Source: Patescibacteria group bacterium (GTDB lineage: Bacteria; Patescibacteriota; Patescibacteriia; UBA9934). From it: a DNA stretch of 37,328 bases. The notes beneath the pieces were generated by a model. The model did no database searches, was not told where the DNA came from, and saw only the letters and a list, made by a program, of their open reading frames with translations. The stretch spans positions 1 through 37,328 of the forward strand of contig JAHILS010000078.1 in NCBI GenBank assembly GCA_018896835.1. The letters run 5' to 3'. The position numbers and the translations under genes are program-made. Within the stretch, counting starts at the first letter, position 1; the number at the start of each line of letters is the position of its first letter. This document shows positions 1 through 37,328 of this stretch, piece after piece.

Positions 1-285
1 GGTTTGAATGTAATCGATTCGCTTAATCTTGGAAACAAGCTCTGAGATGCGGTCACTGTGGGCTTTGGTAAAGTACGAACCAACGCGTTTTTTTAGTGAA
101 GTTGCTTTGCCAACGTAAAGAATCTTGTCTTGCGCATCAAAATACAAGTAAACCCCAGGCGCGTCAGGGAGATTTTTCCTAACACCATCTCGAGAAGATT
201 TCTCAGCCGTCTGACGGCCTCGAAATGGATTGGATGAATCAGATAAATCTGCACGACGTCTGATTTTGATGTGAGATGGAATCAT
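1..285 (-). CDS. uvrC: Excinuclease ABC subunit C, N-terminal GIY-YIG part only; the rest of the gene lies beyond the window start
   Basis: Reverse-strand ATG at 285..283, 4 nt after the uvrA stop. My translation [10 protein letters not shown]...[32 protein letters not shown] shows the GIY...YVG nuclease motif typical of UvrC N-termini. The frame stays open to position 1. Confidence 0.8.
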
Positions 286-289
286 AATT

Positions 290-2917
290 CTAGTCTTGGT
301 CCCGATCAAGAACCTTGCTTAAATACTTACCAGTATAACTAATTTTTTTACGAGCGATGTCCTCTGGTGTGCCTTCGGCTACAATTTGACCACCTCTGTC
401 TCCGCCTTCTGGGCCAAGGTCAATCACCCAGTCTGCGGTTTTGATAACGTCCAGGTTATGCTCAATCACTACAACGCTGTTTCCGCGGTCAACCAGTCTA
501 TGCAAAACCGCCAATAATTGTTTAACATCTTCAAAATGCAAACCAGTGGTTGGCTCGTCTAAAACGTAAAGCGTTCTACCGGTCTGGCGTCGGGCTAACT
601 CAGCAGCTAGTTTCACTCGCTGAGCCTCACCTCCAGAAAGTGTGTTAGCTGACTGACCGATTTTTAAATATCCAAGACCAACTTCGTCGAGCATTTTAAG
701 TTTTTCATACACGACTGGAATGTCTTTAAAAAACTTCTGACCTTCCTCAACAGTCATATCCAAAACCTCCCACACATTTTTACTGTTCCATTGCACCTCA
801 AGCGTTTCTCGATTAAACCGCCTACCTTTACACACATCACAATTTACATACACAGTTGGTAAAAAGTGCATTTCAATACCAATCTCTCCCAAGCCTTCAC
901 AGTTTTCGCACCTGCCACCGTGTGCCCCCTTCACATTAAAACTAAATCTGCCAGGCTTATACCCTCGAAAACGCGCTTCCTCGGTTGCCGAAAATAAATC
1001 TCGAATCGGACCCCAAGCACCAGTGTATGTGGCTGGGTTAGAGCGTGATGTTCGACCAATCGCTGACTGATCAATCATGACCATCTTGTCGATATACTCA
1101 ACGCCAAGCAGTTGTTTGTGTTTACCAGGCATGGACTTACTCTTATAAAGACGCTTGGAAATCGACTTATAAAGAACGTCGTGAATAAGAGTTGATTTTC
1201 CAGAACCGGAAACGCCAGTTACACAAACAAAGCGTCGAAGCGGGATCTCTACTGTTAAATCTTTAAGATTATTTTCTTGCGCGCTAATAATCTTGATTCT
1301 ATCAGGCCCTACTTTTCTTCTTTTTTTGGGAATGGCGACTTTACAATCACCTCGCAAGTAAGATGCTGTGATTGATTTTTTATCATTAAAAATTTCTGGT
1401 ACTGTGCCGTTGGCAACAACTTCCCCACCGTGAACACCAGCGCCCGGACCGATCTCGACCATCACGTCACTATTCCTAATAGTTTCCTCATCGTGTTCCA
1501 CCACAATCACAGTGTTGCCAATGTCTCGAAGATTTTTCAAGGTGGCTATGAGCTGATCGTTATCTCGCTGATGCAGTCCAATAGTTGGCTCATCAAGCAC
1601 ATAAAGTGCGCCCACAAGCCTAGACCCAATTTGCGATGCTAGACGAATACGTTGAGCCTCGCCACCCGAAAGTGAACCTGCTCGACGATTAAGCGTTAAA
1701 TAGTGCAAGCCAACGTCAAGCATAAAAGTTAATCTTTGCTCTATCTCTTTGAGTATTCCGCCAGCAATCTCACGTTGACGATCTGAAAGCTCAAGATTAA
1801 GAATAAACTCGGCTGTATTGTCCACTGACATAGCAGTCACTTGGGCAATATTTTTTCCACCCACCAAAACGTGCAAGGCTTCCTTACGCAAACGATCTCC
1901 GTGACAAACCGAACAAATATCTTCAGAAAATAGCTCTGTGGTTCCCAGCCCATCACAAGCCTGACAGGCGCCATACGGACTATTAAAAGAAAAAAGTCTG
2001 GGCTCGATTTCAGGGAATGAAAATCCGCACTCTGCGCAAGAAAATTGGGTTGAATATAATTGCTCGTTATTTTTTTCATAAGCGATCTTCACCAAGTTTC
2101 CACCGCGATCAACCGCAATCTCAACCGCTTCTGTTAGCCGTTGCCTTTGATCCTTGGTGATGTCGTTAACATTAAGCACCACAGTATCCACCACAACCTC
2201 AATCTCGTGTTGTTTATAGCGCGAGAGCGTGATCTTCTCACTCAATTTGTGCATTTTTCCATTAATACGCACGCTGGCAAAGCCAGCGTTATAAAGATCA
2301 TACAAAAGTTGGTAATATTCACCTTTTCTACCACGAACAATAGGGGCCATGATTGTGAGCTGACCCCCTCCACCCTTCGCCCCGCCCCTGACGAGGCTTC
2401 GGAGTGGCAGGCCAACTCCCCCTTTGAAAGGGGGAGAGATCGAGTCTTGTCCCCTCCTTTTAAAGGAGGGGTTAGGGGTGGTGGTCATGTTTTGCAAAAC
2501 ATGATCAACTATTTCATCGATTGTCATGCGCGAGATCGACTTATTGCAAGCCGGGCATTGCGCTGTACCAATACGCGCAAATAACACGCGCAAATAATCG
2601 TAAATTTCAGTAACTGTGGCAACTGTTGAGCGCGGGTTACGTGAATGTGCTTTTTGATCAATCGAAATAGCTGGCGACAACCCCTCGATTTCGTCTACGT
2701 CTGGCTTTTGCATTTGACCTAAAAATTGTCTGGCATAAGCAGACAGTGATTCGACATATCGGCGTTGACCTTCAGCAAAAATTGTATCAAATGCCAAAGA
2801 CGACTTTCCCGAACCAGAAAGTCCAGTAATGCAAATTAGTTTATTGCGGGGAATCTCCAGACTAATATTCTTAAGATTATGCTCCCGCGCCCCTTTGATT
2901 GTTATTTTATCTTGCAT
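290..2917 (-). CDS. uvrA: Excinuclease ABC subunit A
   Basis: 875-aa ORF with two ABC modules: Walker [10 protein letters not shown] and GVSGSGKST, signatures LSGGEAQRI and LSGGEAQRV. CxxC zinc modules are present and the protein is colinear with UvrA throughout. Confidence 0.97.
2363..2485. repeat. In-frame GC-rich palindromic insertion (41 codons) inside uvrA
   Basis: Codons 145-185 ([41 protein letters not shown]) sit where E. coli UvrA, recalled from memory, has only a short SQPEGK linker before the conserved LLAPI strand. The DNA contains two perfect 21-nt palindromes: CTCCCCCTTTGAAAGGGGGAG (2416-2436) and CCCCTCCTTTTAAAGGAGGGG (2451-2471). The opposite strand also reads SPPFKGG. Confidence 0.7.
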
Positions 2918-4928
2918 ACTTTTTTTCTAGCTCTTTTTCTAATTCTTTAATTTCATCTCGTAAAAGCCCGGCTGTTTCAAATAATAGATTCTCAGCAGCC
3001 TTTTTCATCTCCTTCTTTTTTTGTAAAATCACTTTTTTAATTTCGTGTGGCTGTGCTGTCATTTCTATTTGGAGTATGGACTTGATGTCAGCATCGCTTG
3101 GCGCCCCAGCAATCATGGCCCGAATGTCTTGAATTTCCTTGTGAATTGTTTTTGGAGTTATGCCATGTTCTTTGTTGTAAGCAATTTGAATTTTCCGCCG
3201 GCGATCAGTTTCACGAATAGCTCTTTTAATTGATCCAGTCATTACGTCAGCGTACAAAATCACCTCGCCATCGATATTGCGGGCAGCCCGACCAATAGTT
3301 TGGACAAGCGATGTTTCTGATCGCAAAAATCCTTCTTTGTCAGCGTCCAAAATGGCAACGAGCGACACTTCGGGAAGGTCCAGGCCTTCTCGCAAAAGGT
3401 TTACTCCAATCACAACATCATAAGTTCCGCGTCGCAGTTCTGTTAAAATCTCAATTCTATCCAAGGTTTCCACGTCGCTATGCAGATATTGCACTTTCAC
3501 TCCCCGCTCAAGCAAAAACTCTGTTAAATCCTCGGCCATCTTTTTTGTTAAAGTGGTAACCAGCGATCGCTCGCCCTTTTTTACCCTGTCCTCTATTCGC
3601 AAAATAAGATCATCAACCTGACCCAAGCTTTTTTTGTCTTTTGGTGTTACCGGACAAATGGTGACCTTGGGATCAATCAAACCAGTTGGACGCACAATTT
3701 GCTCAATAATATCGTCTGAAACCTCGCGCTCAAAATCACCAGGCGTGGCCGAAACATAAATAGTTTGCCCAGAACGATCTTCAAATTCTTCAAACGTAAG
3801 TGGACGATTGTCTTTAGCAGACGGCAAACGAAACCCGTGCTCAACTAACGTTTCCTTGCGGGCTTTGTCTCCGTGGGACATACCCCGGATTTGAGGAATA
3901 GTGACATGCGACTCGTCAATAACAATCAAAAAATCCTTGGGAAAATAATCCACAAGGGTTTGGGGTGAAGAACCAGGCGCCCGGCCTTCAAATTGGGCTG
4001 AATAATTCTCTATACCGCTACAATAGCCAACGTTTTTAATCATTTGCAAATCATAATTTGTGCGTTGTTTTAGTCGCTCATATTCAAGAACCTTGCCATT
4101 TTTCTCCAACTCAGCCAATCGATCTTTAAGTTCATTTTCTATATTAGCTATAGCTTGATTGATTGTGTCCTTTTCTACAACATAATGTCTGGCTGGAAAA
4201 ATCCAAGCGTCAAGTACAGTATTTTGGATTCGGCGGGTGATTGGGTCAAGTAAAAATATCTCAGTAATCACTTCACCTTCAAATATAATTCGGAACAAAA
4301 ACGAAGTGTCCGAAGCGCTCATCAGCTCCAAAACGTCGCCGTGGACGCGGAATTTGCCACGCTCAACGTCCGCGTTTGTCCGCTCATATTGCATAGAAAT
4401 AAGCTCGCGCATAAGCCCACTGCGATCAACCCTGTCACCAACTCGCAAATGCTTTACTTCATTTTTGTACTGCTGTGCTGACCCAAGGTTATAAATGCAA
4501 GAAACTGATGCCACAATAATCACGTCTTTGCGGGAAAGTAATGCTTGGGTAGCAGCATGGCGCAACCGATCAATTTCATCATTGATCTGCGACTCCTTCT
4601 CAATGTAAGTATCAGTGCGAGGCATATATGCCTCTGGCTGATAATAGTCATAATATGAAACAAAATACTCAACCTTATTTTTGGGAAAAAACTGACGGAA
4701 CTCATTGCAAAGCTGGGCAGCTAAGGTTTTGTTGTGAGCAATAACCAAAGTTGGACGCTGAACCTGCTCGATCACGTTGGCAATCGTAAAAGTCTTCCCA
4801 GACCCTGTCACGCCAAGCAAGGTTTGCTTTGGCAAACCCTTTTGTAAATTGTCCACCAACCTCTCAATCGCCTCCGGCTGATCGCCAGTTGGTTTATAGT
4901 TTGAACGCAATTTGAAATTCATATGCAA
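2907..4928 (-). CDS. uvrB: Excinuclease ABC subunit B
   Basis: 673-aa ORF with Walker A GVTGSGKT, a DESH box (VIDESHVT), helicase motifs and a C-terminal UVR-type coiled coil ([15 protein letters not shown]). The real start may be the ATG at 4922 (MNFKL). Its stop overlaps the uvrA start by 11 nt. Confidence 0.97.
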
Positions 4929-5007
4929 AATTACCAGATTCCATGTTTACCAGGGGGTCACTGCTTTTGCTTGTGACCTTGGAGACTTGGGATCTGGTTG
5001 TGAACTC

Positions 5008-5036
5008 ATGCTATTTGAAAAACGCAAAATTGTCAA
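5008..5036 (-). promoter_or_regulatory. Putative sigma70-type promoter for uvrB
   Basis: Minus strand reads TTGACA (5036..5031), a 17-nt spacer, then TAGCAT (5013..5008). This is about 75 nt upstream of the uvrB start. The leader contains hairpin GGTCAC/GTGACC (4956-4978). Confidence 0.4.
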
Positions 5037-5105
5037 TCAAACGGCTAATGTTTGCTAAAGAAGGAGAATAAAAGGGGTTAATTTAGCCTCCACCTTACTC
5101 ACTTC

Positions 5106-5219
5106 GATCCTCCGGTCTTTTTTTCCATCCTCTGGCTTGACCAGAGGATCCAGTGTCACATCTCCTCGAGCATACCTGGCGAGGCCGGAGATCCCCGATT
5201 AAATCGGGGATGGAAAAAA
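5106..5219. repeat. GC-rich nested-palindrome element in an AT-rich intergenic region
   Basis: Hairpin ATCCTCTGG-cttga-CCAGAGGAT (5127-5149). Perfect 21-nt palindrome ATCCCCGATTAAATCGGGGAT (5191-5211). Outer pairings GATCCTCCGG (5106-5115) with CCGGAGATC (5185-5193), and TTTTTTCCATCC (5119-5130) with GGATGGAAAAAA (5208-5219). Confidence 0.6.
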
Positions 5220-5276
5220 CGAATCCTAAATTATTCATTGAAGAGGACATGATATAATCATATTAAAAATATAATC

Positions 5277-5486
5277 ATGCCTACATTATCAATACGACTT
5301 CCAGCTAATCTCGAAACTTTTGTGGAAACGATGGTAAAAAATGGGATTGCTCCAAATAAAGCAGAGGTTGTCCGCCAGGCACTTATTAGTTATGCGGAAA
5401 AACAAGCAATAGCGTCAGTATTACAAGCTGAACAAGAGATAAGGGATGGTGATGTTCTTAGCGGTGATATTAAAAAATTATTTTAA
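5277..5486 (+). CDS. Ribbon-helix-helix (CopG/ParD-like) small DNA-binding protein, antitoxin-like
   Basis: 69-aa ORF. The N-terminal pattern MPTLSIRLPANLETFVETMVKNGIAPNKAEVVRQALISY matches the beta-strand plus two-helix RHH layout. TATAAT boxes lie just upstream (5253-5258 and 5268-5273). No toxin ORF is adjacent. Confidence 0.55.
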   Translation: MPTLSIRLPANLETFVETMVKNGIAPNKAEVVRQALISYAEKQAIASVLQAEQEIRDGDVLSGDIKKLF

Positions 5487-5521
5487 AAAACGGGTCAAGC
5501 CAGGGAACGACAGAGCAAGTC

Positions 5522-6025
5522 CTAGTTCACGTAAGTTGAAACCGTGTAAAAATTACAATTCAAGCCATCGTCAAAACAGACGTCAAACGCCCCTTTCCAA
5601 TTTCCGCTCTTAAGAGCAACGGCATGAAATATAACATCAGCCCCATCGCCGGCTGGAATGTCTGCTAAAAGCGTATGCGTATATGTTCCGTCATCAAGTA
5701 AAAACTCATCCAAAAATTCAGGCTCTGAAGAAATTATTGCCACTCCCTGCAAATAACTCTCACCAATGTCAATGCTATGCAATAGTTGAGTTGTGTCAGC
5801 ACTGTGAAAAACATGCGCGACTATGTCAAAACTCTCCCCAACATTAACCGTAACCGGCACGGTAAGAGTAGCTGACGGAACTGACTCATAATCTGACCAA
5901 GCAGACTCGTCATACTCATAATCATCGGAAGCCTTATCCCCTGCGCTCCACTCAAACGAACGCTCGCAACCAGCACCAACGAGCACTAGCGCAAATAAAC
6001 TCATCAAAAGCAATGTTTTTTTCAT
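5522..6025 (-). CDS. Hypothetical lipoprotein
   Basis: 167-aa ORF with a signal peptide and lipobox (MKKTLLLMSLFALVLVGAGC), followed by an acidic linker. I recognise no family. Confidence 0.6.
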   Translation of the reverse strand: MKKTLLLMSLFALVLVGAGCERSFEWSAGDKASDDYEYDESAWSDYESVPSATLTVPVTVNVGESFDIVAHVFHSADTTQLLHSIDIGESYLQGVAIISSEPEFLDEFLLDDGTYTHTLLADIPAGDGADVIFHAVALKSGNWKGAFDVCFDDGLNCNFYTVSTYVN

Positions 6026-6079
6026 ATAAAATTAAGATTTATTAAAGACTGATATTTTAAGTATATCAATCCTTTACTT

Positions 6080-6562
6080 TCACGAAAACCTTAACTTCTG
6101 TGCGCCAGTCCAGGCAATGGCGAGTGCATCGGCGGCGTCGTCTGGTTTTGGAATGTCTGATAAATGAAAAATATTTTTAATCATCTCTTGCATTTGATGT
6201 TTATCAGCCGCGCCATATCCTGTTACTGCCATTTTTACCTCATTTGGTTTTACGCCAACTATCTCAATGCCTTTCTTGGCCGAAATATATTGAATCATTC
6301 CCCGAACCTCAGCTACCTGCAAGGCTGTCGTAGTACTTTTTGCAAAAAATAATTCCTCAAGTGCTAAAACTTGAGGCGCAAACTTTTCGATTATTTCTTC
6401 AACATTTCGTCCAATCTCTAAAAGCCTTTGTTCAAAATCTAGGCCAGGGTCGGTAATAATCACACCGTGATTGAGGCAAAGCCAATCACCGTCAACTTGT
6501 TCGATTACGCCAAATCCACAACGTCCAAACCCAGGATCAATACCGAGCACGCGCTTATTCAT
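6080..6562 (-). CDS. ruvC: Crossover junction endodeoxyribonuclease RuvC
   Basis: 160 aa. The N-terminus VLGIDPGFGRCGFGVIE carries the catalytic Asp. Length and C-terminal DAADALAIA are typical of RuvC. Confidence 0.93.
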   Translation of the reverse strand: MNKRVLGIDPGFGRCGFGVIEQVDGDWLCLNHGVIITDPGLDFEQRLLEIGRNVEEIIEKFAPQVLALEELFFAKSTTTALQVAEVRGMIQYISAKKGIEIVGVKPNEVKMAVTGYGAADKHQMQEMIKNIFHLSDIPKPDDAADALAIAWTGAQKLRFS

Positions 6563-7577
6563 ACTTAACTTTTCCAGTATTCACAATCAATTTCTTGTCT
6601 TCTTCTGGCACTTCATCTTTCATTTGTAAAAGCATGGCGAGCCCGGCAATTCCGGAAGGCTCGGCAGTCAAATCATTCATCTGCGCAATTTTCATTGCCT
6701 CTTGCAGTGATTCTTCACGAACAATCCCAACTCGCGACTTGGCGCCAATATGCCCTTTTCGTTTGGCGAGATTTATCCAATGAGGGTCTAGATGCACAAA
6801 CGGCAAATGAGGGGAATAAAGTTTGTCTGCGATGCTAGTTGGATTGTTTGTTGTTGACCCTATAAAATGACACTTACCAATCTTTTTATGATCACCCTGA
6901 AAACGTCGATCATGAAAAACAAACGAAGAAGCTTCACGTTGAGCAATATTAATAACGTTCTCGTACAAATGTCCTGTGCCATATGGCACAAATACCCAAT
7001 CCGCGTTTTTATTTAAAATGTCATAGCTCATCCAATCGTAAAACACATCAAATGGCCCAAGAGCATCGTCAGAAGTTATATCGATTCCACCAACGTTATC
7101 GGTTAATCTTAAAATATCATCTGTTAATAAAACTCTTTTGCCCAAATCTGTTTCGTAAACATGACAACCGATCTTCTTTAAATAATCCTTGATGTCAGCT
7201 GACATGTTAAAATGCACCAAAACCTTTAAGTCGGGCAGGCGATATTTTTTGAGCATTTTTTGAATCGCAATCCCTGCTGAGCCAGACGAAATAATGGACA
7301 TGTGTGGTAAATAATCAGTCACTCCGGCTTTTTTGGCTAGCAATAAATTTTTATAAGTCACGACCATTTCCCAAGCCATGCGATCTTTATGAGTTCCGGT
7401 TGGATTTACACTTTCATCCTTAACCCAAACGTTTTGCATACCAGGAACCTGTATTTCAAATGTTGGAGTTGAAGGAAATTTTGGATTGTCAGGCGGAAAC
7501 TCAGGTTTTTTAGGATCATTGTCCGAAGGAACATGAATCGAGTCCAATATTTCCTCTTCTTGTGACGTAAGAGTCAT
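6555..7577 (-). CDS. Fold-type II PLP-dependent enzyme (threonine synthase/cysteine synthase superfamily), specificity unknown
   Basis: 340 aa with a PLP-lysine motif NPTGTHKDR, close to the threonine synthase NPTGSFKDR pattern. Its stop overlaps the ruvC start by 8 nt. Confidence 0.7.
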   Translation of the reverse strand: MTLTSQEEEILDSIHVPSDNDPKKPEFPPDNPKFPSTPTFEIQVPGMQNVWVKDESVNPTGTHKDRMAWEMVVTYKNLLLAKKAGVTDYLPHMSIISSGSAGIAIQKMLKKYRLPDLKVLVHFNMSADIKDYLKKIGCHVYETDLGKRVLLTDDILRLTDNVGGIDITSDDALGPFDVFYDWMSYDILNKNADWVFVPYGTGHLYENVINIAQREASSFVFHDRRFQGDHKKIGKCHFIGSTTNNPTSIADKLYSPHLPFVHLDPHWINLAKRKGHIGAKSRVGIVREESLQEAMKIAQMNDLTAEPSGIAGLAMLLQMKDEVPEEDKKLIVNTGKVKYE

Positions 7578-7588
7578 AGGCTAATCGG

Positions 7589-8311
7589 TTAGCTCACATT
7601 TGTATATACAGAATCTACGTCATCGTCTTCTTCTAAAATTTCTATGAATTTTTCGATGCGTTCTTGATCTTCTGGGCTAGGATTGATTGAATTTGTTGCT
7701 ATATACTCAAGTCCGGCGTCAGCTATAATCAGTCCAGCGTTAGATATCGCGTCTGATACTTTTTTAAAGTCATGGACTGGACAAACAACAGTGAGTACAT
7801 TTTCATCATAGCTTATATCTTCCGCACCTGCATCAATAAGAGTCAATTCCAAGCCTTCACGCTCAGATTGCGTTTGTAATGCACTTAAATCCTCAACTCC
7901 AATCACGCCTTTTTGCGCAAATTGCCACATCACTTTTGCTTCCATATTTCCACCATGCTTGTTAAACATGGTCTTAATATTAGTGAAGGTGCGATTCTTA
8001 TTATCAGTCACTGCCTCAACAATAACAGATGCTCCGCCCGGGGCCATACCTTCATAAACAACCGACTCAAGCGCGTCCCCTTCTCCTGTTCCTGCCCCTC
8101 TGGCAATTGCCCGGTCTATATTTTCTTTTGGCATGTTCACTGCCTTGGCCTTATCAATCATCAAGCGCAATGCGAAATTCATTTCTGGATTGGCACCTTC
8201 TCGGGCTGCCACAGAAATAAGCTTAGCAATTTTAGAAAATGCTTTTCCCTTTTTGGCATCAACTGCACTTTTTCTATGTTTAGTTGTCGCCCATTTGCTA
8301 TGTCCTGACAT
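7589..8311 (-). CDS. yebC: YebC/PmpR (TACO1) family regulator
   Basis: 240 aa beginning MSGHSKWATTKHRKSAVDAKKGKAFSK, the hallmark YebC N-terminus. Confidence 0.93.
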   Translation of the reverse strand: MSGHSKWATTKHRKSAVDAKKGKAFSKIAKLISVAAREGANPEMNFALRLMIDKAKAVNMPKENIDRAIARGAGTGEGDALESVVYEGMAPGGASVIVEAVTDNKNRTFTNIKTMFNKHGGNMEAKVMWQFAQKGVIGVEDLSALQTQSEREGLELTLIDAGAEDISYDENVLTVVCPVHDFKKVSDAISNAGLIIADAGLEYIATNSINPSPEDQERIEKFIEILEEDDDVDSVYTNVS

Positions 8312-8348
8312 ATAATAAAGTAACTTTTATAAGCGATGTATTTTAAGC

Positions 8349-8375
8349 AAACGACGCCCTGTAAAGGCGTCGTTT
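8349..8375 (-). terminator. Hairpin terminator downstream of rpoC (bidirectional shape)
   Basis: AAACGACGCC-ctgtaaa-GGCGTCGTTT lies immediately after the rpoC stop (8379). T/A runs flank it on both sides. Confidence 0.55.
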
Positions 8376-8378
8376 TAT

Positions 8379-11300
8379 TTACTCTTCTTCGATTTGCTCT
8401 TCTTGAGGCTCAACGACCTCATCAGATTCTGCAATTTCTTCTTCAATTCTTTCCGACGCCTTATCTTCGACTTCCTCTTCTCGGAAAGTCTTTATTTCCT
8501 CGTCTTCCACATATTCTTCTTCAGGAATTTCTTCAGGCATCTCGATGTAATCTGTGTCATAACCAGTTCCAGCTGGTATTAGACGTCCAATAATCACGTT
8601 TTCTTTCAATCCGCACAAACCATCGATCTTTCCGGTAACAGCCGCGCCAATAAGCACTCTGGCTGTTTCTTGGAACGAAGCAGCTGACAGCCATGACTCT
8701 GTGGAAAGCGAAACCTTTGTTATTCCCAAGAATAAGTCTTCGTACTGAGCTCCCTTTTTCTTTTCTTTGGCAAGTTTTGCATTTTCACGCTCCAAAGTGG
8801 CGCGTTCCAACACCTCACCTGGTAAAAAGTCTGAATCTTTTGGCTCAGTAATTCGTACTCGGCTAAACATTTGTCGACTAATGATCTCAATATGCTTGCT
8901 GTTTAGCTTCTGGCCTTGAGATGCGTAAACCTCGGTAATCTGATTGAGAATGTAAGCCTGTACTGCCTCACGTCCTTTGTACTTAAATAGTGCTTGCAAG
9001 TCCAAATGACCTTCTGTTAATGAATCCCCAGCTAAAACTTCATCACCATCTTTTACATAAAGAGTGTATCCTTGTGGAATTACATATTCTCTTATTTTTG
9101 GCGCATCATGGGTGATCATCAGAGTAGTCTTTTTTGCCAAAACAGTACCATCAACCTCACTAAGAATCTTTTCACCCGATACTGTCTGTCCAATAACGTC
9201 ACCTTTTCGCACAACGTCACCATCTTTGACAAGCAGTTTACCACCACGTCCAACTGCAAAACGCATTTCCTCAACCGCAGTGTAACGCACTCTAATGATT
9301 GTTTGTCCTGGACGAGCGTCAACGATTTTCTTGCCAGTTCCAACTTGCTCAATTGTTCGCTCAGCGCGTTCAATCTGAACTTTACCTGATACTTCGGTCA
9401 TGATTGCTTTTTGTTTTGGTATTCGCGCCTCAAACAATTCTTCAACACGTGGAAGTCCTGAGGTAATATCTTTACCAGCAACTCCTCCGGTGTGGAAAGT
9501 ACGCATAGTCAACTGCGTTCCAGGCTCACCAATTGATTGGGCAGCGATAATACCAACGGCAGTCCCTGATTTTACTGGTTTGTTGTAGGCCAGGTCATAT
9601 CCATAACACTTCTTACATACTCCACCGTATTCTTTACAAGTAAGAATTGAACGGATGTGTGCAACCTCAAGGTCCTTCTTTGCAGTTTGTAATTCTCGTA
9701 TGTGGTCCTCGGTAATAAGCTCACCAGCCTCAACCACTGTCTTGCGTCCGCCTGGCATAATAATCGGCTTCATGGCCGTACGACCCAAAATTCGGTTATA
9801 AATTGTTTCGCCAGTATCAGCCGCGTCTTTGGCAGTAATAACCATTCCCACTTCGTCACCACAGTCTTCACTGCGAACAACCACATCTTGAGCCACGTCA
9901 ACAAGTCGACGAGTAAGATAACCAGCGTTAGCAGTTTTCAAAGCTGTGTCAGTAAGTCCTTTTCGCTGTCCGTGACTGGAGATAAAGAACTCAAGTACGT
10001 CTACTCCTTCTTTGAAGGATGATTTTACTGGCAACTCAATTGTTTCTCCTGATGCCGACGCTTTCAAACCGATCATACCAATCATCTGTGTCATCTGACC
10101 CCAAGATCCACGAGCCCCGGACTCAATCATGGTATGTGCTGAGCTTTGAGCTGGCAATGCTTTTTTGGCAAGTTCCGCAATCCTATCCTTTACCTCAGCC
10201 CAAACTTTGATGATTTGTGTATGGCGTTCACTTTGTGTCAAAAGTCCTTGCGCATAAAACTGTTCAATTTCCGCAACTCTGGTGTTGCCCTCAGCGATTA
10301 TTGCATGCTTCTCATCAATTGATGGCAATTCACTCATTCCCCATGAATAGCCTGACTTTCCAGCGTAGTAAAATCCCATTTCCTTCAGATCATCTAGCAA
10401 CACAGCAGTTTTTTCCGAACCATGGCGTTCAAGAGTTTCGCGAACGATTTCTGCCAATTGCTTCTTGCCCATTGTTTCATTTTTAAATCCAACAAATTCC
10501 GGCAATCTTTCATTAAGCAATATTCGTCCAACTGTGGTGATTAAAAGCTCACTTTTTATGCGAACTCGTATCCATTGGTGAAGCTTAATTTTTCGATTAT
10601 AATACGCATATTTTGCCTGGACATCATCAGCAAAATTCTTCAAATTTGATTCATCAGGCTCGTCTTCAACCATGGAAAGATAGTACGCTCCCCAAGCAAC
10701 ATCTTTTCCAGGAGTTGCAACTGGCCCACCATGTGAAGGCTTGAGCAAGTTATGAGTTGCTAACATGAGCTCTTCTGCCTCTCTCTTTGCCTCTCGTGTT
10801 AGTGGAACGTGGACTGCCATTTGGTCTCCGTCAAAGTCAGCGTTAAACGCATCACAAACCATTGGATGAACCTGGATAGCCTTTCCTTCAATAAGCACTG
10901 GACGAAAAGCTTGAATACCAAGTCTGTGCAAAGTTGGAGCACGGTTTAATAAGACATATGATACAGAAACAACTTCTTCTAAAATATCCCAAACCTCAGG
11001 TCTGTCTGATTCAATAAATCTATTAGCTGACCTAATGTTGTGCACGTATTCTCGGCCAATTAATTTTGAAATTACAAACGGTCGGAAAAGTTCAAGCGCC
11101 ATCTTCTTTGGAATTCCACATTGATCAATGTGTAGGTGTGGCCCAACCACGATGACCGATCGTCCAGAGTAGTCAATTCGTTTTCCAAGCAAGTTTTGTC
11201 GGAATCGACCCTGCTTTCCTTTTAATACGTCGGCTAATGACTTGAGCTGTCGCTTTCGTCCAGTAGCTGCAATGATCGTTTTAGCACTTCGAGCTGAGTT

Positions 11301-12431
11301 ATCAATAAGTGCATCCACTGCTTCTTGCAACATGCGTTTTTCATTTCTAGTAATAACCTCAGGCGCACTAAGTGCGTGCAAACGTTTTAAACGGTTATTT
11401 CGGTTAATAACGCGTCGGTACAAATCATTAAGGTCGCTTGTTGCAAAACGTCCTCCGTCAAGCGCTACCATTGGACGCAAATCTGCTGGGATAATCGGCA
11501 AGGCGCGTAATATCATCCAGTCAGGCTTGATATTATTCTTTTGCAAACTTCTTAAAAGCTTTAGCCGTCGGATGATTCGGTCGTGCTTCGTGCGTGATCG
11601 AGTTGCTTCCAACTCTTCATCAAGCAATTTGATTGTTGCTGGCACGTCAATGCGTTCCAAAAGCTTAAGTATTGCCTCAGCCCCAATTCCAGCGTCAAAA
11701 ATATGTCCAAATTTGATTGACCAATCTTGATAAACTACCTCAGGGATGATCTTCATTACCTTCATTTCCTTAAGGTCTTGATCAACTTGAAGGAAATCTT
11801 CTTCTAGTTCAGCAAGTTTCTGATCAGCAATCTCATCAATCTTTGCTTTTTCTGCTCCAATTGCCTTGGCATCATCCTTAAACTTCTCTGCGACTCGAGA
11901 AATATCACGATTTCTCTCACCTTCAATCATTTTTTTCTTTGACTTGTATTCCAGGTGGACTTGCTCAACTGTTTGCTCAAGCGCAGTTTGATTGACATCA
12001 ATAATAATAAAACTTGAGAAATAAATTACTTTTTCCAAAGCCTGAACGCCAATATCCAATACTGTTCCAATCTTTGAAGGCACGCCTCTTAAAAACCAAA
12101 TGTGAGTTACTGGAGACACAAGGTCAACGTGACCCATTCGCTCTCGACGGACAACTGCTTGGGTAACTTCTACGCCACATTTATCACAAATGATTCCCTT
12201 ATATCGAATTTTCTTATATTTTCCACAATAACATTCCCAGTCTTTTGACGGACCAAAAATCTCTTCTGCAAATAGTCCGTGTTTTTCAGGCTTTTGTGTT
12301 CTATAGTTAATTGTTTCTGGTTTCGTGACCTCACCATATGACCAAAGGCGAATCGCCTCAGGTGATGCTAAACGCATTCGAATGGAGTCAAAGTCCGTAA
12401 CCTTCAATGTATTTTGTTGTTGTAATGACAT
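8379..12431 (-). CDS. rpoC: DNA-directed RNA polymerase subunit beta-prime
   Basis: 1350 aa with the catalytic NADFDGDQMAVHVP motif and an N-terminal zinc motif (CYCGKYKKIRYKGIICDKCG). It has a long acidic C-terminal tail. Confidence 0.98.
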   Translation of the reverse strand: MSLQQQNTLKVTDFDSIRMRLASPEAIRLWSYGEVTKPETINYRTQKPEKHGLFAEEIFGPSKDWECYCGKYKKIRYKGIICDKCGVEVTQAVVRRERMGHVDLVSPVTHIWFLRGVPSKIGTVLDIGVQALEKVIYFSSFIIIDVNQTALEQTVEQVHLEYKSKKKMIEGERNRDISRVAEKFKDDAKAIGAEKAKIDEIADQKLAELEEDFLQVDQDLKEMKVMKIIPEVVYQDWSIKFGHIFDAGIGAEAILKLLERIDVPATIKLLDEELEATRSRTKHDRIIRRLKLLRSLQKNNIKPDWMILRALPIIPADLRPMVALDGGRFATSDLNDLYRRVINRNNRLKRLHALSAPEVITRNEKRMLQEAVDALIDNSARSAKTIIAATGRKRQLKSLADVLKGKQGRFRQNLLGKRIDYSGRSVIVVGPHLHIDQCGIPKKMALELFRPFVISKLIGREYVHNIRSANRFIESDRPEVWDILEEVVSVSYVLLNRAPTLHRLGIQAFRPVLIEGKAIQVHPMVCDAFNADFDGDQMAVHVPLTREAKREAEELMLATHNLLKPSHGGPVATPGKDVAWGAYYLSMVEDEPDESNLKNFADDVQAKYAYYNRKIKLHQWIRVRIKSELLITTVGRILLNERLPEFVGFKNETMGKKQLAEIVRETLERHGSEKTAVLLDDLKEMGFYYAGKSGYSWGMSELPSIDEKHAIIAEGNTRVAEIEQFYAQGLLTQSERHTQIIKVWAEVKDRIAELAKKALPAQSSAHTMIESGARGSWGQMTQMIGMIGLKASASGETIELPVKSSFKEGVDVLEFFISSHGQRKGLTDTALKTANAGYLTRRLVDVAQDVVVRSEDCGDEVGMVITAKDAADTGETIYNRILGRTAMKPIIMPGGRKTVVEAGELITEDHIRELQTAKKDLEVAHIRSILTCKEYGGVCKKCYGYDLAYNKPVKSGTAVGIIAAQSIGEPGTQLTMRTFHTGGVAGKDITSGLPRVEELFEARIPKQKAIMTEVSGKVQIERAERTIEQVGTGKKIVDARPGQTIIRVRYTAVEEMRFAVGRGGKLLVKDGDVVRKGDVIGQTVSGEKILSEVDGTVLAKKTTLMITHDAPKIREYVIPQGYTLYVKDGDEVLAGDSLTEGHLDLQALFKYKGREAVQAYILNQITEVYASQGQKLNSKHIEIISRQMFSRVRITEPKDSDFLPGEVLERATLERENAKLAKEKKKGAQYEDLFLGITKVSLSTESWLSAASFQETARVLIGAAVTGKIDGLCGLKENVIIGRLIPAGTGYDTDYIEMPEEIPEEEYVEDEEIKTFREEEVEDKASERIEEEIAESDEVVEPQEEQIEEE

Positions 12432-12440
12432 ATAGAAAGC

Positions 12441-15400
12441 TTAGCGGTTGTTTTGTGATTTTGTATCCATATCAATTGCCTCTCCATCCTTTAAAAGCTC
12501 TACGTCTAGACAAAGACCTTTAAGCTCTCGGATAAGAACATTGAATGATTCTGGAATATTGACCTTGTGAATTGGCTCGCCCTTAATGATTGACTCGTAT
12601 GCTTTGGAACGACCTAGAATATCATCTGATTTAATGGTCAAAATTTCCTGGAGCGTATGAGCAGCGCCATAGGCTTCAAGTGCCCAAACTTCCATTTCTC
12701 CAAAACGCTGTCCACCAAATTGAGCCTTACCTCCTAAAGGCTGTTGGGTGATGAGCGAGTAAGGACCAATTGATCGTTGGTGCATCTTATCTTCAACCAT
12801 GTGATTGAGCTTAAGCATGTACATGATTCCAACTGTAATCTTGTTATCAAATGCGTCCCCAGAACGACCATCGTGAAGAATCATCTGTCCGCTTTCGTCA
12901 AAGCCTGCTTTGACTAACTCTTCTCTAATAGTTGACTCTGAAATACCAGCGAAAATCGGTGAGGCGACGTGATAGCTAAGTGCGTCAGCTGCAAGACCAA
13001 GGTGAACTTCCAAAATCTGTCCAAGGTTCATACGTGAAACGACTCCAAGTGGAGTGAGGATAACGTCCATTGTTCGACCCTCAAGGGTAAACGGCATGTC
13101 CTCAACCGGAACAACCTTAGAAACAACACCTTTGTTTCCGTGTCGTCCCGCCATTTTGTCACCAACCTGCATTTTTCGCAGATCGGCAATTGTCACTTGA
13201 ATCGATTTAACAACTCCGGCTGGCAAATTGTCACCTTCTTCGCGAGTAAAGATCTTAATATCAACTACCTTGCCCTTATTGCCGTGTTGCATGTACATTG
13301 ATGAATCTCGAACATCGCGCGCTTTTTCTCCAAAGATTGCTCGGAGCAATTTTTCTTCAGCCGAAAGTTCGGTTTCACCTTTTGGAGTAATTTTTCCAAC
13401 TAATATGTCACCTGATTTAACCTCAGCTCCAATGCGGATAATTCCTTCAAGATCAAGATTTTTAAGTTTTTCTTCAGAAACGTTTGGAATGTCAGAAGTT
13501 ATCACCTCAGGTCCAAGCTTTGTATCACGCACATCAAGTGTGTGATGTTCTAAGTGAATTGTAGTAAAACGATCAGCCTGAACAACGCGCTCGGAAAGAA
13601 TAATAGCGTCTTCATAGTTGTAACCGTCCCAACTCATAAATGCCACGAGCATATTTTGACCAAGAGCAAGTTCTCCTTGATCAACTGAAGGTCCGTCAGC
13701 CAAAATGTCTCCGGCACTGACTATTTCTCCTGCTAAAACAACTGGGCGTTGGTTGATTGATGTTGAGTGGTTTGAACGTTGGAATTTATTCAAGATATAA
13801 ACTGCTTCTCCAGACTTCTTGTAATTTACAACGATCTTTCCACCGTCTGCATATGTCACCTCTCCATCTTCTTGCGCTACTAAAACGTGACCAGAGTCAA
13901 CCGCAGCTCGGCGTTCTCGTCCAGTACCAATCCGAGGAGCTTGAGGATTGATTGGAGGAACAGCCTGACGTTGCATGTTTGATCCCATCAAGGCTCGAGT
14001 GGCGTCGTCATGCTCCAAAAATGGAATAAGAGACGTTCCAATTGAAACGATTTGCGCCGATGAAACATCGATATAATTTATTTCTGTTGCCGGAACGAGC
14101 TGCGCATTACCATGCTTTCGCGCCTCAACCATTTCTGTTTGAATGTATCCATCTTCTGTAATTTTAATTGTTGAAGGACATGTCACAGACTTCTCTTCCT
14201 TAAAAGCGTTTACGTATTCAATCTGGTCTGTAATTTTCATTCTGCCGTTTTCATTAACAACCTTACGATAAGGAGTCTCGATAAATCCATACTTATTGAT
14301 GCGAGCATAACTTGCTAGCTGACCAACAAGTCCAATGTTTGGACCTTCAGGAGTTTGCACAGGACAAATGCGTCCATAGTGAGTAGTGTGCACGTCACGA
14401 ACTTCAAATCCAGCGCGCTCACGAGAAAGACCACCCTGTCCAAGAGCTGAAAGTCGTCGCTTGTGCTCTAATTCTGCCAAAGGGTTTGTTTGATCCATGA
14501 ACTGCGAAAGCTGGGACGACATAAAGAACTCTCTTACCGAACCGATGACCGGACGTGCGTTTATCAATCGCCCTGGTGTAATTGATTCAATATCCTGCGT
14601 GCTCATACGATCACGCACAATGCGCTCCATGCGAGCAAGTCCAATACGGAAACGTCCTTGCAAAAGCTCACCCACAGCACGAACTCGACGATTTCCAAGG
14701 TGATCAACGTCATCTGGTTCGCCTTGTGAAATGTTCAATGAAATGATTTCACGAATAATATCAACCAAATCTTCCTTTGTAAGTATTCTTTTTGCTTCAT
14801 CTTGTACGCCAACTTCTGGATTGTCACGGTTAAATCTTGTATTAAATTTATAACGACCAACTGGACCAAGGTCATAGCGATCAAAATTGAAAAACATGGA
14901 ATGAATCAACTGACGAGCGTTGTCCGCGGTTGCCAAGTCACCTGGTCGAATACGCTTATAAACCTCCTTTAAACCTTCTTCTTCGTTTGTGGAAGCATCT
15001 TTGGCAATTGTTGACTCTATGTAATTACTGAGAGGATGGTTGTCCACGTCTTTAAATAAAGATAGTATTTCCTCATCTGTAAAATACCCGAACGATCGCA
15101 AAAGTGCAGTTACTGCGACTTTTCGCTTGCGGTCAATCTTCACCCAAATAACATTTTTCGCATCAGTTTCAAATTCTAGCCATGCGCCTCTATTTGGAAT
15201 AATCTTGGCTCCATAATAACGTCGTCCGCGTACTACTTCGGCTGTGAAAAATGCCCCTGCAGAACGGACAAGCTGTGAAACAACAACTCGTTCCGAGCCG
15301 TTAACAATGAACGTACCTCGGTCAGTCATGACAGGAAGGTCGCCTAAGAAAATTTCTTGCTCTTTAGCTTCCTTAGTTCGTAAATTGGTCAAAATTGCCT

Positions 15401-15677
15401 TAACACGCAACGGAGCCTCATAAGTAATATTCTTATTTTTTGAGGTTTGCTCATCGAATTTTGGCTCGTCTACAAAATACTCGCCAAAAGACAGCTCTAG
15501 ATCCCGTCCAATAAAATCACCAATCGGTGACACCTCACTAAGAAGCTCAGCAATGCCTTCCTTTAAAAACCACTCATATGAGGCTTTTTGCACCTCAATT
15601 AGGTTAGGTAGGTCCATTGCATCCTTAACTTGAGTAAAATACTTGCGCTCACGAACATTAGTTGCGATTTTGGCCAT
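12441..15677 (-). CDS. rpoB: DNA-directed RNA polymerase subunit beta
   Basis: 1078 aa with conserved beta-subunit blocks ([31 protein letters not shown]). It ends 9 nt before the rpoC start. Confidence 0.98.
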
Positions 15678-15889
15678 ATGCTATAAACAAAAACTGCCTC
15701 ATTACATGGATGAAGCTTATTTAATTTTTTGGTTGTCTATCTCTAAGCACCACAAAAAGTGACTTGTAGCGGTTAGAGGAAGGTGTTTTGGGGGTCACCT
15801 GCTCGTTTCTTATGGGTGAATTTAGGTAATCTTAGCCCCTTTTACTTTGTAATGTGGGCTGCTTTATTACCCTGCCATAAAGCGTCGCA

Positions 15890-15919
15890 ATTATAGCAGA
15901 CACTCTATGCATTGGTCAA
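15890..15919 (-). promoter_or_regulatory. Putative sigma70 promoter for rpoBC, giving a leader of about 200 nt
   Basis: Minus strand reads TTGACC (15919..15914), an 18-nt spacer, then TATAAT (15895..15890). The rpoB ATG is at 15677. Confidence 0.5.
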
Positions 15920-15927
15920 ATAAAACC

Positions 15928-15987
15928 GGGGTCAGGGCTCTAACTTTGAATTTTTTATGAATTATTCAAAGTTAGAGCCCTGACCCC
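15928..15987 (-). terminator. Very long perfect hairpin (24-bp stem), terminator-like on the minus strand
   Basis: GGGGTCAGGGCTCTAACTTTGAAT (15928-15951) pairs perfectly with ATTCAAAGTTAGAGCCCTGACCCC (15964-15987). On the minus strand the stem is followed by GGTTTTATTTG. Confidence 0.6.
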
Positions 15988-15996
15988 AAAATATAT

Positions 15997-16145
15997 TTGT
16001 TCTGTAAGAACTGCAGGGAAAAGACTTGAAGAAACCAGGCCAATGCTTGCGAACATGAAGAGAGAGATCCTTGCAAGAAGCAAGGTGTTCGGACGTTGAT
16101 CTGGGATATTTAGCTTATCCCCGCAGTTTTTACAGAACAGATTAC
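15997..16145 (-). ncRNA. Candidate structured sRNA (rod-like; 6S RNA is one possibility) between recA and rpoB
   Basis: It has its own promoter (16152-16180) and its own terminator (15928-15987). A closing helix of about 20 bp pairs 16119-16140 with 15997-16018. Internal hairpin CCTTGC-ttctt-GCAAGG and CGAACA/TGTTCG pairing flank large internal loops. There is no credible ORF. Confidence 0.35.
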
Positions 16146-16151
16146 AAAAAG

Positions 16152-16180
16152 AGTATATCCAAATTCATAATTTATGACAA
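16152..16180 (-). promoter_or_regulatory. Putative sigma70 promoter of the candidate sRNA
   Basis: Minus strand reads TTGTCA (16180..16175), a 17-nt spacer, then TATACT (16157..16152). It lies just downstream of the recA terminator. Confidence 0.45.
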
Positions 16181-16194
16181 CCTAAAAACTAATC

Positions 16195-16228
16195 AAAAAC
16201 CCCACATTTTAATGTCTAGTGGGGTTTT
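16195..16228 (-). terminator. Rho-independent terminator of recA
   Basis: Minus strand reads AAAACCCCAC-loop-GTGGGGTTTTT. It begins about 12 nt after the recA stop (16240). Confidence 0.7.
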
Positions 16229-16239
16229 GTGTCTGTTAA

Positions 16240-17244
16240 TCAAGCTTCCTTCATCTTTTCTTCTGTACTCTTTCGAATATCGGCAAAGGATTTTTTATTA
16301 TCCATTAAGTATCGACGCGCCACTTCACGACCGACTCCAAGCTTTTCTTCGCCAAACAAATAGGTATTGCCACGTTTTTCTATTGTTCCAACTTGCACTC
16401 CAACGTCGAGCAAGTCTCCTGACGTTGAAATTCCTTCATTATACATAATGTCAAACTCGCAAGTTCTAAAAGGAGGAGCGACCTTATTTTTTACAATTTT
16501 TGCCTTTACACGATTTCCAATAATCTGCTCACCCTGTTTAATCTGCGCAGCTCGACGGACCTCGATACGTAATGATGAGTAAAATTTAAGTGCATTTCCA
16601 CCAGACGTTGTTTCTGGATTTCCAAACATGACGCCGATCTTATGACGTATTTGGTTAATGAAAATAACAGTAGTATGTGATTTGGAAACAATTCCCGCCA
16701 GCTTGCGAAGTGCCTGGCTCATCAATCTTGCCTGTAGGCCGATATGTTGATCACCCATATCACCTTCAATTTCCGCCCGCGGGGTCAAAGCAGCTACCGA
16801 ATCAATAACAATAACATCAACCGCACTTGATCTCACGAGCGTATCAACTATCTCGAGCGCTTGTTCGCCATTATCTGGCTGTGAAATAAATAACTCTTCG
16901 ATGTTTACTCCAATTTTTTCCGCATACTCTGGGTCAAGTGCATGTTCTGCGTCCACAAAGGCTGCCACTCCGCCCAACCTTTGAGCCTCGGCCACAATAT
17001 GCTGAGCTAACGTTGTTTTACCGGACGATTCTGGTCCGTATATTTCAATAATTCTTCCTCGAGGAACGCCACCAACACCAAGGGCGATGTCCAATGACAA
17101 GCATCCTGTGGATATTGATTCGATTTGCATAGCTTTGGCCTCACCAAGACGCATGATTGAACCTTCACCAAAACGTTGTTTAATTTGAGATATGGCGTCG
17201 TCTGCCGCCTGGAACCTTGCTTTTTGTTCGTCTACTTTTGACAT
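16240..17244 (-). CDS. recA: Recombinase A
   Basis: 334 aa with Walker [12 protein letters not shown] and L1/L2 loop blocks ([28 protein letters not shown]). Confidence 0.98.
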
Positions 17245-17327
17245 ATAAATAAGTGATTAATAAGGAGCACCTCTGGGAATAGAAAAAGGACCCGACTCTT
17301 ACGCGTCCTCCTCATCTATATTGTACC

Positions 17328-18032
17328 CTATTGTTCAAGATAACTCACCTGAGTTATCCACGGTTCTGGATCAAAGACCACAGATCGCTGTATAACTGAC
17401 TTTCTTGAATATCTACGCTCTGCCTCTATCACTAGAGTATTCAATCCTTCTCGCAAGTCAACATAGGCATTAAAGGTTCTATTTTCATCCACAACGATTG
17501 GCTCGCCATTAACATAAACACTTGCTTCGCCCTCAACAATTCCTCTTACATTAAGCTGTGCTTCGTGGGTTAATGAGTCATTTGCCGGCGAAAGTAAAAT
17601 TACTTTTGGAGATTGAATGATTGAAAAAACCTGCCAGCCGATGTAGGCGAAAACTCCAACCAGCAAACAGCCAATACCGCTAAATCTTAAAAAATGATTC
17701 CACACAAAAAACTTTTTTCGCTCTACTCTTTGCCTTGGCGATCGCATCGGACCAATTAAATCACACGCCCCACACTCTTCCTCGTAAAGCTCCAAAAAAT
17801 ATGTTTCGTCAGCGCCCAAAGCACGAGCGTATGCTCTGATAAAATTTCTGGCATAAATCGGTTCTGGCAAATCTTCAAACCTTCCCTGTTCCAATGCTTC
17901 TAAATATTTTTTTTGAATGTGGGTTTCGCGCTCCATCATCTTCAAACTAACCGCCTTGCCACGCCGAAGTGCTCGCAACTTTTTTGCAAGCGTCTGTGGT
18001 TCACAGTCTAATTTTCGCATGACAAAAACCAT
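17328..18032 (-). CDS. RodZ-like helix-turn-helix membrane protein
   Basis: 234 aa. An N-terminal HTH block (LRALRRGKAVSLKMMERETHIQKKYLEALEQGRFEDLP...ARNFIRAYARALG) is followed by one TM helix and a C-terminal beta-rich domain. The start may be the ATG at 18020. Confidence 0.6.
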   Translation of the reverse strand: MVFVMRKLDCEPQTLAKKLRALRRGKAVSLKMMERETHIQKKYLEALEQGRFEDLPEPIYARNFIRAYARALGADETYFLELYEEECGACDLIGPMRSPRQRVERKKFFVWNHFLRFSGIGCLLVGVFAYIGWQVFSIIQSPKVILLSPANDSLTHEAQLNVRGIVEGEASVYVNGEPIVVDENRTFNAYVDLREGLNTLVIEAERRYSRKSVIQRSVVFDPEPWITQVSYLEQ

Positions 18033-18034
18033 AA

Positions 18035-20383
18035 TTAAAAAATCGTTTCGTCTTCTTCCTCTTCATCGTACTCTTCCTGCCCGTCCTCTTCAACGTCGGC
18101 CTGGTCATCTTCCGAATCTGGAGTATCGTTGTCCTCTACCGGTGTCCATTCGTCCTCATCCTGATCTTCATCTTGATCGTCATCATCATCCTCTACAATC
18201 TCATCGCTGACCTCTTGCCTTTGTGGTGCCTGATGATTATTCTCTGGCCACTGGCTAACAAGAATTTCTCGTGCTTTGGCGCCATTAGCCTCGCCAACGA
18301 CTCCCATTTGTTCCATTAAATCAATCATTCTGGCTGCTCGCGAATAACCGACCTTTAATCTTCTCTGCAAATATGAAGTCGAGGCCTTACCCGACTCAAT
18401 AACAACCTCAATTGCTTCATTTAACATCGGATCTGAATCTTCCGAAGAAAATGCCGTGCCACCTGTACGCATATCTTCTGTAACTTGATAGTTATAATCT
18501 GGCTCGCCTTGTTTTTTCAAGAAAGCAACAACCCGCTCTATTTCATCATCAGACACGAATGCTCCCTGCATGCGTTTTGGTTTGGAAATTTGTGGAGTAG
18601 TCAAAAGCATATCCCCACGACCCAACAATTTCTCTGCTCCGGCTTGGTCTAAAATTGTCTTGGAGTCAACTTGGGAAGCAACTGCAAAAGCAATTCGAGT
18701 TGGAATGTTCGCTTTTATAAGTCCAGTAATAACGTCAACCGATGGTCTTTGGGTTGCAAGAATAAGATGGATGCCGGCCGCTCGCGCCATTTGCGAAATT
18801 CTCACAATCACAGCTTCAACATCACGCTTATTTTGACTCATTAAGTCTGCCAACTCATCAATAATAATAAAAATCTTTGGCATTCTGTCCTTACACTTGG
18901 CATTATAGGAATCAATATCGCGCGTTCCTGCCTTTGCTAGGTGATCAAGGCGACGCTCCATTTCTCGAACCGCCCACTTCAAAGCGTTTATCGCTTCCTC
19001 GACTTTTGTGATTGGCGGAATTAATAGGTGAGGAATGCCAGAATAAACCCCCATTTCCACCCGTTTTGGATCAACCATGATGAGCTTTAGGTCGTCTGGC
19101 CCATTTTGATATAAAAGTGAAAGAATAATTGTATTTAAACAAACTGATTTTCCCGAACCAGTCGCTCCAGCCACAAGCATGTGAGGCGCCTTATCGACCG
19201 CAACAATATTAACGCCACCGCTAACATCTTTTCCAAGAGGTGCGGAAAAATTTGTTTTGCGAGTTTTAAATACTGTTGAATCAATAAGTTCACGCAAGCA
19301 AACCTGACCAACTTTTTGGTTTGGAACTTCAACTCCTACCAAGGAACGACCAGGGATCGGAGCCTCAATTCGAATTGGATGGGCGGCGAGTGCCAGCGCT
19401 AAGTCGTTATGAAGGGCAACAATCCTAGAAAGTTTTACCCCCTCGGCTGGGCGCATAGCATACTGAGTAACTGTTGGTCCAACCCGAACGTCCACCACCT
19501 CAACTTCAATCCCAAAGTTCTCAAACGTTCTTCTGATCACTTCTTTGCCACGTTCAATATCACCAGACTTACCATCACTTCCGTGTTCTTGTAGTAAATC
19601 TAGTGGTATCTCCACTTTTCGACGGCGCTTGCTGGTCATTATCGATTCTGATTCTACCTCTTGATCTGGATCGCCAAGGCGATGCTTTGATTCTGGTGTT
19701 TCAATTTCAACCGCCTCTTCTTCAACCACTCCTTGTTCGCCCTCGCGATCGTCAACATACAAAACATTATCGTCATCCTCGTGTGGCTTACGTATAAATT
19801 GTCCAAGCGAAATAAAATGAGCAGGTACTGTCAAAACGCTTTGTAATGAAATATCAAAAATCAGAATAATCGAAATACAAAGGACAGCAAAAACAATTAC
19901 AAACGATCCCCAAAAACCAAGCGAACCCACAAGAAGTTCGGAAACAAGCATGCCTGCATAGCCACCAGCCTTTGATAACTCAACTACAGTAAAATTTTCG
20001 TTTAATAAAAACAGGTTTAGCAACCCGTTAAATGCAATAAAAAATAATGCTATGCCTATATAATTTACCGGACCAAATACTCCTTTGCTGGGAAAAATAA
20101 CATGCCAAGCAACAATGAGAATAACTATTGAGAACAACCACCTATCCCATCCTAATGCTTGTGCAAGCAAATTATCAACATAAGTTCCTGTCCCGCCGGC
20201 AAGAGCAAAAAATGAAAGTAGGAAAAAAGCAGAAATTGCCACAAGTGCAATCGCAATAATACTCTGTTTTACTCCGTCAGAAAGCCCTGAATTACTTCTA
20301 GTTGAGCCTCCGTGTTTACGTTTTCGTTTTCGTGCCATAGCAGTAATTATTCTATCATATTTACGTTTTGCTTCCCACGCCAT
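18035..20383 (-). CDS. ftsK: DNA translocase FtsK/SpoIIIE
   Basis: 782 aa with N-terminal TM helices, Walker A VAGATGSGKSV, Walker B IIIDELADLM and a gamma wHTH (ASTSYLQRRLKVGYSRAARMIDLME). An acidic tail of about 70 aa follows. An alternative start is at 20338. Confidence 0.93.
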   Translation of the reverse strand: MAWEAKRKYDRIITAMARKRKRKHGGSTRSNSGLSDGVKQSIIAIALVAISAFFLLSFFALAGGTGTYVDNLLAQALGWDRWLFSIVILIVAWHVIFPSKGVFGPVNYIGIALFFIAFNGLLNLFLLNENFTVVELSKAGGYAGMLVSELLVGSLGFWGSFVIVFAVLCISIILIFDISLQSVLTVPAHFISLGQFIRKPHEDDDNVLYVDDREGEQGVVEEEAVEIETPESKHRLGDPDQEVESESIMTSKRRRKVEIPLDLLQEHGSDGKSGDIERGKEVIRRTFENFGIEVEVVDVRVGPTVTQYAMRPAEGVKLSRIVALHNDLALALAAHPIRIEAPIPGRSLVGVEVPNQKVGQVCLRELIDSTVFKTRKTNFSAPLGKDVSGGVNIVAVDKAPHMLVAGATGSGKSVCLNTIILSLLYQNGPDDLKLIMVDPKRVEMGVYSGIPHLLIPPITKVEEAINALKWAVREMERRLDHLAKAGTRDIDSYNAKCKDRMPKIFIIIDELADLMSQNKRDVEAVIVRISQMARAAGIHLILATQRPSVDVITGLIKANIPTRIAFAVASQVDSKTILDQAGAEKLLGRGDMLLTTPQISKPKRMQGAFVSDDEIERVVAFLKKQGEPDYNYQVTEDMRTGGTAFSSEDSDPMLNEAIEVVIESGKASTSYLQRRLKVGYSRAARMIDLMEQMGVVGEANGAKAREILVSQWPENNHQAPQRQEVSDEIVEDDDDDQDEDQDEDEWTPVEDNDTPDSEDDQADVEEDGQEEYDEEEEDETIF

Positions 20384-20385
20384 TA

Positions 20386-20414
20386 TTTACACAAGTATAA
20401 CAATACGATAACGT
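20386..20414 (+). promoter_or_regulatory. Putative promoter of the PP2C cassette
   Basis: TTTACA (20386-20391), a 17-nt spacer, then TAACGT (20409-20414). It sits in the AT-rich junction immediately before the GC-rich ORF. Confidence 0.4.
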
Positions 20415-20435
20415 ACCTGCGGACTCTAACCGATC

Positions 20436-21230
20436 ATGGAGGATCACATGAAACTCGAATTCGGAATGATGTGTGGTGAGGGTGGACGTTGCCACAACGA
20501 AGACATTGGCGCAATTTTTACTCCAGCCATGCTCTTTGTTGCCATAGACGGCATGGGCGGACATGAGGGCGGAGAGATCGCCGCCGCTATGGTGTACGAA
20601 GGATTTCGAGCCTTAACGCACCAAGATCCGGGTCTTGCTCTGCTGTGCCAAACAGCCGAGGCAATCAATGCCAGAATGTATGCCATGAACACCGAATCTG
20701 CCAGCCAAGACGAGAATCAAGGCGGGCGATATCGTGGCATGGGCGCAGTCGTAACAGCAATTTGGTTTGACCTTGATAGTGAGGTCTACCATCTGCACCA
20801 CGTGGGCGACACCAGGGCATACGAGTATATCGATGGACGGCTCACGCTGGTGAGTGATGACCACTCATTGTCATGCGTCAAAGCCTTGTCTGAACGGGAA
20901 CGTCAAAAGCACAGGCTAAAAAATATCGTCACATCGAGCTATGGTGCGCGAGAAGGCTTCGAGCACATGCTCGCAACCACATACAGAATAGTAGAAGGAA
21001 TGACTATTCTGCTCTGTTCTGATGGTCTCACCGATTACGTTGACCCAGACGTGATGGAAGCGATCATAGCCAACGACATGGGCGCGCAGAAAAAAGCCGA
21101 GGCGCTCTACCAGTCGGCTATGGACGCTGACACCTGCGACAACGTCACAATCATCGTCGTCCACGTAATGCCTGAGGATCGTGACTGCAAAACAAGGTCA
21201 AACAGTGCCACACTCTGTCCGATCGAATAA
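20436..21230 (+). CDS. PP2C-family Ser/Thr protein phosphatase (high-GC cassette A)
   Basis: Motifs RCHNED, DGMGGHEGGE, GDTRAY, SDGLTD and DNVT appear in canonical PP2C order. GGAGG precedes the internal ATG at 20448, which may be the true start. Confidence 0.85.
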   Translation: MEDHMKLEFGMMCGEGGRCHNEDIGAIFTPAMLFVAIDGMGGHEGGEIAAAMVYEGFRALTHQDPGLALLCQTAEAINARMYAMNTESASQDENQGGRYRGMGAVVTAIWFDLDSEVYHLHHVGDTRAYEYIDGRLTLVSDDHSLSCVKALSERERQKHRLKNIVTSSYGAREGFEHMLATTYRIVEGMTILLCSDGLTDYVDPDVMEAIIANDMGAQKKAEALYQSAMDADTCDNVTIIVVHVMPEDRDCKTRSNSATLCPIE

Positions 21231-21245
21231 TGTACGTCCACGTTG

Positions 21246-21272
21246 TCCCCACCCAGCACTCTGCGGTGGGGA
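21246..21272 (+). terminator. GC-rich hairpin after the PP2C gene
   Basis: TCCCCACC-loop-GGTGGGGA lies 16 nt after the stop. The T-tract is weak (TTACTG). Confidence 0.45.
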
Positions 21273-21534
21273 TTACTGCATAAAATTACGATACTAGGAT
21301 CACTACTTAAACATCCCACTACCCCTCTAGGAGAGCTTTTTGCATTTATCGAGGGCAAGCCATAATTTTTTATGACGTTGACACAGGCTAATTTTTCTTA
21401 TGAGGTTGCTTTCGCACAACCCGCTCCTTGGAAGGAGAACCAGATGATGCGAAAGCAAAAGACGTTTATTATGGTGAGTAGCATGGGTGAAATGAACCCT
21501 ACCGGTGCCTGACCCCAGAAACCCCAGAAACATA

Positions 21535-21574
21535 ATTTGCCACATAGTGCGCGATCGGACACTTTATGGCTAAA
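21535..21574. repeat. Degenerate copy of the CGATCG-core palindrome (family 2)
   Basis: ATTTGCCACATAGTGCGCGATCGGACACTTTATGGCTAAA matches the 30070-30109 palindrome at 32 of 40 positions by my hand alignment. Confidence 0.6.
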
Positions 21575-21612
21575 ATAAACAAACAGCCACTAGGCCGAGG
21601 TCGAAAAAATTA

Positions 21613-21681
21613 GGGTCAAGGCTCTATTTTTCAAAAATTGATCAAAAAATTGATCAAAAAGTAATAACTCGAGCCTCGACC
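21613..21681. repeat. Degenerate relative of the 15928-15987 hairpin, with an AT-rich tandem repeat in its loop
   Basis: 5' arm GGGTCAAGGCTCTA resembles GGGTCAGGGCTCTA, and 3' arm GAGCCTCGACC resembles GAGCCCTGACC. The loop carries CAAAAATTGAT/CAAAAAATTGAT in tandem (21632-21654). On the minus strand it is followed by TAATTTTTTCGA. Confidence 0.5.
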
Positions 21682-21689
21682 TTAAACAC

Positions 21690-21715
21690 AAAACAACCTC
21701 GTGGGAGGTTGTTTT
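21690..21715 (-). terminator. Rho-independent terminator of efp
   Basis: AAAACAACCTC-gtgg-GAGGTTGTTTT is a perfect 11-bp stem, 8 nt beyond the efp stop. T-rich sequence follows on the minus strand. Confidence 0.75.
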
Positions 21716-21723
21716 GATAATGA

Positions 21724-22290
21724 TTATTTATTTACGCGCTCAAGGTACACTCCTTCTTCTGTATTAACCTTGATTGTGTCGCCCTGGTTAATGAAAATTG
21801 GCACGCGAACCTTAAGACCATTTTCCATTATTGCATCCTTTTGAACATTTCCCGAAACTGTATCACCTTTTGATGCTGGCTCGGTTTGCGCAACAACGTA
21901 TTCAATTTTTATTGGAATATCTACTGCAATTGGATTACTTTCGTGCATCACGACCGTTGCGTCTATTCCCTCTTTCAAATACTTTGCGCAATCTCCAACT
22001 ATTGCTTCGTCAATGGATACTTGTTCAAAAGTCATTCCATCCATAAAATTATACTGACTACCTTCCTGGAAGATATACTGCATCTTCTTGTTCATTACGT
22101 CTGCAAACTTGAGGGTTTCACCAGATTTGTACGTGTTTTCAATTACTTTTCCAGTTGAAAGTGACTTCATTCTCACTCGGACAAATCCTCCGCCACGACC
22201 TGATGAAGAACGTGTGTAACTAAGCACAACCCAAAGATCGTCTTTTTCGCTTATTACAGTTCCACGCTTAATATCGGTTGGACCTGGCAT
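21724..22290 (-). CDS. efp: Translation elongation factor P
   Basis: 188 aa, colinear with EF-P across three OB-like domains. The C-terminal block is VPIFINQGDTIKVNTEEGVYLERV. Confidence 0.95.
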   Translation of the reverse strand: MPGPTDIKRGTVISEKDDLWVVLSYTRSSSGRGGGFVRVRMKSLSTGKVIENTYKSGETLKFADVMNKKMQYIFQEGSQYNFMDGMTFEQVSIDEAIVGDCAKYLKEGIDATVVMHESNPIAVDIPIKIEYVVAQTEPASKGDTVSGNVQKDAIMENGLKVRVPIFINQGDTIKVNTEEGVYLERVNK

Positions 22291-22301
22291 AATACTTGAG
22301 T

Positions 22302-22538
22302 TTATTTGTGAACAAATGGAAGAAGGGCCATGATGCGAGCGCGCTTGATCTCTTGAGAGACTTTGCGTTGATGCTCAGAACAAACTCCACTTCTTTTACA
22401 TGGAACTATTTTTCCAAATGAGGAAATATAACGTCGCAATAAATCTGTATTTTTGTAATCAATCACAGCATCCTTATTAACACAGAAAAAACAGTAACGT
22501 GAATTTTCCTTTTGTTTCATTGTTGTTATTTTTGACAT
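22302..22538 (-). CDS. rpsR: 30S ribosomal protein S18
   Basis: 78 aa with CFFC...IDYKNTDLLRRYIS...GKI.P.R.SG.C..HQR, typical of S18. Confidence 0.95.
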   Translation of the reverse strand: MSKITTMKQKENSRYCFFCVNKDAVIDYKNTDLLRRYISSFGKIVPCKRSGVCSEHQRKVSQEIKRARIMALLPFVHK

Positions 22539-22539
22539 A

Positions 22540-22974
22540 CTAGAATGGGATATCCTCTAATTTAATTTCATCATTGGCTGATGGTACGTTGATGATTGGG
22601 GCTGAGGCGTCAGGTCCTGATCCAAAACTTGTTGAATCGCCTTTTCCGCCCAGCATCACCATATTTTCCGCTACAATTTCTGTTCGATAACGCTTTACTC
22701 CATCTTGACCTTCCCAGTCGCGAGTTTGCAAACGTCCTTCTACAAAAATCTTATTTCCTTTTTTCAAGTATTGGTTGATTATTTCAGCCAATTTTCCCCA
22801 AGCAACTATATTATGGAATTCTGTTTGTTCTTGTTTCTCTCCACTGGCATCCTTCCAAGTTCTGTTTGTAGCCACTCCAAAAGAACAGACCGCCTGACCA
22901 CTTCCAGTCTGGCGAAGCTCTGGGTCTCGAGTTAGATTCCCAATAACCATTGCTTTGTTTAGTGATGCGCTCAT
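22540..22974 (-). CDS. ssb: Single-stranded DNA-binding protein
   Basis: 144 aa with an OB-fold N-terminus (LNKAMVIGNLTRDPELRQT...TEFHNIVAWGKLAE) and an acidic C-terminal tip LEDIPF. Confidence 0.95.
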   Translation of the reverse strand: MSASLNKAMVIGNLTRDPELRQTGSGQAVCSFGVATNRTWKDASGEKQEQTEFHNIVAWGKLAEIINQYLKKGNKIFVEGRLQTRDWEGQDGVKRYRTEIVAENMVMLGGKGDSTSFGSGPDASAPIINVPSANDEIKLEDIPF

Positions 22975-22975
22975 A

Positions 22976-23452
22976 TTAGATATTGGTTAAGTCTGAATCT
23001 AAAATGTCGTTGAGCTGTTTGTCCAAATCCTCGGCTCCTAGCTTTTCTGTGGCAATAACCGGTGATTGAGCCTTCTTAGCTCGTGGCTCTTTTTTAACAG
23101 CAGTACGCTTTCCTTCTGGAGATAACGGTTCTTGGTATGAAGTTGGCGTGAATGTCATGGAAGGAATTCCTTCTGGTCGCTTCAACACAGAATGTCGCAA
23201 GATGTCTTCACTAAGACGAAAATCTTGATCGATCTTCTGCAGGTTTGAACCGTCATGCTCAATATAAGTCAAAATATACGTTCCGTGACGTACCTTTTTG
23301 ATTGGGTAAGCAAGCTTAAGTTTTCCAAGGTTTTTTGTTTCCTGGACCTGGGCACCAGCGGTTTGGAGCGATTTTGCAACACGCTCAGTCACTCCATCGA
23401 TCTCAGAATCTGAGAATTTTGAAGGAATGATATATAAAATCTCGTAGATCAT
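22976..23452 (-). CDS. rpsF: 30S ribosomal protein S6, with a C-terminal extension
   Basis: 158 aa with N-terminus MIYEILYIIPS...KLAYPIKK..HGTYIL. It is the first gene of the rpsF-ssb-rpsR arrangement. Confidence 0.92.
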   Translation of the reverse strand: MIYEILYIIPSKFSDSEIDGVTERVAKSLQTAGAQVQETKNLGKLKLAYPIKKVRHGTYILTYIEHDGSNLQKIDQDFRLSEDILRHSVLKRPEGIPSMTFTPTSYQEPLSPEGKRTAVKKEPRAKKAQSPVIATEKLGAEDLDKQLNDILDSDLTNI

Positions 23453-23510
23453 ATTGATAGGCCTCTTTCTAGGAGGCAGCCTCTCGGCTACGGACTATTT
23501 ATGAGTTAAT
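23453..23510 (-). promoter_or_regulatory. Possible rpsF leader hairpin sequestering the SD
   Basis: The minus-strand leader ...GGCUGCCUCCUAGAAAGAGGCCUAUCAAU-AUG can pair CCUC with GAGG, which is the SD. Confidence 0.25.
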
Positions 23511-23600
23511 GCCCAGATAGTAGCCGATTGGCTGGTTTTGGTCAAGATTTCATACTCTTTTTGGTCAAAATCATATTGACTATGATATTGTTTCATCACT

Positions 23601-24764
23601 ATGCAAACCTTTGCCATTTTAGGATCACACTCGCGTCTAAGCCTTGCTGAGCTTAAGGCTGTTACTAAAACTGATATAAATAAGAGTTCTGATCAGTCGG
23701 CTGTATTTGAATATAATAAAGACTTACTTCACTTGCAAAATAAGCTCGGTGGCACGCAAAAGCTTGGCGAAGTGTTGGGAAGTGTTAAAGATGCCCAAGA
23801 AATTGAGGCTCATTTGCTAGCCATACTTAAAGATCAAGTTGGTGACAATAAGCTACGCTTTGGAATTAGTGTATACGATCTTGGTGACACTAAACGCACA
23901 AAAGAACTTCAAAAATTCATGCTTAAAGTGGGAATAAATTTAAAGAAAACAATTAAGCAGTCTGGAAGGTCGGCTCGATTGGTTACTGCCAAAGAACCAA
24001 CACTTTCAACTGTTGTTGTCGCAAAAAATAAACTCATAAGCGACGGGGTTGAATTTGTCATTATGGTTGGTGGCTCTGAAATTCTAATTGGCGTTACAAA
24101 AGCTATCCAAGACTTTGAAGACTGGTCACATCGTGATTATGACAGACCGGCACGCGATGCTAGGTCAGGAATGTTACCACCAAAACTTGCCAGAATGATG
24201 GTGAACTTAGCTGGAGTTGATCCAAAAAACTCTTACTTGCTTGATCCTTTTTGCGGATCAGGAACAATTTTAATGGAAGCATCACTTTTGGGATTTGATA
24301 ACGTGATTGGATCTGATATTTCAAAAAACGCCATTGATGATACTCGTGAAAACTTACAGTGGCTTATTGATCAAAATTATCCAGTAGCTGACCACACGCT
24401 CATCTGCTCATCGGCTGACTTTATGAGCGACAAGCTAGATAATAATCTAGTTGACGTCATCGTAACCGAACCATTTTTAGGAAATCCTCGTTCTGGCAGA
24501 GAGCAAGAAATCGAAATCACCCGTGGCATCAAATCACTATCTGATTTATACGAATCATCTTTTTTGGAACTTGATAAAATTTTGCGACCTGGAGGAAAAA
24601 TGGTAATTGCCTCGCCGATACACTTTATAGATGATAAAGAATTTCCAGTTCCAACCATAGAAATCATGGAATCGCTCGGCTATTCTTTAGAACACGAACC
24701 AATGCTTTACAAACGCGAAACTCAATTTGTCGGCAGAAACATTCTCATTTTTGCAAAAAAATAG
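23601..24764 (+). CDS. SAM-dependent methyltransferase, UPF0020/Trm11-RlmL-like (probably RNA)
   Basis: 387 aa with SAM motif I LDPFCGSGTILMEA, DIS in motif II and a VTEPFLG motif IV-like block, preceded by an N-terminal THUMP-like region. Confidence 0.7.
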   Translation: MQTFAILGSHSRLSLAELKAVTKTDINKSSDQSAVFEYNKDLLHLQNKLGGTQKLGEVLGSVKDAQEIEAHLLAILKDQVGDNKLRFGISVYDLGDTKRTKELQKFMLKVGINLKKTIKQSGRSARLVTAKEPTLSTVVVAKNKLISDGVEFVIMVGGSEILIGVTKAIQDFEDWSHRDYDRPARDARSGMLPPKLARMMVNLAGVDPKNSYLLDPFCGSGTILMEASLLGFDNVIGSDISKNAIDDTRENLQWLIDQNYPVADHTLICSSADFMSDKLDNNLVDVIVTEPFLGNPRSGREQEIEITRGIKSLSDLYESSFLELDKILRPGGKMVIASPIHFIDDKEFPVPTIEIMESLGYSLEHEPMLYKRETQFVGRNILIFAKK

Positions 24765-24785
24765 GCTAATTTTAGCATCAAGGGG

Positions 24786-24814
24786 TTGACACAACCTCTT
24801 TTTTGTGTTAACTT
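24786..24814 (+). promoter_or_regulatory. Putative promoter of cassette B
   Basis: TTGACA (24786-24791), a 17-nt spacer, then TAACTT (24809-24814). GGGAG lies 6 nt before the ATG at 24874. Confidence 0.5.
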
Positions 24815-24873
24815 TTCATGTCCTTTTTGTACTTTCTTCAGTGTCTCAATCCAACCAAACAGAGGGAGTCAGC

Positions 24874-25995
24874 ATGAGGAACATCCTCAACGTCATCCGT
24901 CAAATCTCGATCAATGTCTGGCACGGGATGTGCCGGTGGACCCCTGTGGTGGCTTCGGCCATCTGGGCGTTCACTGCAAAGTGGACGCCGGTCGTCTGGT
25001 CATACGCGATCATCGTGATCGTCTGGATCGGACGAGCCCTCTGGAGCACCACGAAATTCGTGGGCCGGCTCATCCGGACCACTGCAATCAATCCCATGCG
25101 CCAGAACACCAAAGTCTGGCTCTTCGGGAACATCTGGGGCGCAATCTTCTGCGCTCTGATGGTGACGGGATTCACCATCTTCTACGGACCGGTGGAAAGC
25201 CCAGTGCCAGAAGGCCCTGACATCGGTGGTGTTGACATCGATCCACCAGTGAAGCCTGGCGAGCCTGCCGTATGTGGCGACGCATGCGTCAAGGAAATTC
25301 GCAATTCGCGCTCAAAGCTCCGTGGCATCGAGAAAGAAGAATTGCGATATGTCCTGGAGGAATACAATAGCTACGTAGCGTCCGAGACCTGGCGCCAACG
25401 CGCACAGTCATGCCACCAGAACTACTGGGAGCACTTCCAGAAGGCAGAGGAGATCACGCTCTACCCGAGCGAACTCCTCGCTGGCAAGGCTTTGATCGAG
25501 GGCGCTGGATGCAAATTCATTACCGCAACAAACGGCGACGGCGGGATCGGGCCAATGCAGATCACACACCCGGTATCTGGCCACATCAACGCCACCGCAC
25601 GACTGCTTGGCACCACAAGCGACGGCGTGCAGTACAGGAGCGACTATCTGCACAACGTGCTCCTGGGCGCTGTCATGTTCTCGGACTTCGAGGACATGTT
25701 CGGAAGTCGTGGCGTTGGGATTCTCGCCTACAACCGCGGACCTGGAAATGTCCGCAGGGACATGCGACGCGCGGGACTCAACAGCTATATGCGTCGTGTG
25801 ATCTCCGACTTCCGTGGCGGAATCCCGGAGCATGCTGGAAAAGGTGGCCGCCCTCGCGTATATGCGGACAAGGTTCTGGCCGGAATGGTCATGATGTACC
25901 GTGTCTCGCATGGGCTTCCGCTCGAACCACTCACCAAGCTAACACTCGACGACATTCCTGGTGCGGATCCATCGCAAGATGGAAAGGATCGCTAG
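24874..25995 (+). CDS. Membrane-anchored lytic transglycosylase (SLT-domain) protein (high-GC cassette B)
   Basis: N-terminal hydrophobic segments are followed by SLT motifs in order: ALIEGAGC (catalytic Glu context), GGIGPMQIT and ILAYNRGPGN. The ORF track starts at 24805, but the promoter and SD favour 24874. Confidence 0.7.
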   Translation: MRNILNVIRQISINVWHGMCRWTPVVASAIWAFTAKWTPVVWSYAIIVIVWIGRALWSTTKFVGRLIRTTAINPMRQNTKVWLFGNIWGAIFCALMVTGFTIFYGPVESPVPEGPDIGGVDIDPPVKPGEPAVCGDACVKEIRNSRSKLRGIEKEELRYVLEEYNSYVASETWRQRAQSCHQNYWEHFQKAEEITLYPSELLAGKALIEGAGCKFITATNGDGGIGPMQITHPVSGHINATARLLGTTSDGVQYRSDYLHNVLLGAVMFSDFEDMFGSRGVGILAYNRGPGNVRRDMRRAGLNSYMRRVISDFRGGIPEHAGKGGRPRVYADKVLAGMVMMYRVSHGLPLEPLTKLTLDDIPGADPSQDGKDR

Positions 25996-26007
25996 GAAAC
26001 TACTCAA

Positions 26008-26036
26008 CCCCCGACCGCACTGCGGATCGGGGGTTT
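26008..26036 (+). terminator. GC-rich rho-independent terminator of cassette B
   Basis: CCCCCGACCGC-act-GCGGaTCGGGGG is followed by TTT, 13 nt after the stop. Confidence 0.65.
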
Positions 26037-26134
26037 GCGCTATTAATCGTATAGAATTTTAGGATTTAAAATAATATGAAAGCATAATTCTAGTATAATC
26101 TTAGTTGCCGCGCAGAATATTAATTACTGATTAG

Positions 26135-26170
26135 TGGCTCACTTTGGGCCGATCGGACCAAAGTGAGCCA
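26135..26170. repeat. 36-nt CGATCG-core palindrome, family 1, copy 1
   Basis: TGGCTCACTTTGG-G-CCGATCGG-A-CCAAAGTGAGCCA has 13-bp arms and one G/A mismatch. It is identical to 26732-26767 and ends 18 nt before the ATG at 26189. Confidence 0.9.
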
Positions 26171-26188
26171 TAGTTAAAATAAACATCT

Positions 26189-26710
26189 ATGAAATCAAAA
26201 TTTCTTAAATCAAACTCACAAACAACTCGTCTTCTAATTCGTATAGGAGATGGGTTGGAGAATATTTGTTTCACACTTGAGAACTCTCGTCTAGTTATGT
26301 CAGTAGGTATAGATGATGCAAGGACTATATTATGGCGTCGCGAACAGACAAGGATAAGAAGAACGATGCGCCAACTGAAGGAAAAAAAACTAATTAAGGT
26401 CAAAAAAGTAGGAAATAAGTACAATGTACTGCTGACAGATGAAGGCATGATCGAATACCTCCATCACAAACTTATTGATTGTAATGAGTTTGAAGACGAC
26501 CAAGTCACCATGGTGATATTTGATATACCAGAGACTCAAAGACAGGTACGAAAACAATTACGTAGGTTTCTTGAAGAAGCATGTTTTATGCCGATTCAAA
26601 AAAGTGTTTGGATTTCAAAATTTGATTCAGGAGAAATATTGTCAAATTTTTTTCAATTAAAAGGTAGACAGAAATGGATCCGGGTATTTAAAGCTAAAAG
26701 ATTATCTTAA
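26189..26710 (+). CDS. Winged-helix plus Cas2/PaaX-C-like ferredoxin-fold protein (PaaX-like regulator family suspected)
   Basis: 173 aa. The N-terminal half contains a recognition helix and wing (IRRTMRQLKEKKLIKVKKVGNKYNVLLTDEG). The C-terminal half, VTMVIFDIPETQRQVRKQLRRFLEEACFMPIQKSVWIS...WIRVFKA, follows the b1-a1-b2 pattern of Cas2 and the PaaX middle domain. It is AT-rich like the backbone. Confidence 0.55.
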   Translation: MKSKFLKSNSQTTRLLIRIGDGLENICFTLENSRLVMSVGIDDARTILWRREQTRIRRTMRQLKEKKLIKVKKVGNKYNVLLTDEGMIEYLHHKLIDCNEFEDDQVTMVIFDIPETQRQVRKQLRRFLEEACFMPIQKSVWISKFDSGEILSNFFQLKGRQKWIRVFKAKRLS

Positions 26711-26731
26711 CAATCAGATTATCAACAAGAT

Positions 26732-26767
26732 TGGCTCACTTTGGGCCGATCGGACCAAAGTGAGCCA
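26732..26767. repeat. 36-nt CGATCG-core palindrome, family 1, copy 2
   Basis: Identical 36-mer lying between the stop of the 26189-26710 ORF and the stop of convergent ychF. Confidence 0.9.
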
Positions 26768-26816
26768 ATTGAATAAAATAACCCCACAAATTAAAACAAA
26801 AATCTTATACAAAGAA

Positions 26817-27893
26817 TCAAACCCCCACTCTAAAGTGACAAACGTCGCCGTCTTGCATGACATATTCTTTTCCTTCAACTCGTAGCTTGCCAGCTTCTTT
26901 GGCACCGACCTCGCCGTTATATTTTACAAAATCCTCATACTTAATTATTTCAGCCCGAATAAATGCTTTTTCAAAATCAGTATGGATTACACCGGCTGAC
27001 TGAGGAGCTTTTGAACCTTTTTGCACAGTCCATGCTCGTGTTTCTTTTTCACCAGTTGTTAAAAATGTGACCAAGTCCAGCATCTCGTAACTTTTTCTAA
27101 TTACCTGGTCTAGTCCCGATTCCCGCAAACCCAGTTCTTGCAAAAATTGTTTAGCATCCTCATCTGGCAATGACACAAGTTCGGCTTCAAGCTTTACAGA
27201 AATCGGAATTGCCATGCGCTCTATTCCAAAAGGTGACTGCCAATTACCAGCCTTGGCTGTTTGCTCGTCAACGTTGACAACGTAAAGAATTTTCTTGGTT
27301 GTGAGTAGTTGAATTTCCTTGAGCGCTTCTTGTTCTTTTTCTGTCAGCTCAACCGAGCTGGCCATTTTGCCTTGCTCGAGAGCTGTTTTGAACTTTTTTA
27401 AACCATCAACTTGTAAAAGTAAAAATTGATCTTTAGTACTTTTTGCTTTTGTTTCGATGGAATCGAGCCTACGATCTACGCTTGAGAGATCTGTCATTGC
27501 CAATTCCATTTCAATAATTTCTGCATCGCGTATTGGGTCGATGCTACCGTCAACGTGAATAATCTCTGGATCATGAAAGGCGCGAACAACGTGAACAATC
27601 ATATCTGTCTCACGGATGTTTGCTAAAAATTTATTACCCAACCCCTCTCCTTTATGTGCACCTTTTACAAGACCGGCAATATCCACAAACTCAATAGCTG
27701 TTGGGATGACCTTCTGTGAAGATGACATTTTTGCCAGCACAGAAAGTCGATCGTCTGGAACCTCGACAATCCCAACGTTTGGTTCAATCGTACAGAACGG
27801 AAAATTCGCGCAATCAACCTGCTTTTTAGTAAGCGCAGTGAAAAGCGTTGATTTACCAACATTTGGAAGTCCGACAATCCCTACTTTTAGCAT
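26817..27893 (-). CDS. ychF: Redox-regulated ATPase YchF
   Basis: 358 aa with the G1 motif GIVGLPNVGKSTLF and a C-terminal TGS-like block (VRAWTVQKGSKAPQSAGVIHTDFEKAFIRAE). Confidence 0.95.
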   Translation of the reverse strand: MLKVGIVGLPNVGKSTLFTALTKKQVDCANFPFCTIEPNVGIVEVPDDRLSVLAKMSSSQKVIPTAIEFVDIAGLVKGAHKGEGLGNKFLANIRETDMIVHVVRAFHDPEIIHVDGSIDPIRDAEIIEMELAMTDLSSVDRRLDSIETKAKSTKDQFLLLQVDGLKKFKTALEQGKMASSVELTEKEQEALKEIQLLTTKKILYVVNVDEQTAKAGNWQSPFGIERMAIPISVKLEAELVSLPDEDAKQFLQELGLRESGLDQVIRKSYEMLDLVTFLTTGEKETRAWTVQKGSKAPQSAGVIHTDFEKAFIRAEIIKYEDFVKYNGEVGAKEAGKLRVEGKEYVMQDGDVCHFRVGV

Positions 27894-27998
27894 ACGTCAC
27901 AAAGTCTACCTGATTTTGTGATTTTTTCAATCTCATCACCAAAAACCTCCGCTCTTAGAGGTTTAGTATTATAAAATTTTATCTTGGCAAATAAACGT

Positions 27999-28031
27999 AT
28001 AATTGACCTGTCAATTATATTTTGATAAAAA
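27999..28031 (+). promoter_or_regulatory. Putative promoter of cassette C overlapped by a 20-bp palindrome (possible operator)
   Basis: TTGACC (28003-28008), a 17-nt spacer, then TAAAAA (28026-28031). The palindrome ATAATTGAC-ct-GTCAATTAT spans 27999-28018. GAGG lies 6 nt before the ATG at 28071. Confidence 0.35.
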
Positions 28032-28070
28032 AGAAGCGGTTTCGATCACCCCCAAACCCATGAGGACACC

Positions 28071-28598
28071 ATGGATCACCTGATCATCGAAGAACTCCAG
28101 GCTTTCTTCTTCCGCGCCATGCTCCAGGGCTGGATCACGGGAAAGAAGGCCAAGCCGATCGAAGGCCTGCCTGGCTACAAGGGCTTCCGACACCAAGAGG
28201 ATGCGGGAGGGTACAAGCTCCTGCTCGTCGACGCCTGGTGTAGTGGCATGGACGACTACTCCTCCGGCTTCACCACGATCTACACCTCTCCCAAGGACAC
28301 CGACGACGGCAAGCCGATCTGGACTCCGGTCTGGACCATGAACTACATGGGTCACTACGATGAGGGGGAAATCATCGTCGTGATGGATGCGCTACGCCAG
28401 GCCTATCGTACCAGGCAATTCATCGGTGGCCGAGGACTAAACTCGGTCAGGTGTGGTAACTTGCGCTACTCCAACAGAACTGGTCATACGGCCTGCTTCG
28501 AATCCTTCGACGGCATCGAGCATGTCGAAAGTAGTAAACGCACTCCCGGCTTCCATGAATACTCCGGTGGGGTGCTCTTCGACCACAAGAAGAAGTAA
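28071..28598 (+). CDS. Hypothetical protein, DUF5680-like by pattern (high-GC cassette C)
   Basis: 175 aa. The spacing of conserved aromatic and Gly residues (W.MNY.G..., GGRG..., Y.N...G....F.G.E, Y.GG) resembles DUF5680 as I recall it. This was not verified. Confidence 0.45.
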   Translation: MDHLIIEELQAFFFRAMLQGWITGKKAKPIEGLPGYKGFRHQEDAGGYKLLLVDAWCSGMDDYSSGFTTIYTSPKDTDDGKPIWTPVWTMNYMGHYDEGEIIVVMDALRQAYRTRQFIGGRGLNSVRCGNLRYSNRTGHTACFESFDGIEHVESSKRTPGFHEYSGGVLFDHKKK

Positions 28599-28640
28599 GC
28601 GTCACCCAATTTCGTCATCCGTCCTTCGGGACGAGTCCGT

Positions 28641-28666
28641 GCCCTGCGCCACCACTGGCGCGGGGC
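28641..28666 (+). terminator. GC-rich terminator of cassette C
   Basis: GCCCTGCGCC-accact-GGCGCGGGGC is followed by TTATTGCTTTC. Confidence 0.6.
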
Positions 28667-28794
28667 TTATTGCTTTCAAATTATTTTTCATACTTTGGAC
28701 GATCGTCAACTTTATGAAAAATTTATTTTAGAAAAATGCCTATTATCCACATTATTGATGTTCGTATACAAAATACAGGATGATGAACGGTCGA

Positions 28795-28823
28795 TTGACA
28801 GATAGCATATTTACAGCTAATAT
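28795..28823 (+). promoter_or_regulatory. Near-consensus sigma70 promoter of cassette D
   Basis: TTGACA (28795-28800), a 17-nt spacer, then TAATAT (28818-28823). GGAG lies upstream of the ATG at 28892. Confidence 0.55.
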
Positions 28824-28891
28824 TTGCTATCAGCTCTTTCTCACTTCCATCAACGGTACACCGTCAGCGTACCAAACCTCCGGAGAACGCC

Positions 28892-30004
28892 ATGTCCTTC
28901 CTCATCGTCCTCTTCATCCTCATCGGTTCCATATTCGCGCAGGACCTGACGGTCATGCAGGCCCACAAGACCTACGGGCTCTTGGTGGCTACCGAGAGCT
29001 TCGCGGAGTCAGAGCTGTCGCGCCCGAATGCGACGGCCCTGTGCTCCAAGAACGTGCTGGCTCTCTACAAGTCCATGCCGTTCTCGCAGATCACCAACCT
29101 GTGCAAGCCAGAGGACGCCACCCGCGCCAGCATCCTGGCCTCGGCCAGGCAGATTCAGGAATGCGCCCAGGCGGGCGACACCGTCCTGTTCTTGTTCACT
29201 GGAATGGGCGTAGGTGGAGACTTTGGTGAGCCCATGTTGCTCACCTATGACTCTGCGTTCACTTCTGAAGCAATGGCAGGAACGTCCATCAGGATCGACG
29301 AGCTCACCTCTGTCCTGTCCAAGGACGGAGTGCAGATCATCATGCTGTTGGATGCGTCGCTCAACACCAAGTTCGACCTGGTGACTGACAGTGATCCGCA
29401 ATTGATGACCACCGCGGGCCCGATCGCATCGGACGTGCCGGGCAAATACCTGTCTCTCTCCTACGCACCCAGCGTTGGAGTATGGCCACAAGATCCCGAC
29501 CTGTTTGGCAACACGCTCGCGCACGCGCTCGGTGGCGCGGCCGATGCCAACAGTGACGACACGATCACGCCCGGCGAGATCAACCGCTTCATGGTCGAAC
29601 AGATCAACACCCAAACTGGGATGCCCCCGGGCGTGCGCGGTGAGTGGAGGTCGGCGACCGAACCGATCCTCACGCTCAAGCCAGAACAAGAGCTGGCGAT
29701 CGGGTTTCCCGAACCTCATTCGTGGCGACCGATGGTCTCGCCGACCGTAAAGCGCACGGCCATTATCAGCGGAGCGTCGATGCTCGCGATCGGCGGGGCG
29801 AGCTTCGCACTTTCCTGGCGGGCGCAGAAGTGCCTGGAGGAAGTCTGCTACCAAAACCGTGACGAGTACGACTCCGCGGTTTCCCAGCGCAATGCCTTCC
29901 TCTGGGTAACCAGAGGAGCAAGTACGCTCGGCGCAATCGGACTGGGCGGAGGTCTCGTCCTCCAACCCAACAGTGCCAGCTTGAGCCTCACGGCTCGCTG
30001 GTAA
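28892..30004 (+). CDS. Secreted, C-terminally membrane-anchored caspase-like (peptidase C14 fold) protein lacking the catalytic His/Cys dyad (high-GC cassette D)
   Basis: 370 aa with a signal peptide MSFLIVLFILIGSIFAQD. The caspase-domain layout is YGLLVA...DAT...GDTVLFLFTGMG...LLTYD...IIMLLDAS. The usual SGHG is TGMG and D(A/S)C is DAS. Two hydrophobic helices lie near the C-terminus. Confidence 0.5.
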   Translation: MSFLIVLFILIGSIFAQDLTVMQAHKTYGLLVATESFAESELSRPNATALCSKNVLALYKSMPFSQITNLCKPEDATRASILASARQIQECAQAGDTVLFLFTGMGVGGDFGEPMLLTYDSAFTSEAMAGTSIRIDELTSVLSKDGVQIIMLLDASLNTKFDLVTDSDPQLMTTAGPIASDVPGKYLSLSYAPSVGVWPQDPDLFGNTLAHALGGAADANSDDTITPGEINRFMVEQINTQTGMPPGVRGEWRSATEPILTLKPEQELAIGFPEPHSWRPMVSPTVKRTAIISGASMLAIGGASFALSWRAQKCLEEVCYQNRDEYDSAVSQRNAFLWVTRGASTLGAIGLGGGLVLQPNSASLSLTARW

Positions 30005-30022
30005 AATCGCACAAATAACTAC

Positions 30023-30047
30023 GCCCGACCTCCCCTGGAGGTCGGGC
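30023..30047 (+). terminator. GC-rich terminator of cassette D
   Basis: GCCCGACCTC-ccctg-GAGGTCGGGC is followed by GCTCATGTTTTC. Confidence 0.6.
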
Positions 30048-30069
30048 GCTCATGTTTTCTGCTAAAACT

Positions 30070-30109
30070 ATTTGCCATATAGTGTTCGATCGAGCACTAT
30101 ATGGCAAAT
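30070..30109. repeat. 40-nt CGATCG-core palindrome, family 2
   Basis: ATTTGCCATATAGTG-T-TCGATCGA-G-CACTATATGGCAAAT has perfect 15-bp arms. It lies between the cassette D terminator and the stop of the convergent TPR membrane gene. Confidence 0.9.
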
Positions 30110-30127
30110 TCTCAATCTGAAATTTAT

Positions 30128-32491
30128 TTATTCCACTAAATCCAAAGTCTGACTGTCCTCCAGTGGCTCCAATACTTCATCCGTAACCAGCCCCGCTTGC
30201 AGACGACCTAATCTTTCGGTGATCAACACATTGTCAGGATTTAGCTCTAAAACTTTTTGCACTTCCTCAATCGCTCCCTCTATATTTCCTTGTTGTTCGT
30301 AAACAGATGACAAAAACCAACGAGCATTACTATAATCTGGTGACAAAGTTATAACATACTCAAATTCTGTTTTTGCATCATCAAGCTTTCCTTGTTGCAG
30401 ATACAAAAATCCGAGCTGGAGGATCAAATTAGCATCATATGGATTATCTGCTTGTAGTGACCTTATTCTAGCAATGGCTTCGGAAAGATTACCTTGACGC
30501 TCATAGGCAAGTGCCAAATAATATTGAGCTGGCGCATAATCACTCTTTAAAGAAAGCGCAGTATTCATGGCGTCAATCGCATTTGTTAATGCGAGCAGTC
30601 TGGCTTGTATTGAAGAATTAGCTAAAGCCTCATCATCACCACTAATAATTGAAGCAAGAGCATCAGCTTGCGCTAAATATCCTTGTCCCAACGCCAAATA
30701 GTACTTTGGATTTGTGGGAGCAAGCATTATAGCTGACTGATAAGCTAATATAGCAAACTCGTCGGCTCCTAAAACAAACGGCGTGATCTCTCGGTAAATG
30801 TCTCCAAGCATCAACTGATTTTCAATAACATTAGGAGATAATTGCACTGCTTTGATTGCATTACCAGTGCCTTGGTCGATATAACTAAAAACGATTTCCG
30901 GATTGACCGATGTATCTGAAAGCAACTCTCCACTTTTATACAAATAGGCATAGGCTAAATTTCTAGCATATACATCGTTCCGCTTGTTTAAAGCTTGTGC
31001 CATGGTTAACTGCTCTATAACTTCATCAGCTGATCCGCCAGATGCACTACTAATAATCGCCTTGGCATAGACAATGTCTGACCCATACCTGGAAGCTGTT
31101 AAAAAACCGATCGTCAAAACACACAAGGCGCATATCATCCCAATAAATACAGCAAAAAATAAATGAACTTGTGACTTACCAAACACGATTCTTTTTTCTG
31201 ACGTATAACCAATGCCAAGAATCATGGCGCTGAGCATCCAAAATATTACTTGCAGGGTCATGTCCGAAGAATAGAAAAATTGCGATATTGCTAAAGACAA
31301 CCATGCCAGCGACAACCCCAAATACAACTGATGCTCAGCTCCTTTGCTATTTACAACTATCTTAAAGCCATTTACCAGCATTAGAACAAGCAGTAATAAA
31401 TAAAAGAAAACTGTTGCCCAGCCCATTGTGGTTAGCATTGTTAGGATATGGCTTGATGATCGATTAAAAACTGTATCCCATAAAACTGAGTTATTTAAAA
31501 CCTCTGGCTTGTATTTTTGGAAATTAATTTCGTACGTGCCAGGACCTGACCCAAATAACAATGAATTTTCTGACAAAGTCTGTTGCGAAATCTGCCAACT
31601 TGTCTGAGTAGTTGGCGCCAACTCTGGCGGAGTACTGAGGCTTCCTGGCGTGGAAACGAAAATAAATAACAAACAAGCGACAAGTATGGCTACCAATAAA
31701 AATAAATTTTTACCCTTGATAACTGTTATGCGATGTGAGAATGAGCTAATAAAGATGGCGCAAATAGCGATTGCTAGCAATGCCCAGAGCAACCAAAAAT
31801 CAAGAGCGTAAAGAATAAAAATGGTAAATGGAATTATAACGTAGCTGGAAACTCGGGTGGCAAAACCGGTTACGCCCGCAAATAAACTCTTAGGCAATTC
31901 CTTAATGTTAAACAATGCTGACAGGGAAAGAGCAAACATGGCAGTGCTATAAACTCCAAGTGCGTTTGGAGCACCGATGAAATTCTGTTGTAAAATTACA
32001 ATGTTAAAAAGAGATAATACTTGCAAAAGCAATATTATTGAGGCTGGAATAAGCAAAGCCTGGATAAACTTTGGAAGCGTTTCTTGACTGACAACATTTA
32101 ATCCAACTAGCAAAAAAATTATGCATGAGCCCCAGGTTAATAGACTAGTATATTCCTGGCCCGACGACCCAAACCAGCTTTGGTATTGAGCCAAGGAAAA
32201 AATGGTTGAAATTAAAACACTGACAAAAAATGCCAGCAACAAGCCGTGAATCCAGGTTTTTTTTACAACTAATGCTTTTTGAATAACAAGTGAACTGGCC
32301 CATGCTAGAAAAGAGATAATAGAACAGAAGACTAATAATGTTTGCTTATTTATCTCCAACGCCTCTGACGTCCAGGGCAAATAAGTAATCGGTACTAGCG
32401 CAACTGCCAGTAAAAAGAAAAAACGGGCTATGAATTGCGAGAATAAAACGAGACGATGTTCTCGCCTATGCAAGAGATCATTTATAATCAT
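30128..32491 (-). CDS. Polytopic membrane protein with C-terminal TPR repeats (O-antigen ligase/Wzy-like family suspected)
   Basis: 787 aa. Roughly the first 470 residues are a series of hydrophobic helices. The C-terminal 300 aa or so carry clear TPR units (e.g. AQYYLALAYERQGNLSEAIARIRSLQADNPYD, ARWFLSSVYEQQGNIEGAIEEVQKVLELNPDN). It starts 6 nt after the upstream stop. Confidence 0.7.
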   Translation of the reverse strand: MIINDLLHRREHRLVLFSQFIARFFFLLAVALVPITYLPWTSEALEINKQTLLVFCSIISFLAWASSLVIQKALVVKKTWIHGLLLAFFVSVLISTIFSLAQYQSWFGSSGQEYTSLLTWGSCIIFLLVGLNVVSQETLPKFIQALLIPASIILLLQVLSLFNIVILQQNFIGAPNALGVYSTAMFALSLSALFNIKELPKSLFAGVTGFATRVSSYVIIPFTIFILYALDFWLLWALLAIAICAIFISSFSHRITVIKGKNLFLLVAILVACLLFIFVSTPGSLSTPPELAPTTQTSWQISQQTLSENSLLFGSGPGTYEINFQKYKPEVLNNSVLWDTVFNRSSSHILTMLTTMGWATVFFYLLLLVLMLVNGFKIVVNSKGAEHQLYLGLSLAWLSLAISQFFYSSDMTLQVIFWMLSAMILGIGYTSEKRIVFGKSQVHLFFAVFIGMICALCVLTIGFLTASRYGSDIVYAKAIISSASGGSADEVIEQLTMAQALNKRNDVYARNLAYAYLYKSGELLSDTSVNPEIVFSYIDQGTGNAIKAVQLSPNVIENQLMLGDIYREITPFVLGADEFAILAYQSAIMLAPTNPKYYLALGQGYLAQADALASIISGDDEALANSSIQARLLALTNAIDAMNTALSLKSDYAPAQYYLALAYERQGNLSEAIARIRSLQADNPYDANLILQLGFLYLQQGKLDDAKTEFEYVITLSPDYSNARWFLSSVYEQQGNIEGAIEEVQKVLELNPDNVLITERLGRLQAGLVTDEVLEPLEDSQTLDLVE

Positions 32492-32496
32492 AAATT

Positions 32497-35400
32497 TTAC
32501 TCAATTGATTCAGTGACTTGTTCTGGGGCTACTTCAACAGTTGGCTCAACAACATCTTCTTCAACAACAGCATCTTCAACAACGGCATCTTCAACAACGG
32601 CATCTTCAACAGCTTCTTCTTCAACAACATCTTCTTCTATAACTTCCTCCTGATCAATCTCAACTCCATCACCAACAACTATTTCATCTACAACCTCATC
32701 AACGTCGGTAATATCTTGACTCCTATCCTCTGTAATCACTTGATCAACCGGCTCATTAAAGATTTCAACAATATCCTCATCGACAATCTCAACATTTTGA
32801 TCAACGACGTTCTCCTCAATATTTTCTTCTTCCACCGCTATATTATCTTTTTCTACTTCAACATCTGGAGCGTAATCCTTATGATACGCAATTACCAGCC
32901 AATCAACATTTACACCATTAGTTTCAAGAGTATCCTTGATTATAAAGCCTTCCGAGTCTCTATTGATCGCATAAAGTGAACCAGATGGCGCATCGGCTGT
33001 CAAAAATACGCGGTAAGTAGAAAGATTATCAATTATTTTTTCAAAATTAGGGTCAATGTCCGCAAAAATTACATGCGCTCGACCATTCTGAAGCTTGATA
33101 GTACCGGAAAGCTCAATAGTTGTTTGTGGTGATACAACCGCATAAGCTTCTATTCGCTCTCCGCCATACGACTTAATATTTTGTACAAATCTGCCACCAG
33201 TCTTGATTGTCCCGTCCTCAGAAATTGACCAAACGTTACCAATCCCCGCGATCGATCCAACCGAAAGCAAACTTCCTCCACTCAAATTCACAATGCCAGA
33301 AAGATCAAGTGTGCTTGATGAGGCGACCTGAGTGATCGAATTATCAGAAAGGTCAGCACTTTGTCCATCAAAGTATGAAGGACGGACAAAAACAGAAATA
33401 GATCCGACTGTTCCCGAGAATGCTTCCATGGCATAACCAACAATTGGGCCAGACTCTGTCGCCTTCATGGCATAGCCTGGTTTGGATGAGGTTGTTAGCG
33501 GATCTCCAATTGAAATCGACCCGTTCTCATTACTGACATAGGTTGGAACTCGACCAGAAAGCGCAATTGGTACATGACCGTCAATATTATTTCCTGCTAA
33601 AAATCCGGGTTGAGTGGAAACAATGCCGGCAATTTTTGCGTCATAAGTAGTACCAGTTGATCGTTTTACCGAATCCTTACTGCTTGCAAACACCACAACT
33701 TCACCTGGCGCCACTGGCTCTGCGACTGGGAACATTTCGGCAAAGTCATATGAGCCCGATCCCCAACCAGACGCGTTAGTACGCATAAAATCTCCGCCAA
33801 GTCCGGAGGAACCATCGTAATAAATATATTTATCAGTCTGCAAAACTCCACGATCTGATGGATACAAACGACCCGAAATTGCCATGTCGCCGTCTTGATT
33901 TATAAATCCAACCTCTGTCTCACCCGTGTTTCTAAATGATAATTGATAGTTTGACGCGTCTGTCACACTATTTACAAACCCCATGGAAATATCCTGAGCT
34001 GATGCTCCGTCCCAGCCTGATCCGCGAAGCATTAGTCCATAGGAATTGAGTCCTGGCATAACCGCGTCAGCTGTACCTGTTGAGTCTAGTACCAAGTCTG
34101 TTCCGACCGATGTCATACTACCGTCTTGCGCTAAAACATTTATAGCCTGCCACTTTGGCTGAACATAGACATTAATTCTGCCAGTACCTGACAAGTGTGA
34201 CTCTAAAGCGCGACCAATCACATAACCAACTCCATTTGCCTTCATTACAACGCCCGGAGTTGAAGAAAGTGTCAGATAATCACCTGCCGTAATTGCGCCA
34301 CCTTCATCATTTACATTAATTGGAACCTGACCCAAAAGTGCTACCGGAACATACGCACCAGTCTCGCGCCAGCCTTCAAACCAATTTCCAATCACATTTG
34401 GAGATATAGAATATGCACCAATTATTTTGTCGGCATTGGAGGCTATAGTTGCGTTTCCTAATGAATCAATTCCTATTACATCACCATCTGAAAAATCCGC
34501 CATAACACCAGGAAATAACTCTGCATAATCACTTCCAGGAGACACAAGCGCAACGCCGCCACCAGTTCCTTCGATTGCACCTAATGGATCGCCACTGCCA
34601 TCTTTTAGCAATAAATAATTACATGCATCTGTAGGGTTTGAATCTAAGCAAGCCTGTATACTTATACCCATGTTTGTGTAAGCATTTCCGTCATTAAAGA
34701 AGCTAGCGATGTAATCGGTTGTGCCGAATGCAGAAACATACATAGCTTGCTGATCACCGACTTGATTTACATACAGGGAGTACCCCGTACCAGAGTTCGT
34801 TGTGTACAGGGTGTTACCGGTAGATGCACCGTCTCCCATACTCAAGCTAACAAGTCCTGTGCTTGCATTAATAAAATCGGTCGCGCTGTTATCACGAGAA
34901 ACATACACAGCACTTCCGGTTGTAAGAGTATCATTCACTATTGCTGTGATAAACCCGCCAGTCTGTCCGGTGCCATCAACTTCCAGTTGATCGTATACAT
35001 ACAAATCCCCTGATCCGGTTGAATAATTGGCGGTCGACGGCGTTGAACTATTTTCAACATGAACAGCCGATCCGAAAAAATATCCAGCATAATTATTTGT
35101 GCCACCCGACGCTGTGCCTCGCACTCCGTAACGATTAATACCGGCACTTTTGCTAGAAAAATCACCACCGTAGCCTGTTGTTATTGTGCCAGCACCGCTA
35201 CTGACCTCACCTTGAACACCAAAAGCGCTCGAAATCGTTCCGCCTGATGACAGGACTTTGCCATAAACACCAACAACAGTCGGTATGGTTGATCCTACCC
35301 CGCTATTATATGCCTCAGAATATAGGCCATACATCGTGTTTTCTATTGGAGATACAGCTGTTGATGAATTAATTGCGCGGATCTCCATCCCCTTCATTAT

Positions 35401-36561
35401 ATTAATAGCCCCGGTGCCTGAGTTGATTGTAGCCGATCCGATTCCAGTTACTGCCTGATCATATCCCATACTTTCCACAGAAGAATTAGTCGTCTGGCTA
35501 AACAAGCCATAATAACCATATGTTCCAGCCCCACCAGACGCTGGCGTTCCCAAACCTGACACAGTCTTCATGCCATACGCGTCAGAGGGCGATGAACCAA
35601 AAGATCCATTTAATGAATGCTCAAAATATCCATCAGCAAATCCCCAACTATCGCTACTATATGTTAGCGTGCCAGTTCCGGCTGTTGCATCCTTAAATGT
35701 AAGAGTAGGATTTATGGAACCACTACCAAAATATACATAGCCAGTACTTGGTGCCACACCAAAAGTTGAGGCATTCGCTACCGTTCCGCCAATAGCAACG
35801 TCATCAGTTGATGTTGTTGCGTAGACCGTTGATCCACCGTCGGTCCAACCGATATCATTTAAATATGCAACTGTGCCTGATGCGTTTTGGAAAGTGATTG
35901 TTTTGTCAGAAAGTGTAGGGTCGGTTATAGCAAAAATTGTTTCATAATCATCGGCTGTTGCTCCTTCAAAAACAAGTGGTAATGCGCCAGAAAATGTCGA
36001 GCCAGTAAAATCGTTAGCTCCGGTGATCGTATTGTTTGACCCAAGACCAAAGAAACTGGTTGAATCAAGGCCGTCGAGCATGTCAGCATTCATGGCATAA
36101 GGGCTTGCAACAAGACGCTTTCGTGGAGTAAGAGTCTCACCGTCAATGGTCACCTGTAAGTAGACCGAGGCATCGTCAAAAATTGTTGTTGGGATCGCGG
36201 CAAACGAATCGCTTATGTCACCTAAATTCTGTGTAAATAATCCGTCCGTCAAAGTGACTGTTTTTGCAGTTGCGGTTGAACAGTCTGACGCAGAGTTTGA
36301 CCAAAGACAGGTTCCAGCAGCTAGTGCGTCATAAAACTCAAACACAATATCGATTGTTGCGTCGGAAATCGGAACGCCGTTTGCATTCAAAATACGTCCT
36401 TGATAGGAAATCATGCGCGGAGGGGTATCGGCCGCAAAAACATTTGCATTATAAAATGTTGAGCTGGAAAAAATAATAAATAAAACCATCAAAACCTCAA
36501 TGGCTTTTTTCCATTTATTTGTAATTATTTTTAGCTTCTTCATACTACCGCGTCCACGCAC
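32497..36561 (-). CDS. Giant tail-fibre-like surface protein with two Peptidase_G2/intramolecular-chaperone-like modules and an acidic repeat tail
   Basis: 1354 aa with an N-terminal anchor/signal (AIEVLMVLFIIFSSSTFYNANVFA). A tail-fibre-type N-domain follows (MISYQGRILNANGVPISD, VASPYAMNADMLDGLDSTSF), then a Gly/Ser/Thr-rich beta region. Two modules begin GSDYAELFP and GSYDFAEMFP. The track start is GTG at 36561; an ATG at 36543 is an alternative. Confidence 0.8.
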   Translation of the reverse strand: MRGRGSMKKLKIITNKWKKAIEVLMVLFIIFSSSTFYNANVFAADTPPRMISYQGRILNANGVPISDATIDIVFEFYDALAAGTCLWSNSASDCSTATAKTVTLTDGLFTQNLGDISDSFAAIPTTIFDDASVYLQVTIDGETLTPRKRLVASPYAMNADMLDGLDSTSFFGLGSNNTITGANDFTGSTFSGALPLVFEGATADDYETIFAITDPTLSDKTITFQNASGTVAYLNDIGWTDGGSTVYATTSTDDVAIGGTVANASTFGVAPSTGYVYFGSGSINPTLTFKDATAGTGTLTYSSDSWGFADGYFEHSLNGSFGSSPSDAYGMKTVSGLGTPASGGAGTYGYYGLFSQTTNSSVESMGYDQAVTGIGSATINSGTGAINIMKGMEIRAINSSTAVSPIENTMYGLYSEAYNSGVGSTIPTVVGVYGKVLSSGGTISSAFGVQGEVSSGAGTITTGYGGDFSSKSAGINRYGVRGTASGGTNNYAGYFFGSAVHVENSSTPSTANYSTGSGDLYVYDQLEVDGTGQTGGFITAIVNDTLTTGSAVYVSRDNSATDFINASTGLVSLSMGDGASTGNTLYTTNSGTGYSLYVNQVGDQQAMYVSAFGTTDYIASFFNDGNAYTNMGISIQACLDSNPTDACNYLLLKDGSGDPLGAIEGTGGGVALVSPGSDYAELFPGVMADFSDGDVIGIDSLGNATIASNADKIIGAYSISPNVIGNWFEGWRETGAYVPVALLGQVPINVNDEGGAITAGDYLTLSSTPGVVMKANGVGYVIGRALESHLSGTGRINVYVQPKWQAINVLAQDGSMTSVGTDLVLDSTGTADAVMPGLNSYGLMLRGSGWDGASAQDISMGFVNSVTDASNYQLSFRNTGETEVGFINQDGDMAISGRLYPSDRGVLQTDKYIYYDGSSGLGGDFMRTNASGWGSGSYDFAEMFPVAEPVAPGEVVVFASSKDSVKRSTGTTYDAKIAGIVSTQPGFLAGNNIDGHVPIALSGRVPTYVSNENGSISIGDPLTTSSKPGYAMKATESGPIVGYAMEAFSGTVGSISVFVRPSYFDGQSADLSDNSITQVASSSTLDLSGIVNLSGGSLLSVGSIAGIGNVWSISEDGTIKTGGRFVQNIKSYGGERIEAYAVVSPQTTIELSGTIKLQNGRAHVIFADIDPNFEKIIDNLSTYRVFLTADAPSGSLYAINRDSEGFIIKDTLETNGVNVDWLVIAYHKDYAPDVEVEKDNIAVEEENIEENVVDQNVEIVDEDIVEIFNEPVDQVITEDRSQDITDVDEVVDEIVVGDGVEIDQEEVIEEDVVEEEAVEDAVVEDAVVEDAVVEEDVVEPTVEVAPEQVTESIE
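32556..32615. repeat. 15-bp tandem repeat (about 4 units) encoding an acidic DAVVE repeat
   Basis: CATCTTCAACAACGG occurs at 32571-32585 and 32586-32600, with partial units on either side. On the minus strand it translates as AVEDAVVEDAVVEDAVVEED. Confidence 0.85.
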
Positions 36562-36598
36562 AACTTTTGTACGAAGACGTGGTGTTACAATGGAAACA

Positions 36599-37328
36599 TT
36601 ATACCGCGTTTGCGATTTTTTTACTTAGTGATACATCCACAGAAATAACATCAGGTTCTTTTTTGCTAGAAAAATCAATCGGTCGAACTTCCTGGTGTTC
36701 ATATCCTGGCTGTTCGAACGTTAAAAAGTATTTATTTGGCCCAGCCATAAATGCATACTTTCCATTTCCATCAGTCACTGTTGATTCAATTAGGCGATTA
36801 AACTCAGGCTCAAACAAACGCACAACTGTATTTTTAAGTGGCTTTTGTTTTTGACCATCGTTTACGATTCCCCAGCCTTTCTTTTTTCGCCAGGCAGTTA
36901 AGAAATGTGTGATTGAATAAATTATAGTGTGAAGTATTACTATCCCGAGGCTTAAAATGGTCGGCTGAATAATCAAAATAATAATTGCTATTAACAATCC
37001 CGATAATGCGAGAACGTGACAAAAGATTCTTAAAAATCTTCTAAAAATAAGGCTTTTTGACTCGTGATACTTTATTTCCTGCGAAGGATCCATTGGAATG
37101 TTAGCCGAGATTATGACGTTTGCTTCGGTTACCTCGATGTCTCCTTGATCGTAAACATCATCAAATACTACATCCTTAGTTTTGCCAGCCATGTATTCAC
37201 TTGGAAAAACAAAACCAGCTTTTTTAACTTCAATTTTATAAACGCCAGGCTGGGCTTTAAAAATATATCGTCCGTGTTTATCTGACACAGTTGTCTTTAC
37301 CAGCTTTCCCTCTTTGGTAAATAACCTA
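36599..37328 (-). CDS. Membrane protein with two carboxypeptidase-regulatory-like (CarboxypepD_reg) beta-sandwich domains; 5' end lies outside the window
   Basis: The frame stays open upstream of the track start, which is a GTG at 37288, and reads ...RLFTKEGKLVKTTVSDKHGRYIFKAQPGVYKIEV. A second copy of the pattern is VTDGNGKYAFMAGPNKYFLTFEQPGY. Hydrophobic helices lie between the two. Confidence 0.6.
   Translation of the reverse strand, partial: RLFTKEGKLVKTTVSDKHGRYIFKAQPGVYKIEVKKAGFVFPSEYMAGKTKDVVFDDVYDQGDIEVTEANVIISANIPMDPSQEIKYHESKSLIFRRFLRIFCHVLALSGLLIAIIILIIQPTILSLGIVILHTIIYSITHFLTAWRKKKGWGIVNDGQKQKPLKNTVVRLFEPEFNRLIESTVTDGNGKYAFMAGPNKYFLTFEQPGYEHQEVRPIDFSSKKEPDVISVDVSLSKKIANAV

What the first reader, a model, noticed from the sequence alone, without database searches (positions are those of the whole stretch)
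2363..2485. GC-rich palindromic element inserted in frame inside uvrA (RPE-like behaviour)
Seen: uvrA reads straight through 123 bp (41 codons) that are visibly more GC-rich than the flanks. The segment contains two perfect 21-nt palindromes at 2416-2436 and 2451-2471. The encoded stretch [41 protein letters not shown] is low-complexity and Gly/Pro-rich. Because of the palindromes, the antisense frame also encodes SPPFKGG.

Established: in E. coli UvrA, as I recall it, this position is a short surface linker (LSQPEGKRLMLLAPII) before the UvrB-binding domain. Rickettsia palindromic elements are the classic case of selfish palindromic repeats inserted in frame in essential genes.

Inference: a similar mobile palindromic element has colonised uvrA here and is tolerated as a loop.
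Basis: partly seen in the sequence, partly recalled or inferred. Interest (0 to 1): 0.7.

Follow-up and report, generated by a model that had tools for sequence, protein, structure and literature searches.

The report
Triplex-type hairpin repeats inside uvrA
A DNA-repair gene (uvrA) of a tiny groundwater bacterium carries, in frame, a pair of GC-rich hairpin repeats of a kind known from E. coli and cyanobacteria (BoxC / intrastrand-triplex motifs), and the cell seems to tolerate them as a floppy surface loop; such repeats were thought to sit between genes, but in this bacterial group they often sit inside genes.

Summary
uvrA (290-2917, minus strand) reads through 123 bp (2363-2485) of 62.6% GC, against 43.9% for the rest of the gene. 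The segment holds two perfect 21-nt palindromes.

It is a derived insertion. The sister lineage (94% aa identity) and most Uhrbacteria orthologues lack it. Three independent assemblies carry it unchanged.

It is not related to Rickettsia RPEs in sequence. Each palindrome is two thirds of a known three-block unit: pyrimidine arm, purine arm, then a mirror copy of the purine arm. This is the BoxC/PIT/TM intrastrand-triplex motif of Hoyne 2000 and Holder 2015.

The insert is a heterodimer with the third blocks on the outside, plus a nested hairpin. The same dimer architecture recurs across phyla.

The encoded 38-44 residues are predicted to be disordered. They lie in a length-variable loop inside the UvrB-binding domain.

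Relatives carry such motifs at the same linker in other orientations and frames, and also in uvrC. In Patescibacteria loci, 43% of these hairpins lie in long open frames, against 15% in other phyla.

How the repeats spread is unknown. No second copy was seen in the 37 kb window.

Verdict: a new variant of a known kind, of moderate interest.

The parts
290..2917 (-). uvrA coding sequence (875 aa). It overlaps the end of uvrB (2907-4928) and is followed by the start of uvrC (from 284 downwards).
   Evidence: ORF list and translation. Best homologues are Patescibacteria / Candidatus Uhrbacteria UvrA. PDB UvrA matches with E = 0. uvrB assigned by Pfam.
2363..2485 (-). In-frame insert, 41 codons, 62.6% GC. 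It is a composite of two intrastrand-triplex-type units in inverted orientation plus one nested hairpin.
   Evidence: Net +99 bp compared with the sister lineage L001. Query residues 143-186 have no counterpart in 2r6f. pLDDT is below 50 for residues 147-184.
2451..2471 (+). Unit 1 hairpin: pyrimidine arm 2451-2460 (CCCCTCCTTT), centre 2461, purine arm 2462-2471 (AAAGGAGGGG).
   Evidence: Perfect palindrome. The same stem variant is seen in L024, L026, L067, L089 and L101.
2472..2482 (+). Unit 1 second loop (TTA, 2472-2474) and third block (GGGGTGGT, 2475-2482). The third block is the mirror of the purine arm with A replaced by T, which gives 8 consecutive G.G-C / T.A-T triads if it folds back.
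   Evidence: Direct reading. It fits the mirror rule found in 165 of 221 hairpins, where loop 2 is 3 nt in 129 cases, and it fits the class II purine motif of Holder 2015.
2437..2450 (.). 14-nt spacer between the two units of the dimer.
   Evidence: Dimers with the third blocks on the outside and 8-39 nt spacers make up 22 of 41 adjacent hairpin pairs in other genomes.
2416..2436 (-). Unit 2 hairpin. On the minus strand it reads CTCCCCCTTT-C-AAAGGGGGAG.
   Evidence: Perfect palindrome. This stem is the one used for the genome scan, which returned at least 120 stretches in many phyla.
2371..2415 (-). 45-nt second loop of unit 2. It folds on its own into a third, imperfect hairpin, with G.U pairs on the mRNA-sense strand.
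   Evidence: Folds. About 12 other units in other genomes have a self-complementary hairpin nested at this same position. No other copy of its 19-nt core was found in a meaningful context.
2363..2370 (-). Unit 2 third block. It reads GAGGGGGT on the minus strand, the mirror of AAGGGGGAG, which gives 8 canonical triads.
   Evidence: GAGGGGGT is the consensus third block in 106 oriented flanks. Together with 2475-2484 it forms the imperfect terminal inverted repeat of the whole insert (pair I1).

Best explanation
The 123 bp is an in-frame insertion of a dimer of small G/C-rich repeats. These repeats are of the kind described as BoxC, PIT elements or triplex motifs (TM).

Each unit has three blocks on one strand: a C-rich pyrimidine arm, its Watson-Crick purine arm, and, after a short loop, a G-rich mirror copy of the purine arm. 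That third block could fold back as the third strand of a purine-motif (G.G-C, A/T.A-T) triple helix in single-stranded DNA.

The two units here have different stems (CCCCTCC and CTCCCCC). They face each other with the third blocks on the outside, which is the commonest dimer form of the family. One unit carries a nested hairpin in its second loop.

The composite landed in a loop of the UvrB-binding domain of UvrA that varies in length among orthologues. It survives because it is a multiple of three, has no stop codon in the frame used, and is translated into a disordered Pro/Gly-rich loop. It is most likely neutral or slightly costly for UvrA, not a functional module.

Shown: the anatomy, the family membership, the derived state, and the predicted disorder.

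Inferred: arrival by copy-and-insert from another copy through an unknown, probably single-strand-DNA-based route; repeated independent arrival at this linker in related lineages; tolerance at the protein level.
For: Anatomy:
- Searches give the blocks and the triad pairing.

Family:
- A scan for the hairpin alone returned at least 120 stretches from many phyla. Almost all carry the third block on one side.
- Among 81 hairpins with asymmetric arms that were not selected by the search pattern, 58 have a perfect mirror copy about 3 nt downstream. Only 13 have a perfect direct copy.
- Over all 221 hairpins, 165 obey the mirror rule. Opposite an A of the purine arm, the third block has A or T in 422 of 490 cases.
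- This is the class II purine motif of Holder et al. 2015 (PMC4666352). That paper showed triplex formation in vitro for the E. coli member.

Dimer form:
- 22 of 41 adjacent pairs have the third blocks on the outside. L089 has the same two stem variants in the same order as the window.
- Nested hairpins in loop 2 occur in about 12 other units.

Derived state:
- The sister lineage lacks the insert: L001 and L170-172, about 85% nt and 94% aa identity.
- The linker between CxxC and AP..RGRKG is usually 34-39 aa, but 66 aa here.

Real sequence:
- Three assemblies are identical over the insert.

Recurrence at this site:
- L002 and L003 have a single unit at the same linker, read in two different frames.
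- L127 has one in the opposite orientation.

Copying within a genome:
- The uvrA and uvrC copies in L003 are identical over 41 nt, including the loop and spacer.

Protein level:
- Residues 147-184 have pLDDT below 50 and no secondary structure.
- The insert replaces 6 residues of a helix-to-strand loop in 2r6f.

Generality:
- In-frame copies lie inside Pfam domains of Mur ligase, XerC/D, CysRS, peptidase U32, PheT, DinB and glycosyltransferases.
Against: - No other copy of either hairpin occurs in the 37 kb window, or in 22.5 kb of the sister genome. A multi-copy state in this genome is therefore not shown.
- The exact composite and its peptide were not found anywhere else. The nested hairpin has no detectable relatives.
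- There are no target-site duplications and no transposase in the window. Holder 2015 also found no link to mobile elements, so 'insertion by copying' lacks a mechanism.
- An ancestral insertion followed by loss in the sister lineage and local remodelling cannot be excluded.
- Triplex formation was not detected in double-stranded DNA or in vivo for the E. coli member.
- Unit 2 has a 45-nt second loop, outside the 1-6 nt used to define such motifs.
- Tolerance by UvrA is predicted, not measured.
Confidence: 0.75

Rival explanations
1. A true miniature transposon, as the first reader proposed by analogy with RPEs and MITEs. On this view the 123 bp is one non-autonomous element with terminal inverted repeats, moved as a unit by a transposase encoded elsewhere in the genome.
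For: - The ends of the insert form an imperfect inverted repeat (20 nt, 75% complementary; pair I1).
- The dimer architecture resembles REPINs (PMC3116915).
- The site shows presence/absence between lineages.
- Two copies within L003 are identical.
- In-frame REPs are known in uvrA, uvrB and other repair genes of other phyla (Di Nocera 2013).
Against: - No second copy of the 123 bp was found anywhere.
- There is no target-site duplication.
- No transposase or RAYT gene is present in the window.
- The tag next to the hairpin is mostly TTA/CTA(G), not GTAG or CGTC.
- Units occur singly more often than as dimers.
- Holder 2015 found no association with mobile elements.
Confidence: 0.1
2. The insert was generated in situ. 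Hairpins and G/C runs would have arisen locally in a length-tolerant linker through replication slippage, template switching or gene conversion, and converged on a stable structure, with nothing imported.
For: - The linker is hypervariable in length and sequence among orthologues.
- TM loci are reported to be locally unstable.
- No other copy lies nearby.
Against: - The two units match family members from unrelated phyla block for block, including the loop-2 TTA and the third block.
- A mirror repeat cannot be produced by any copying of the local template.
- Relatives have different stem variants, orientations and frames at the same site. That pattern fits repeated arrival better than local drift.
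Confidence: 0.08
3. The insert is functional. It could act at the DNA level as a structure-prone site that raises the rate of deletion or frameshift in uvrA, giving a reversible mutator switch. It could act at the mRNA level as a hairpin pause. Or it could act at the protein level as a flexible loop that tunes UvrA-UvrB binding.
For: - It sits in the UvrB-binding domain.
- TM repeats stall polymerases in vitro and mark unstable loci.
- uvrA, uvrC and the uvrB-uvrA spacer are hit repeatedly in Uhrbacteria.
- Repair genes are frequent hosts of in-frame REPs in other phyla.
- The insert is unchanged in three assemblies.
Against: - The three assemblies differ by only 0.3-0.9% overall, so an unchanged insert carries no information about selection.
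- The widely sampled sister lineage, found on at least 68 contig blocks, does without the insert.
- Units inside genes show no strand bias: 8 against 7 in Patescibacteria, 10 against 6 elsewhere.
- The peptide is predicted to be disordered and of low complexity.
Confidence: 0.07

Closest known systems
BoxC / PIT elements / TM (TMECO) intrastrand triplex motifs (Bachellier 1990s; Hoyne et al. 2000, from memory; Holder et al. 2015, PMC4666352)
   Same: - Same three-block design on one strand: C-rich arm, 3-6 nt loop, complementary G-rich arm, 3-nt loop, second G-rich block obeying G.G-C and A/T.A-T triad rules.
- Same stem length, about 9 nt.
- Same tendency to occur as inverted ('palindromic') pairs.
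- Same broad taxonomic spread, including Cyanobacteria and Gammaproteobacteria.
- Same lack of any known mobilising enzyme.
   Different: - The stems here are CCCCTCC and CTCCCCC, not the CCCTCNCCC of E. coli.
- One unit has a 45-nt second loop holding a nested hairpin.
- The host is a Patescibacterium.
- The E. coli elements are reported as always intergenic. This copy, and 43% of those seen in Patescibacteria loci, lie inside coding frames.
Rickettsia palindromic elements (RPE; Ogata et al. 2000, from memory; mentioned)
   Same: The behaviour is the same: palindromic repeats inserted in frame in essential genes and translated as extra surface peptide.
   Different: - RPEs are 100-150 bp elements specific to Rickettsia, with their own consensus sequences.
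- No sequence relation was tested or is expected.
- There is no three-block triplex design.
- The present insert is a composite of units of about 35 nt.
GTAG- and CGTC-tagged REPs inside genes (Di Nocera et al. 2013, PMC3733652)
   Same: - Short hairpin repeats, often as dimers, lie in frame in DNA repair genes.
- Hosts include uvrA (Opitutus terrae, Thioalkalivibrio) and uvrB (R. conorii).
- The inserts encode 20-80 extra residues.
   Different: - Those REPs are defined by a GTAG or CGTC tag at the hairpin foot, and the GTAG group is associated with RAYT transposases.
- Here the flank is a 3-nt loop (TTA/CTA/TTG) followed by a mirror G-block.
REPINs (Bertels and Rainey 2011, PMC3116915)
   Same: The likely unit of spread is an inverted pair of short hairpin repeats separated by a short spacer.
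   Different: - REPINs pair two near-identical REPs and are linked to a RAYT gene.
- Here the two units usually have different stems, and no RAYT is known.

Membership tests
Class II purine-motif intrastrand triplex motif (BoxC/PIT/TM) | A pyrimidine arm and a purine arm that are Watson-Crick complementary, 6-15 nt long, with a first loop of 1-6 nt | tested here: met
   Both hairpins have perfect 10-nt arms and one central base, or equivalently 9-nt arms and a 3-nt loop.
Class II purine-motif intrastrand triplex motif (BoxC/PIT/TM) | A third block 3' of the purine arm, antiparallel to it, giving G.G-C and A.A-T or T.A-T triads (a mirror repeat) | tested here: met
   Unit 1: GGGGTGGT over GGGGAGGA, 8 triads. 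Unit 2: GAGGGGGT over GAGGGGGA, 8 triads. The rule holds family-wide.
Class II purine-motif intrastrand triplex motif (BoxC/PIT/TM) | A short second loop (1-6 nt; 3 nt in TMECO) | tested here: inconclusive
   Unit 1 has TTA, so the feature is met. Unit 2 has 45 nt, so it is not met as defined. However, that loop folds on itself, and about 12 other family members show the same nested hairpin.
Class II purine-motif intrastrand triplex motif (BoxC/PIT/TM) | The exact TMECO consensus CCCTCNCCC N3-6 GGGNGAGGG N3 GGGNGAGGG | tested here: not met
   The stems are CCCCTCC and CTCCCCC. This is the same kind of element but a different sequence sub-family.
Class II purine-motif intrastrand triplex motif (BoxC/PIT/TM) | Actual triple-helix formation by the single strand | not testable with these tools
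   It was shown by CD and NMR only for the E. coli member, and was not seen in duplex DNA or in vivo.
Class II purine-motif intrastrand triplex motif (BoxC/PIT/TM) | Many dispersed copies per genome | tested here: inconclusive
   Only this composite occurs in 37 kb, and the rest of the genome is not available. Relatives have 2-4 units per 6-15 kb.
Rickettsia palindromic elements (RPE) | Sequence match to an RPE consensus; occurrence in Rickettsia | not tested
   No RPE sequences were available here. The host is Candidatus Uhrbacteria, and the units match another described kind.
Rickettsia palindromic elements (RPE) | In-frame insertion in conserved genes, translated as an added surface segment | tested here: met
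   for the window; for other genes. This is behaviour only, not membership.
GTAG/CGTC-tagged REPs and REPINs | A conserved GTAG or CGTC tetranucleotide at the foot of the hairpin | tested here: not met
   The spacers next to the hairpin are TTA (23), CTA (8), GTTAG (5), TTG (4) and others. GTAG is rare.
GTAG/CGTC-tagged REPs and REPINs | An associated RAYT (Y1 transposase) gene flanked by the repeats | tested here: inconclusive
   None was found among the window ORFs scanned. Other genomes were not screened.
MITE | Terminal inverted repeats plus a target-site duplication | tested here: not met
   An imperfect terminal inverted repeat is present. No duplication was seen at the borders when compared with L001, L002 and L003.

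The most novel reading that the evidence does not exclude
In Patescibacteria, BoxC/PIT-type triplex repeats are not confined to spacers. They routinely colonise housekeeping proteins in frame, much as RPEs do in Rickettsia. The uvrA linker, the uvrC N-terminus and the uvrB-uvrA spacer are repeated landing sites.

The mirror rule co-varies over at least eight stem variants and many phyla, with A or T but rarely G or C opposite A. That would be comparative evidence that the triple-helical fold, and not only the hairpin, is selected in living cells. Experiments on the E. coli element could not show this.
Probability: 0.35. Interest if true: 0.65.

Novelty: new variant of a known kind. Interest (0 to 1): 0.45.

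Why it matters
- It links two literatures that have been separate: intrastrand-triplex repeats, thought to be intergenic, and in-frame palindromic inserts in essential genes (RPEs, and REPs in repair genes).
- It gives a concrete cause for some of the odd Pro/Gly-rich insertions that inflate and confuse protein annotation in candidate-phyla genomes. Here the public annotation of uvrA starts at Met131.
- The mirror-repeat covariation offers a sequence-only test of whether triplex folding matters in vivo.
- If repair genes really are preferred hosts, the relation between structure-prone DNA and nucleotide excision repair becomes testable.

Tried and rejected
- **Other copies in the window.** I searched for each palindrome with up to 3 mismatches, ran a general repeat search, and ran a generic detector for pyrimidine-arm hairpins. 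Nothing turned up outside uvrA.
- **Rfam.** There was no hit around the insert at E up to 10 other than noise, and no family anywhere in the window at gathering score. No tRNAs were found.
- **Insert peptide.** The search against 5.8 billion cluster representatives found no candidate. That index holds representatives only, and the window's own protein is clustered under an insert-free representative. phmmer against 1.84 billion representatives gave no hit at E <= 0.001.
- **Nested hairpin.** A metagenome scan for its 19-nt core gave 21 hits. All were chance matches, mostly in high-GC DNA with unrelated flanks.
- **Literature.** Searches for the hairpin sequence, for palindromic in-frame repeats in the Candidate Phyla Radiation, and for triplex plus Patescibacteria returned nothing relevant. 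The Elhai 2008 paper on small dispersed repeats could not be read.
- **Host palindrome CATGTTTTGCAAAACATG at the left border.** I considered it as a fold-back scar and rejected it, because QNM is homologous to QSI and HTI in L002 and L003.
- **Strand bias of in-gene units.** None was found.
- **Intein or intron.** No motif and no Rfam support, but excision cannot be excluded without expression data.
Full report
**1. What is in the sequence**

uvrA is the minus-strand ORF 290-2917 (875 aa). uvrB lies upstream of it in the direction of transcription (2907-4928; Pfam). The first 94 codons of uvrC follow it (from 284 downwards).

Codons 145-185 occupy exactly 2485..2363. They encode [41 protein letters not shown].

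The segment is 62.6% GC. The rest of uvrA is 43.9% GC and the window as a whole 43.4%.

It holds two perfect palindromes with 10-nt arms, at 2416-2436 and 2451-2471. Neither pattern, even with three mismatches, appeared in 100 dinucleotide-preserving shuffles.

The plus strand also reads SPPFKGG across the second palindrome. The 147-aa antisense ORF 2141-2584 is most likely spurious.

**2. It is real and it is derived**

The closest homologues are UvrA of Patescibacteria, mostly Candidatus Uhrbacteria, typically 836-850 aa long.

The sister lineage has a 13-residue linker instead of the insert. This lineage is P0001/P0121: 94% aa identity over aligned columns and about 85% nt identity. At the DNA level the window has a net +99 bp.

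That insert-free allele is listed in 68 blocks of the collection.

Among 94 homologues, the stretch from the first CxxC to AP..RGRKG is usually 34-39 aa and at most 65 aa. In the window it is 66 aa.

Two other assemblies are 99.1% and 99.7% identical to the window. They are 100% identical over the insert, so it is not an assembly artefact.

**3. Where it sits in the protein**

Against Geobacillus UvrA (2r6f/3uwx), query residues 2-142 and 187-328 align on both sides of the insert. Residues 143-186 replace six residues between a helix and a strand.

By established knowledge of UvrA, the domain between the two CxxC pairs of zinc module 1 is the UvrB-binding domain. The site is therefore inside that domain, not before it.

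An AlphaFold2 model built on 19 sequences has mean pLDDT 75. Residues 147-184 have pLDDT below 50 and no secondary structure, and lie between helix 133-145 and strand 184-193.

Whether the loop touches UvrB was not tested.

**4. What the DNA is**

Relatives L002 and L003/L004 carry, at the same linker, a single hairpin CTCCCCCTTGGNAAGGGGGAG preceded by GGCAACCCCCTCC.

The same element sits in frame near the start of uvrC in both. A two-hairpin composite fills the uvrB-uvrA spacer of L003/L004.

These came from Patescibacteria (31 loci), Cyanobacteria, Planctomycetota, Poribacteria, Bacteroidota, Chloroflexota and Gammaproteobacteria. The last group included cultured Aeromonas, Photobacterium and Marinomonas.

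In nearly all of them the hairpin is flanked on one side, after about 3 nt, by GAGGGGGT(T). On the other strand this reads ACCCCCTC before the hairpin.

**5. The mirror rule**

The loci also contained pyrimidine-arm hairpins that my search pattern had not selected. Of 81 such hairpins with asymmetric arms, 58 have a perfect mirror copy of the purine arm just downstream, allowing A to be replaced by T. Only 13 have a perfect direct copy. The mirror copy scores better in 51 cases and the direct copy in 7.

The third block co-varies with the stem:

| Purine arm | Third block |
|---|---|
| GGAGGGG | GGGG(A/T)GG |
| GGGGAGG | GG(A/T)GGGG |
| GGGGAGGG | GGG(A/T)GGGG |
| GGAGAGGGG | GGGGTGAGG |

Further variants follow the same pattern.

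Over all 221 hairpins, 165 obey the rule. The second loop is 3 nt in 129 of them. Opposite an A of the purine arm the third block has A (191) or T (231), and rarely G (29) or C (39).

A mirror repeat cannot be made by copying a template. It is what a fold-back purine-motif triple helix requires.

**6. This kind is already described**

A literature search led to Holder et al. 2015 (PMC4666352). That paper describes BoxC, re-described as PIT elements by Hoyne et al. 2000, as a class II purine intrastrand triplex motif called TMECO. Its pattern is CCCTCNCCC N3-6 GGGNGAGGG N3 GGGNGAGGG.

The paper reports the following:
- Triplex formation by the single strand, shown by CD and NMR.
- No triplex signal in duplex DNA or by in vivo footprinting.
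- 3610 copies in 262 proteobacterial genomes, and high numbers in Cyanobacteria.
- An association with local genome instability.
- Inverted 'palindromic' pairs.
- A strictly intergenic location in E. coli.
- No link to mobile elements.

The window's units fit this design.
- Unit 1, plus strand: CCCCTCCTT-TTA-AAGGAGGGG-TTA-GGGGTGGT, giving 8 canonical triads.
- Unit 2, minus strand: CTCCCCCTT-TCA-AAGGGGGAG-(45 nt)-GAGGGGGT, also giving 8 triads.

The stems differ from the E. coli consensus, so this is a different sub-family of the same kind.

**7. The composite**

On the coding strand the order is:
1. third block (C-rich form), then hairpin 1;
2. a 14-nt spacer;
3. hairpin 2, then a 45-nt loop, then the third block.

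Among 41 adjacent hairpin pairs in other genomes, 22 have this arrangement with the third blocks on the outside. Only 3 have the reverse arrangement. The two partners usually have different stems. L089 has the same two variants in the same order as the window.

The 45-nt loop folds on itself. About 12 other units have a self-complementary hairpin nested at this same position.

The whole insert therefore runs from one third block (2363) to the other (2482).

**8. How it probably got there and why it stays**

The linker is a repeated landing site. L002 and L003 read the same unit in two different frames. L127 has a unit in the opposite orientation. The window has another stem variant plus a second unit.

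Changing one stem variant into another would require matched changes in three blocks. Repeated arrival, or replacement from another copy, is therefore more likely than drift in place.

Within L003 the uvrA and uvrC copies are identical over 41 nt, including the loop and spacer. This points to recent copying.

Against a simple transposon model:
- There is no target-site duplication.
- No transposase or RAYT was found among the window ORFs scanned with Pfam.
- No other unit occurs in 37 kb of this genome or in 22.5 kb of the sister genome.
- The composite was not found elsewhere.

Only copies that are in frame and free of stop codons can persist in an essential gene. In one of the other frames, hairpin 1 would give a TAA stop.

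**9. Generality**

In the fetched loci, 23 of 54 hairpins from Patescibacteria lie in stop-free frames that extend at least 60 codons on both sides. For other phyla the figure is 21 of 142. The odds ratio is 4.3, with Fisher p = 8e-5. Random positions in the same loci gave 0.55 and 0.60.

Pfam places such copies inside domains of the following proteins:
- Mur ligase
- GT2 and GT4 glycosyltransferases
- a PEP-utilising enzyme
- XerC/D
- CysRS
- peptidase U32
- an O-antigen ligase
- DinB
- PheT

A Saccharibacteria UvrA carries one at a second site.

Units inside genes show no strand bias. This argues against a role in the transcript. According to Holder et al. 2015, purine-motif triplexes do not form in RNA.

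Units also occur in 21 stretches of viral contigs.

Caveats: the loci come from a truncated scan, and taxa were assigned from record titles.

**10. Comparison with known systems**

The insert behaves like RPEs. It also behaves like the in-frame REPs that Di Nocera et al. 2013 reported in uvrA, uvrB and other repair genes. It lacks their defining tags, and no relation to RPE sequences was tested. By structure it belongs with BoxC/PIT/TM.

What appears to be new is the coding, in-frame location of this kind of repeat and its frequency in Patescibacteria. I found no paper describing this.

**11. Verdict**

I rate it a new variant of a known kind, with interest 0.45.

Noticed in passing
window about 181-258 (minus strand), N-terminus of uvrC: uvrC also carries an in-frame insert of about 75 nt (25 aa) compared with the sister lineage L001. 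It has its own palindromes: GCCGTCAGACGGC flanked by CCATTTCGAG / CTCGAGATGG. L002 and L003 have a triplex-type unit at this same position. In L002 the gene caller started uvrC downstream of the element.
   Followed up: partly
window 290-2917; PDB alignment, query residues 328/329: This UvrA, like its Patescibacteria relatives (about 840 aa), lacks the roughly 113-residue insertion domain of class I UvrA. Chain positions 305-417 of 2r6f have no counterpart.
   Followed up: no
window 2527-2917 (first 130 codons of uvrA): The public annotation of this contig, and of GCA_018895575.1, starts UvrA at Met131 (745 aa; P0122, P0127), although the ORF is intact from Met1 (875 aa). In GCA_022012805.1 (L126) uvrA is split into two calls. 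These are probably annotation or assembly problems near the GC-rich insert.
   Followed up: partly
window 26135-26170 and 26732-26767: Two identical, perfect 36-nt palindromes (TGGCTCACTTTGGGCCGATCGGACCAAAGTGAGCCA) bracket a 173-aa ORF (26189-26710) that has a PaaX central Cas2-like domain. One lies 18 nt before its start and the other 21 nt after its stop. They could be operators or terminators, or the ends of a small cassette.
   Followed up: partly
window 15928-15987 and 15995-16142: The spacer between recA and rpoB holds a perfect hairpin with 24-nt arms and a second inverted repeat with 29-nt arms. There is no Rfam match.
   Followed up: no
window 32516-32728, inside ORF 32497-36561 (minus strand): A tandem array with a 15-nt period (about 12 copies, 60-100% identity) lies inside a 1354-aa ORF.
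   Followed up: no
P0081, P0083 and L090 (UvrA of other Patescibacteria): There is a second insertion hot spot in UvrA, after RLRxEaLxV (query residue about 350). P0081 carries there a segment encoding SLRGGRRPTKQSSKEIASVASLPRND, which I recall from memory resembles the translation of another palindromic repeat family. L090 carries triplex-type units at that site.
   Followed up: no
L149-L169 (IMG/VR viral contigs): The same three-block units occur in 21 stretches of viral contigs, most with the third block intact. Viruses could therefore carry them between hosts.
   Followed up: partly
L170-L172 6462-7815, compared with window about 4929-5521: The sister lineage has four or five small genes, one with an RNHCP domain, between the hypothetical gene next to ruvC and uvrB. 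The window lacks them, so this is a local gene-content difference beside the uvr operon.
   Followed up: no

Follow-up and report, generated by a model that had tools for sequence, protein, structure and literature searches.

The DNA analyzed here is a stretch of 37,328 nucleotides from a member of the Patescibacteria, to which we refer as the window. Pfam searches identified recA (16240-17244) and rpoB (12441-15677) as the genes flanking the intergenic region described below, with rpoC, ftsK and a gene coding for a RodZ-like HTH protein also around the locus. The closest RecA sequences carry the annotation Candidatus Uhrbacteria, Parcubacteria or Patescibacteria. Three public contigs code for a RecA identical to that of the window, and their intergenic regions are also identical save for an extra TC in one of them (L082). 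Between the two genes we have found the features of a putative small RNA (sRNA) gene, listed here from its upstream to its downstream end:

16195-16228, minus strand: recA terminator, CCCCAC...GTGGGG followed by TTTTT; upstream bound of the unit
16152-16180, minus strand: sRNA promoter of sigma-70 type, TTGTCA (16180-16175), a 17-nt spacer and TATACT (16157-16152)
15994-16145, minus strand: rod-shaped non-coding RNA of ~150 nt, the core of the family, from its fold, covariance model scores and covariation
16119-16140, minus strand: closing helix P1/P2, 5' strand, including ACUGCGGGG at 16119-16127
16086-16091 and 16050-16055, minus strand: inner helix CGAACA/TGTTCG
16069-16085, minus strand: apical hairpin P6, CCUUGC-UUCUU-GCAAGG
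16056-16068, minus strand: one-sided bulge of C and U only, AUCUCUCUCUUCA, adjoining the apical hairpin
16027-16034, minus strand: second pyrimidine-rich single strand, UUUCUUCA, on the 3' side of the mid-rod internal loop
15997-16018, minus strand: closing helix P1/P2, 3' strand, including CCCUGCAGU at 16010-16018
15916-15987, minus strand: sRNA intrinsic terminator, a 24-bp perfect hairpin (15928-15987) followed by GGUUUUAUUUGA
15890-15919, minus strand: rpoB promoter, TTGACC-18-TATAAT with extended TG; downstream bound of the unit

The sRNA promoter (16180-16152) matches the consensus at 10 of 12 positions, and its TATACT and TTGT are kept in the related contigs L084 and L091. From this promoter, the start of the sRNA is predicted near G16145/A16143. 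At the other end, the inverted repeat of the terminator has arms of 24 nt that are 100% complementary (15928-15951/15964-15987), followed by the run GGTTTTATTTG, which overlaps the -35 of the rpoB promoter. The latter is conserved in L084, and on visual inspection L090 and L095 show the same arrangement, TTGAC(C/G) ... TATACT. When the window was aligned with L084, L085, L086 and L091 (RecA 91% identical), a clean gap of ~70 nt appeared whose limits are exactly those of the 24-bp hairpin with its adjoining nucleotides, and the rod of these four contigs therefore abuts the rpoB -35. Read from this alignment, the terminator hairpin is part of a ~70-nt insertion seen in the window species alone. 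The gap indicates that the conserved RNA is the ~150-nt rod, and that the promoter-to-terminator unit of ~225 nt is peculiar to the window species. The first-pass annotation had placed on the minus strand the recA terminator, the sRNA promoter, the paired ends, the apical and inner helices and the 24-bp hairpin, and we have found all of them at those positions or next to them. Its size of 200-230 nt holds for the primary transcript of the window species only, the RNA that is conserved being of ~150-165 nt.

The possibility that the terminator hairpin is a repeated mobile element was discarded, since the window contains a single copy of it, the nearest thing to a second one being a weak and partial resemblance at 21599-21651. 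This last site is found within a 490-nt gene-free spacer (21231-21723) between a PP2C phosphatase gene and efp. The spacer, especially at 21599-21690, contains a long imperfect hairpin with an arm, GGGTCAAGGCTCTA, that resembles the arm GGGTCAGGGCTCTA of the sRNA terminator, together with a tandem duplication of AAAAATTGATCAAAAA and a terminator-like hairpin (21690-21715). Further along the window there are four near-perfect palindromes of 36-40 bp (26135-26170, 26730-26769, 28683-28722 and 30070-30109) with a common centre ...CGA|TCG..., two of them sharing the arm TGGCTCACTTTGGGCCGA. They adjoin islands of 51-61% G+C (~25000-26000 and ~28000-30000) in a window of ~42% G+C. One of the islands encodes an ORF with an SLT domain and the others gave no Pfam match. 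Foreign or mobile DNA, or else a mosaic produced in the assembly, could account for this region.

The rod (15994-16145) folds with a free energy of -58.6 kcal/mol, compared with -28.5 +/- 3.6 for dinucleotide shuffles (z = -8.4, none of 200 shuffles being as good), and when the terminator was included in the fold the z value reached -13.5. In order to find relatives we collected contigs through RecA homologues of 82-92% identity, among which the rod was found in L084/L085/L086, L091, L087/L088/L089/L093, L090, L094, L095-L097, L105 and L106. A covariance model built on this close set (R1) added L001, L003, L006, L007 and L020, and a second one (R2) added L005 and L016; the window rod scores 148 bits with R1 and 126 bits with R2. 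Altogether, nhmmer and covariance models retrieved 15 distinct homologues in Patescibacteria contigs (listed as window, L084, L091, L087/L093, L090, L094, L095, L001, L003, L006, L007, L020, L005, L016, L105 and L106). In a RecA-anchored scan of the genome contigs, the nearest species representative had 79% RecA identity and no recA-rpoB synteny. BLAST and nhmmer found no homologue in it, and one was detected by the covariance models only. A scan of metagenome contigs with the pattern of the invariant core gave back the known lineages plus a match in L102, located within GC-rich coding DNA, that we consider due to chance. Another covariance model match, L012 9398-9551, was also rejected as unrelated to the family. 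It is a 28-bp perfect inverted repeat, picked up on both strands, in which GTAGGAACGCGCCGCGGCGCGTTCTG... flanks an A/C-rich spacer of ~95 nt, and it may be a small mobile element.

The substitutions found among these homologues preserve the pairing. In the close set, RNAalifold predicted 41 pairs, and compensatory double changes were seen in 20 of these. Over 11 lineages, 34 of 43 pairs had changed on both sides and 89.4% of the alignment cells were paired, a value that fell to 39-46% when the 3' partners were slid by 1-3 columns. The covariation score was 0.66 (0.12-0.19 in the slid controls), and none of 500 shuffles reached the observed values. Taken with the z values of the fold, these compensatory substitutions indicate that the pairing of the rod goes beyond chance. 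The conservation of the closing helix in related genomes, put forward in the first-pass annotation as a check of the gene, was thus confirmed. Furthermore, G·U pairs clearly outnumber A·C mismatches in the family (77 vs. 13), identifying the minus strand of the window as the RNA strand. A consensus scan showed a terminator-like site on the plus strand (16103-16121, GGGATATTTAGCTTATCCC and then CGCAGTTTTT), which lies opposite the 5' half of the sRNA. We found no promoter on the plus strand, and the asymmetry between G·U and A·C argues against this strand being the functional RNA.

We also considered that the transcript could be an mRNA coding for a small hydrophobic peptide such as a type I toxin. 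The sole plausible ORF in the sRNA strand codes for 33 amino acids from an ATG at 16056 (MFASIGLVSSSLFPAVLTEQIYFGVRALTLNNS), and an AAGGA motif and this AUG are sequestered in helices P6 and P5. However, the ATG is a TTG in L084 and L091, the frame is lost after seven codons by a 1-nt indel (L084), and no ORF or peptide, in either strand, is common to the 11 homologues examined. Pfam gave no match, and it is base pairing and not codons that governs the substitutions. A coding function was therefore rejected, and we give it practically no credit. Pfam also gave nothing for the 125 amino acids encoded by the plus-strand ORF at 16071-16448, already regarded as unconvincing on first reading, which continues into recA in antisense.

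The distance from the end of a promoter-like site on the correct strand to the model start is 9 nt in the window and in L006, 8 nt in L020 and 6 nt in L007, and in L016 a similar site ends 26 nt before the RNA. Intrinsic terminators are located directly after the rod in L003 and L016, and could be recognized by eye in L006, L007 and L087, where UUGUUUUUU comes after the closing helix of the last. No terminator was seen between the rod and the rpoB promoter in L084 and L091, and visual inspection of L090 and L095 revealed no obvious one, so in these four contigs the RNA may be read through or processed.

The RNA is always near the core cluster ftsK-HTH-recA-rpoB, but its position is not fixed to any one gene. 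In the window, L084, L091, L095, L105 and L106 it occupies the interval from recA to rpoB, with the same orientation as these genes. In L090 and L094 it is upstream of rpoB, also in the same orientation, with other genes separating it from recA. In L087/L093 it lies between two genes of the opposite strand with no rpoB nearby, in L005/L016 it lies upstream of ftsK and diverges from rpoB, and in L003, L006, L007 and L020 it is convergent with the HTH gene. This distribution is relevant to the possibility that the RNA is a cis-acting leader of rpoB, transcribed from a distal promoter and either controlling the read-through into rpoB or processed from its mRNA. Such a leader would be consistent with the eight cases (window, L084, L091, L090, L094, L095, L105 and L106) in which the RNA has the orientation of rpoB and is located ~270-600 nt upstream, and with the lack of a terminator between rod and rpoB promoter in L084/L091. 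Nevertheless, a leader would be expected to keep one position and one orientation upstream of the gene that it regulates, and this is not what we observe. The RNA of L087/L093 has no rpoB downstream, that of L005/L016 points away from it, and those of L003/L006/L007/L020 are elsewhere with their own promoter and terminator. In the window species a strong terminator separates rod and rpoB, and the predicted pairing of the RNA with the rpoB leader is not better than random. The shifting gene position, together with the conserved promoter that rpoB has of its own directly after the rod, argues against a cis-regulatory leader, which we regard as very unlikely.

The actual 5' leader of rpoB, of ~210 nt, is itself strongly conserved (window 15678-15889, minus strand, with counterparts at L084 4282-4503, L090 5046-5256, L094 11995-12223 and L095 9345-9563). 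It contains an invariant AGGUGACCCCC(A)AAACACCU hairpin, and its 5' end, CGCUUUA, can pair at long range with UAAUGAGGCG, which closely precedes the start codon. As an alternative, a terminator-like hairpin, GCUUCAUCCAUGUAAUGAGGC with its U-run (15686-15716), is found directly before the ATG. RNAalifold predicted 34 pairs in this leader, 13 of them with compensatory changes, and the comparison with Rfam gave no match. To judge from these predicted structures, it looks like an attenuator or a riboswitch-like control of the expression of the RNA polymerase beta subunit.

Two of the properties expected from an independent trans-encoded sRNA gene are thus found at the rod, namely a promoter and a terminator of its own, on the strand indicated by the structure, and a fold maintained by compensatory substitutions. 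The existence of a discrete sRNA gene, as proposed in the first-pass annotation, is supported by conservation, covariation, strand asymmetry, the promoters and terminators of the homologues and the lack of a conserved ORF; the conserved small protein that might have taken its place was looked for among 11 homologues and none was shared. We conclude, with a probability of roughly 90%, that this is an independent, conserved and structured sRNA of a new family. The family is conserved in an Uhrbacteria-related clade of the Patescibacteria and is uncatalogued in Rfam 15.

The members of the family are about 146-170 nt long and share the same anatomy, a rod of ~55 bp overall in which two further helices accompany the closing helix and the apical hairpin. 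The closing helix is of ~30 bp, with an outer part that co-varies freely and an inner part that holds a CUGC/GCAG box, of which ACUGCGGGG/CCCUGCAGU is the reading in the subfamily of the window. The CUGC of the former and the GCAG of the latter are invariant in all 11 aligned homologues, and the pair adjoining the box is G·U in seven of them. At the other end, the apical hairpin varies across the family in sequence and in length (5-14 bp, 6 bp in the window). Next to it is the best-conserved unpaired element, a strand of 11-15 nt made of C and U only, with a flanking A, for which the family consensus is AUCUCUCUCCUC (AUCUCUCUCCUC(C) in most members other than the window). It forms a one-sided bulge of 0-2 x 11-15 nt across the family, and the window copy (16056-16068) is presumably a functional site. 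The extra TC of the same-species contig L082 (4178-4181) is precisely in the (TC)n run of this strand. In 13 lineages the CU strand is on the 3' side of the apical hairpin, and in L005 (2248-2411, plus strand) and L016 (2315-2484, plus strand) it is on the 5' side, with its composition kept after the move. The mid-rod loop measures only about 5-7 x 6-8 nt, its sequence is not conserved, and in L090/L094 it is largely closed. In the window, its second side is AAAUAUC (16105-16111). Wherever the minimum free energy fold leaves the 3' strand of this loop unpaired it is pyrimidine-rich and G-free, with variants such as UUUCUUCA, CUCCUC, UUCUUUUC and similar.

With these elements we propose the following model. 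Transcription would start from the sigma-70-type promoter a few nucleotides before the ~55-bp rod, and in the window species the primary transcript, of ~225 nt, would carry the species-specific terminator hairpin attached. The rod would be a stable scaffold displaying pyrimidine strands at its tip and at the mid-rod loop, the CUGC/GCAG box would be a recognition site for a protein or an RNase, and the RNA would act in trans with the exposed pyrimidine strands as its working part. The CU strands would most likely serve to base-pair with target RNAs at purine-rich stretches; another possibility is that they hold a protein that binds single-stranded pyrimidines. Selection has kept the rod, the duplex box and CU strands that tolerate permutation and changes in (TC) length, a pattern that fits a display function. 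Besides, the invariance of the helix box suggests recognition by a protein. We consider an action in trans through the CU strands, whatever their partner, as the probable one, with the odds somewhat in its favor; that it takes place specifically by base pairing is plausible but falls short of an even chance.

We searched for complements to the CU strands over the ~37 kb of the window and 7-19 kb per relative and found nothing convincing. In the window the only perfect complement was the opposite strand of the sRNA gene itself, and the duplexes predicted with the rpoB leader were no better than those with shuffled leaders. Besides, the genes of this clade are mostly without a recognizable Shine-Dalgarno sequence and have A/U-rich sequence before their start codons (e.g. 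16245-16270, 12432-12460 and 8312-8340), as seen in the window, L001, L003, L005-L007, L020, L090, L094 and L095. This scarcity weakens the idea of a CU seed that masks ribosome-binding sites, which would have no obvious general substrate here.

The same results give some weight to the alternative that the RNA is a decoy sequestering a protein that recognizes single-stranded pyrimidines. Era or other KH-domain proteins, S1, cold-shock proteins and Rho are candidate partners. In several members the CU strands read GAUC...CCUCC, resembling the 3' tail of the 16S rRNA, and there are two pyrimidine-only patches per molecule. Furthermore, the helix box is invariant in spite of being paired, as would fit a protein contact, the change in (TC) length within the CU tract is tolerated, and convincing targets for base pairing were not found in genomes that are poor in Shine-Dalgarno sequences. 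On the other hand, no candidate protein gene is consistently adjacent, the subfamily of the window lacks CCUCC and reads CUCUCUCUUC, and the proposal is purely inferential. We consider a decoy unlikely, although a good deal less so than the rpoB leader discussed above. Action in trans through the CU strands, by one partner or another, is still the reading that we prefer.

Patescibacteria are a very large uncultured group with small genomes and few known regulators. Our search of the literature on 6S-like or other sRNAs, structured non-coding RNAs and Shine-Dalgarno sequences in Patescibacteria (CPR, Parcubacteria) retrieved nothing relevant, and almost no regulatory RNAs described for this group, the Candidate Phyla Radiation, were found. 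A family supported by covariation in the core neighborhood ftsK-recA-rpoB, with its invariant helix box and its exposed strands of pyrimidines only, is a testable candidate for a global regulator, and should be useful for RNA family databases and for the annotation of Patescibacteria genomes. By itself, one sRNA family overturns nothing, and it could be another orphan sRNA. A more ambitious possibility, to which we attach a rather low likelihood, is that of a housekeeping riboregulator across this clade, either an unorthodox replacement of 6S RNA that binds RNA polymerase or a mimic of the 16S rRNA 3' tail (GAUC...CCUCC). If the latter were true, the RNA would titrate a factor of ribosome biogenesis or translation initiation in organisms where Shine-Dalgarno initiation has been largely abandoned.

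The comparison with Rfam 15 (4227 families) at gathering score, for the whole window and 10 homologous loci, gave no match to 6S RNA or to any other family. Searches at E<=10 with relaxed filters, using the sRNA region and the copy of L003 (631 nt and 279 nt), also gave neither 6S nor SRP RNA. Sub-threshold matches to eukaryotic miRNAs and other hairpins (E<=10), affecting the terminator stem, and a match to the archaeal sRNA162 with 27.6 bits (gathering score 78) were treated as noise. Thus, we do not file the RNA under any known family.

The resemblance to 6S RNA noted at first sight deserves more detail. A 6S-like function would imply that the rod binds the RNA polymerase holoenzyme as a mimic of an open promoter, with the CU strand as template for purine-only product RNAs. 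Like 6S RNA (ssrS), a single-copy RNA of ~150-190 nt, this is an irregular end-paired rod widely conserved within its lineage and with a housekeeping-type promoter, here of sigma-70 type. The length of 146-170 nt and the ~30-bp closing helix are those of an end-paired rod of ~150-200 nt, rpoB is its usual neighbor, its conservation is housekeeping-like, and no canonical 6S RNA was seen in the loci searched. However, neither 6S (RF00013) nor 6S-Flavo (RF01685) was matched at E<=10. The large central bubble with both strands unpaired between two long stems does not appear in the family, where the mid-rod loop is small and unconserved, the large unpaired element is one-sided and proximal to the apex, and the distal helix is of merely 5-14 bp. 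This element is pyrimidine-only and found on either side of the apical hairpin, so that the polarity of the CU strand with respect to the long rod is reversed in L005/L016, something hard to square with directional templating, for which a fixed polarity of the template strand is expected. To our knowledge, an invariant CUGC/GCAG box in the closing helix has not been described for 6S RNA. This RNA is not 6S by any criterion testable here, and the 6S-like class suggested in the first-pass annotation did not hold; we regard a 6S-like function as improbable.

The bacterial small SRP RNA (4.5S; RF00169) is likewise a rod-like hairpin encoded in the core genome, and a superficial resemblance (CAGAUCA..GUCCG) led us to consider it. 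This identity was rejected, as there is no covariance model match (RF00169/RF01854), and a conserved helix-8 apex, with a GNRA-type loop plus symmetric and asymmetric loops, would be expected of an SRP RNA. Actually, the apex is the most conserved part of SRP RNA, whereas in this family it is the most variable in sequence and length. A different kind of similarity can be found with RsaE/RoxS (RF01820), sRNAs of Gram positives with C-rich or CU-rich loops, which also have an independent gene with promoter and intrinsic terminator. In sRNAs of the RsaE/RoxS type the conserved unpaired pyrimidine motifs are seeds against purine-rich sites in mRNAs. In this case, there is no similarity by sequence or covariance model, the ~55-bp rod differs from their ~100 nt with hairpin loops, and the hosts are largely devoid of the Shine-Dalgarno sequences that are the usual targets of such seeds. 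Finally, protein-sponge RNAs such as CsrB/RsmZ are also structured and titrate an RNA-binding protein by means of repeated short single-stranded motifs, but theirs are GGA motifs, while the family described here displays motifs of C and U only, at just two sites per molecule.

Follow-up and report, generated by a model that had tools for sequence, protein, structure and literature searches.

We analysed a window of 37,328 nucleotides from the low-GC genome of a member of Candidatus Uhrbacteria (Patescibacteria; candidate phyla radiation), assigned from its YchF neighbours. Four plus-strand single-gene units, here called C1 to C4, have a GC content of 0.52-0.61 and a GC3 of 0.57-0.78, compared to about 0.42 and about 0.34 for the backbone (0.39-0.45 and 0.32-0.41 across the backbone genes of the window). 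Across the 500-bp windows outside C1-C4 (n = 315), GC averages 0.420 (sd 0.029; maximum 0.490), and the four units lie 3.5 to 6.5 sd above this mean. A preliminary description had reported sharp compositional steps at four stretches; the computed GC profile places them where claimed, and the hand counts given there (42 of 60 G+C at 29521-29580 and 21 of 60 at 23701-23760) are both exact. The accompanying claim that long overlapping ORFs occur only in the GC-rich stretches does not hold, as long shadow ORFs are found in other parts of the window too. The features of the region are as follows:

20448-21230, plus strand: C1 (CDS 20436/20448-21230), PP2C-type Ser/Thr phosphatase gene; PF13672 26.8 bits, cut-off 24; GC 0.52, GC3 0.57
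21247-21271, plus strand: GC-rich hairpin CCCCACC...GGTGGGG after the C1 stop, read from the sequence
21538-21571, no strand: imperfect CGATCG-centred palindrome within the long spacer from C1 to efp, with complementarity at 9 of 14 arm positions
24874-25995, plus strand: C2 (CDS 24805/24874-25995), membrane-anchored SLT-domain lytic transglycosylase gene; PF01464 29.4 bits, cut-off 21.3; GC about 0.57-0.58, GC3 about 0.68
26008-26033, plus strand: GC-rich hairpin after the C2 stop, read from the sequence
26135-26170, no strand: perfect 36-nt palindrome TGGCTCACTTTGGGCCGATCGGACCAAAGTGAGCCA, 3' of C2 and 5' of the PaaX-like gene, from the repeat search
26189-26710, plus strand: PaaX-like gene (winged helix and Cas2-like domain), PF20803 E 7e-14; GC 0.34
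26732-26767, no strand: second copy of the 36-nt palindrome, identical to 26135-26170, from the repeat search
28003-28031, plus strand: promoter-like TTGACC...GATAAA block upstream of C3, from alignment with the promoter block conserved ahead of the caspase gene in relatives
28071-28598, plus strand: C3, DUF5680-family gene; PF18931 24.0 bits, cut-off 25; GC 0.56, GC3 0.75
28641-28666, plus strand: GC-rich terminator-like hairpin after C3, then TTATTGCTTT, from the terminator scan
28683-28722, no strand: CGATCG-centred palindrome ATTTTTCATACTTTGGACGATCGTCAACTTTATGAAAAAT between C3 and C4, from the repeat search and palindrome scans
28795-28823, plus strand: C4 promoter TTGACA-17 nt-TAATAT, from the promoter scan, 10 of 12 matches
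28892-30004, plus strand: C4, gene for a membrane-anchored caspase-fold protein without the catalytic His/Cys, from an AlphaFold model and PDB matches; GC 0.61, GC3 0.78
30022-30048, no strand: GC-rich hairpin resembling a bidirectional terminator, where the C4 and TPR genes converge, from the terminator scan on both strands
30070-30109, no strand: CGATCG-centred palindrome ATTTGCCATATAGTGTTCGATCGAGCACTATATGGCAAAT, 3' of C4, from the repeat search

The products that had been read from the sequence (a PP2C phosphatase, an SLT protein, a DUF5680-like protein and a pseudo-caspase) were confirmed. C1 also matches the Stp1-like model NF033484 with E 1e-39, yet falls under that model's cut-off. Its ORF opens at 20436, an ATG that the strain copy in L081 lacks, and the true start is likely 20448, behind the Shine-Dalgarno site GGAGGA. 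The C2 ORF opens at GTG 24805, but the true start is likely ATG 24874, behind GAGGGAG (the gene call in L081 has 373 aa); the protein has hydrophobic segments at residues 38-58 and 81-107. C3 scores just under the DUF5680 cut-off. A full HMMER search found 581 relatives, the best at 45% identity, and we assign C3 to the family because those relatives that were scanned pass the cut-off; the named ones are Parcubacteria/Patescibacteria. For C4, the AlphaFold model (pLDDT 78.7) has as its top PDB matches MALT1 paracaspase, metacaspases and caspase-3 (E about 1e-7, probability 1.0). Unlike catalytic caspases, C4 has Met in place of His (TGMGVGG) and Ser in place of Cys (LLDAS), and its hydrophobic segments span residues 1-24 and 289-307.

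All four units are self-contained single genes on the plus strand, opposite to the flanking backbone genes, as had been described. The low-GC methyltransferase (MTase) and PaaX-like genes likewise lie on the plus strand. GC3 is normal in the plus-strand methyltransferase gene and in two fast-evolving backbone genes, those for the TPR protein and a large surface protein. The proposal that each unit is a complete transcription unit stands in part: a Shine-Dalgarno site (GAGGA for C3 and GGAGA for C4), one ORF and a GC-rich hairpin 3' of the stop codon are present in 4 of 4, but a good promoter with a 17-nt spacer was found for C4 only. C1, C2 and C3 have weaker promoter-like sites that all stay below the promoter-scan threshold, and the block upstream of C3 is therefore a putative promoter. 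Since the C1 hairpin lacks a T-run, its role as a terminator is likewise a prediction. In L002, L003 and L084 a TTGACA-17-TAATGT block is kept upstream of the C4 orthologues.

We then compared the region with loci from relatives (numbered with an L), sampling 20 kb around one locus per relative. In L001-L003, L084 and L087 the slots are kept, with C1 at ftsK-efp, C2 at MTase-ychF and C4 at ychF-TPR, except that the SLT gene is absent from L084 and L087; the SLT slot of L002 holds a LysM gene instead. The orthologues of C1, C2 and C4 are GC-rich islands in these genomes too. For instance, the C1 orthologues of these five relatives are only 28-36% identical to C1, and are GC-rich in the same slot. 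C2 has orthologues in the MTase-ychF slot of L001 (65%), L003 (51%), L004, L007, L013 and L044, and in all six GC3 is 0.20-0.46 above their own backbone. The caspase-fold family adjoins ychF in 26 of the 81 sequences searched (the window and 80 loci), and its subfamilies are joined by hhalign at 94-99% probability (controls 0.1-0.2%). GC3 of the caspase-fold gene exceeds that of the backbone in 26/26 (mean +0.28, range +0.11 to +0.45; Wilcoxon p = 3e-8). Backbone GC3 in the 26 spans 0.32-0.68, the slope of caspase-fold GC3 on it is 0.54, and the offset is also seen at a backbone GC3 of about 0.25 in L087. The excess thus moves with the backbone GC of each relative, in conflict with a composition taken from a single donor.

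The divergence of these genes points the same way. Between the window and L002, L003, L005 and L087, identity at four-fold sites has fallen to, or close to, the random level in ychF and in the caspase gene alike, yet GC4 is 0.44-0.79 in the caspase gene and 0.22-0.35 in ychF. Pairwise identities within the C4 family track those of the backbone (Spearman 0.61-0.72). In the comparison with the closest relative, L083, C4 has a dS of 0.88, within the 0.80-0.98 of its neighbours, and a dN/dS of 0.15. Inheritance is not purely vertical, however, and from time to time a slot loses its occupant or receives another. By ychF (87% identity) and MTase (81%), L002 and L003 group as sisters, but their caspase genes are only 43% identical.

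The remaining unit, C3, behaves differently. It is absent from the ychF-caspase slot of L002, L003, L084 and L087, and among the fetched loci it occurs only in those of near-identical strains, in L081 and, truncated, in L082. GC-richness is no general trait of its family, and its closest relative lies on a contig with a GC of about 0.52. A clustered run of 9 substitutions in C3 between the near-identical strains indicates recombination between them. C3 is species-specific and plausibly a recent gain, probably from another, GC-richer genome of Patescibacteria type, which would have been inserted between ychF and the caspase-fold gene.

The boundaries of the GC excess were profiled in 27 caspase-family genes and 14 SLT and PP2C genes. 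Its edges are sharp: the excess sets in about 30 nt into the coding sequence and stops at the terminator hairpin, about 60 nt past the stop codon, and the flanks are at baseline. It lies mainly at synonymous sites, and at four-fold sites C and G rise equally (+0.12 and +0.13, same-strand control). Local folding energies are lower than in global synonymous shuffles for C4 (z = -5.5), C2 (-4.4) and C1 (-2.5), and also than in 25-codon-block shuffles (-3.6, -4.7 and -2.9, respectively); C3 shows no excess structure relative to synonymous shuffles (z -0.4 to -1.4). Surveyed island genes (n = 60) have a mean z of -1.74 and backbone genes (n = 55) one of -0.60 (p = 3.6e-5), and in controls matched for GC, taken from GC-rich Uhrbacteria, the mean is -0.34. 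This extra structure is of moderate size and not universal: 57% of island genes lie above z -2, and the L003 orthologues have values of +0.5 to +0.7. It is present on the antisense strand as well, so that DNA-level hairpins or quasi-palindrome formation could be the cause.

Taken as a whole, these genes are probably best read as fast-evolving residents with envelope and signalling roles, on which a gene-specific force favouring GC acts. We consider it very likely that C1, C2 and C4 are resident genes rather than foreign cassettes of recent arrival: they are old occupants of the same positions and GC-rich across the clade, so their odd composition here is no sign of foreign origin. We propose that they have long occupied fixed slots between conserved operons with largely vertical inheritance, that their protein sequences evolve fast, and that their GC-richness would be a gene-specific equilibrium, actively maintained across the clade, with no donor fingerprint. 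The leading candidate for this force, though with less than even odds, is selection at the transcript level for mRNA that is GC-rich and heavily base-paired, which could benefit stability or pace the translation of envelope and signalling proteins; we offer this part tentatively, as suggested by the folding results. Resident genes can therefore mimic imported cassettes by composition.

The preliminary description had favoured one of two origins: either a high-GC donor, for an episymbiont perhaps its host, supplied the genes on repeated occasions and they still carry its composition, or they are the output of cassette capture. The sharply atypical composition and codon usage of the four genes and their self-contained form on the opposite strand agree with a donor, as does C3, for which gain is plausible. 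For C1, C2 and C4 the donor model is largely refuted: many Uhrbacteria have syntenic orthologues that are GC-rich compared with the backbone of the same genome, and C4 and its flanks have equal dS. With synonymous sites saturated between species, any compositional trace of a donor would have been erased. The closest homologues that turned up for C1, C3 and C4 belong to Patescibacteria or are only distantly related, an outcome that the preliminary description itself had named as contrary to its proposal. Our searches found no C1 homologue outside the lineage closer than 38% and only about ten C4 relatives, of which those with known context are Uhrbacteria-like; C2 has no match in the viral, phage and plasmid collections searched, and no integrase, transposase or integron machinery was found in the 37 kb window. 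We regard a foreign donor for the whole set as very improbable. An assembly or binning chimera, in which high-GC fragments of another organism were mis-joined into a low-GC contig, would account for the compositional contrast alone, and its probability is negligible: every junction is reproduced in two independent assemblies, L081 (99.88% identical) and L082 (99.4%), and dozens of genomes that were assembled independently show this gene order with GC-rich occupants. Local mutational bias deserves somewhat more weight than a donor, though still little. Here, transcription head-on to replication would alter the mutation spectrum through conflicts or transcription-coupled repair, consistent with an excess bounded by the transcript and with the 45 of 60 surveyed island genes that lie opposite to ychF and the backbone. 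However, 15 of the 60 share the orientation of the backbone, GC is normal or low in the methyltransferase and PaaX-like genes, which lie on the same strand as C1-C4, dS is not elevated, and the rise in G and C is symmetric without strand skew.

GC-biased gene conversion at recombination hot spots is a more serious candidate than any of these, but we think it unlikely. Biased mismatch repair would push synonymous sites to GC, provided that recombination is more frequent in these fast-evolving envelope and signalling genes than in the backbone, and higher GC3 has been reported for recombining bacterial genes (Lassalle et al. 2015, PMC4450053). The symmetric shift of G and C, an offset at equilibrium that scales with backbone GC, the recombination tract in C3, slot turnover and some phylogenetic discordance all fit. 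Against it, at 30-nt resolution the excess is limited to the CDS and terminator, the conserved flanking genes that would be needed as homology arms show no GC spill-over, C4 has the dS of its neighbours with a dN/dS that indicates ordinary purifying selection, and excess secondary structure is not predicted. A cassette system internal to the lineage, with GC-rich modules exchanged among Uhrbacteria at CGATCG palindromes acting as recombination sites by analogy to Xer/dif modules and integron attC sites, is distinctly less probable than conversion and close to mutational bias in weight. In its favour, slot occupants vary between genomes, and the 37 kb window has palindromes of 34-40 nt built around a 6-bp CGATCG centre solely at positions 3' of C1-C4. 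Such palindromes are again seen 3' of GC-rich genes in L002, L003 and L084, and the position of the palindrome 3' of C4 is occupied by one in L003 (8561-8594) and L084 (18137-18170). Yet no recombinase gene is nearby, a palindrome adjoins most GC-rich genes on a single side, the distances within the C4 family and its dS follow the backbone and the flanks, and the palindromes could equally be operators or terminators. The clearly palindrome-bounded module is moreover the low-GC PaaX-like gene, which is bracketed by the two identical 36-nt copies. In favour of exchange, however, the palindrome pair also flanks the PaaX-like orthologue of L001, which lies on the other side of the SLT gene than in the window. 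In the repeat search, the imperfect palindrome at 21538-21571 pairs with a copy at 30071-30119, and a CGATCG palindrome also adjoins the PaaX-like orthologues of L066 and L076.

The compositional steps that the preliminary description placed at four points of the window are borne out by a sliding GC profile, and its hand counts of two stretches were both exact. The four GC-rich genes (C1 to C4), their 3' hairpins, and two neighboring plus-strand genes that serve as a comparison are as follows.

20436-21230, plus strand, C1, PP2C phosphatase gene, GC 0.52, GC3 0.57
21247-21271, 3' GC-rich hairpin of C1
23601-24764, plus strand, methyltransferase gene, GC not raised
24805-25995, plus strand, C2, SLT transglycosylase gene, GC 0.57, GC3 0.68
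26008-26033, 3' GC-rich hairpin of C2
26189-26710, plus strand, PaaX-like gene, low GC
28071-28598, plus strand, C3, DUF5680-family gene, GC 0.56, GC3 0.75
28641-28666, 3' GC-rich hairpin of C3
28892-30004, plus strand, C4, caspase-fold protein gene, GC 0.61, GC3 0.78
30022-30048, 3' GC-rich hairpin of C4
Remaining genes of the window, GC 0.34-0.45, GC3 0.28-0.41 (backbone GC3 about 0.34)

With the four genes excluded, the DNA of the window has a mean GC of 0.420 (sd 0.029, maximum 0.490; 315 windows of 500 bp), and C1 to C4 lie 3.5-6.5 sd above this mean. Third codon positions account for most of the shift; GC2 is up by about 0.05-0.1 and GC1 hardly changes. The four had also been described as self-contained single-gene units. 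A Shine-Dalgarno site and a GC-rich, terminator-like 3' hairpin are indeed present in all four, but a strong promoter match occurs only at C4 (TTGACA-17-TAATAT, 28795-28823), where the promoter block is kept upstream of orthologues in three other species; the predicted promoters of C1, C2, and C3 are weak. The true start of C1 is likely 20448, given the Shine-Dalgarno sequence GGAGGA there and the loss of the upstream ATG in a near-identical strain, and that of C2 is likely 24874, given GAGGGAG there and a 373-aa gene call in a near-identical strain. The spacer between C1 and efp (21231-21723) is unusually long, at 493 bp versus 60-200 bp in the relatives' loci L001, L003, L084, and L087. It carries one palindrome and a 22-codon ORF with a good Shine-Dalgarno site (GGAAGGAGA; ATG at 21444, end at 21512). 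This spacer has no Rfam match, and a search of the entire window at gathering thresholds returned no Rfam family.

The preliminary product assignments are right for all four genes, as judged from domain scans, structure models, and relatives. C1 contains a PP2C domain (PF13672, 26.8 bits; cut-off 24) and scores 136 bits against the Stp1/IreP equivalog, under the cut-off of 230, so that its PP2C membership holds at the domain level only. C2 contains an SLT domain (PF01464, 29.4 bits; cut-off 21.3) and N-terminal hydrophobic segments. C3 scores 24.0 bits against PF18931 (cut-off 25); its relatives at 40-45% identity score 30-39 bits, with all those scanned exceeding the threshold, and we therefore assign C3 to DUF5680 by transitivity. 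A full HMMER search of a representative library finds 581 relatives of C3. Its AlphaFold model has an alpha-plus-beta fold and is very confident (pLDDT 94.8), with no significant match in the PDB (best E 0.05) or in a viral structure library, and we rejected an assignment of function from the fold.

C4 has no Pfam match, although a relative at 29% identity matches PF00656 (Peptidase_C14). Its structure model (pLDDT 78.7) predicts a caspase-haemoglobinase fold, with Foldseek matches to MALT1 paracaspase, metacaspases, and caspase-3 (E 2e-7 to 4e-5; probability 1.0). The catalytic His-Cys dyad is not found in the alignment: Met stands at the catalytic His position (TGMGVGG), and the residue after the invariant Asp-Ala, taken as the site of the catalytic Cys, is Ser, as it also is in the Peptidase_C14 relative P0011. 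With both residues replaced, C4 may be a pseudo-enzyme or may use other residues. Bacterial caspase homologues (orthocaspases, Peptidase_C14) are known to have catalytically inactive forms. C4 shares the caspase/paracaspase fold with them but is without both catalytic residues, carries a signal-like segment at its N-terminus and a membrane anchor towards its C-terminus (residues 289-307), and belongs to a fast-evolving family that is fixed beside ychF and so far found only in Uhrbacteria-like genomes.

The preliminary description attributed the four units to repeated acquisition from a high-GC donor or to cassette capture. This origin is not supported: C1, C2, and C4 are syntenic, the synonymous divergence of C4 matches that of its flanks, and the searches run revealed no donor. 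The best-supported reading is instead that C1, C2, and C4 are old residents, not recent imports. The window itself is sound, since two independent public assemblies (99.88% and 99.4% identical to it) jointly span every junction of the four units and thereby exclude assembly chimerism. Nearly all of the best 80 YchF neighbors are labeled Candidatus Uhrbacteria or Patescibacteria, and the backbone of the window consists of core genes (UvrA, UvrB, RuvC, YebC, RpoC, RpoB, RecA, FtsK, EF-P, S18, SSB, S6, and YchF). Pfam scans found no integrase, transposase, or other recombinase among window ORFs of at least 100 aa, and a repeat search of the window found no direct repeats flanking the GC-rich genes.

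Gene maps and tblastn place orthologues of C1 (between ftsK and efp), C2 (between the methyltransferase gene and ychF), and C4 (between ychF and a TPR gene) in the same slots in the nearest species L001, L002, and L003 (YchF 76-85% identical), with the SLT gene of L002 as the exception. Orthologues of C1 and C4 are likewise in their slots in L084 and L087, and in all five genomes the orthologues are GC-rich islands in a lower-GC backbone. C3 alone has no counterpart at its position in close relatives. Profile comparison shows that three BLAST clusters in the slot beside ychF are homologous (99, 94, and 94% probability versus 0.1-0.2% for unrelated controls), and a search with a family HMM shows that 26 of 81 sequences (the window and 80 loci) carry a C4-family member next to ychF and antisense to it. 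GC3 of the C4 family exceeds that of the backbone in all 26 (mean +0.28, range +0.11 to +0.45; Wilcoxon p = 3e-8). Across these sequences backbone GC3 runs from 0.32 to 0.68, and the regression slope is 0.54. L087 has a backbone GC3 of about 0.25 and a caspase gene at 0.50. SLT genes in seven sequences have GC3 values 0.20-0.46 over backbone.

The offset is an equilibrium state. At conserved residues, four-fold-site identity between the window and L002, L003, L005, and L087 is near the composition expectation in ychF and the caspase gene alike, so that a donor signature could not survive; despite this saturation, GC4 of the caspase gene is 0.44-0.79, against 0.22-0.35 for ychF. Between the window and L083, the closest other species (77% protein identity), C4 has a dS of 0.88, its neighbors have 0.80, 0.90, and 0.98, and its dN/dS is 0.15, indicating that C4 has diverged in step with its flanks, subject to purifying selection and without a raised mutation rate. 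C4-family distances follow backbone distances (Spearman 0.61-0.72, versus 0.77-0.89 between backbone genes). Searches for a source agree. A search of 5.8 billion proteins gave about ten relatives of C4, and wherever their genomic context is known it is Uhrbacteria-like. The best match of C1 outside its own strain is 36-38% identical, and the top match occupies the corresponding slot on a different Uhrbacteria-like contig. For C1, C3, and C4, the searches run did not place the closest homologues in another lineage of matching composition. A viral, phage, or plasmid origin was rejected: viral contigs hold no relatives of C2, C3, or C4, and tblastn of C2 against phage and plasmid collections gave no match.

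C3 is a different case. In the fetched loci it occurs only as near-identical strain copies (in L081, and truncated in L082), and with it the spacer between ychF and C4 grows to about 1 kb, compared with about 115-320 bp otherwise. It is plausibly a recent gain, the only such gain among the four. Its nearest relatives do not exceed 45% identity, the nearest named ones being Patescibacteria, and its source was probably a GC-richer member of the same superphylum. GC-richness is not a trait of the DUF5680 family, because a member in one low-GC contig has backbone composition. At the 3' end of C3 (28466-28595) there are nine substitutions in 130 bp relative to two assemblies that are 99.4-99.9% identical elsewhere and agree with each other here; eight of the nine are transitions, and most fall at third codon positions. 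The cluster resembles a recombination tract brought in from a C3 allele of greater divergence. A diversity-generating retroelement was rejected, given the eight transitions and the mostly third positions, with no template repeat in 20-30.5 kb and no reverse transcriptase encoded in the window.

What keeps the resident genes GC-rich is constrained by the shape of the excess. A meta-profile built from 27 caspase-family genes and from 14 SLT and PP2C genes shows the excess starting about 30 nt after the start codon and ending about 60 nt after the stop, and the GC of flanking DNA and neighbor genes is at or under baseline. Relative to the same-strand methyltransferase (21 loci), four-fold sites gain C by 0.12 and G by 0.13, and two-fold sites gain +0.25 (Y) and +0.30 (R). 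This equal rise of G-ending and C-ending codons rejects translational selection for C-ending codons and speaks against codon choice tuned to particular tRNAs. Neither fast protein evolution nor weak constraint was accepted as the cause, because equally fast TPR and large surface-protein genes keep backbone GC3. Across the loci surveyed, 45 of 60 island genes (GC-rich genes) are antisense to the backbone. Strand alone was rejected as the cause because the plus-strand methyltransferase is compositionally normal, and a raised mutation rate was rejected because C4 and its flanks have equal dS. Local mutational bias we consider a weaker rival. Recombining bacterial genes are reported to show raised GC3, which has been ascribed to GC-biased gene conversion (Lassalle et al. 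2015, PMC4450053), and the island genes likewise show a gene-by-gene synonymous GC rise that is symmetric in G and C and at equilibrium. However, the rise here (+0.2 to +0.45 GC3) is much stronger than that genome-wide trend, has a sharp CDS boundary, and is accompanied by excess secondary structure. Conversion tracts would carry the elevation into the flanks, and the meta-profile shows no such spill-over; gene conversion is another weaker candidate for the force. The best-supported account overall is that of resident genes at a GC-rich equilibrium with one recent lineage-internal addition, C3; on the mechanism we propose, these fast-evolving envelope and signaling genes would be held at that equilibrium by a transcript-limited force.

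Folding of the genes in 150-nt windows, each compared with shuffles that permute synonymous codons, bears on the nature of this force. With global shuffles, z is -5.5 for C4, -4.4 for C2, -2.5 for C1, and -0.4 for C3, with window controls at 0 to -1. With shuffles in 25-codon blocks, z is -3.6 for C4, -4.7 for C2, and -2.9 for C1, and orthologues reach as low as -7.2, with the SLT gene of L003 (+0.7) and the PP2C gene of L002 (-0.7) as exceptions. C3 lacks the signal in both shuffles. GC level alone was rejected as the cause, since 22 GC-matched backbone genes from GC-rich Uhrbacteria have a mean z of -0.34 and the block shuffles agree. In a wider survey, island genes (n = 60) have a mean z of -1.74, with 43% under -2, versus -0.60 and 13% for backbone genes (n = 55; Mann-Whitney p = 3.6e-5). 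The folding excess is spread along the genes, with a peak at nt 61-180 in C4, its L083 orthologue, and C2, and a near-perfect hairpin over the same codons is common to C4 and the L083 orthologue. The excess base-pairing supports, without proving, selection on transcript structure, and together with the sharp transcript-limited boundary it is suggestive of selection at the RNA level. The antisense strand also shows the signal, usually more weakly, and DNA-level hairpin formation may lie behind the folding excess.

Going further, it is possible, if somewhat doubtful, that Uhrbacteria keep a distinct class of monocistronic envelope and signaling genes, mostly antisense to core operons, whose coding sequences are kept GC- and hairpin-rich by transcript selection (for mRNA stability or paced translation) and which is conserved clade-wide. 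In GC-richer Uhrbacteria (L030-L042), a Ser/Thr protein kinase family (for example, L034 14198-15922) also has raised GC3 (median +0.11), and several members show excess secondary structure. Taken with the PP2C gene, the GC3 excess of the kinase hints at a kinase and PP2C signaling pair in the GC-rich class.

The same region contains a family of intergenic palindromes of 34-40 nt with an invariant CGATCG center and arms that are variable yet complementary. The copies and the modules around PaaX-like genes are as follows.

Window 21538-21571, palindrome
Window 26135-26170, palindrome
Window 26732-26767, palindrome
Window 28683-28722, palindrome
Window 30070-30109, palindrome
L001 2530-2563, palindrome
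L001 3128-3161, palindrome
L002 15296-15329, palindrome
L003 8561-8594, palindrome
L003 14006-14249, palindromes
L084 13000-13033, palindrome
L084 18137-18170, palindrome
Window 26135-26767, PaaX-like module
L001 2530-3161, PaaX-like module
L066 4327-4876, PaaX-like module
L076 5024-5563, PaaX-like module

All five window copies lie within 21.5-30.1 kb, 3' of plus-strand genes, and the remaining 28 kb has none. Of the 894 CGATCG sites across all loci, 24 are flanked by arms in which at least 10 of 14 positions are complementary, far over chance. A terminator, an operator, and a recombination site are candidate roles. The PaaX-like gene (a low-GC gene encoding a winged helix and a Cas2-like domain, PF20803) is the only one in the window bracketed by identical 36-nt palindromes, and its L001 counterpart is bracketed by a different, near-identical pair. 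Gene order is methyltransferase-SLT-PaaX-ychF in the window and methyltransferase-PaaX-SLT-ychF in L001. From its own palindrome pair and this differing order, the module seems to have moved or inserted independently.

These features recall integron cassettes and Xer/dif modules, in that the units carry single genes, mostly in one orientation, several with an imperfect 3' palindrome, and in that the PaaX-like gene is bracketed by palindromes with a 6-bp center and differently placed in a relative. However, there is no integron integrase, attI site, or array here, and window ORFs of at least 100 aa contain no recombinase domain such as that of an IntI tyrosine recombinase. The units are not promoterless, having their own Shine-Dalgarno site and terminator and, at C4, a conserved promoter, and they are interspersed with housekeeping operons rather than tandem. 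The GC-rich genes behave as vertically inherited, and the palindromes are only candidate recombinase sites. A palindrome-based cassette system is a weaker rival to long residence.

Horizontal transfer is called most often from atypical composition, and published surveys of Patescibacteria list many islands identified in this way. The window shares with horizontally acquired genomic islands a sharp step in GC and codon usage, accessory-type products (envelope, signaling), and some presence/absence variation (C3; SLT versus LysM). In contrast to such islands, its genes are GC-richer rather than AT-richer than the core, three of four are syntenic across species with synonymous divergence like that of their flanks, the GC offset outlasts the saturation of synonymous sites and varies with the backbone GC of the host, and the window has no mobility genes or flanking direct repeats. 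Clean-looking "foreign" cassettes are here old residents with a maintained gene-specific composition; because such residents mimic foreign DNA, composition-based calls of transfer could be inflated in this phylum. If the distinct GC-rich class is real, composition-based detection would systematically mislabel such genes in candidate-phyla-radiation genomes. A literature search turned up no account of gene classes in Patescibacteria that stay GC-rich persistently. The findings raise the question of what holds synonymous GC of a handful of envelope and signaling genes 0.2-0.45 over the rest of a small genome for so long, and they single out two targets in a group without cultured members: a pseudo-protease that has a caspase fold and a membrane anchor and evolves fast, and a CGATCG-centered palindrome family associated with a PaaX/Cas2-like gene.

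A simple threshold flags GC-rich islands in about 44 of the 77 loci that exceed 3 kb, and the occupants of slots can turn over. In L002, the GC-rich occupants at 11880-12770 and 14616-15230 are a LysM-type gene (GC3 0.87) at the SLT site and a gene for a signal-peptide protein between the methyltransferase gene and rpsF. Neither L084 nor L087 has the SLT gene, and in L084 the PP2C gene is duplicated in tandem (9019-10762). Judged by ychF and the methyltransferase, L002 and L003 are sister genomes, yet their caspase genes are just 43% identical. Within the window, the large surface-protein gene has a 15-bp in-frame indel (32570-32584) relative to the near-identical L082. Lastly, many public records (L002, L008, L009, L011, L012, and others) are titled "uncultured Gammaproteobacteria bacterium" despite clear Uhrbacteria gene order and 66-79% YchF identity, and single records with Uhrbacteria gene order are titled Kapaibacterium, Vicinamibacterales, or Acutalibacteraceae; these titles look wrong.

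Follow-up and report, generated by a model that had tools for sequence, protein, structure and literature searches.

The 37-kb stretch of patescibacterial DNA analysed here (the window) raises the question of what its long palindromes with a CGATCG centre are and with which genes they belong. The initial annotation had described four such sites, placed them 3' of accessory cassettes and read them as REP-like or attC-like recombination sites or as protein-binding sites. All four are found at the coordinates it gave, far above the dinucleotide-shuffle expectation, and with one more they form a set of five palindromes of 36-40 bp (centres at 21554, 26152, 26749, 28702 and 30089; Table 1). Palindromes with at least 16 of 20 arm positions paired number five in the window, four of them on CGATCG, versus an average of 0.015 over 200 dinucleotide-shuffled sequences; with at least 14 of 20 paired there are ten, five of them on CGATCG, versus 1.46 in the shuffles (none on CGATCG).

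Table 1. The CGATCG-centred palindromes of the window and the gene that two of them bracket.
Feature	Position	Strand	Description
Solo palindrome	21535-21574		14 of 20 arm positions paired (degenerate); spacer between the convergent PP2C and efp genes
Palindrome	26135-26170		13-nt arms, G/A mismatch, CCGATCGG core; 18 bp 5' of the wHTH/Cas2-fold start codon
wHTH/Cas2-fold gene	26189-26710	+	173 aa; N-terminal winged helix, C-terminal Cas2-fold domain (PaaX_M)
Palindrome	26730-26769		3' of the wHTH/Cas2-fold gene; 20-nt arms, 19/20 paired; spacer convergent with ychF
Solo palindrome	28683-28722		Degenerate, 16/20 paired; 3' of the DUF5680 gene and its terminator
Solo palindrome	30070-30109		19/20 paired; flanked by the caspase-like gene's terminator and the convergent TPR gene's stop codon

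The two copies around the wHTH/Cas2-fold gene had been called identical, and they are so over exactly 36 bp: the inner part of the downstream copy (26732-26767) has the same 13-nt arms, G/A mismatch and CCGATCGG core as the upstream one. The copy at 30070-30109 is built of 15-nt arms with a T.G mismatch and a TCGATCGA core, and our alignment of it with that at 21535-21574 returns the previously given figure of 32 matches in 40 positions. The 10-bp palindrome listed as bare (28704-28713) is indeed palindromic, but it is the centre of the degenerate 40-bp member at 28683-28722, which lies about 70 bp 5' of the caspase-like gene's -35 box. Folded as single strands, the three non-degenerate copies reach -15 to -19 kcal/mol (z = -7.7 to -8.9), and the two degenerate ones are not outstanding. 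A terminator scan of the window yielded GC-rich terminators at 28641-28666 and 30022-30048, and picked up none of the five palindromes as a GC-rich stem with a T-run. The statement that each palindrome follows a GC-rich terminator is accurate for these two positions only, and fails before 26135 and 21535; the broader view that the sites are more than terminators is borne out, and they resemble protein-binding and/or REP-like elements.

Five co-oriented ORFs of the window (PP2C, SLT, wHTH/Cas2-fold, DUF5680 and caspase-like) each end with a palindrome, and the supposed placement 3' of cassettes is true here of all four G+C-rich genes; as a general property of cassettes, however, it does not stand. 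Across 80 loci there is no general link to atypical G+C. The PP2C and caspase-like genes, previously counted as accessory, are syntenic core genes in every relative examined, and where the wHTH/Cas2-fold gene is missing at the locus (L110-L112), the PP2C-efp and caspase-TPR spacers contain no CGATCG palindrome and only ordinary terminators. The units that are present or absent between relatives are the SLT gene, the DUF5680 gene and the wHTH/Cas2-fold module, and in L006 the SLT gene stands after the palindrome, not before it. The CGATCG palindromes thus belong with the wHTH/Cas2-fold gene rather than with G+C-rich "cassettes", and they mark this module and not horizontally acquired genes, a lesson for genome annotation.

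The window's solo copies, three in number, are intergenic gains specific to this lineage, seen as indels of about 50 bp. Comparison with the orthologous L006 spacer shows the copy at 21535-21574 as a 49-bp indel (approximate length); it has a counterpart in L015 and none in L110 or L111. The copy at 28683-28722 is missing from L111 and from the 208 bp 5' of the L113 caspase-like gene (protein 77% identical). At 30070-30109, about 50 bp have been inserted by comparison with L113, L110 and L111, where only the GC-rich terminator remains. All window ORFs of at least 140 aa were scanned or identified by synteny, and they comprise UvrA, UvrB, RuvC, YebC, RpoC, RpoB, RecA, FtsK and similar housekeeping genes; the RAYT/Y1 transposase, integrase or tyrosine recombinase that the initial annotation proposed to look for is not encoded in the 37 kb, nor is any other recombinase apart from the housekeeping RecA and RuvC.

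The 173-aa protein matches PF20803 (PaaX_M) over residues 104-170 (E = 6.8e-14) and the NCBIfam cas2 model TIGR01573 at 26.5 bits (cutoff 24.5). Its AlphaFold2 model has a mean pLDDT of 74; type II-A Cas2 proteins are the top Foldseek matches, and PaaX (PDB entry 8a39) aligns over 124 columns. Pfam, NCBIfam and PADLOC returned PaaX_M and Cas2 matches only, with no HUH/Y1 or other known transposase domain. The PaaX_C effector domain is not found by Pfam, the protein stopping at residue 173, and paa genes are absent nearby, the neighbors being the SLT transglycosylase gene and ychF. The family conserves the motifs FDIPE...RKxLRxFL...IQKSVW, of which FDIPE keeps the acidic residues of the Cas2 beta1 motif; together with the missing C-terminal effector domain of PaaX, this leaves room for a nuclease role. 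The family comprises 4,884 representative clusters at E <= 0.001 (1,726 at E <= 1e-10), whose members in public records are unnamed or labeled "hypothetical" or "Cas2". The gene has a G+C content 0.05 below its surroundings, and its genomic context changes between loci.

Across Patescibacteria, the gene and its two flanking palindromes recur as a conserved, self-contained module, of which we found no description in the literature. In a sample of 80 homologous loci with flanks of up to 10 kb, a palindrome lies just 5' of the gene at 37 of 75 loci and just 3' of it at 54 of 78. The density of palindromes with at least 14 of 18 positions paired is 2.95 per kb in gene-end zones of about 200 bp versus 0.081 per kb elsewhere, an approximately 36-fold concentration, with 64 CGATCG-centred palindromes in 32 kb of gene-end zones versus 14 in 1,144 kb elsewhere; the pattern persists down to 32-34% protein identity. 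The arms vary between loci and even between paralogs of the same genome, as in UBA12070 (L020, L023), DOPF01 (L044, L055, L058) and CAZGYI (L045, L080); the pair flanking any one gene is near-identical. Solo copies and doublets also occur elsewhere: the flanks (1.14 Mb) hold about 20 solo copies, most with arms in common with a nearby gene-flanking copy (L021, L029, L045, L087, L093), and a pattern scan of one metagenome gave 10 solo matches; no copies were found on viral contigs.

Several features of this sample bear on how the palindromes might be read by a protein. Arm distance follows the distance between wHTH domains when the Cas2-fold domain is controlled for (partial r = 0.20, p < 0.0005), and the reverse partial correlation, of arms with the Cas2-fold domain with the wHTH controlled for, is weaker (r = 0.095). 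The mismatches (29 G.T or T.G, 27 A.C or C.A and 93 transversion-type) show no G.T excess on either strand, which favors double-stranded symmetric recognition over an RNA hairpin. In one subfamily, TGnTATAAT-like boxes occur at a fixed distance 3' of the upstream palindrome, whose right arm therefore covers the -35 region, and at some loci start and stop codons fall within the inner arms. The downstream palindrome is present with the next gene convergent (28) or co-directional (23), and no conserved T-tract follows the arms in 57 downstream copies. When the two copies flanking one gene are compared, there are overall 26 compensated versus 60 uncompensated differences; in L024 and L091 the changes are fully compensated, such that each copy is still a perfect palindrome.

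On balance, we consider it somewhat more likely than not that the five window palindromes are the cognate DNA sites of the PaaX-family protein encoded between two of them, a proposal for which the gene-palindrome association, the arm specificity, the co-evolution of arms and wHTH domains, the PaaX precedent, the mismatch pattern, the promoter context and the co-occurrence all speak. Briefly, we advance the following mechanism. A two-fold-symmetric dimer, probably held together by the C-terminal Cas2-fold domain, would occupy the 36-40 bp site, with the variable wHTH domains recognizing the variable arms and the conserved Cas2-fold core positioned on the CGATCG centre, which does not vary. Autorepression, comparable to that by Escherichia coli PaaX at Px, might be mediated by the upstream site, overlapping or abutting the gene's own promoter or start codon, whereas the downstream and solo sites, many of them in promoterless convergent spacers, might be protein roadblocks, insulators or merely parked copies. 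Certain observations sit less comfortably with an operator role: the downstream copy is detected more often than the upstream one and occurs with the next gene in either orientation; three of the window's five copies are in promoterless spacers between convergent genes; perfect 40-bp sites arising as indels resemble copied elements more than evolved operators; and the solo window copies match the arms of the gene-flanking ones at only about 10 of 20 positions (counted by eye). The compensated changes are not predicted by half-site recognition alone and require something more, either a constraint from hairpin or cruciform formation or the "perfecting" of quasi-palindromes by template switching. 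With the effector domain missing and FDIPE retained, a nuclease role is also conceivable.

An alternative is that the palindromes are non-autonomous mobile elements, recognized and copied by a domesticated nuclease or recombinase, the single-copy wHTH/Cas2-fold protein, by way of an intermediate (hairpin or cruciform) that is cut at CGATCG or close to it; we regard this as possible, though doubtful. The anatomy agrees with that of RAYTs (PMC3337134): a short, single-copy gene (here about 500 bp) is flanked by extragenic palindromes, with each paralog having its own repeat type, and the likeness extends to several divergent paralogs per genome, to solo copies and doublets dispersed away from the gene, and to their presence or absence as indels between close relatives. 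Symmetry maintained by compensated changes within each palindrome is what copying from a snap-back intermediate would produce, and the low G+C and changing contexts of the gene, along with its FDIPE motif and its score above the NCBIfam cas2 cutoff, agree with this. Against it stand the lack of any HUH/Y1 or other known transposase domain, the apparently low copy number, the absence of a recognizable target-site duplication, mismatches without the strand bias that recognition of a single-stranded hairpin would predict, and the absence of copies from viral contigs. Further, we know of no strand-transfer activity for Cas2 alone. The more specific proposition that Patescibacteria have an undescribed counterpart of REP/RAYT, wherein a palindrome-bracketed, wHTH-fused Cas2-fold nuclease recognizes, cuts or copies the palindromes, appears unlikely to us.

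It is improbable that the sites are plain bidirectional terminators or mRNA-end hairpins, stabilizing or terminating the transcripts of the flanked genes, with no dedicated protein and CGATCG in the loop by coincidence. The hairpins are strong, convergent spacers are common among their locations, the PP2C-efp copy of L015, preceded by an A-run and followed by a T-run, resembles a bidirectional intrinsic terminator, and REP-like elements are known to have been co-opted for attenuation (PMC3337134). Yet two window copies have no T-run themselves and come after a canonical GC-rich terminator that does have one, there is no G.U tolerance and no conserved T-tract, upstream copies lie at promoters or start codons, and the concentration at one gene family, the paralog-specific arms and the invariant 6-bp centre would go unexplained. 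The integron- or attC-like organization suggested initially, where a cassette is an ORF plus a 3' palindrome with site-specific crossover at the palindrome's centre, strikes us as highly improbable. The five window ORFs ending with palindromes, the variable SLT, DUF5680 and wHTH/Cas2-fold units, and the start and stop codons within inner arms fit such a scheme; however, no IntI-type tyrosine recombinase accompanies them in the window, relatives have PP2C and caspase-like genes without palindromes, and the SLT gene of L006 lacks a 3' palindrome. Crossover at the centre would also leave hybrid sites, but the summed complementarity of inner with inner and outer with outer arms (398 each) is not above that within palindromes (414 and 427), and hence there is no hybrid-arm signature. 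Moreover, the arms pair almost perfectly and show neither the extrahelical bases nor the R/L box organization of attC.

In any case, a large wHTH/Cas2-fold family now has a conserved DNA element as its partner and a function that can be tested. To our knowledge, almost no regulators or mobile elements of Patescibacteria have been characterized. If the protein is a repressor and the palindromes its operators, they would provide a rare handle on gene regulation in this group and a ready set of mutually distinct protein-site pairs, each paralog having its own arms. If it copies the palindromes, domesticated mobile elements would gain a new class, one based on the Cas2 fold. Were a REP/RAYT counterpart to be confirmed, it would mean that, outside CRISPR, free-standing Cas2-fold proteins can be linked sequence-specifically to palindromic repeats some 36 bp long, with a bearing on the origin of Cas2 and of CRISPR repeats.

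Finally, the module can be set against systems already known. The HIP1 element (GCGATCGC) of cyanobacteria has the same CGATCG core and is an abundant 8-mer dispersed within genes; here, in contrast, the signal resides in 40-bp palindromes tied to one gene family of Patescibacteria, CGATCG itself being only about three-fold over-represented in the window (18 versus 6.5 by mononucleotide expectation). Like a CRISPR locus, the module has a Cas2-fold protein gene beside direct repeats of about 36 bp, with type II-A Cas2 as the best sequence and fold matches. Unlike in CRISPR, the repeats are full palindromes, number only two and stand about 560-650 bp apart, the gene taking the place of a "spacer"; neither cas1 nor a repeat array occurs in the window or the annotated neighbor loci, and the palindromes have no match in Rfam CRISPR-DR. 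The resemblance may be one of shared fold only. The REP/REPIN-RAYT systems, for all the likeness in anatomy and in gain and loss between relatives, employ an HUH/Y1 (IS200-like) tyrosine transposase in place of the wHTH and Cas2 fold and have tens to hundreds of copies per genome, as against an apparently low number here (flanks up to 10 kb); the palindromes in their patescibacterial hosts are also even, near-perfect, 36-40 bp long and of fixed centre. From PaaX the protein differs in its length (173 aa versus about 305 aa for the chain in 8a39), in lacking the C-terminal effector domain and neighboring paa genes, and in its sites, which are palindromic throughout around an invariant CGATCG, where those of PaaX are 6-bp repeats with a 27-bp spacer, and which recur 3' of the gene and as solo copies in promoterless spacers. 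However, both proteins combine an N-terminal wHTH with a Cas2-like central domain (PF20803; structural match to 8a39), and the long two-fold-symmetric sites, 36-40 bp here, are close in size to the 39-bp site TGATTC(N27)GAATCA that E. coli PaaX binds in repressing its own promoter (PMC9493321); the position of the patescibacterial sites 5' of the start codon at 37 of 75 loci might allow similar self-regulation.

We regard the palindromes of this stretch as cognate sites of the wHTH/Cas2-fold protein, gene and sites forming one module; this is the best-supported statement of the analysis, and we give it slightly better than an even chance. All four CGATCG-centred palindromes listed by the initial annotation were recovered at the same positions (table below), and the two bracketing the gene are, as it had noted, identical, the match covering exactly 36 bp: TGGCTCACTTTGG-G-CCGATCGG-A-CCAAAGTGAGCCA. 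The 21535 and 30070 copies match at 32 of 40 positions, again as first counted, and the former is a decayed relative of the latter. The element GACGATCGTC at 28704 is likewise present, but it is not the bare palindrome it was taken for, being the centre of a fifth, decayed copy of 40 bp. Five palindromes with at least 16/20 positions paired were observed in the window as against 0.015 from dinucleotide shuffles; apart from the palindromes, the 37 kb contain a single long inverted repeat, an unrelated hairpin (15928-15987). Each palindrome was said to follow a GC-rich terminator, which is true of the 28683 and 30070 copies (canonical, with T-runs) but not of the other three, which none precedes.

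Principal features of the window
Feature	Coordinates	Setting	Properties
wHTH/Cas2-fold gene	26189-26710 (+)	between two identical palindromes	173 aa, N-terminal winged helix, C-terminal Cas2-fold domain
PP2C gene	20436-21230	G+C-rich gene of window	
SLT gene	24805-25995	G+C-rich gene of window	
DUF5680 gene	28071-28598	G+C-rich gene of window	
Caspase-like gene	28892-30004	G+C-rich gene of window	
Palindrome, 21535 copy	21535-21574	solo	14/20 positions paired
Palindrome, 26135 copy	26135-26170	upstream copy of module	
Palindrome, 26732 copy	26732-26767	downstream copy of module	arms extend to 20 nt (26730-26769)
Palindrome, 28683 copy	28683-28722	solo	16/20 positions paired
Palindrome, 30070 copy	30070-30109	solo	19/20 arm positions paired

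Several smaller elements accompany these palindromes. The motif TAAAATAA(A)C lies within 1-6 nt 3' of three of the five (21575-21584, 26175-26184, 26776-26784) and also at the orthologous palindrome-free site of the related locus L006 (near 6330); it may reflect a target preference or be a -10-like box. Two tandem copies of CCCCAGAAA (21512-21530) stand directly 5' of the 21535 palindrome. Another small family of repeats, GGGTCARGGCTCTA, has copies at 15929, inside an inverted repeat that lies between rpoB and recA and has perfect 24-nt arms (15928-15987), and at 21610, within an AT-rich imperfect inverted repeat adjoining the 21535 palindrome (21600-21690).

The window derives from a Patescibacteria (Uhrbacteria-like) chromosome, has ~42% G+C and carries housekeeping genes (uvrA, uvrB, ruvC, yebC, rpoC, rpoB, recA, ftsK, efp, rpsR, ssb, rpsF and ychF). 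Since contigs from independent assemblies, 99.2-99.9% identical to it, share the same arrangement, this is not an assembly artefact. The encoded wHTH/Cas2-fold protein matches PaaX_M in Pfam (E = 6.8e-14) and is barely over the cutoff of NCBIfam cas2, with PADLOC also giving Cas2 hits. Its AlphaFold2 model has a mean pLDDT of 74; in Foldseek type II-A Cas2 proteins are the best hits, and E. coli PaaX (8a39) aligns over both domains. The family comprises 4,884 representative clusters at E <= 0.001 and conserves the motifs FDIPE...RKxLRxFL...FxxIQKSVW, the conservation of FDIPE and IQKSVW being partly circular because these motifs seeded the 80 loci compared below. Searched in all six frames, the window yielded neither a further family member nor a pseudogene, and no relatives were found on viral contigs. 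In L016 and L017, whose homologues are 32-34% identical, the module adjoins type IV secretion-like genes (TraC-like, PrgI, VirB4-like ATPase), 2,251-2,314-aa proteins and bAvd-like genes of the sort that characterises diversity-generating retroelements.

The association of gene and palindromes extends to other Patescibacteria: in all homologues examined there at 68-32% identity, CGATCG-centred palindromes lie directly 5' and 3' of the gene. We scanned 80 loci, with one genome per species, from Uhr-, Sacchari-, Moran-, Curtiss-, Roizman- and Doudnabacteria, Paceibacterota and others, counting a palindrome when at least 14/18 positions paired, a threshold that inflates the pairing statistics. 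A palindrome occupies the upstream zone in 37/75 loci, the downstream zone in 54/78 and both in 27, giving densities of 2.95 per kb in the gene-end zones versus 0.081 per kb elsewhere; CGATCG-centred ones number 64 in 32 kb as against 14 in 1,144 kb. The centre is near-invariant (CGA|TCG; more rarely CGG|TCG, CGT|ACG, CGG|CCG or CAA|TTG), and all four Watson-Crick pairs occur at positions 4-18. The arms vary between loci and between paralogs of one genome; the two copies flanking one gene are near-identical, and most solo copies have arms in common with the gene-flanking copy of their locus. In many Uhrbacteria-type loci the start codon falls inside the right arm of the upstream copy (CTTATG) and the stop codon inside the left arm of the downstream copy (CATAAG); another subfamily has a TGnTATAAT-like box 3' of the upstream palindrome. 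The downstream neighbour gene is convergent in 28/51 cases. A metagenome scan with the 30070-type pattern TTGCCAT-N8-CGATCG-N8-ATGGCAA returned 10 hits, none adjoining a gene of the family, and thus did not reveal a cognate paralog of the window's solo type. Palindrome doublets with unlike arms, 42-86 bp apart, occur in L021 (1018/1060, 18729/18815), L043 (10301/10349) and L050 (9864/9910); L021 also has a near-identical copy of the gene's downstream palindrome 9.5 kb upstream, the pair bracketing ten genes.

The arms themselves bear on what kind of element this is. Their mismatches comprise 29 G.T versus 27 A.C and 93 of transversion type, with no G.T excess on either strand, which speaks against a hairpin formed by RNA or by one strand. 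In Rfam, under gathering and E-value thresholds, the palindromes matched nothing but two miRNA hairpins, both spurious; there are no tRNAs. The two copies flanking one gene differ at 86 pair positions, 26 of which are fully compensated, including all four in L024, so that each palindrome keeps its own symmetry. Possible causes of such upkeep are a constraint on cruciforms or hairpins, copying by snap-back and template switching, a process that corrects quasi-palindromes. Arm divergence follows the wHTH more than the Cas2-fold domain (partial r 0.20 versus 0.095), and inner versus outer arm positions gave no clear rule of conservation. An attC-like crossover, one of the initial proposals, is poorly supported: the hybrid-arm test showed no sign of exchange at the palindrome centre, and the 37-kb window encodes no integrase, transposase or other recombinase apart from the housekeeping RecA and RuvC. 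Plain terminators fare poorly too. A HIP1 or restriction-modification reading was rejected: CGATCG is over-represented only mildly, and the adjoining methyltransferase, a UPF0020/RlmKL-type enzyme, is unlinked to the gene outside this clade.

The proposed tie to G+C-rich cassettes holds only locally. In the window a palindrome does follow each of the four genes, unlikely by chance (about 0.007 within the 10-kb neighbourhood, by our estimate), but this is not a general pattern: the mean G+C profile around the gene over the 80 loci has no anomaly, and G+C-rich neighbours occur only in some Uhrbacteria-type loci (L012, L020, L026, L061), those of L012 being non-homologous to the window's. The ychF-TPR interval of L012 holds non-homologous genes with GC3 of 0.8-0.98. 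GC3 of the four window genes is 0.57-0.78 versus 0.28-0.39 in neighbours. PP2C and the caspase-like gene keep synteny in every relative compared, and in L110 and L111 retain a G+C excess (GC3 0.42-0.50 versus 0.21-0.30); they are therefore not recent insertions. SLT precedes the module in the window, follows it in L006 and is missing from the locus in L015, L110 and L111, the last two also having no DUF5680 gene between ychF and the caspase-like gene. The differences that separate the window from near-identical strains cluster in the G+C-rich genes: against L005, 27/30 substitutions fall within 200 bp in the 5' part of SLT (24969-25167), and against L004, 9/15 within the 3'-terminal 130 bp of DUF5680 (28466-28595). 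These differences are not adenine-specific, and the clusters resemble recombination tracts or patches of hypervariability.

L110-L112 are without the module, with 33-49 bp between the methyltransferase gene and ychF. In this spacer, the module's place in the window, L006 and L015, they have another 36-bp palindrome, TAAGTCTTATAAGTCTTA|TAGGACTTATAAGACTTA, with no CGATCG (L110 8635-8667, L111 6392-6440, L112 near 3463). The PP2C-efp and caspase-TPR spacers of module-free relatives hold ordinary GC-rich terminators only. The 30070 palindrome is a ~50-bp insertion relative to L110, L111 and L113 (caspase-like protein 77% identical), and the 21535 palindrome a ~49-bp indel relative to L006; thus, solo copies are gained and lost quickly, in lineages with the gene.

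Two readings of the module compete. The protein may be a putative autoregulated PaaX-like repressor, the extra palindromes perhaps serving as roadblocks or insulators; the precedent of the PaaX family fits this, as do the symmetry of the double-stranded site and the closeness of upstream copies to promoters. E. coli PaaX represses its own promoter at a two-fold-symmetric site, TGATTC(N27)GAATCA, of 39 bp (PMC9493321), the same span as the palindromes here. Alternatively, gene and palindromes might be a REP/RAYT-like partnership, which would accord with the bracketing of the gene, with repeats specific to each paralog, with solo copies behaving as indels, with the better conservation of the downstream copy and with the copies within promoterless convergent spacers. 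Full-text literature searches found no paper describing the palindrome-gene module. RAYTs as described in PMC3337134 match it point by point; however, a RAYT is an HUH transposase, which the wHTH/Cas2-fold protein is not. Should the Cas2-fold domain prove to act on the palindromes, the module could be more than a variant of the regulator-operator or REP/RAYT-like theme.

Follow-up and report, generated by a model that had tools for sequence, protein, structure and literature searches.

We propose, with a probability of roughly 0.5, that a 633-bp unit of a Patescibacteria group bacterium, in which a gene for a 173-aa protein is bracketed by two identical 36-nt palindromes, is a self-contained autoregulatory 'mini-PaaX' cassette, whose palindromes would be operators for a dimer of the encoded protein and which would relocate by recombination. 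The family to which the gene belongs is apparently undescribed; the sequence-only reading that drew attention to the unit knew of no element with such a layout, and a literature search found no paper describing one.

The palindrome-bracketed gene and its product

The unit lies in a window of 37,328 nt (the whole stretch of DNA that was analysed), the genes of which are of the housekeeping kind (UvrAB, RuvC, RecA, FtsK, EF-P, SSB, S6 and YchF). The two 36-mers, TGGCTCACTTTGGGCCGATCGGACCAAAGTGAGCCA, match each other exactly, as had been noticed from the letters, and no further copy with up to three mismatches exists in the window, none being expected from shuffles (n=100). Each is a zero-loop palindrome with 13-bp outer arms, one G/A mismatch and a CCGATCGG core, again as first described, and the symmetry of the downstream copy extends further, to 40 nt (Table 1). 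The gene is the sole sizeable ORF on the + strand between the palindromes. Its ATG lies 18 nt from the end of the upstream copy, and this gap indeed contains no Shine-Dalgarno (SD)-like motif; such a motif precedes just 4 of the 23 genes in the window, and because the other 19 also lack one, its absence is not distinctive for the mini-PaaX gene and was dropped as an argument for a leaderless mRNA.

Table 1. Coordinates of the features of the unit and of the related solo palindrome in the window
Feature	Position	Strand	Basis or remark
Upstream 36-bp palindrome, proposed operator 1	26135..26170		CGATCG centre, one G/A mismatch; exact repeat of downstream copy
TAAAAT -10-like hexamer, putative promoter element	26175..26180	+	8 nt before ATG; sequence reading
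'mini-PaaX' gene, 173 aa	26189..26710	+	Pfam PF20803, TIGR01573, AlphaFold model, Foldseek
Downstream palindrome (36-mer 26732-26767)	26730..26769		21 nt after stop codon
Solo 40-bp palindrome ATTTGCCATATAGTGTTCGATCGAGCACTATATGGCAAAT	30070..30109		18 nt after TPR gene stop

The downstream palindrome sits between the convergent 3' ends of the mini-PaaX gene and ychF. Besides these two copies, the 37 kb of the window hold one related solo palindrome, located past the terminator of a convergent gene, which has the CGATCG centre and the 40-bp span in common with the unit's palindrome and different arms. An Rfam E-value search of positions 25900-27000 gave sub-threshold chance matches only, mostly to miRNA families, and PADLOC, which bears on a reading as a defence system, returned Cas2 models alone.

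The assignment of the protein to a winged helix followed by a Cas2/PaaX-like fold, also made initially from the translation, is supported by Pfam, TIGR01573, an AlphaFold model and Foldseek. The predicted winged helix extends over residues ~11-96 and the Cas2-like (PaaX_M) ferredoxin domain over residues ~104-170, where Pfam PaaX_M (PF20803) matches residues 104-170 with E=6.8e-14 and 52.2 bits (cutoff 24), while the TIGR01573 cas2 model reaches 26.5 bits (cutoff 24.5), covering model positions 3-40 of 96 only. In the AlphaFold model (pLDDT 76.5), a winged helix composed of helices and a beta wing (residues 43-96) precedes a beta-alpha-beta-beta-alpha-beta domain, and Foldseek matches a type II-A Cas2 (prob 1.0), VapD and E. 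coli PaaX (8a39), the last aligned over 126 columns spanning both domains. The winged-helix region has weak profile or PDB sequence matches to DUF6293_C, AspA (E=0.012) and ArsR. Searches of the 173-aa protein gave no match to PF07848 (PaaX N-terminal) in Pfam and none to PaaX_C (PF08223), the protein stopping at residue 173, and the PaaX equivalog model TIGR02277 scored 13.7 bits (cutoff 264.55). A PaaX_C-like tail is present in a few distant relatives (P0012, L031). In the family, the motif FDIPE...R...QKSV is invariant, the invariant residues being F, D, I, P, E, R, L, Q, K, S, V and T.

A gene family with palindromes of its own

The family comprises at least 4,683 protein clusters at 50% identity (E<=1e-10), and its sampled loci come nearly all from Patescibacteria. 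Palindromes were surveyed in 109 distinct loci, with up to 10 kb of sequence read on either side of each match. Those of ~36 nt centred on CG(A/G)(T/C)CG occur in 84 of 205 gene-flank windows and only five times in 876 kb of background, which amounts to a ~360-fold enrichment at the flanks of family genes. Homologues at 68%, 55%, 43% and 32-34% identity each have flanking palindromes of their own, so that the palindrome is tied to the gene family down to ~30% identity and is not the generic high-copy repeat that it might have turned out to be. Among the 109 unique loci, 58 of 101 have a palindrome upstream of the gene and 68 of 104 have one downstream; both sides are occupied in 38 of 96. The arms vary across lineages and paralogs, even between paralogs within one genome (L046, L050 and L053), and are alike in both copies at one gene.

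The neighbouring genes have no preferred identity across loci and no preferred strand (22 '+' and 24 '-' downstream, 23 '+' and 20 '-' upstream), hence the unit stands alone, and neither a partner NTPase nor an adaptor gene was found in the homologue loci examined. The near-equal numbers of co-directional (22) and convergent (24) downstream neighbours led us to reject the downstream palindrome as an operator of a co-directional downstream gene. Three loci (L008, L009 and L010), which had been considered as alternative contexts, turned out to be identical sequences. Patescibacterial loci also contain other long zero-loop palindromes, of an A-tract/GC-stem/T-tract type that resembles bidirectional terminators.

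The symmetry of the family palindromes, whose median length is 36 bp and whose paired copies are alike out to ~18-20 bp from the dyad, includes their very centre. The central 6-mer is dyad-symmetric in 84 of the 104 family-type palindromes, and in 15 sites the centre carries a double change that is itself symmetric (CTATAG, CATATG, CAATTG or CCATGG). In a hairpin, these six nucleotides would be the loop, yet they are palindromic, which argues for duplex symmetry over a hairpin loop. When the copies flanking a gene are compared, they often differ by double-compensatory changes (41), with which each remains a perfect palindrome, next to 33 single and eight non-compensatory changes. Since a base-tolerant protein needs no compensatory changes, these suggest intra-strand pairing or else template-switch correction of quasipalindromes, a mutational process that could produce them. 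Mismatches on the sense strand are more often G.T than A.C (32 vs 13, p=0.007), in upstream (15:7) and downstream (17:6) copies, a bias that fits a single-stranded or RNA form of the element, or a strand-biased mutation process. In one locus (L031), a palindrome lies in-frame within an ORF.

The upstream copy ends a median of 17.5 nt before the ATG, which several copies overlap (the start codon is within the right arm in L017, L062, L070 and L074), and the downstream copy follows the stop codon by a median of 29 nt, overlapping it in L016. Of 37 loci, 27 have a -10-like hexamer whose end is 3-12 nt upstream of the ATG (vs 0.45 in shuffles), an enrichment that is modest given the AT-rich DNA. 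For the TAAAAT hexamer of the window, we only infer a role as a promoter element, from which a leaderless or near-leaderless mRNA might start, because a consensus scan gave no full sigma-70 promoter on the + strand. No terminator-like site was found in 25950-26900, where the downstream palindrome has no T-tail; family-wide, a T-rich tail was seen in only 15 of the 54 downstream copies.

Autorepressor, mobile cassette or RNA hairpins

In the mechanism that we favour, the N-terminal winged helix would read DNA, and the C-terminal Cas2-like ferredoxin domain would form the dimer and sit over the centre of the site. The two ~36-bp palindromes would be double-stranded binding sites of this dimer, in which the invariant Cas2-like part probably recognises the near-invariant CGATCG centre, and the variable winged helix the arms that differ between lineages. 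The protein would bind the upstream site, which would cover the promoter/start region of the gene, and thereby repress its own production, in the way known of E. coli PaaX at Px. A second operator would be the downstream site, which could either loop out ~560 bp together with the first or block transcription from the convergent neighbour, and solo sites, such as that at 30070-30109, would be additional binding sites. Because the gene lies between two near-identical copies of the site, recombination between palindrome copies could delete the unit, leaving a single palindrome, or re-insert it at another palindrome, which would result in its being found in different intergenic slots of related genomes.

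This operator reading was one of three put forward by the sequence-only reading, and it is the best supported. The dyad-symmetric centre, the PaaX-like geometry and the location of the upstream copy at the start region all speak for it, whereas the downstream copy fits less well, since it is surrounded by convergent 3' ends, as are most solo copies, with no promoter there to regulate. Further points against it are that (i) no physiological output is evident for a regulator with known sites mostly around the gene that encodes it, (ii) the 41 compensatory double changes would be unneeded by a base-tolerant protein and (iii) promoters were called by consensus alone and the sense strand carries the G.T bias.

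The closest parallel is PaaX, a phenylacetyl-CoA-responsive repressor of E. coli and Pseudomonas. In E. coli, the protein recognises the 39-bp site TGATTC(N27)GAATCA and represses Px, the promoter of its own gene, through steric hindrance (PMC9493321). Mini-PaaX resembles it in its domain order, a predicted winged helix preceding the Cas2-like domain that PaaX has in the middle (PF20803; Foldseek 8a39), and in the very long dyad of its putative site (36-40 bp, compared with 39 bp for PaaX), which, lying 18 nt before the ATG, might allow occlusion of its own promoter, as known for PaaX. However, mini-PaaX lacks the PaaX_C effector (phenylacetyl-CoA) domain and any PF07848 match, and keeps a Cas2-type motif (FDIPE...QKSVW) that, to our knowledge, is missing from E. 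coli PaaX. Moreover, there are no paa genes near it, its neighbours varying between loci, its site is palindromic over the whole 36 bp and not in the outer hexamers only, two copies of this site bracket the gene, and the family is nearly all patescibacterial in the sampled loci. For contact with the palindrome centre, Cas2 itself offers a plausible model, as Cas2 dimers lie on the middle of the DNA duplex in Cas1-Cas2 complexes.

Next in standing is the idea, which we consider unlikely, that the unit is an active mobile or recombination cassette and the palindromes its substrates. The gene and one palindrome would excise and integrate at solo palindromes, and the Cas2-like domain, which keeps the conserved Asp of Cas2 in FDIPE...QKSV, would cut, pair or bridge palindromes, making the unit a low-copy analogue of REP/RAYT or integron cassettes. 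What holds of this suggestion is that the position of the unit varies and that solo palindromes occur at syntenic sites. Within one conserved neighbourhood, three intergenic slots are used by the unit, namely that between ychF and SLT (window), that between SLT and a methyltransferase (L014 and L007) and that after the TPR gene (L015, L016, L058/59 and L064). In the latter, a big ORF, the TPR gene and a complete palindrome-gene-palindrome unit follow one another, with the unit exactly where the window has its solo palindrome. The neighbourhood has no unit in L138, L140 and L141, and solo palindromes sit at slots that hold a full unit elsewhere (the TPR slot in the window and L140, the ychF/methyltransferase slot in L138); unlike the window, L136, whose TPR is 87% identical, has no solo palindrome at the TPR slot. 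Mobility could also explain a palindrome pair with no gene between (L046), indels directly adjoining palindromes (L039 vs L041, L047 vs L049 and L020 vs L072), several paralogs per genome with palindromes distinct for each and the in-frame palindrome of L031, and zero-loop symmetry with compensatory changes would follow from templated regeneration.

What did not hold is the expected chemistry and its footprints. Target-site duplications are absent, the longest shared flank word averaging 4.23 vs 4.09 in shuffled sequences (30 loci), and the protein has no recombinase, HUH or transposase motif (by Pfam and invariant residues) and no invariant Tyr. Each palindrome type has 2-3 copies only, and 876 kb of flanks contain about a dozen solo copies (~13 family-type; five CG-centred), most of which lie between convergent 3' ends. 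Synteny of the TPR gene and the unit is constant over five genomes. A collection of 2.9 million viral contigs yielded one distant relative, without palindromes, on the strength of which a phage or plasmid origin was rejected. Only about half the arm of the window's solo palindrome agrees with that of the unit, so that the two have not undergone recent exchange; its likeness to the palindromes of the TPR-site clade is weak (7-8 of 14 arm positions), and nothing was built on it. A TrmB-like gene beside a solo palindrome in L141 was considered as a hidden family member and rejected, since hhalign gave a generic winged-helix match only. Deletion by ordinary homologous recombination between repeats of 36-40 bp, together with rearrangement, suffices for the relocation pattern with no active enzyme. 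The more explicit version, in which a winged helix-Cas2 dimer would recognise, pair and nick or bridge ~36-bp palindromes as the cassette excises to and integrates at solo palindromes, is in our view very unlikely.

Two other arrangements of a gene with its cognate sites invite comparison. As in REP/REPIN-RAYT systems, a single-copy gene has cognate palindromes on both sides, different paralogs go with different palindrome families and solo palindromes are mostly between convergent genes. However, mini-PaaX is not an HUH/Tyr (IS200/IS605-like) transposase, and its palindromes are low-copy (about a dozen solos per 876 kb, not hundreds), zero-loop and fully symmetric. As in small winged-helix binders of centromeres or operators (AspA of pNOB8 or ParB/parS, for example), the gene and the palindromic site of its product are neighbours, and the winged helix has weak matches to AspA; the differences are that mini-PaaX has no partner NTPase or adaptor gene, that its sites are on both sides of the gene and that a predicted Cas2-like dimerisation domain is present.

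That the palindromes are RNA elements, transcribed into 5' and 3' mRNA hairpins affecting stability, termination or translation, is quite unlikely. The Cas2-like protein may bind or cut such hairpins, since its Cas2 and VapD relatives are ribonucleases. This third proposal comes out weaker than the operator reading: the predicted hairpin is stable (-29 kcal/mol, z ~-6 to -7), pairing is kept by compensatory double changes, G.T exceeds A.C on the sense strand in both copies, the start codon is within the right arm in the four loci named above and some downstream copies have a T-rich tail, but terminator features are missing from the unit, as is any Rfam family match. In addition, the would-be loop is near-invariant and palindromic, with symmetric variants, many upstream copies are followed by a -10-like element within 6-12 nt of the ATG, which would place those copies outside the mRNA, solo copies are located where genes converge, past bona fide terminators, and the element is found on both sides of the gene regardless of the orientation of the neighbours.

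Scarcely credible is a generic extragenic palindrome or bidirectional terminator, for which the many terminator-like palindromes of patescibacterial loci could be invoked, or a degenerate CRISPR-Cas remnant (Cas2 plus two repeats), as suggested by the passed TIGR01573 cutoff and by a 36-nt length typical of CRISPR repeats, because CG-centred palindromes are nearly absent away from family flanks, their arms co-vary with the gene throughout the family, the downstream palindrome of the window has no T-tail, and the 37 kb, with their housekeeping genes, contain neither cas1 nor another cas gene nor a repeat array. This last result refers to window ORFs of at least 120 aa scanned against Pfam (all except 8379-12431 and 12441-15677) and to repeat arrays in the whole window, and cas genes were also absent from the homologue loci examined. 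Likeness to Cas2, and to VapD, thus concerns the ferredoxin fold, with its sequence motif at beta1 and beta4, and the repeat length, whereas a winged-helix region of ~100 aa is added at the N terminus, the protein is twice the size of Cas2 (173 aa vs ~90-110 aa), the TIGR01573 match is limited to part of the model, and the repeats are two only, split by a gene and not by a spacer. The palindrome-bracketed gene is therefore not a generic repeat, not a CRISPR element and not a classical terminator.

Implications for Patescibacteria

The ultra-small Patescibacteria have tiny genomes with few recognisable regulators, and the mini-PaaX family is a large unannotated one, whose members are labelled by standard pipelines "hypothetical" or, misleadingly, "CRISPR-associated endonuclease Cas2". 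Were the palindromes substrates, sequence-specific DNA processing would for the first time be the independent task of a Cas2-family protein, one tied physically and evolutionarily to 36-nt palindromic repeats outside CRISPR, and the gene plus its palindrome would be a new kind of self-mobilising cassette; should the Cas2-like domain be catalytically involved, this would bear on how Cas2 joined palindromic repeats, that is, on the origins of CRISPR. Returning to the autorepressor that we favour, each member with its own adjacent pair of putative sites would add to a very large natural set of protein-DNA specificities on a PaaX/Cas2-type scaffold, which could make the unsolved problem of PaaX-operator recognition tractable. 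With its gene bracketed, its CGATCG core conserved, solo sites found where genes converge and its slot changing within a conserved neighbourhood, the unit suggests an unusual kind of autoregulation, insulated and able to move by site-to-site recombination.

The unit and its protein

The unit, a palindrome-gene-palindrome stretch of 633 bp (window 26135-26767), lies in unremarkable chromosomal DNA of a Patescibacteria (Uhrbacteria-like) genome, among genes for UvrA, UvrB, RuvC, YebC, RecA, FtsK, EF-P, SSB, S6, a UPF0020 methyltransferase, YchF, a TPR protein and a 1354-aa protein, together with an SLT-like gene. The sequence-only reading had claimed that identical 36-nt palindromes bracket its ORF, and the two copies are indeed exact (see the table), with no further copy at up to three mismatches in the window, where none is expected by chance.

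Positions of the unit, of solo palindromes and of other features, in the window and at loci of family homologues or TPR orthologues (L numbers)
Locus	Position	Feature	Detail
Window	26135-26170	upstream TGGCTCACTTTGGGCCGATCGGACCAAAGTGAGCCA	zero-loop palindrome, one G/A mismatch
Window	26175-26180	TAAAAT, -10-like hexamer	8 nt ahead of ATG
Window	26189-26710 (+)	mini-PaaX ORF	173 aa; start 18 nt past upstream copy, stop 21 nt ahead of downstream 36-mer
Window	26732-26767	downstream TGGCTCACTTTGGGCCGATCGGACCAAAGTGAGCCA	zero-loop palindrome, one G/A mismatch; symmetry reaches 40 nt (26730-26769)
Window	30070-30109	solo palindrome	same centre and 40-bp span as the unit's palindrome, half of the arm different
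Window	24874-25995, 28071-28598, 28892-30004	three GC3-rich genes	GC3 0.70-0.78 vs 0.28-0.36 in others
Window	15928-15987	perfect 24-nt inverted repeat	12-nt loop; between 1078-aa ORF and recA
Window	15995-16142	second, 29-nt inverted repeat	90 nt apart; between 1078-aa ORF and recA
Window	32546-32637 (-)	15-nt tandem repeat TCAACAACAGCATCT	~6 copies within 1354-aa ORF; codes short peptide repeat
L138	9704-9743	different 40-nt palindrome	between convergent ychF and methyltransferase genes
L140	7397-7434	perfect 38-nt solo palindrome	directly after TPR gene
L141	10966-10999	solo palindrome	past TrmB gene, variable island
L046	2849-2976	palindrome TATCACATGAAAACGCGATCGCGTTTTCATGTGATA plus a related imperfect copy	53 nt apart, no gene between
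L031	10391-10436	46-nt CGATCG-centred palindrome	in frame within 258-aa ORF, between PaaX_M and PaaX_C-like tail
L038	11471-11502, 14838-14867	CCATTCAACAATTCCATGGAATTGTTGAATGG, twice	3.4 kb apart, near family member
L008	~10640-10715	tRNA-like sequence, opposite strand	starts ~75 nt past unit's downstream palindrome (read by eye)

The GC3-rich genes are the SLT-like gene, a DUF5680 gene and an unknown 370-aa gene, and since the SLT orthologue at L014 (68% aa identity) shares the high GC3 (0.74), this anomaly is old or maintained. A Shine-Dalgarno-like motif lies within 18 nt of the start in only 4 of the 23 confidently placed window genes, three of these four being the GC3-rich ones.

The predicted protein matches Pfam PaaX_M ("PaaX central Cas2-like domain") at residues 104-170 (E=6.8e-14) and, weakly, a winged helix at residues 57-86. 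The NCBIfam cas2 equivalog is barely passed (26.5 bits vs a cutoff of 24.5, model positions 3-40 only) and the PaaX equivalog stays far below cutoff. In the AlphaFold model (pLDDT 76.5), helices and a beta wing precede a beta-alpha-beta-beta-alpha-beta domain; Foldseek pairs the C-terminal half with type II-A Cas2 (prob 1.0) and VapD, and both halves with E. coli PaaX (8a39) and Rv0674, while a PDB sequence search returns Cas2 (FDLP...QKSVY) and the winged-helix proteins AspA and ArsR. PaaX_M, the model and Foldseek support the Cas2/PaaX fold proposed earlier, with a probable winged helix ahead of it. The residues invariant in a 12-homologue alignment (T83, F111, D112, I113, P114, E115, R121, L124, L128, Q137, K138, S139 and V140) correspond, at sequence level, to the Cas2 signature, Cas2's conserved Asp included. 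Because it combines a probable winged helix with a Cas2-like domain but, unlike PaaX, has no C-terminal effector domain, we call the protein "mini-PaaX", and place it outside both PaaX proper and Cas2 since, when tested, it was found to lack defining features of each. One homologue (P0005, for example) is named 'CRISPR-associated endonuclease Cas2' in NCBI with no cas1 or array nearby, and misleading 'orphan Cas2' annotations of this kind are probably numerous in Patescibacteria genomes.

Linkage of gene and palindromes across the family

Palindromes stand on both sides of the gene in homologues at 68% (L007), 55% (L003/L014) and 43% (L008/L015) identity, and also at 32-34% (L011, L012), where the neighbourhood is quite different (type IV secretion-like genes); these palindromes have the CGATCG centre in common and differ in their arms. 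A further 121 loci came from JGI metagenomes and from a scan of one genome per species, the named ones nearly all labelled Patescibacteria (three MAGs are "uncultured Gammaproteobacteria"). When 109 loci with distinct proteins were screened by a strict detector (at least 11 pairs), a palindrome turned up upstream of the gene at 58/101 loci, downstream at 68/104 and on both sides at 38/96, several of the misses being degenerate copies visible by eye. Median palindrome length is 36 nt, and the centres are CGATCG (69 palindromes), CGGTCG or CGACCG (15), CATATG (6), CTATAG (4), CAATTG (3) and CCATGG (2). Searched with a profile, 1.84 billion representative proteins yielded 4,683 clusters at E<=1e-10, most of them 160-200 aa long; only one relative was found in a viral collection. 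The L031 gene, with its internal palindrome, has none upstream, and the repeated CCATTCAACAATTCCATGGAATTGTTGAATGG at L038 may bracket a different, larger unit.

Palindromes as putative operators

The reading that we adopt, at about even odds (probability roughly 0.5), is that the palindromes are putative operators of a dimeric mini-PaaX product, which would repress its own gene from the upstream copy; the downstream copy would be a cooperating or insulating second site. Dyad symmetry runs through the palindrome centre: the central six bases, which could not pair in a hairpin, are perfectly palindromic in 84/104 family-type sites, and centres other than CGATCG often vary symmetrically (CTATAG, CATATG, CAATTG and CCATGG, 15 sites together), which supports a double-stranded site read by a dimer of two-fold symmetry. 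Copies flanking the same gene are alike to ~18-20 bp from the dyad and diverge beyond. For E. coli PaaX a review (PMC9493321) reports a TGATTC-N27-GAATCA operator, whose size agrees with the family palindromes, and repression of the protein's own promoter by occlusion.

Position points the same way, at the level of consensus matches: the upstream palindrome appears to lie over the promoter or start region because (i) a median of 17.5 nt separates its end from the ATG, (ii) the two overlap in several Uhrbacteria-like members and (iii) a -10-like hexamer ends 3-12 nt ahead of the ATG at 27/37 loci vs 45% in shuffles, the right arm's outer end itself forming such a hexamer in many members (TGTTATAAT in L035 and L050, TGTTAATAT in L033). 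A consensus promoter scan around the window's unit found no full promoter on the + strand. Shine-Dalgarno scarcity is a genome-wide trait, not peculiar to mini-PaaX, and translation initiation in this organism seems to proceed largely without such pairing. At the other end, in L016, it is the stop codon that the downstream palindrome overlaps. Family-wide, we rejected the downstream copy as an operator of a conserved downstream gene, the neighbours being 22 co-directional vs 24 convergent.

Relocation, pairing and remaining alternatives

Within one conserved ~10-kb block the unit is found in at least three intergenic slots, and in other relatives the block lacks it. The slots follow from the order of genes, which is methyltransferase, SLT, unit, ychF in the window vs methyltransferase, unit, SLT, ychF in L014 and L007 (the SLT promoter-gene-terminator block is orthologous, with 68% aa identity and a conserved 40-nt stretch of promoter DNA), and from units after the TPR gene. 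The window's solo palindrome (one without an adjoining family gene) lies 18 nt past that gene, beyond a convergent gene's terminator, and exactly there L015, L016, L058/59 and L064 carry, after big ORF and TPR, a complete unit. In a neighbourhood survey built on TPR orthologues, the window (100% identity) has this solo 40-nt palindrome, then ychF, unit, SLT and methyltransferase. L136 (87%), the closest relative, lacks it by a clean ~50-nt indel, its contig ending in the ychF-methyltransferase interval. L138 (52%) and L141 (48%) have none directly after TPR, and L140 (50%), which has one, continues with ychF, SLT and methyltransferase; none of these three carries the unit in that interval. Solo palindromes are thus found at slots that the unit occupies in other relatives; those of L138, L140 and L141 measure 34-40 nt and lie between convergent genes of the conserved big ORF-TPR...YchF-methyltransferase neighbourhood. 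Indels sit directly beside palindromes in L039 vs L041, L047 vs L049 and L020 vs L072. Immediately downstream of the L046 pair come a -10-like element and an FtsB-like gene; the pair is an 'empty' unit or else a regulated target. At L008, a variable island of raised GC (0.62-0.70 vs 0.55) comes after the apparent tRNA-like sequence.

We infer that the unit relocates by palindrome-to-palindrome recombination: an exchange between two near-identical copies would delete the gene and leave one palindrome, and an excised or incoming unit would be re-inserted when its palindrome recombines with a resident solo one. Passive recombination is the simplest account. That the unit is instead an actively mobile cassette, close to one of the three options in the sequence-only reading, is unlikely: positional polymorphism and solo copies speak for it, but target-site duplications were looked for and none found, and the invariant residues of the 12-homologue alignment contain no recombinase-like motif. 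An active part of the protein in movement is possible, if unsupported.

Quite improbable, too, is that the palindromes act as RNA hairpins, although several observations lean that way. Between the two copies at a gene, compared at 32 loci, 436 pairs are identical, 41 differ by double-compensatory, 33 by single and 8 by non-compensatory double changes (in L037 TTTTAA faces CTTCTG, each copy being perfect; L033, L028 and L064 are further examples), mismatches on the gene's sense strand favour G.T over A.C (32 vs 13, p=0.007) in upstream and downstream copies alike, and predicted stability as RNA is -29 kcal/mol. The copies at a gene evolve in concert. Compensatory doubles, G.T bias and stability fit a pure protein-operator picture poorly, and they favour some intra-strand pairing role (as RNA, cruciform or single-stranded DNA). 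Alternatively, they may stem from a mutational process such as quasipalindrome template switching, together with strand-biased mutation. The bias is not fully explained by any account that we adopt. We rejected the downstream copy as a classical terminator, as a terminator scan found no T-tail in the window and T-rich tails follow only 15/54 copies family-wide.

We can all but exclude a generic repeat or a CRISPR remnant, since CG(A/G)(T/C)CG-centred palindromes occur in 84/205 gene-flank windows vs only 5 in 876 kb of surrounding DNA (~360-fold enrichment), and the window has no repeat array and no cas gene among the ORFs scanned against Pfam (a set outside which the two largest, 8379-12431 and 12441-15677, lie). 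This enrichment and the family-wide linkage, with homologues carrying their own palindromes, tie the palindromes to the gene family; the unlinked generic repeat that would have overturned the sequence-only reading is clearly not what was seen.

In keeping with the sequence-only reading, which knew of no such element, no description of this arrangement was found in the searchable literature. We file the unit as a PaaX-type putative repressor and operator, minimal in its domains and bracketed by two sites, within a very large Patescibacteria family whose genes each stand between their own ~36-bp CGATCG-type palindromes.

Follow-up and report, generated by a model that had tools for sequence, protein, structure and literature searches.

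A predicted exported and membrane-anchored pseudo-orthocaspase encoded at a conserved locus of Candidatus Uhrbacteria and related Patescibacteria

Organization of the locus

The window, i.e., the whole stretch of 37,328 nucleotides that was analysed, contains on its forward strand an open reading frame coding for a 370-residue protein (Table 1), which the original prediction had described as a secreted caspase-fold protein with both catalytic residues replaced. This open reading frame is present as described, and all the motifs put forward for it (MSFLIVLFILIGSIFAQD, YGLLVA, GDTVLFLFTGMG, LLTYD and IIMLLDAS) were found in its translation. The gene and ychF are divergently oriented, and on the other side lies a convergent gene coding for a 787-residue multi-pass TPR protein. 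The near-consensus promoter that had been attributed to it, TTGACA-N17-TAATAT, was found upstream and, since the gene has its own promoter and its own terminator, it forms its own transcription unit. The genomic context of this monocistronic gene indicates no partner.

Table 1. Features of the pseudo-orthocaspase gene and its surroundings, in coordinates of the window
Feature	Position	Strand	Evidence
Palindrome of 40 bp centred on CGATCG, 5' of the promoter; perhaps not part of the gene	28683..28722	.	Three copies in the window, against a chance expectation of 0
Sigma-70-type promoter TTGACA-N17-TAATAT	28795..28823	+	TTGACA-N17-TAnnnT at the equivalent site 5' of the orthologs in L005, L001, L006, L003, L040 and L041
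Ribosome-binding site GGAGA, 5 nt 5' of the ATG	28882..28886	+	Sequence; GGAGA kept in five orthologous upstream regions, AGGAG in L041
Pseudo-orthocaspase precursor CDS, 370 aa, stop codon included	28892..30004	+	Frame 0 the only open sense frame in all five orthologs checked
Signal-peptide-like N-terminus, aa 1-16, MSFLIVLFILIGSIFA then QD	28892..28939	+	Hydrophobic core, Kyte-Doolittle >2
Caspase/hemoglobinase-fold domain with degenerate active site, aa 26-250	28967..29641	+	AlphaFold pLDDT mostly 85-97; Foldseek against the PDB, probability 1.0; family profile relatives
Codon of Met105, which replaces the catalytic His	29204..29206	+	Column is His in 134/174 relatives, L/M/V in the family
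Codon of Ser156, which replaces the catalytic Cys, after invariant Asp154 (S1 pocket)	29357..29359	+	Column is Cys in 103/174 relatives, S/V in the family
EF-hand-like 12-residue loop DANSDDTITPGE, aa 218-229, putative Ca2+ site	29543..29578	+	Column conservation
Helical hairpin at the C-terminus (helices aa 284-317 and 323-356), with the two hydrophobic segments; predicted membrane anchor	29741..29959	+	AlphaFold (A5), hydropathy
C-terminal tail ...QPNSASLSLTARW, alternating hydrophobic residues, terminal Trp invariant in the family	29960..30001	+	Alignment; pLDDT <50
Intrinsic terminator: 12-bp GC-rich hairpin, then T-run	30022..30048	+	-29.5 kcal/mol, z = -7.2; equivalent hairpin in orthologous loci
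Another 40-bp palindrome of the CGATCG-centred family, 3' of the terminator hairpin; probably terminates transcription of the convergent TPR gene	30070..30109	.	Similar palindrome at the same place in L006

The arrangement composed of ychF, the pseudo-orthocaspase gene, the gene for the TPR membrane protein and a gene coding for a protein of ~1350 residues occupies the same slot in at least 10 Patescibacteria assemblies, the broader order of the orthologous loci being S6-SSB-...-MTase-...-ychF-GENE-TPR protein-~1350-aa protein. The loci sharing this slot comprise the window, a near-identical strain (L037), L005, L001/L002, L039, L006, L038 and L003/L004, and two of the ortholog loci bear the label Candidatus Uhrbacteria. 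The sister sequences P0158/P0012 (locus L040) and P0019 (locus L041) are located there as well. All seven loci inspected have retained the promoter, the ribosome-binding site and the GC-rich terminator.

Architecture of the encoded protein

A Pfam scan returned no match for the query even at E ≤ 1 and, at this threshold, PF00656 likewise gave no match for the query and its orthologs P0001-P0009 (alignment A1). Because PF00656 is silent on these sequences but is passed by the intermediates P0010, P0011, P0013, P0016 and P0026, homology to Peptidase_C14 is reached only transitively. A word-indexed search of 5.8 billion proteins retrieved 10 relatives, nine of which are close orthologs, while the tenth, P0010, is a Peptidase_C14 carrier sharing 29% identity with the query. 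With a profile built on nine orthologs, 2,616 proteins were found at E ≤ 1e-3 among 1.84 billion representatives (103 at E ≤ 1e-10), and when ten top profile matches were scanned, five proved to reach the Peptidase_C14 cut-off and a sixth to lie just under it. In NCBIfam, the query aligns weakly, over the full length, with a caspase model (E = 5e-4). Neither the protein sequence nor the family profile retrieved a match among PDB sequences.

Two AlphaFold models were obtained, with a mean pLDDT of 73.5 from a shallow alignment and of 84.2 from a 17-sequence alignment (A5). In the deeper model, residues 26-260 have a pLDDT of about 85-97, mostly above 85, and the modelled caspase-fold domain ends near residue 250-260, where it is followed by a linker and then by the anchor. 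The best Foldseek matches in the PDB were metacaspases (7qp0 and 4f6o), the MALT1 paracaspase, caspase-3/6/7 and GSU0716 (3bij), all with a probability of 1.00, for TM-scores of about 0.54-0.65 (target-normalised) and a sequence identity of only 10-16%. This comparison, which had been proposed together with AlphaFold as a check of the original prediction, bears out the caspase/hemoglobinase fold, which can be regarded as established.

The active site was analysed in an alignment of 174 domain matches, drawn from the best 150 of the 2,616 profile matches. As anticipated from the motifs, both dyad positions are replaced, Met105 and Ser156 falling in the columns of the catalytic His and Cys, respectively (Table 1), and the family has neither His nor Cys at these positions. 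Ser occupies the Cys position in nine of the ten family members. In the 101 relatives that have both dyad residues, the local contexts are F-[SA]-G-H-G and D-A-C-[HR]-S-G, and where these active relatives have [HR]-S-G, the family has L/F/M, N and A/Q/T. The S1 pocket is also partly degenerate. Asp154, located two residues before the Cys position, is invariant in the family and in its relatives, but the other putative pocket Asp has been lost, as column 48, an Asp in 71 of the 101 HC relatives, is T, K or Q in the family. Column 48 corresponds to the first S1-pocket Asp, and the pair to Asp95/Asp211 of TbMCA2, by motif position. With a single S1 Asp left, it is uncertain whether the former pocket could bind a basic residue. 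Judged from the residues present at these positions, canonical catalysis by the pseudo-orthocaspase is excluded.

In a neighbour-joining tree of 147 domains, the family is placed inside a clade of 39 members (representatives), none of which has the Cys, whereas many have the His. It follows that the loss of the Cys is old and that the loss of the His is secondary. The sister group (P0012, P0015, P0019, P0020 and P0083) has the same architecture and dyads SI, AV, HS, LL and YV, which indicates that the dyad positions drift freely. It could be envisaged that the protein is still an enzyme acting by a non-canonical mechanism, with Ser156, for example, as a nucleophile. While the prevalence of Ser at the Cys position would be in line with such an activity, as would the fact that some relatives of the Cys-less clade keep the His along with a Ser (dyad HS), the family has M, L or V instead of a His at the partner position. 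Furthermore, one ortholog has a Val at both positions, the deep orthologs have SI, AV, LL and YV, and neither dyad position is conserved, which makes a non-canonical enzyme exceedingly improbable.

Other residues of this region are retained. Across 17 aligned deep orthologs and relatives, G104, G106, D154, G176, P177, E229 and G250 are conserved, and the Gly residues framing the His position, the loop G176-P177-x-A179 and the loop D218-x-N-x-D-x-x-I-x-x-x-E229 are invariant in the family. In the last of these, the EF-hand-like loop, the family as well as 87-99% of the dyad-intact relatives retain D218, N/D220, D/N222, I225 and E229; Pfam EF-hand_5 gives weak matches in 5 of 11 members, the best with E = 9e-4. 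As the residues that are still conserved line the old cleft, the latter may constitute a non-catalytic binding surface, probably stabilised by Ca2+.

The N-terminus consists of a hydrophobic stretch of 16 residues, devoid of a basic n-region and followed in the family by a FAQ[ED] motif (NAQE in P0007 and LGQE in P0006), after which some orthologs have an acidic Pro/Glu-rich linker inserted. The hydrophobic stretch and the conserved FAQ[ED], a putative cleavage motif, lend support to the predicted resemblance to a Sec signal peptide.

At the other end of the protein, two hydrophobic segments had been proposed. The first one (residues 289-309) is clear, with a Kyte-Doolittle value of 1.6 over 19 residues, whereas the second (residues 335-358) is Gly-rich and weaker, with values below 1.2, and contains the invariant Arg341. 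The C-terminal 90 residues are composed, in this order, of segment 289-309, a polar stretch often with two Cys, the Gly-rich segment and the tail ...TARW, and this module is common to the deep orthologs and to Myxococcota-type relatives. In the deeper-alignment AlphaFold model, both segments belong to a hairpin of two helices of 34 residues each, with a block-mean pLDDT of about 66-88, while the first, shallow-alignment model had three short beta strands of low confidence in this region. The hydropathy of segment 289-309 and the predicted helical hairpin support the proposed C-terminal hydrophobic anchor, and the two-helix hairpin is most likely a membrane anchor. A profile of the C-terminal module (A4) returned no match in the database of 5.8 billion proteins, not even to the family itself.

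A plain inner-membrane hairpin does not account for the tail, which is hydrophobic at positions 1, 3, 5, 7 and 9 from the end, has an aromatic residue at the last position and resembles an outer-membrane beta-signal. The module might instead be an outer-membrane or oligomeric beta anchor, which would come from diderm relatives and be reused in Uhrbacteria for attachment to the envelope or the S-layer. Consistent with this alternative, the alternating terminal strand (...L-S-L-T-A-R-W) ends with W or F in all anchor-bearing relatives, including those of Myxococcota type, the first AlphaFold model placed three short strands in the module, and the frequent Cys pair of the polar linker suggests an oxidising compartment. 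However, these strands give way to the two long helices in the deeper model, segment 289-309 is uniformly hydrophobic and not alternating, and the module matched no Pfam or NCBIfam anchor family. Patescibacteria are moreover regarded as monoderm and devoid of Bam machinery. A beta anchor is thus unlikely, and the helical membrane hairpin is the reading that we prefer.

Descent and base composition of the gene

The pseudo-orthocaspase gene has a GC content of 0.61 and a GC3 of 0.78, while the GC3 of the non-GC-rich genes of the window ranges from 0.28 to 0.41. It had been proposed to belong to a horizontally acquired cassette. Under this proposal, the gene and the GC-rich DUF5680 gene located upstream (28071..28598) would have arrived together, in a recent event, from a high-GC donor, bringing along a promoter of their own, and the encoded protein would act as a decoy or an adhesin. 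Such an origin would be consistent with the GC3 of both genes (0.78 and 0.75, respectively, vs. about 0.35 in their neighbours) and with the closest relatives outside the Patescibacteria lineage, which occur in Myxococcota-like MAGs of 62-74% GC and share the whole architecture.

This proposal is nevertheless contradicted by several lines of evidence. First, the gene lies in the identical chromosomal slot in at least 10 assemblies, with a conserved promoter and a conserved terminator, and its tree is congruent with those of YchF and of the TPR protein, except for a long L003 branch. Second, its synonymous sites are as divergent as those of the flanking genes: between the window and L005, the gene has an identity of 0.52 at 4-fold-degenerate sites, compared with 0.53 and 0.51 in its neighbours, and with more distant genomes this identity is about 0.3 in all genes, i.e., saturated. 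Third, the DUF5680 gene has its own terminator (28641-28666) and was seen only in the window, no counterpart having been found in the orthologous loci that cover this interval (L001, L003, L006, L038, L039 and L040); it is hence a separate unit and not part of a cassette. Finally, no tRNA gene was detected, direct repeats are missing from the flanks, and searches for phage and plasmid sequences, PHROGs and PADLOC revealed no link to mobile elements or defence. The only matches in these searches were a weak 'caspase' profile and a 34%-coverage match to a non-mobilizable 2.2-Mb Sinorhizobium replicon.

Collectively, these data make the recent arrival of a foreign cassette very improbable, and the recent-event version of this reading is largely refuted. 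It is possible that a Myxococcota-like lineage took part in a very old transfer. Repeated replacement of the gene by transfer at the same site was also considered and is disfavoured by the congruent trees and by a 4-fold divergence equal to that of the flanks. The pseudo-orthocaspase gene is an old, vertically inherited gene of Uhrbacteria (Patescibacteria).

The other members of the Cys-less clade derive from MAGs with 60-74% GC which are labelled Myxococcota or Deltaproteobacteria. These Myxococcota-type relatives are of two types, sometimes in tandem: one bears the anchor and has F as its last residue, and the second carries a C-terminal Cys hairpin. When their surroundings were searched for functional partners, the neighbours proved for the most part to have housekeeping functions (thiolase, YicC, guanylate kinase, RelA/SpoT and a FAN1-like nuclease), and some of these loci have an uncharacterised small ORF upstream and an Ig-like-domain protein downstream.

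The pseudo-orthocaspase gene is the fastest-evolving gene in its neighbourhood. The identity between the proteins is 43-52% where that of YchF is 76-87%, and the sister sequences of L040 and L041 are 26-31% identical to the query where YchF is 68% identical. In L003 and L006, the promoter regions are nearly identical, yet the proteins share only 43% identity. Such a rapid divergence is compatible with an exposed protein under diversifying pressure, although dS is saturated.

In every genome examined, the GC3 of the gene exceeds that of the adjacent genes by 0.19-0.45, with values of 0.78 vs. ~0.35, 0.73 vs. ~0.32, 0.50 vs. ~0.25, 0.47 vs. ~0.25, 0.62 vs. ~0.39, 0.57 vs. ~0.28, 0.72 vs. ~0.38, 0.88 vs. 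~0.52 and 0.72 vs. 0.39. This excess extends evenly over the length of the gene, and the composition of the flanks is host-like. A few other fast-evolving genes, namely the syntenic PP2C and SLT transglycosylase genes and small ORFs, show the same lasting GC3 excess and are interspersed among low-GC core genes.

Several causes can be discarded. Given the vertical descent of the gene and the saturation of its synonymous sites, foreign DNA that has not yet been ameliorated cannot account for this excess. The long antisense ORF at 29009..29965 could have been an overlapping gene constraining GC3; however, outside the window this antisense frame is uninterrupted only in L003, and contains 8-11 stops in L005, L001 and L006. 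On the sense strand, frame 0 is the only frame open in all five orthologs checked. An effect of the strand or of replication orientation was rejected as well, the methyltransferase and PaaX/Cas2-like genes having a normal GC3 on the same strand and L003 carrying GC3-rich genes on the other strand. With foreign DNA, an antisense gene and a strand effect excluded, a gene-specific force has to be invoked. We tentatively propose that the GC-richness is a maintained, gene-specific state rather than a relic of transfer, for which some local force would be needed; candidates are gene conversion biased towards GC at hot spots of recombination, and selection favouring rare codons or mRNA structure in particular surface or regulatory genes. 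If this holds true, it would be a mistake, in this group of Patescibacteria, to equate a compositional island with foreign DNA. Since the deviation is maintained here under vertical descent, the locus provides a clean counter-example to the use of GC or codon deviation as a sign of recent horizontal transfer.

Comparison with known systems and proposed role

The fold of the protein is shared, at 10-16% identity, with GSU0716 of Geobacter sulfurreducens (3bij), metacaspases, MALT1 and caspase-3/6. Caspases, MALT1 and metacaspases are catalytically competent HC enzymes, in contrast to the query, in which the dyad is replaced. A substituted dyad is also found in metacaspase 4 of Trypanosoma brucei (TbMCA4), a pseudopeptidase of the caspase family, which is membrane-associated, non-catalytic and acts in host interaction. 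TbMCA4 is, however, a eukaryotic type I metacaspase attached by lipidation, whereas the query is predicted to rely on a signal peptide and a helical hairpin. In addition, the function of TbMCA4 depends on its processing by an active paralog, and no active paralog was seen in the window. The query also shows a weak full-length similarity to NCBIfam NF047832 (caspase_w_EACC1) and to the PADLOC 'caspase' profile, with E = 5e-4 for the query and 4.9e-16 for the best A1 member. Its score of 19.6 bits is nevertheless far from the curated cut-off of 140 bits, and it has neither the EACC1 module nor defence-system neighbours.

Pseudo-orthocaspases, on which the original prediction relied, are an established class that accounts for 858 of the 9,994 orthocaspases from bacteria surveyed by Klemencic et al. 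(2019; PMC6426788). In the same study, the T. brucei proteins TbMC1 and TbMC4 are listed with HS and YS substitutions. As in the definition given there, the query has a prokaryotic p20-type domain in which both dyad residues are substituted. Like the bacterial members of this class (PMC6426788), such as the YS-type SyOC from Synechocystis (PMC7889975), it combines a C14 p20-type domain having one or both dyad residues replaced with a conserved Asp two residues before the Cys position, and is presumed to be non-proteolytic. Several properties set it apart, however. The dyad of the family is M/L/V with S/V, as opposed to YS, YN, FS or HA in known pseudo-orthocaspases, and one of the two pocket Asp has been lost. 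Having no PF00656 score at all, the query would be missed by Pfam-based surveys. It has a signal-peptide-like N-terminus and a predicted C-terminal membrane hairpin, while in the text of PMC6426788 the word 'transmembrane' never occurs and 'signal peptide' occurs once. Finally, its host belongs to the Patescibacteria, a group not mentioned in PMC6426788. The kind of protein is thus already known, and what is new is a Pfam-invisible clade, a predicted exported and hairpin-anchored architecture, a Patescibacteria host and a conserved locus.

The best explanation for these data, which we hold to be reasonably probable, is a lineage-specific, exported and membrane-anchored non-catalytic pseudo-orthocaspase of Candidatus Uhrbacteria and related Patescibacteria. 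From the features of its N-terminus, the precursor would be exported via a Sec-type signal peptide, and the caspase-fold domain, the fold of which is demonstrated by profile and structure comparison, would then be displayed outside the cytoplasmic membrane. There, it would be tethered by the C-terminal two-helix hairpin, which is modelled with moderate confidence. Canonical cleavage of peptide bonds would not take place, the His being replaced by Met, Leu or Val and the Cys by Ser or Val, with [HR]-S-G and one S1 Asp gone. As the Gly-x-Gly frame, Asp154, the GPxA loop and the EF-hand-like loop are the most conserved elements in the deep orthologs, the old substrate cleft has most likely been kept for binding, and probably survives as a Ca2+-stabilised non-catalytic surface. 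We infer that the protein is a surface binding or scaffold module and not a protease; adhesion, scaffolding and the regulation of another surface protein are candidate roles. Its fast evolution would fit a surface protein facing the hosts or the phages of presumed episymbionts.

The clade described here is a natural test of the caspase cleft after the loss of catalysis. As the gene has been kept at a single locus through deep divergence while evolving faster than all of its neighbours, the pseudo-orthocaspase is a candidate host- or phage-facing surface protein of these ultrasmall and presumably episymbiotic Patescibacteria.

Caspase-like relatives and database records

In high-GC metagenome-assembled genomes (MAGs) of the Myxococcota type, two Cys-less caspase-like paralogs occur in tandem, the first ending in a Cys hairpin (RGxWxC...C) and the second in the hydrophobic anchor, whose last residue is F. 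Such an arrangement suggests a two-component pseudo-caspase pair in the diderm relatives.

Several GTDB representative MAGs of 66-71% GC are titled "uncultured Enterobacterales" or "Klebsiella" (loci L007, L008, L019, L020, L023-L025, L028, L031 and L034). These titles look wrong, since their synteny is shared with MAGs labelled Myxococcota or Deltaproteobacteria. Family member P0005 (325 aa), from L039, a locus with an ortholog in the same slot as the pseudo-caspase gene, is a truncated gene call in the database; its ORF (L039 5863-6978) runs further upstream to an ATG, restoring the signal peptide (MNAFFAMIILVASICFAQE...).

Neighbouring genes

The three genes downstream of the pseudo-caspase gene, encoding the 787-aa, 1354-aa and ~800-aa proteins, are syntenic in all loci reaching far enough, and these conserved neighbours look like an envelope-protein block. 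Upstream, Pfam identifies a PaaX central Cas2-like domain (E = 7e-14) in a 173-aa low-GC protein (26189-26710, + strand), which also gives weak hits to Cas2 profiles; within the window, no CRISPR array and no further cas genes were seen.

Features of the window and related loci (L003, L038 and L040 carry an ortholog in the same slot; L029, L031, L032 and L034 carry caspase-like relatives)
Feature	Locus	Positions	Strand	Remark
Palindrome	window	21535-21574		after PP2C
Palindrome	window	28683-28722		between DUF5680 and pseudo-caspase promoter
Palindrome	window	30070-30109		after pseudo-caspase terminator
PP2C	window	20436-21230		GC3-rich
SLT domain gene	window	24805-25995		GC3-rich
DUF5680	window	28071-28598		GC3-rich
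Genes	L003	2452-3066, 3210-3482, 4789-5772, 9506-9781		GC3-rich
Gene	L040	4277-4738		GC3-rich
Genes	L038	3619-4050, 4183-4740		GC3-rich
787-aa protein	window	30128-32491	-	long hydrophobic N-terminal region, C-terminal TPRs
1354-aa protein	window	32497-36561	-	no Pfam match
~800-aa protein	window	36599-37288	-	CarboxypepD_reg/SdrD_B Ig-like repeats
Tandem paralogs	L029	4951-7820		Cys-less
Tandem paralogs	L031	3546-5788		Cys-less
Tandem paralogs	L032	9728-11937		Cys-less
Tandem paralogs	L034	1005-3254		Cys-less

Palindromes and GC3-rich genes

A family of 40-bp palindromes, ATTTnnCATAnnnTGnnCGATCGnnCAnnnTATGnnAAAT, is present in three copies in the window versus none expected by chance, each adjoined by a GC3-rich gene. 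At L006, another locus with the ortholog, a similar palindrome occupies the equivalent site, about 70-105 nt 3' of the stop codon. Read on the minus strand, the 30070 copy forms a strong hairpin with a T-run after it, and it may be no more than the terminator of the convergent TPR gene.

Besides the pseudo-caspase gene, further single genes with GC3 values of 0.56-0.82 are scattered between low-GC3 core genes in the window and at L003, L038 and L040. Across genomes, the PP2C and SLT genes are syntenic and still elevated in GC3, and they also evolve fast (34-38% and 51-54% identity, respectively). In this pattern, accessory or fast-evolving genes are GC-richer than the core, the reverse of the usual bacterial trend.

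Follow-up and report, generated by a model that had tools for sequence, protein, structure and literature searches.

The window (the whole 37,328-nt stretch of DNA analysed here) carries three closely spaced minus-strand genes that end at a terminator.

36599..37328, minus strand: gene 1 (called as 36599..>37328), last 242 residues only (Pfam CarboxypepD_reg, E 2.9e-14; SdrD_B, E 8.7e-11)
32497..36561, minus strand: gene 2, a 1354-aa secreted fibre protein (ORF; >120 homologues in Uhrbacteria and other Patescibacteria)
30128..32491, minus strand: gene 3, a 787-aa polytopic membrane protein with a C-terminal TPR array (ORF; 46 homologues across Patescibacteria)
30021..30049, either strand: bidirectional hairpin terminator at the operon end (13-pair stem with 10 G-C pairs, then a T-rich tail)

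Judged by homology, the three ORFs are real genes and not chance ORFs, because searches gave many homologues for each, with reported E-values of 0. The sequence-only reading had described a tight minus-strand trio, and an ORF check reproduced its coordinates and its gaps of 5 nt (gene 3 to gene 2) and 37 nt (gene 2 to gene 1); all the peptides it quoted are present in the translations. The start codon of gene 2 is GTG; a database copy of 1348 aa (P0001) begins instead at an ATG six codons further on, and use of that start would widen the gap to gene 1 to 55 nt. The terminator lies about 80 nt past the gene 3 stop codon, between it and a convergent ORF. The trio had been taken as the whole unit, but the three window genes make up the distal end of an operon of five genes, a hallmark of Candidatus Uhrbacteria, which adds a Pam-pilus-type protein and a chaperone-like protein. 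The order in relatives is gene A, gene B, gene 1 (operon gene C), gene 2 (D) and gene 3 (E); genes A and B, known from relatives only, lie upstream of gene 1 and outside the window.

Gene 2, the fibre gene, is laid out as follows.

36430..36561, minus strand: signal peptide region, residues 1-44 (sequence reading; probable cleavage after NVFA)
36037..36429, minus strand: N-terminal beta-rich MAT_N-like domain, residues 45-175 (NF053851 Bdello_MAT_N, E 5.3e-7, residues 43-128)
34537..36036, minus strand: lineage-variable Gly/Ser/Thr-rich middle, residues 176-675 (composition, alignment coverage and identity per region)
34132..34536, minus strand: first gp12/Dpo31-type auto-chaperone (IMC) module, residues 676-810 (28nb_A, Peptidase_G2, model pLDDT >90)
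33757..34131, minus strand: conserved beta domain between the modules, residues 811-935 (model strands 204-289, pLDDT ~80-92)
33367..33756, minus strand: second auto-chaperone module, residues 936-1065, motif GSYDFAEMFP (phrog_19602 tail fibre, E 7e-9, residues 975-1042)
32857..33366, minus strand: conserved C-terminal beta domain, residues 1066-1235 (model strands 464-588, pLDDT 72-95)
32500..32856, minus strand: acidic Asp/Glu/Val-rich tail, residues 1236-1354 (56 acidic residues in 1201-1354)

The signal peptide region has no lipobox Cys and is the least conserved N-terminal portion of the protein. The domain that follows it matches Bdello_MAT_N (NF053851) in 19/19 orthologues (best E 6.5e-9), with all 19 matches scoring under the curated 60-bit cut-off; it contains an invariant Cys85/Cys94 pair and has a SPYAMNADMLDGLDS motif at its end. 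Orthologues are 52–85% identical over the N-domain as against 12–26% over the variable middle, and the middle is aligned by 32–46% of homologues compared with 84–89% for the N-domain and the second auto-chaperone module. The middle presumably serves as shaft and determines specificity, and homologues range in length from 786 to 2362 aa. The C-terminal beta domain is conserved in orthologues and also in two further proteins (P0104 and P0117); the acidic tail, partly encoded by a 15-nt tandem repeat (family D1, 32516-32728), is poorly conserved. The window copy of gene 2 itself has no Pfam match above threshold.

In the mosaic adhesive trimer (MAT) fibres of Bdellovibrio bacteriovorus the N-domain stands immediately after the signal peptide (Caulton et al., 2024; PMC10769870). 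Gene 2 similarly has a signal peptide and then a related beta-rich N-domain of ~130 aa, in a long protein with a variable region and a phage-type self-processing chaperone module and from a producer living on other bacteria, and Foldseek gave a weak match between its model and the Bd2439 fibre tip. It differs in that every match lies under the family cut-off and that its chaperone belongs to the gp12/Peptidase_G2 type instead of S74 and lacks the SDxxxK motif. The chaperone is moreover duplicated and internal, the variable part sits in mid-precursor and not at the C-terminus, and the gene comes from a monoderm CPR bacterium, where it occupies a fixed operon as opposed to a dispersed multigene family.

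The first auto-chaperone module was recognized by a match of the orthologue profile to PDB 28nb_A (‘chaperon domain D4 for tailspike protein Dpo31’; E 0.004, aligned on GSDYAE.F), and its predicted scissile bond is S677|D678, within GSDYAELF. Pfam Peptidase_G2 (PF11962) matches gene 2 homologues at the equivalent of this module, 5/6 of those tested reaching the 25-bit cut-off, over only the first ~60–90 of the 228 profile positions. The second module carries the variant motif SYDFAEMF, with Y938|D939 as candidate bond, and is the best conserved part of gene 2 (64–96% orthologue identity, with an invariant run S937-P945). An AlphaFold2 model of residues 640–1240 (pLDDT 81.7) was compared with PDB by Foldseek and resembles the phi29 gp12 C-terminal fragment 3gqh_A (TM-score 0.56 on target), pre-mature gp12 (3suc) and the cyanophage Pam1 tailspike, at modest E-values of 2e-3 to 7e-3; there were also 81 viral matches at E<=1e-3, including a ‘preneck appendage protein barrel’ (TM-score 0.63, rmsd 2.6), and the barrel fold resembles phage capsid cement proteins as well. 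The tail-fibre hallmarks that had been read from the letters are borne out by the PHROG family match, the Bdello_MAT_N and Peptidase_G2 matches in orthologues and homologues and this structural likeness to phi29 gp12.

Cleavage always removes domain D4 of Dpo31, which begins at Asp664 (PMC13317679). The (G)SDYAE.F motif of gene 2 aligns with the first residues of cleaved D4, the same barrel fold was recovered from the model and the homologues match PF11962. Unlike gp12 and Dpo31, gene 2 has two tandem copies of the module, neither of them C-terminal and the second with a variant motif, no beta-helix enzyme domain was detected upstream of them, and the protein is a cellular one that is secreted by Sec and forms no part of a virion. 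The canonical order, in which an N-domain and a variable region lead to a single module at the extreme C-terminus, is found in many distant relatives. In gene 2 some 290 residues lie beyond the internal, duplicated modules, which are terminal in gp12 and Dpo31, and cleavage may therefore not occur or may release something else.

Auto-chaperones of this type are characteristically joined to beta-helical depolymerising tailspikes (PMC13317679), and Foldseek also returned Klebsiella phage depolymerases and a K1 capsule lyase, so gene 2 might be, instead of a passive adhesin, a tailspike-like depolymerase that, once trimerized with the help of its chaperone, cuts a surface polymer of the host or a neighbour cell, as phi29 gp12 and Dpo31 do. 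We regard this as improbable. The depolymerase matches span just 73–94 columns within the chaperone region, no beta-helix, pectate-lyase or hydrolase family match was found in gene 2 or six scanned homologues, and the Gly/Ser/Thr-rich, highly variable middle fits a binding shaft better. Among the precomputed Pfam accessions listed for gene 2 homologues we recognized none as a beta-helix or pectate-lyase family, which we take to count against a depolymerase too. The same phage-type domains could mean that gene 2 is a plain phage tail fibre in what is left of a prophage or tailocin. That origin was rejected and is effectively refuted, as the locus is chromosomal and syntenic (relatives in 127 GTDB species, with a common gene order in the 80 retrieved loci wherever the flanks let it be seen), 37 kb of sequence holds no further phage genes but has housekeeping neighbours (UvrA, UvrB, RpoB, RpoC, RecA, FtsK and YchF), gene 2 bears a Sec signal peptide, tblastn against 50,697 GenBank phage records gave no match and the GC content of the three genes (~38–45%) is near the 40–45% typical of the window.

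The part of gene 1 that falls in the window contains the following features.

37088..37327, minus strand: first CarboxypepD_reg/SdrD_B-like beta-sandwich repeat, fragment residues 1-80 (Pfam SdrD_B over residues 2-50; TVSDKHGRYIF)
36899..37027, minus strand: hairpin of two transmembrane helices, fragment residues 101-143 (translation; hydropathy peak 101-119)
36602..36880, minus strand: second CarboxypepD_reg repeat, fragment residues 150-242 (PF13620, best stretch 153-226)

The two CarboxypepD_reg stretches claimed earlier were found again (Pfam 53.6 bits versus a cut-off of 32.3), but they belong to a fragment of a longer protein whose N-terminus lies beyond the window end. Full-length orthologues have 687–1156 aa, and the fragment is 62–66% identical to the final ~240 residues of 830–836-aa proteins at two related loci (L001 and L003). 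Lys/Arg clusters (RRFLR, RKKK) flank the transmembrane hairpin on either side, and this charge pattern suggests that both beta-sandwich repeats may be cytoplasmic. Gene 1 orthologues combine a conserved N-terminal beta domain with membrane helices, and the one at locus L009 additionally has FnIII domains.

From the profile matches, gene A is clearly homologous to proteins of the CPR Pam pilus, namely PamT and the C-domain of the Pam pilins: PamT is matched by 26/26 orthologues (best E 3.9e-18) and Pam_pilin_C by 19/26, all far under the equivalog cut-offs. In 39/39 orthologues gene B starts with a signal peptide and has a membrane helix at its C-terminus, as do PamC/D. Its first ~100 mature residues weakly match EfmWxLIP1 (E 0.001), and Pfam WxLIP_PGBD was found in 6/24 orthologues. 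In the WxL clusters of Firmicutes, WxLIP consists of DUF916, DUF3324 and a TM helix: two Ig-like domains in tandem, then a membrane helix at the C-terminus (PMC10599100). Gene B may thus be a membrane-anchored protein whose first Ig domain resembles that of WxLIP, a marginal similarity that extends over the first domain only; it differs further in lying outside the window and in a cluster where no WxL-domain protein was identified.

Pam pilins are reported mainly from Saccharimonadia and Microgenomatia, and a tail fibre-like gene, mentioned once and uncharacterized, consistently adjoins the pam operons (Troman et al., 2026; doi 10.64898/2026.03.03.709456). The terms ‘TPR’, ‘tetratricopeptide’, ‘glycos’ and ‘O-antigen’ are all absent from the text of this preprint, so a gene 3-type protein is not described there. 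Beyond the matches of genes A and B, the present operon resembles pam loci as a CPR-specific system with a co-localized tail fibre-like gene; it differs in its host group (Uhrbacteria) and in that all its Pam-like genes lie outside this window. The fibre could accordingly form the far end, or an adaptor, of a Pam-type pilus built by donor-strand exchange from the upstream genes, and not a separate fibre anchored on the cell; gene 1 would then be its membrane terminator, like PamR, which gene 1 orthologues resemble in their N-terminal beta domain, membrane helices and, at L009, FnIII domains, and the tail fibre-like gene is a central node in the preprint. We nevertheless find this rather doubtful, since there is a single pilin-like gene here as against PamA, PamB, PamE and PamT in the described system, every Pam match scores far under the equivalog cut-offs, a relationship between the gene 1 N-domain and gene A was not detectable (hhalign 19%), the flanks are without the ATP synthase genes described for pam loci, and at one locus (L011) the fibre gene and gene 3 occur with no A, B or C homologue.

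Gene 3 divides into two parts.

31082..32491, minus strand: 13-helix membrane domain, residues 1-470 (hhalign to P0166; model)
30131..31081, minus strand: TPR array, residues 471-787 (Pfam TPR families, E 5e-18 to 1e-13)

The roughly 12 or more TM helices and TPR array proposed for gene 3 proved correct, the AlphaFold2 model (pLDDT 89, pTM 0.85) placing 13 long helices ahead of the TPR region. The TPR array also gave PDB profile matches to consensus TPR proteins and the OGT TPR domain, in agreement with Foldseek. Lys/Arg counts alternate from loop to loop in the membrane domain, and from this pattern and the 13 modelled helices the TPR array is predicted to lie outside the membrane (extracytoplasmic). 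A large outward loop (about residues 279–347) contains a conserved LFGSGPGT(F/Y) motif, and the residues invariant in the family are P34, K49, W236, G314, G316, F342 and G357. The Wzy-like character claimed for gene 3 held in one respect and not in another. The membrane-domain profile (A2) aligned with P0166, itself above the Pfam Wzy_C threshold at 59 bits, with 99% probability by hhalign (E 3.7e-18, 390 columns), and the family member P0146 matches Wzy_C at E 5.4e-5; gene 3 itself has no Wzy_C match even at E<=10, and the canonical His of the ‘HN’ motif, which is essential in PglL and WaaL, is not conserved in its family. On these profile comparisons the membrane domain is remotely but clearly homologous to the Wzy_C superfamily, as a divergent member.

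WsfB of Paenibacillus alvei and PglL of Neisseria are Wzy_C-family protein O-oligosaccharyltransferases with C-terminal TPRs (PMC2943079). Gene 3 shares with them a Wzy_C-superfamily domain, a large outward loop and then C-terminal TPRs, and is encoded beside secreted Ser/Thr-rich surface proteins; in addition to its remote homology and unconserved His, it differs from them in a far larger TPR array (~300 residues), in having no adjacent glycan-synthesis genes (none in the 37-kb window) and in a family that also occurs away from fibre genes. In favour of a modifying role for gene 3 we also count that the Pam pilin PamA carries a modification on Ser356.

Conservation of the neighbourhood bears on whether gene 3 serves the fibre. 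Gene 3 follows the fibre gene in 65/67 Uhrbacteria species with enough flank and is missing downstream in two species with ample flank. The wider region is syntenic too (RmuC, S20, YchF and a methyltransferase), with RmuC upstream in 30/30 loci and YchF downstream in 40/47, so that conservation in Uhrbacteria is as high for the flanks as for the cluster, and gene order by itself is no proof of a functional link. The conserved neighbourhood that had been looked for thus exists but is inseparable from general synteny. In keeping with this, gene 3 might be a general envelope enzyme of Patescibacteria (a polymerase or ligase for a glycopolymer linked to the cell wall, or a general protein glycosylase) that stands beside the fibre gene through inherited order and has no dedicated fibre role. 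Portnoybacteria, Yanofskybacteria and other Parcubacteria have full-length homologues of the same length and layout, 25–28% identical, whose neighbours are MurJ, YceG/MltG or a sortase-CLIPPER pair and which have neither the fibre gene nor A/B/C genes nearby; distant fibre relatives likewise have no gene 3 homologue nearby, and in some species 2–5 kb of other genes separate fibre gene and gene 3. On the other hand, the two are only 5–12 nt apart in the closest genomes, the terminator comes only past gene 3, L011 retains the pair amid entirely different flanks, and a TPR array predicted to face outward speaks for a partner or substrate that is a protein. A general enzyme is thus a real possibility, although we think it unlikely.

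We favour, as somewhat better than an even prospect, a secreted trimeric adhesin fibre combined with a pilus-like module and with gene 3, whose product resembles O-antigen ligases, acting on the fibre or pilin. The earlier interpretation of a surface fibre with an assembly or glycosylation partner survives overall, the gene co-occurrence and the tail-fibre and Wzy-like matches having been found, with amendments to the extent of the unit, the completeness of gene 1, the meaning of synteny and the Wzy_C details of gene 3. Gene 2 would be exported by Sec with removal of its signal peptide and would fold as a homotrimeric fibre, with the MAT_N-like N-domain beside the cell, docked on a surface partner, and the variable Gly/Ser/Thr-rich middle carrying target specificity. 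The two gp12/Dpo31-type modules would template folding and trimerization and then probably cut themselves at S677|D678, perhaps also at Y938|D939, which would release the conserved C-terminal half with the acidic tail. Gene 1, a three-helix membrane protein whose large N-terminal part would be extracellular, is the likeliest anchor or platform. Gene 3, the partner of the fibre, is probably a glycosyltransferase; with both its Wzy_C-type domain and its TPR array predicted to face outward, it would most likely act on the secreted fibre or pilin like WsfB and PglL, the TPR array gripping the protein substrate during transfer of a lipid-linked glycan. The operon is therefore a good candidate for the attachment of these tiny bacteria to other cells.

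The window is a stretch of cellular chromosome with a GC content of typically about 40–45%, and among its genes are those for UvrA, UvrB, RuvC, YebC, RpoC, RpoB, RecA, FtsK, EF-P, SSB, S6 and YchF; no tRNA genes were found in it. Its closest matches are metagenome-assembled genomes of Candidatus Uhrbacteria and 'Parcubacteria'. The sequence-only reading had proposed a surface fibre or adhesin encoded by three minus-strand ORFs, which are present as it described and are separated by the 5 nt and 37 nt that it gave (the gap between genes 1 and 2 becomes 55 nt if gene 2 begins at an ATG six codons in, as in a 1348-aa database copy). The features of the region are:

30021-30049: GC-rich 13-bp hairpin, 3' of gene 3
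30128..32491, minus strand: gene 3 (E), 787 aa, membrane domain and TPR array
32497..36561, minus strand: gene 2 (D), 1354 aa, probable fibre protein
32516-32728: 15-nt tandem repeat at the 3' end of gene 2, encoding an acidic tail of the (E/D)DAVV type
36599..>37328, minus strand: gene 1 (C), CarboxypepD_reg membrane protein

No terminator comparable to the hairpin at 30021-30049 was found between the three genes. The ORFs of the proposed trio are real, but as a unit it is incomplete: gene 1 is truncated by the end of the window and the operon extends upstream beyond it. In relatives the order is A (about 280–330 aa), B (about 280–340 aa), C (gene 1), D (gene 2) and E (gene 3), with reading frames that often overlap or almost abut.

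Elsewhere in the window two islands of high GC, at 24805-25995 (0.58) and 28000-30004 (0.52-0.61), stand out against the background of about 40–45%. The former contains a 396-aa ORF with an SLT lytic-transglycosylase domain, and in a relative the corresponding syntenic position is also taken by an SLT gene. The latter contains a sub-threshold DUF5680 ORF and a 370-aa ORF (no Pfam match), convergent with gene 3; the gene content of the slot between YchF and gene 3 differs among relatives. Identical 36-nt palindromes (TGGCTCACTTTGGGCCGATCGGACCAAAGTGAGCCA) at 26135-26170 and 26732-26767 flank a 173-aa ORF (26189-26710) with a PaaX central Cas2-like domain (E 6.8e-14), and may act as a pair of terminators or mark the two ends of a small mobile cassette. 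Between FtsK and RecA, a 234-aa ORF (17328-18032) combines HTH_25, a membrane segment and a Glucodextran_B-like beta domain in a RodZ-like layout.

The gene 2 protein of the window gave no Pfam match above threshold, and phmmer against the PDB returned noise only, but four independent lines of evidence identify parts of it and we regard a fibre as its very probable identity. Right after the signal peptide, residues 43–128 match NCBIfam NF053851 (Bdello_MAT_N) at E 5.3e-7 (29.6 bits; cut-off 60 bits); all 19 aligned orthologues match the same profile (best E 6.5e-9), each below that curated cut-off. Position and apparent homology of this domain fit MAT_N, at a level short of family membership. 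In Bdellovibrio the signal peptide of each MAT fibre leads straight into a conserved, beta-rich N-terminal domain (about 130 aa), which is thought to dock the fibre on the predator surface (PMC10769870). MAT fibres fall into an S74 subfamily, with an S74 chaperone-protease domain (SDxxxK), and an NS74 subfamily, with an independently folding variable C-terminal tip. Pfam, NCBIfam and PHROG searches gave no Peptidase_S74 match for the gene 2 product, which carries a module of the gp12/G2 type in place of an S74 domain, and in which, unlike the variable tip of the NS74 subfamily, the C-terminal 650 or so residues are the conserved part. Members of the MAT superfamily form intertwined homotrimeric fibres on the cell surface; for gene 2 a trimer is a proposal, and structure prediction covered the monomer over residues 640–1240.

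The conserved C-terminal part contains the probable auto-chaperone modules. A profile of gene 2 orthologues matches one solved structure, 28nb_A, the 'chaperon domain D4' of Dpo31 (E 0.004), in an alignment centred on GSDYAE(L/Y)F of the orthologues. Dpo31 is the tailspike of a marine phage; its D4 starts at Asp664, is always cleaved off and superposes on D4 of phi29 gp12, the classic tailspike auto-chaperone (PMC13317679). Peptidase_G2 (PF11962) gives no match to the window gene 2 alone at E<=0.1, and six homologues score 24.4-36.8 bits against it at the equivalent place, five of the six reaching the 25-bit cut-off, so that at sequence level the gp12-type auto-chaperone is recognized by way of the homologues and the orthologue profile. 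A second copy of the module, at residues 936–1065 (GSYDFAEMFP), is the most conserved stretch of gene 2 and matches a PHROG tail-fibre family at E 7e-9. An AlphaFold2 monomer model of residues 640–1240 (mean pLDDT 81.7, individual domains mostly 80–96) was compared with the PDB by Foldseek and matched the phi29 gp12 C-terminal fragment 3gqh_A (TM-score 0.56 on target, 171 columns) and pre-mature gp12 3suc, both at E 3e-3 to 7e-3, and further the cyanophage Pam1 tailspike and phage cement proteins; the gp12 D4 barrel fold is thus found, and phage cement proteins match the same fold. Against predicted viral structures (BFVD) there were 81 matches at E<=1e-3, including a 'preneck appendage protein barrel' (E 9e-9, TM-score 0.63, rmsd 2.6), tail proteins and tail-fibre-like proteins. 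Alongside these tailspike matches stands the reading of the fibre as a depolymerizing tailspike, which we consider improbable.

Auto-chaperones of the gp12 type lie at the extreme C-terminus and cleave themselves off after the trimer has assembled. The two copies in gene 2 occupy residues 676–810 and 936–1065 of 1354, with about 290 residues beyond them, and are hence internal rather than at the extreme C-terminus. More distant relatives (786–2362 aa) share the N-domain and one auto-chaperone module, and in many of them the module is the end of the protein, an arrangement of N-domain and terminal module that is the canonical tail-fibre/tailspike layout. By analogy gene 2 may cleave itself, and here we see the chances as evenly balanced.

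The N-domain and the C-terminal modules align in 70–89% of 119 homologues and residues 250–450 in just about one-third of them; among full-length orthologues the N-domain is 52–56% identical, as against 12–26% for residues 176–400. From this per-region coverage and identity gene 2 is read as a base and a processing module, both conserved, with a variable middle between them. Were the modules to cleave as those of gp12 and Dpo31 do, the variable part would come to lie at the distal end of the mature fibre. The acidic tail is poorly conserved among orthologues. A diversity-generating retroelement was considered behind the variable middle and rejected, as the window contains neither template/variable repeat pairs nor a reverse transcriptase.

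Relatives of gene 2 occur in at least 127 GTDB species-level genomes, with gene order alike in the loci retrieved, and tblastn of its C-terminal half against 50,697 GenBank phage records gave no match. This spread with the same order, the housekeeping neighbours, the Sec signal peptide and the tblastn result together argue that gene 2 is not phage-borne. To the reading of the whole region as a prophage remnant, gp12-type modules and all, we give almost no credence: the genomic context opposes it and rules out a prophage origin.

The gene 1 fragment has two beta-sandwiches of the CarboxypepD_reg / SdrD_B type on either side of a two-helix hairpin, and scores 53.6 bits over two stretches against CarboxypepD_reg (PF13620; cut-off 32.3), a full-length orthologue scoring 78.5 bits. 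Beyond these, full-length orthologues (687–1156 aa) carry a signal peptide, an N-terminal beta domain (about 160 aa) that is conserved and contains an invariant Cys pair, linkers of acidic low-complexity sequence, one more membrane helix and, in some cases, FnIII domains. Lys/Arg clusters lie beside each membrane segment on the side of the beta-sandwiches (window 36602-37327; 5444-7936 in L001, the locus of a relative), from which, by the positive-inside rule, we infer that both CarboxypepD_reg domains are cytoplasmic, an unusual placement for such a fold, and that the large N-terminal part is extracellular. The N-terminal domain was also considered as a second pilin and rejected, hhalign to gene A giving just 19% and the PDB no match.

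Pfam recognizes only TPRs in gene 3. The AlphaFold2 model (pLDDT 89) shows 13 long helices with a big loop at about 279–347, followed by a TPR superhelix, the array covering approximately residues 480–770. Charge counts and direct reading agree that Lys/Arg-rich and Lys/Arg-poor loops alternate, which would put the large loop and the TPR array on the outer side of the membrane and the N-terminus on the inner. The membrane domain itself does not match Wzy_C (PF04932) even at E<=10; one family member (P0146) matches at E 5.4e-5, under the cut-off, and a more distant relative (P0166) at 59 bits, past the Pfam threshold. Since hhalign aligns the gene 3 membrane-domain profile with this Wzy_C-bearing relative over 390 columns (probability 99%, E 3.7e-18), the earlier label 'Wzy-like' appears right at the level of remote homology, as distinct from a Wzy_C profile match of gene 3's own or direct membership of the family. 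The Wzy_C superfamily is marked by a large extracytoplasmic loop with a conserved G-x-G motif, which the gene 3 family keeps as G-x-G-P in LFGSGPGT(F/Y), with G314 and G316 invariant and P317 nearly so; P34, K49, W236, F342 and G357 are the family's own invariant residues. In PglL and WaaL the His of the canonical 'HN' motif is essential. This His is not conserved in the gene 3 family, where the column aligned to that of P0166 holds Ser, Thr or Asn; H348, two residues past that column, occurs in 11 of 30 members.

The combination of Wzy_C with C-terminal TPRs has been described for PglL and for WsfB, the predicted S-layer protein O-oligosaccharyltransferase of Paenibacillus alvei (PMC2943079), and the TPR array of gene 3 is likewise C-terminal. 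Because of this shared layout our preferred reading, held with moderate confidence, is that gene 3 may modify the secreted fibre or pilin; a role specifically as a glycosyltransferase, working on an undecaprenyl-linked glycan by transfer or polymerization as the Wzy_C superfamily does, is a more tentative proposal, to which we give somewhat less than even chances. Comparisons with solved structures contribute little: Foldseek of the full model against the PDB is dominated by TPR proteins and is uninformative on the membrane domain, the full-length profile against PDB sequences is dominated likewise, the membrane-only profile finds nothing there, and P0166 matches no solved ligase in the same kind of sequence search.

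The association between the fibre gene and gene 3 was counted in 80 species-level loci, restricted for gene 3 to the 67 with at least 3.5 kb of flank. Gene 3 lies downstream of the fibre gene on the same strand in 65 of these 67. RmuC lies upstream in 30/30 loci and YchF downstream in 40/47, and as the wider region is equally conserved, gene order alone cannot prove a functional link within Uhrbacteria. The best evidence for a specific link is L011, a locus that does not share this synteny and whose flanking genes are those for L19, guanylate kinase, ValRS and ArgRS. It retains a relative of the fibre gene, a gene of 164 aa and, at full length, a homologue of gene 3 (31% identical). Upstream in the same locus (7037-9979), in place of A, B and C, are genes for two cohesin-domain proteins and a dockerin-domain protein; comparison shows that they are not homologues of A, B or C, and they hint at an alternative, cellulosome-style assembly of a surface complex. 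Other neighbourhoods speak against such a link: remoter gene 3 homologues adjoin MurJ, YceG/MltG or a sortase-CLIPPER pair without a fibre gene, and around two remoter relatives of the fibre no gene 3 homologue occurs. These neighbourhoods bear on the alternative that gene 3 is a general envelope glycopolymer enzyme, which, set against the persistence of the pair in L011, we think unlikely while taking it seriously.

In two loci of other Patescibacteria (L006, 5491-9592; L008, 5021-9236) distant gene 3 homologues are preceded by a gene for a large secreted protein, either a CLIPPER-repeat protein with a sortase or a 955-aa unknown protein, with a divergent MerR-type regulator in between; it is possible that gene 3-type membrane proteins are recurrently paired with surface proteins. 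Dozens of GTDB assemblies with the locus (L013, L016, L018, L020, L021 and others) are titled 'uncultured Gammaproteobacteria bacterium', titles that look wrong, since all the informative ones are Uhrbacteria, Patescibacteria or Parcubacteria.

The two upstream genes were studied through the relatives. NCBIfam PamT is matched by 26/26 gene A orthologues (best E 3.9e-18) and Pam_pilin_C by 19/26 (best E 4.1e-10); members listed individually reach 27.6–41.7 bits with PamT (cut-off 240) and, in one case, 25.1 bits with Pam_pilin_C (cut-off 55). Gene A thus appears to be a homologue of the recently defined Pam pilus proteins of CPR bacteria, with scores far under the equivalog cut-offs. A homologue search with gene A returned close orthologues without names and no named Pam proteins. 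In the Pam system a tip protein of the PamT type accompanies a pilin whose Ig-like C-terminal domain is truncated; gene A was compared with both by sequence. All 39 gene B orthologues examined begin with a signal peptide and end in a membrane helix plus basic tail; the first 100 or so mature residues of gene B weakly match a solved Enterococcus WxL-interacting protein (E 0.001) and, in 6/24 orthologues, Pfam WxLIP_PGBD. Signal peptide and C-terminal helix are common to gene B, to WxLIP and to the PapD/FimC-like membrane-anchored chaperones PamC/D of the Pam system. WxLIP and PamC/D have a two-domain Ig fold, and the likeness of gene B to them is one of sequence.

The Pam preprint (Troman et al., 2026, doi 10.64898/2026.03.03.709456) places the pilins mainly in Saccharimonadia and Microgenomatia, reports that PamA is modified on Ser356, and states in a single sentence, without characterization, that a 'tail fibre-like protein' is consistently co-localized with pam operons. 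The words 'TPR', 'tetratricopeptide', 'glycos' and 'O-antigen' never occur in its text, and hence it describes no Wzy_C-TPR protein. The Uhrbacteria locus has a tail fibre-like gene, gene 2, a possible counterpart of the tail fibre-like protein of Mycosynbacter amalyticus; pam loci also have ATP synthase genes nearby, which are absent from the 10-kb flanks here, where RmuC, S20, YchF and a methyltransferase were found instead. The fibre might be the tip of a Pam-type pilus; this is compatible with much of the model that follows, and we rate it as unlikely.

The model that we prefer, and hold as a whole to be reasonably likely, is that gene 2 would be a Sec-exported trimeric fibre, chaperone-templated and docked via its MAT_N-like base and equipped with a variable region for recognition; gene 1 would provide its membrane platform; and gene 3 would modify or dock it through the outward-facing catalytic loop and TPR array. 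A relative of each part is already known, as is the pairing of Pam operon and tail fibre-like gene. Within the libraries and papers available to us, what appear to be new are the anatomy of the fibre (MAT_N-like base, variable middle, two tandem internal gp12-type modules, C-terminal domain and acidic tail), the constant association of the fibre in Uhrbacteria with two partners, a CarboxypepD_reg membrane protein and a Wzy_C-TPR protein that lacks the His, and the extension of Pam-related genes to Uhrbacteria, a CPR group not highlighted by the Pam preprint.

In a fixed order the locus unites parts understood elsewhere: a MAT_N-like domain, an auto-chaperone of the phage tailspike type, a membrane protein laid out like the O-glycosyltransferases of S-layer proteins and pilins, and a gene apparently related to Pam pilins. 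Its domain anatomy is a candidate description of the 'tail fibre-like' pam neighbour that the preprint names only in passing. Most CPR/Patescibacteria have yet to be cultured, and little is understood of how they locate and retain partner cells, the chief leads being type IV pili and the newly described Pam pili. The variable cassette is a sequence handle with which Uhrbacteria lineages may be linked with hosts. More speculatively, and with the odds against it, Uhrbacteria and perhaps other CPR groups may build a composite host-recognition organelle, in which one operon would encode a Pam-type pilus module, assembled by donor-strand exchange, a phage-derived self-cleaving trimeric fibre with a swappable central cassette setting host range, and a dedicated His-less Wzy_C-TPR enzyme modifying or docking the fibre outside the cell. 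If true, CPR bacteria would possess in it their own equivalent of the Bdellovibrio MAT fibres, joined to a pilus system, and it would offer a genomic marker predicting the hosts of uncultured episymbionts.
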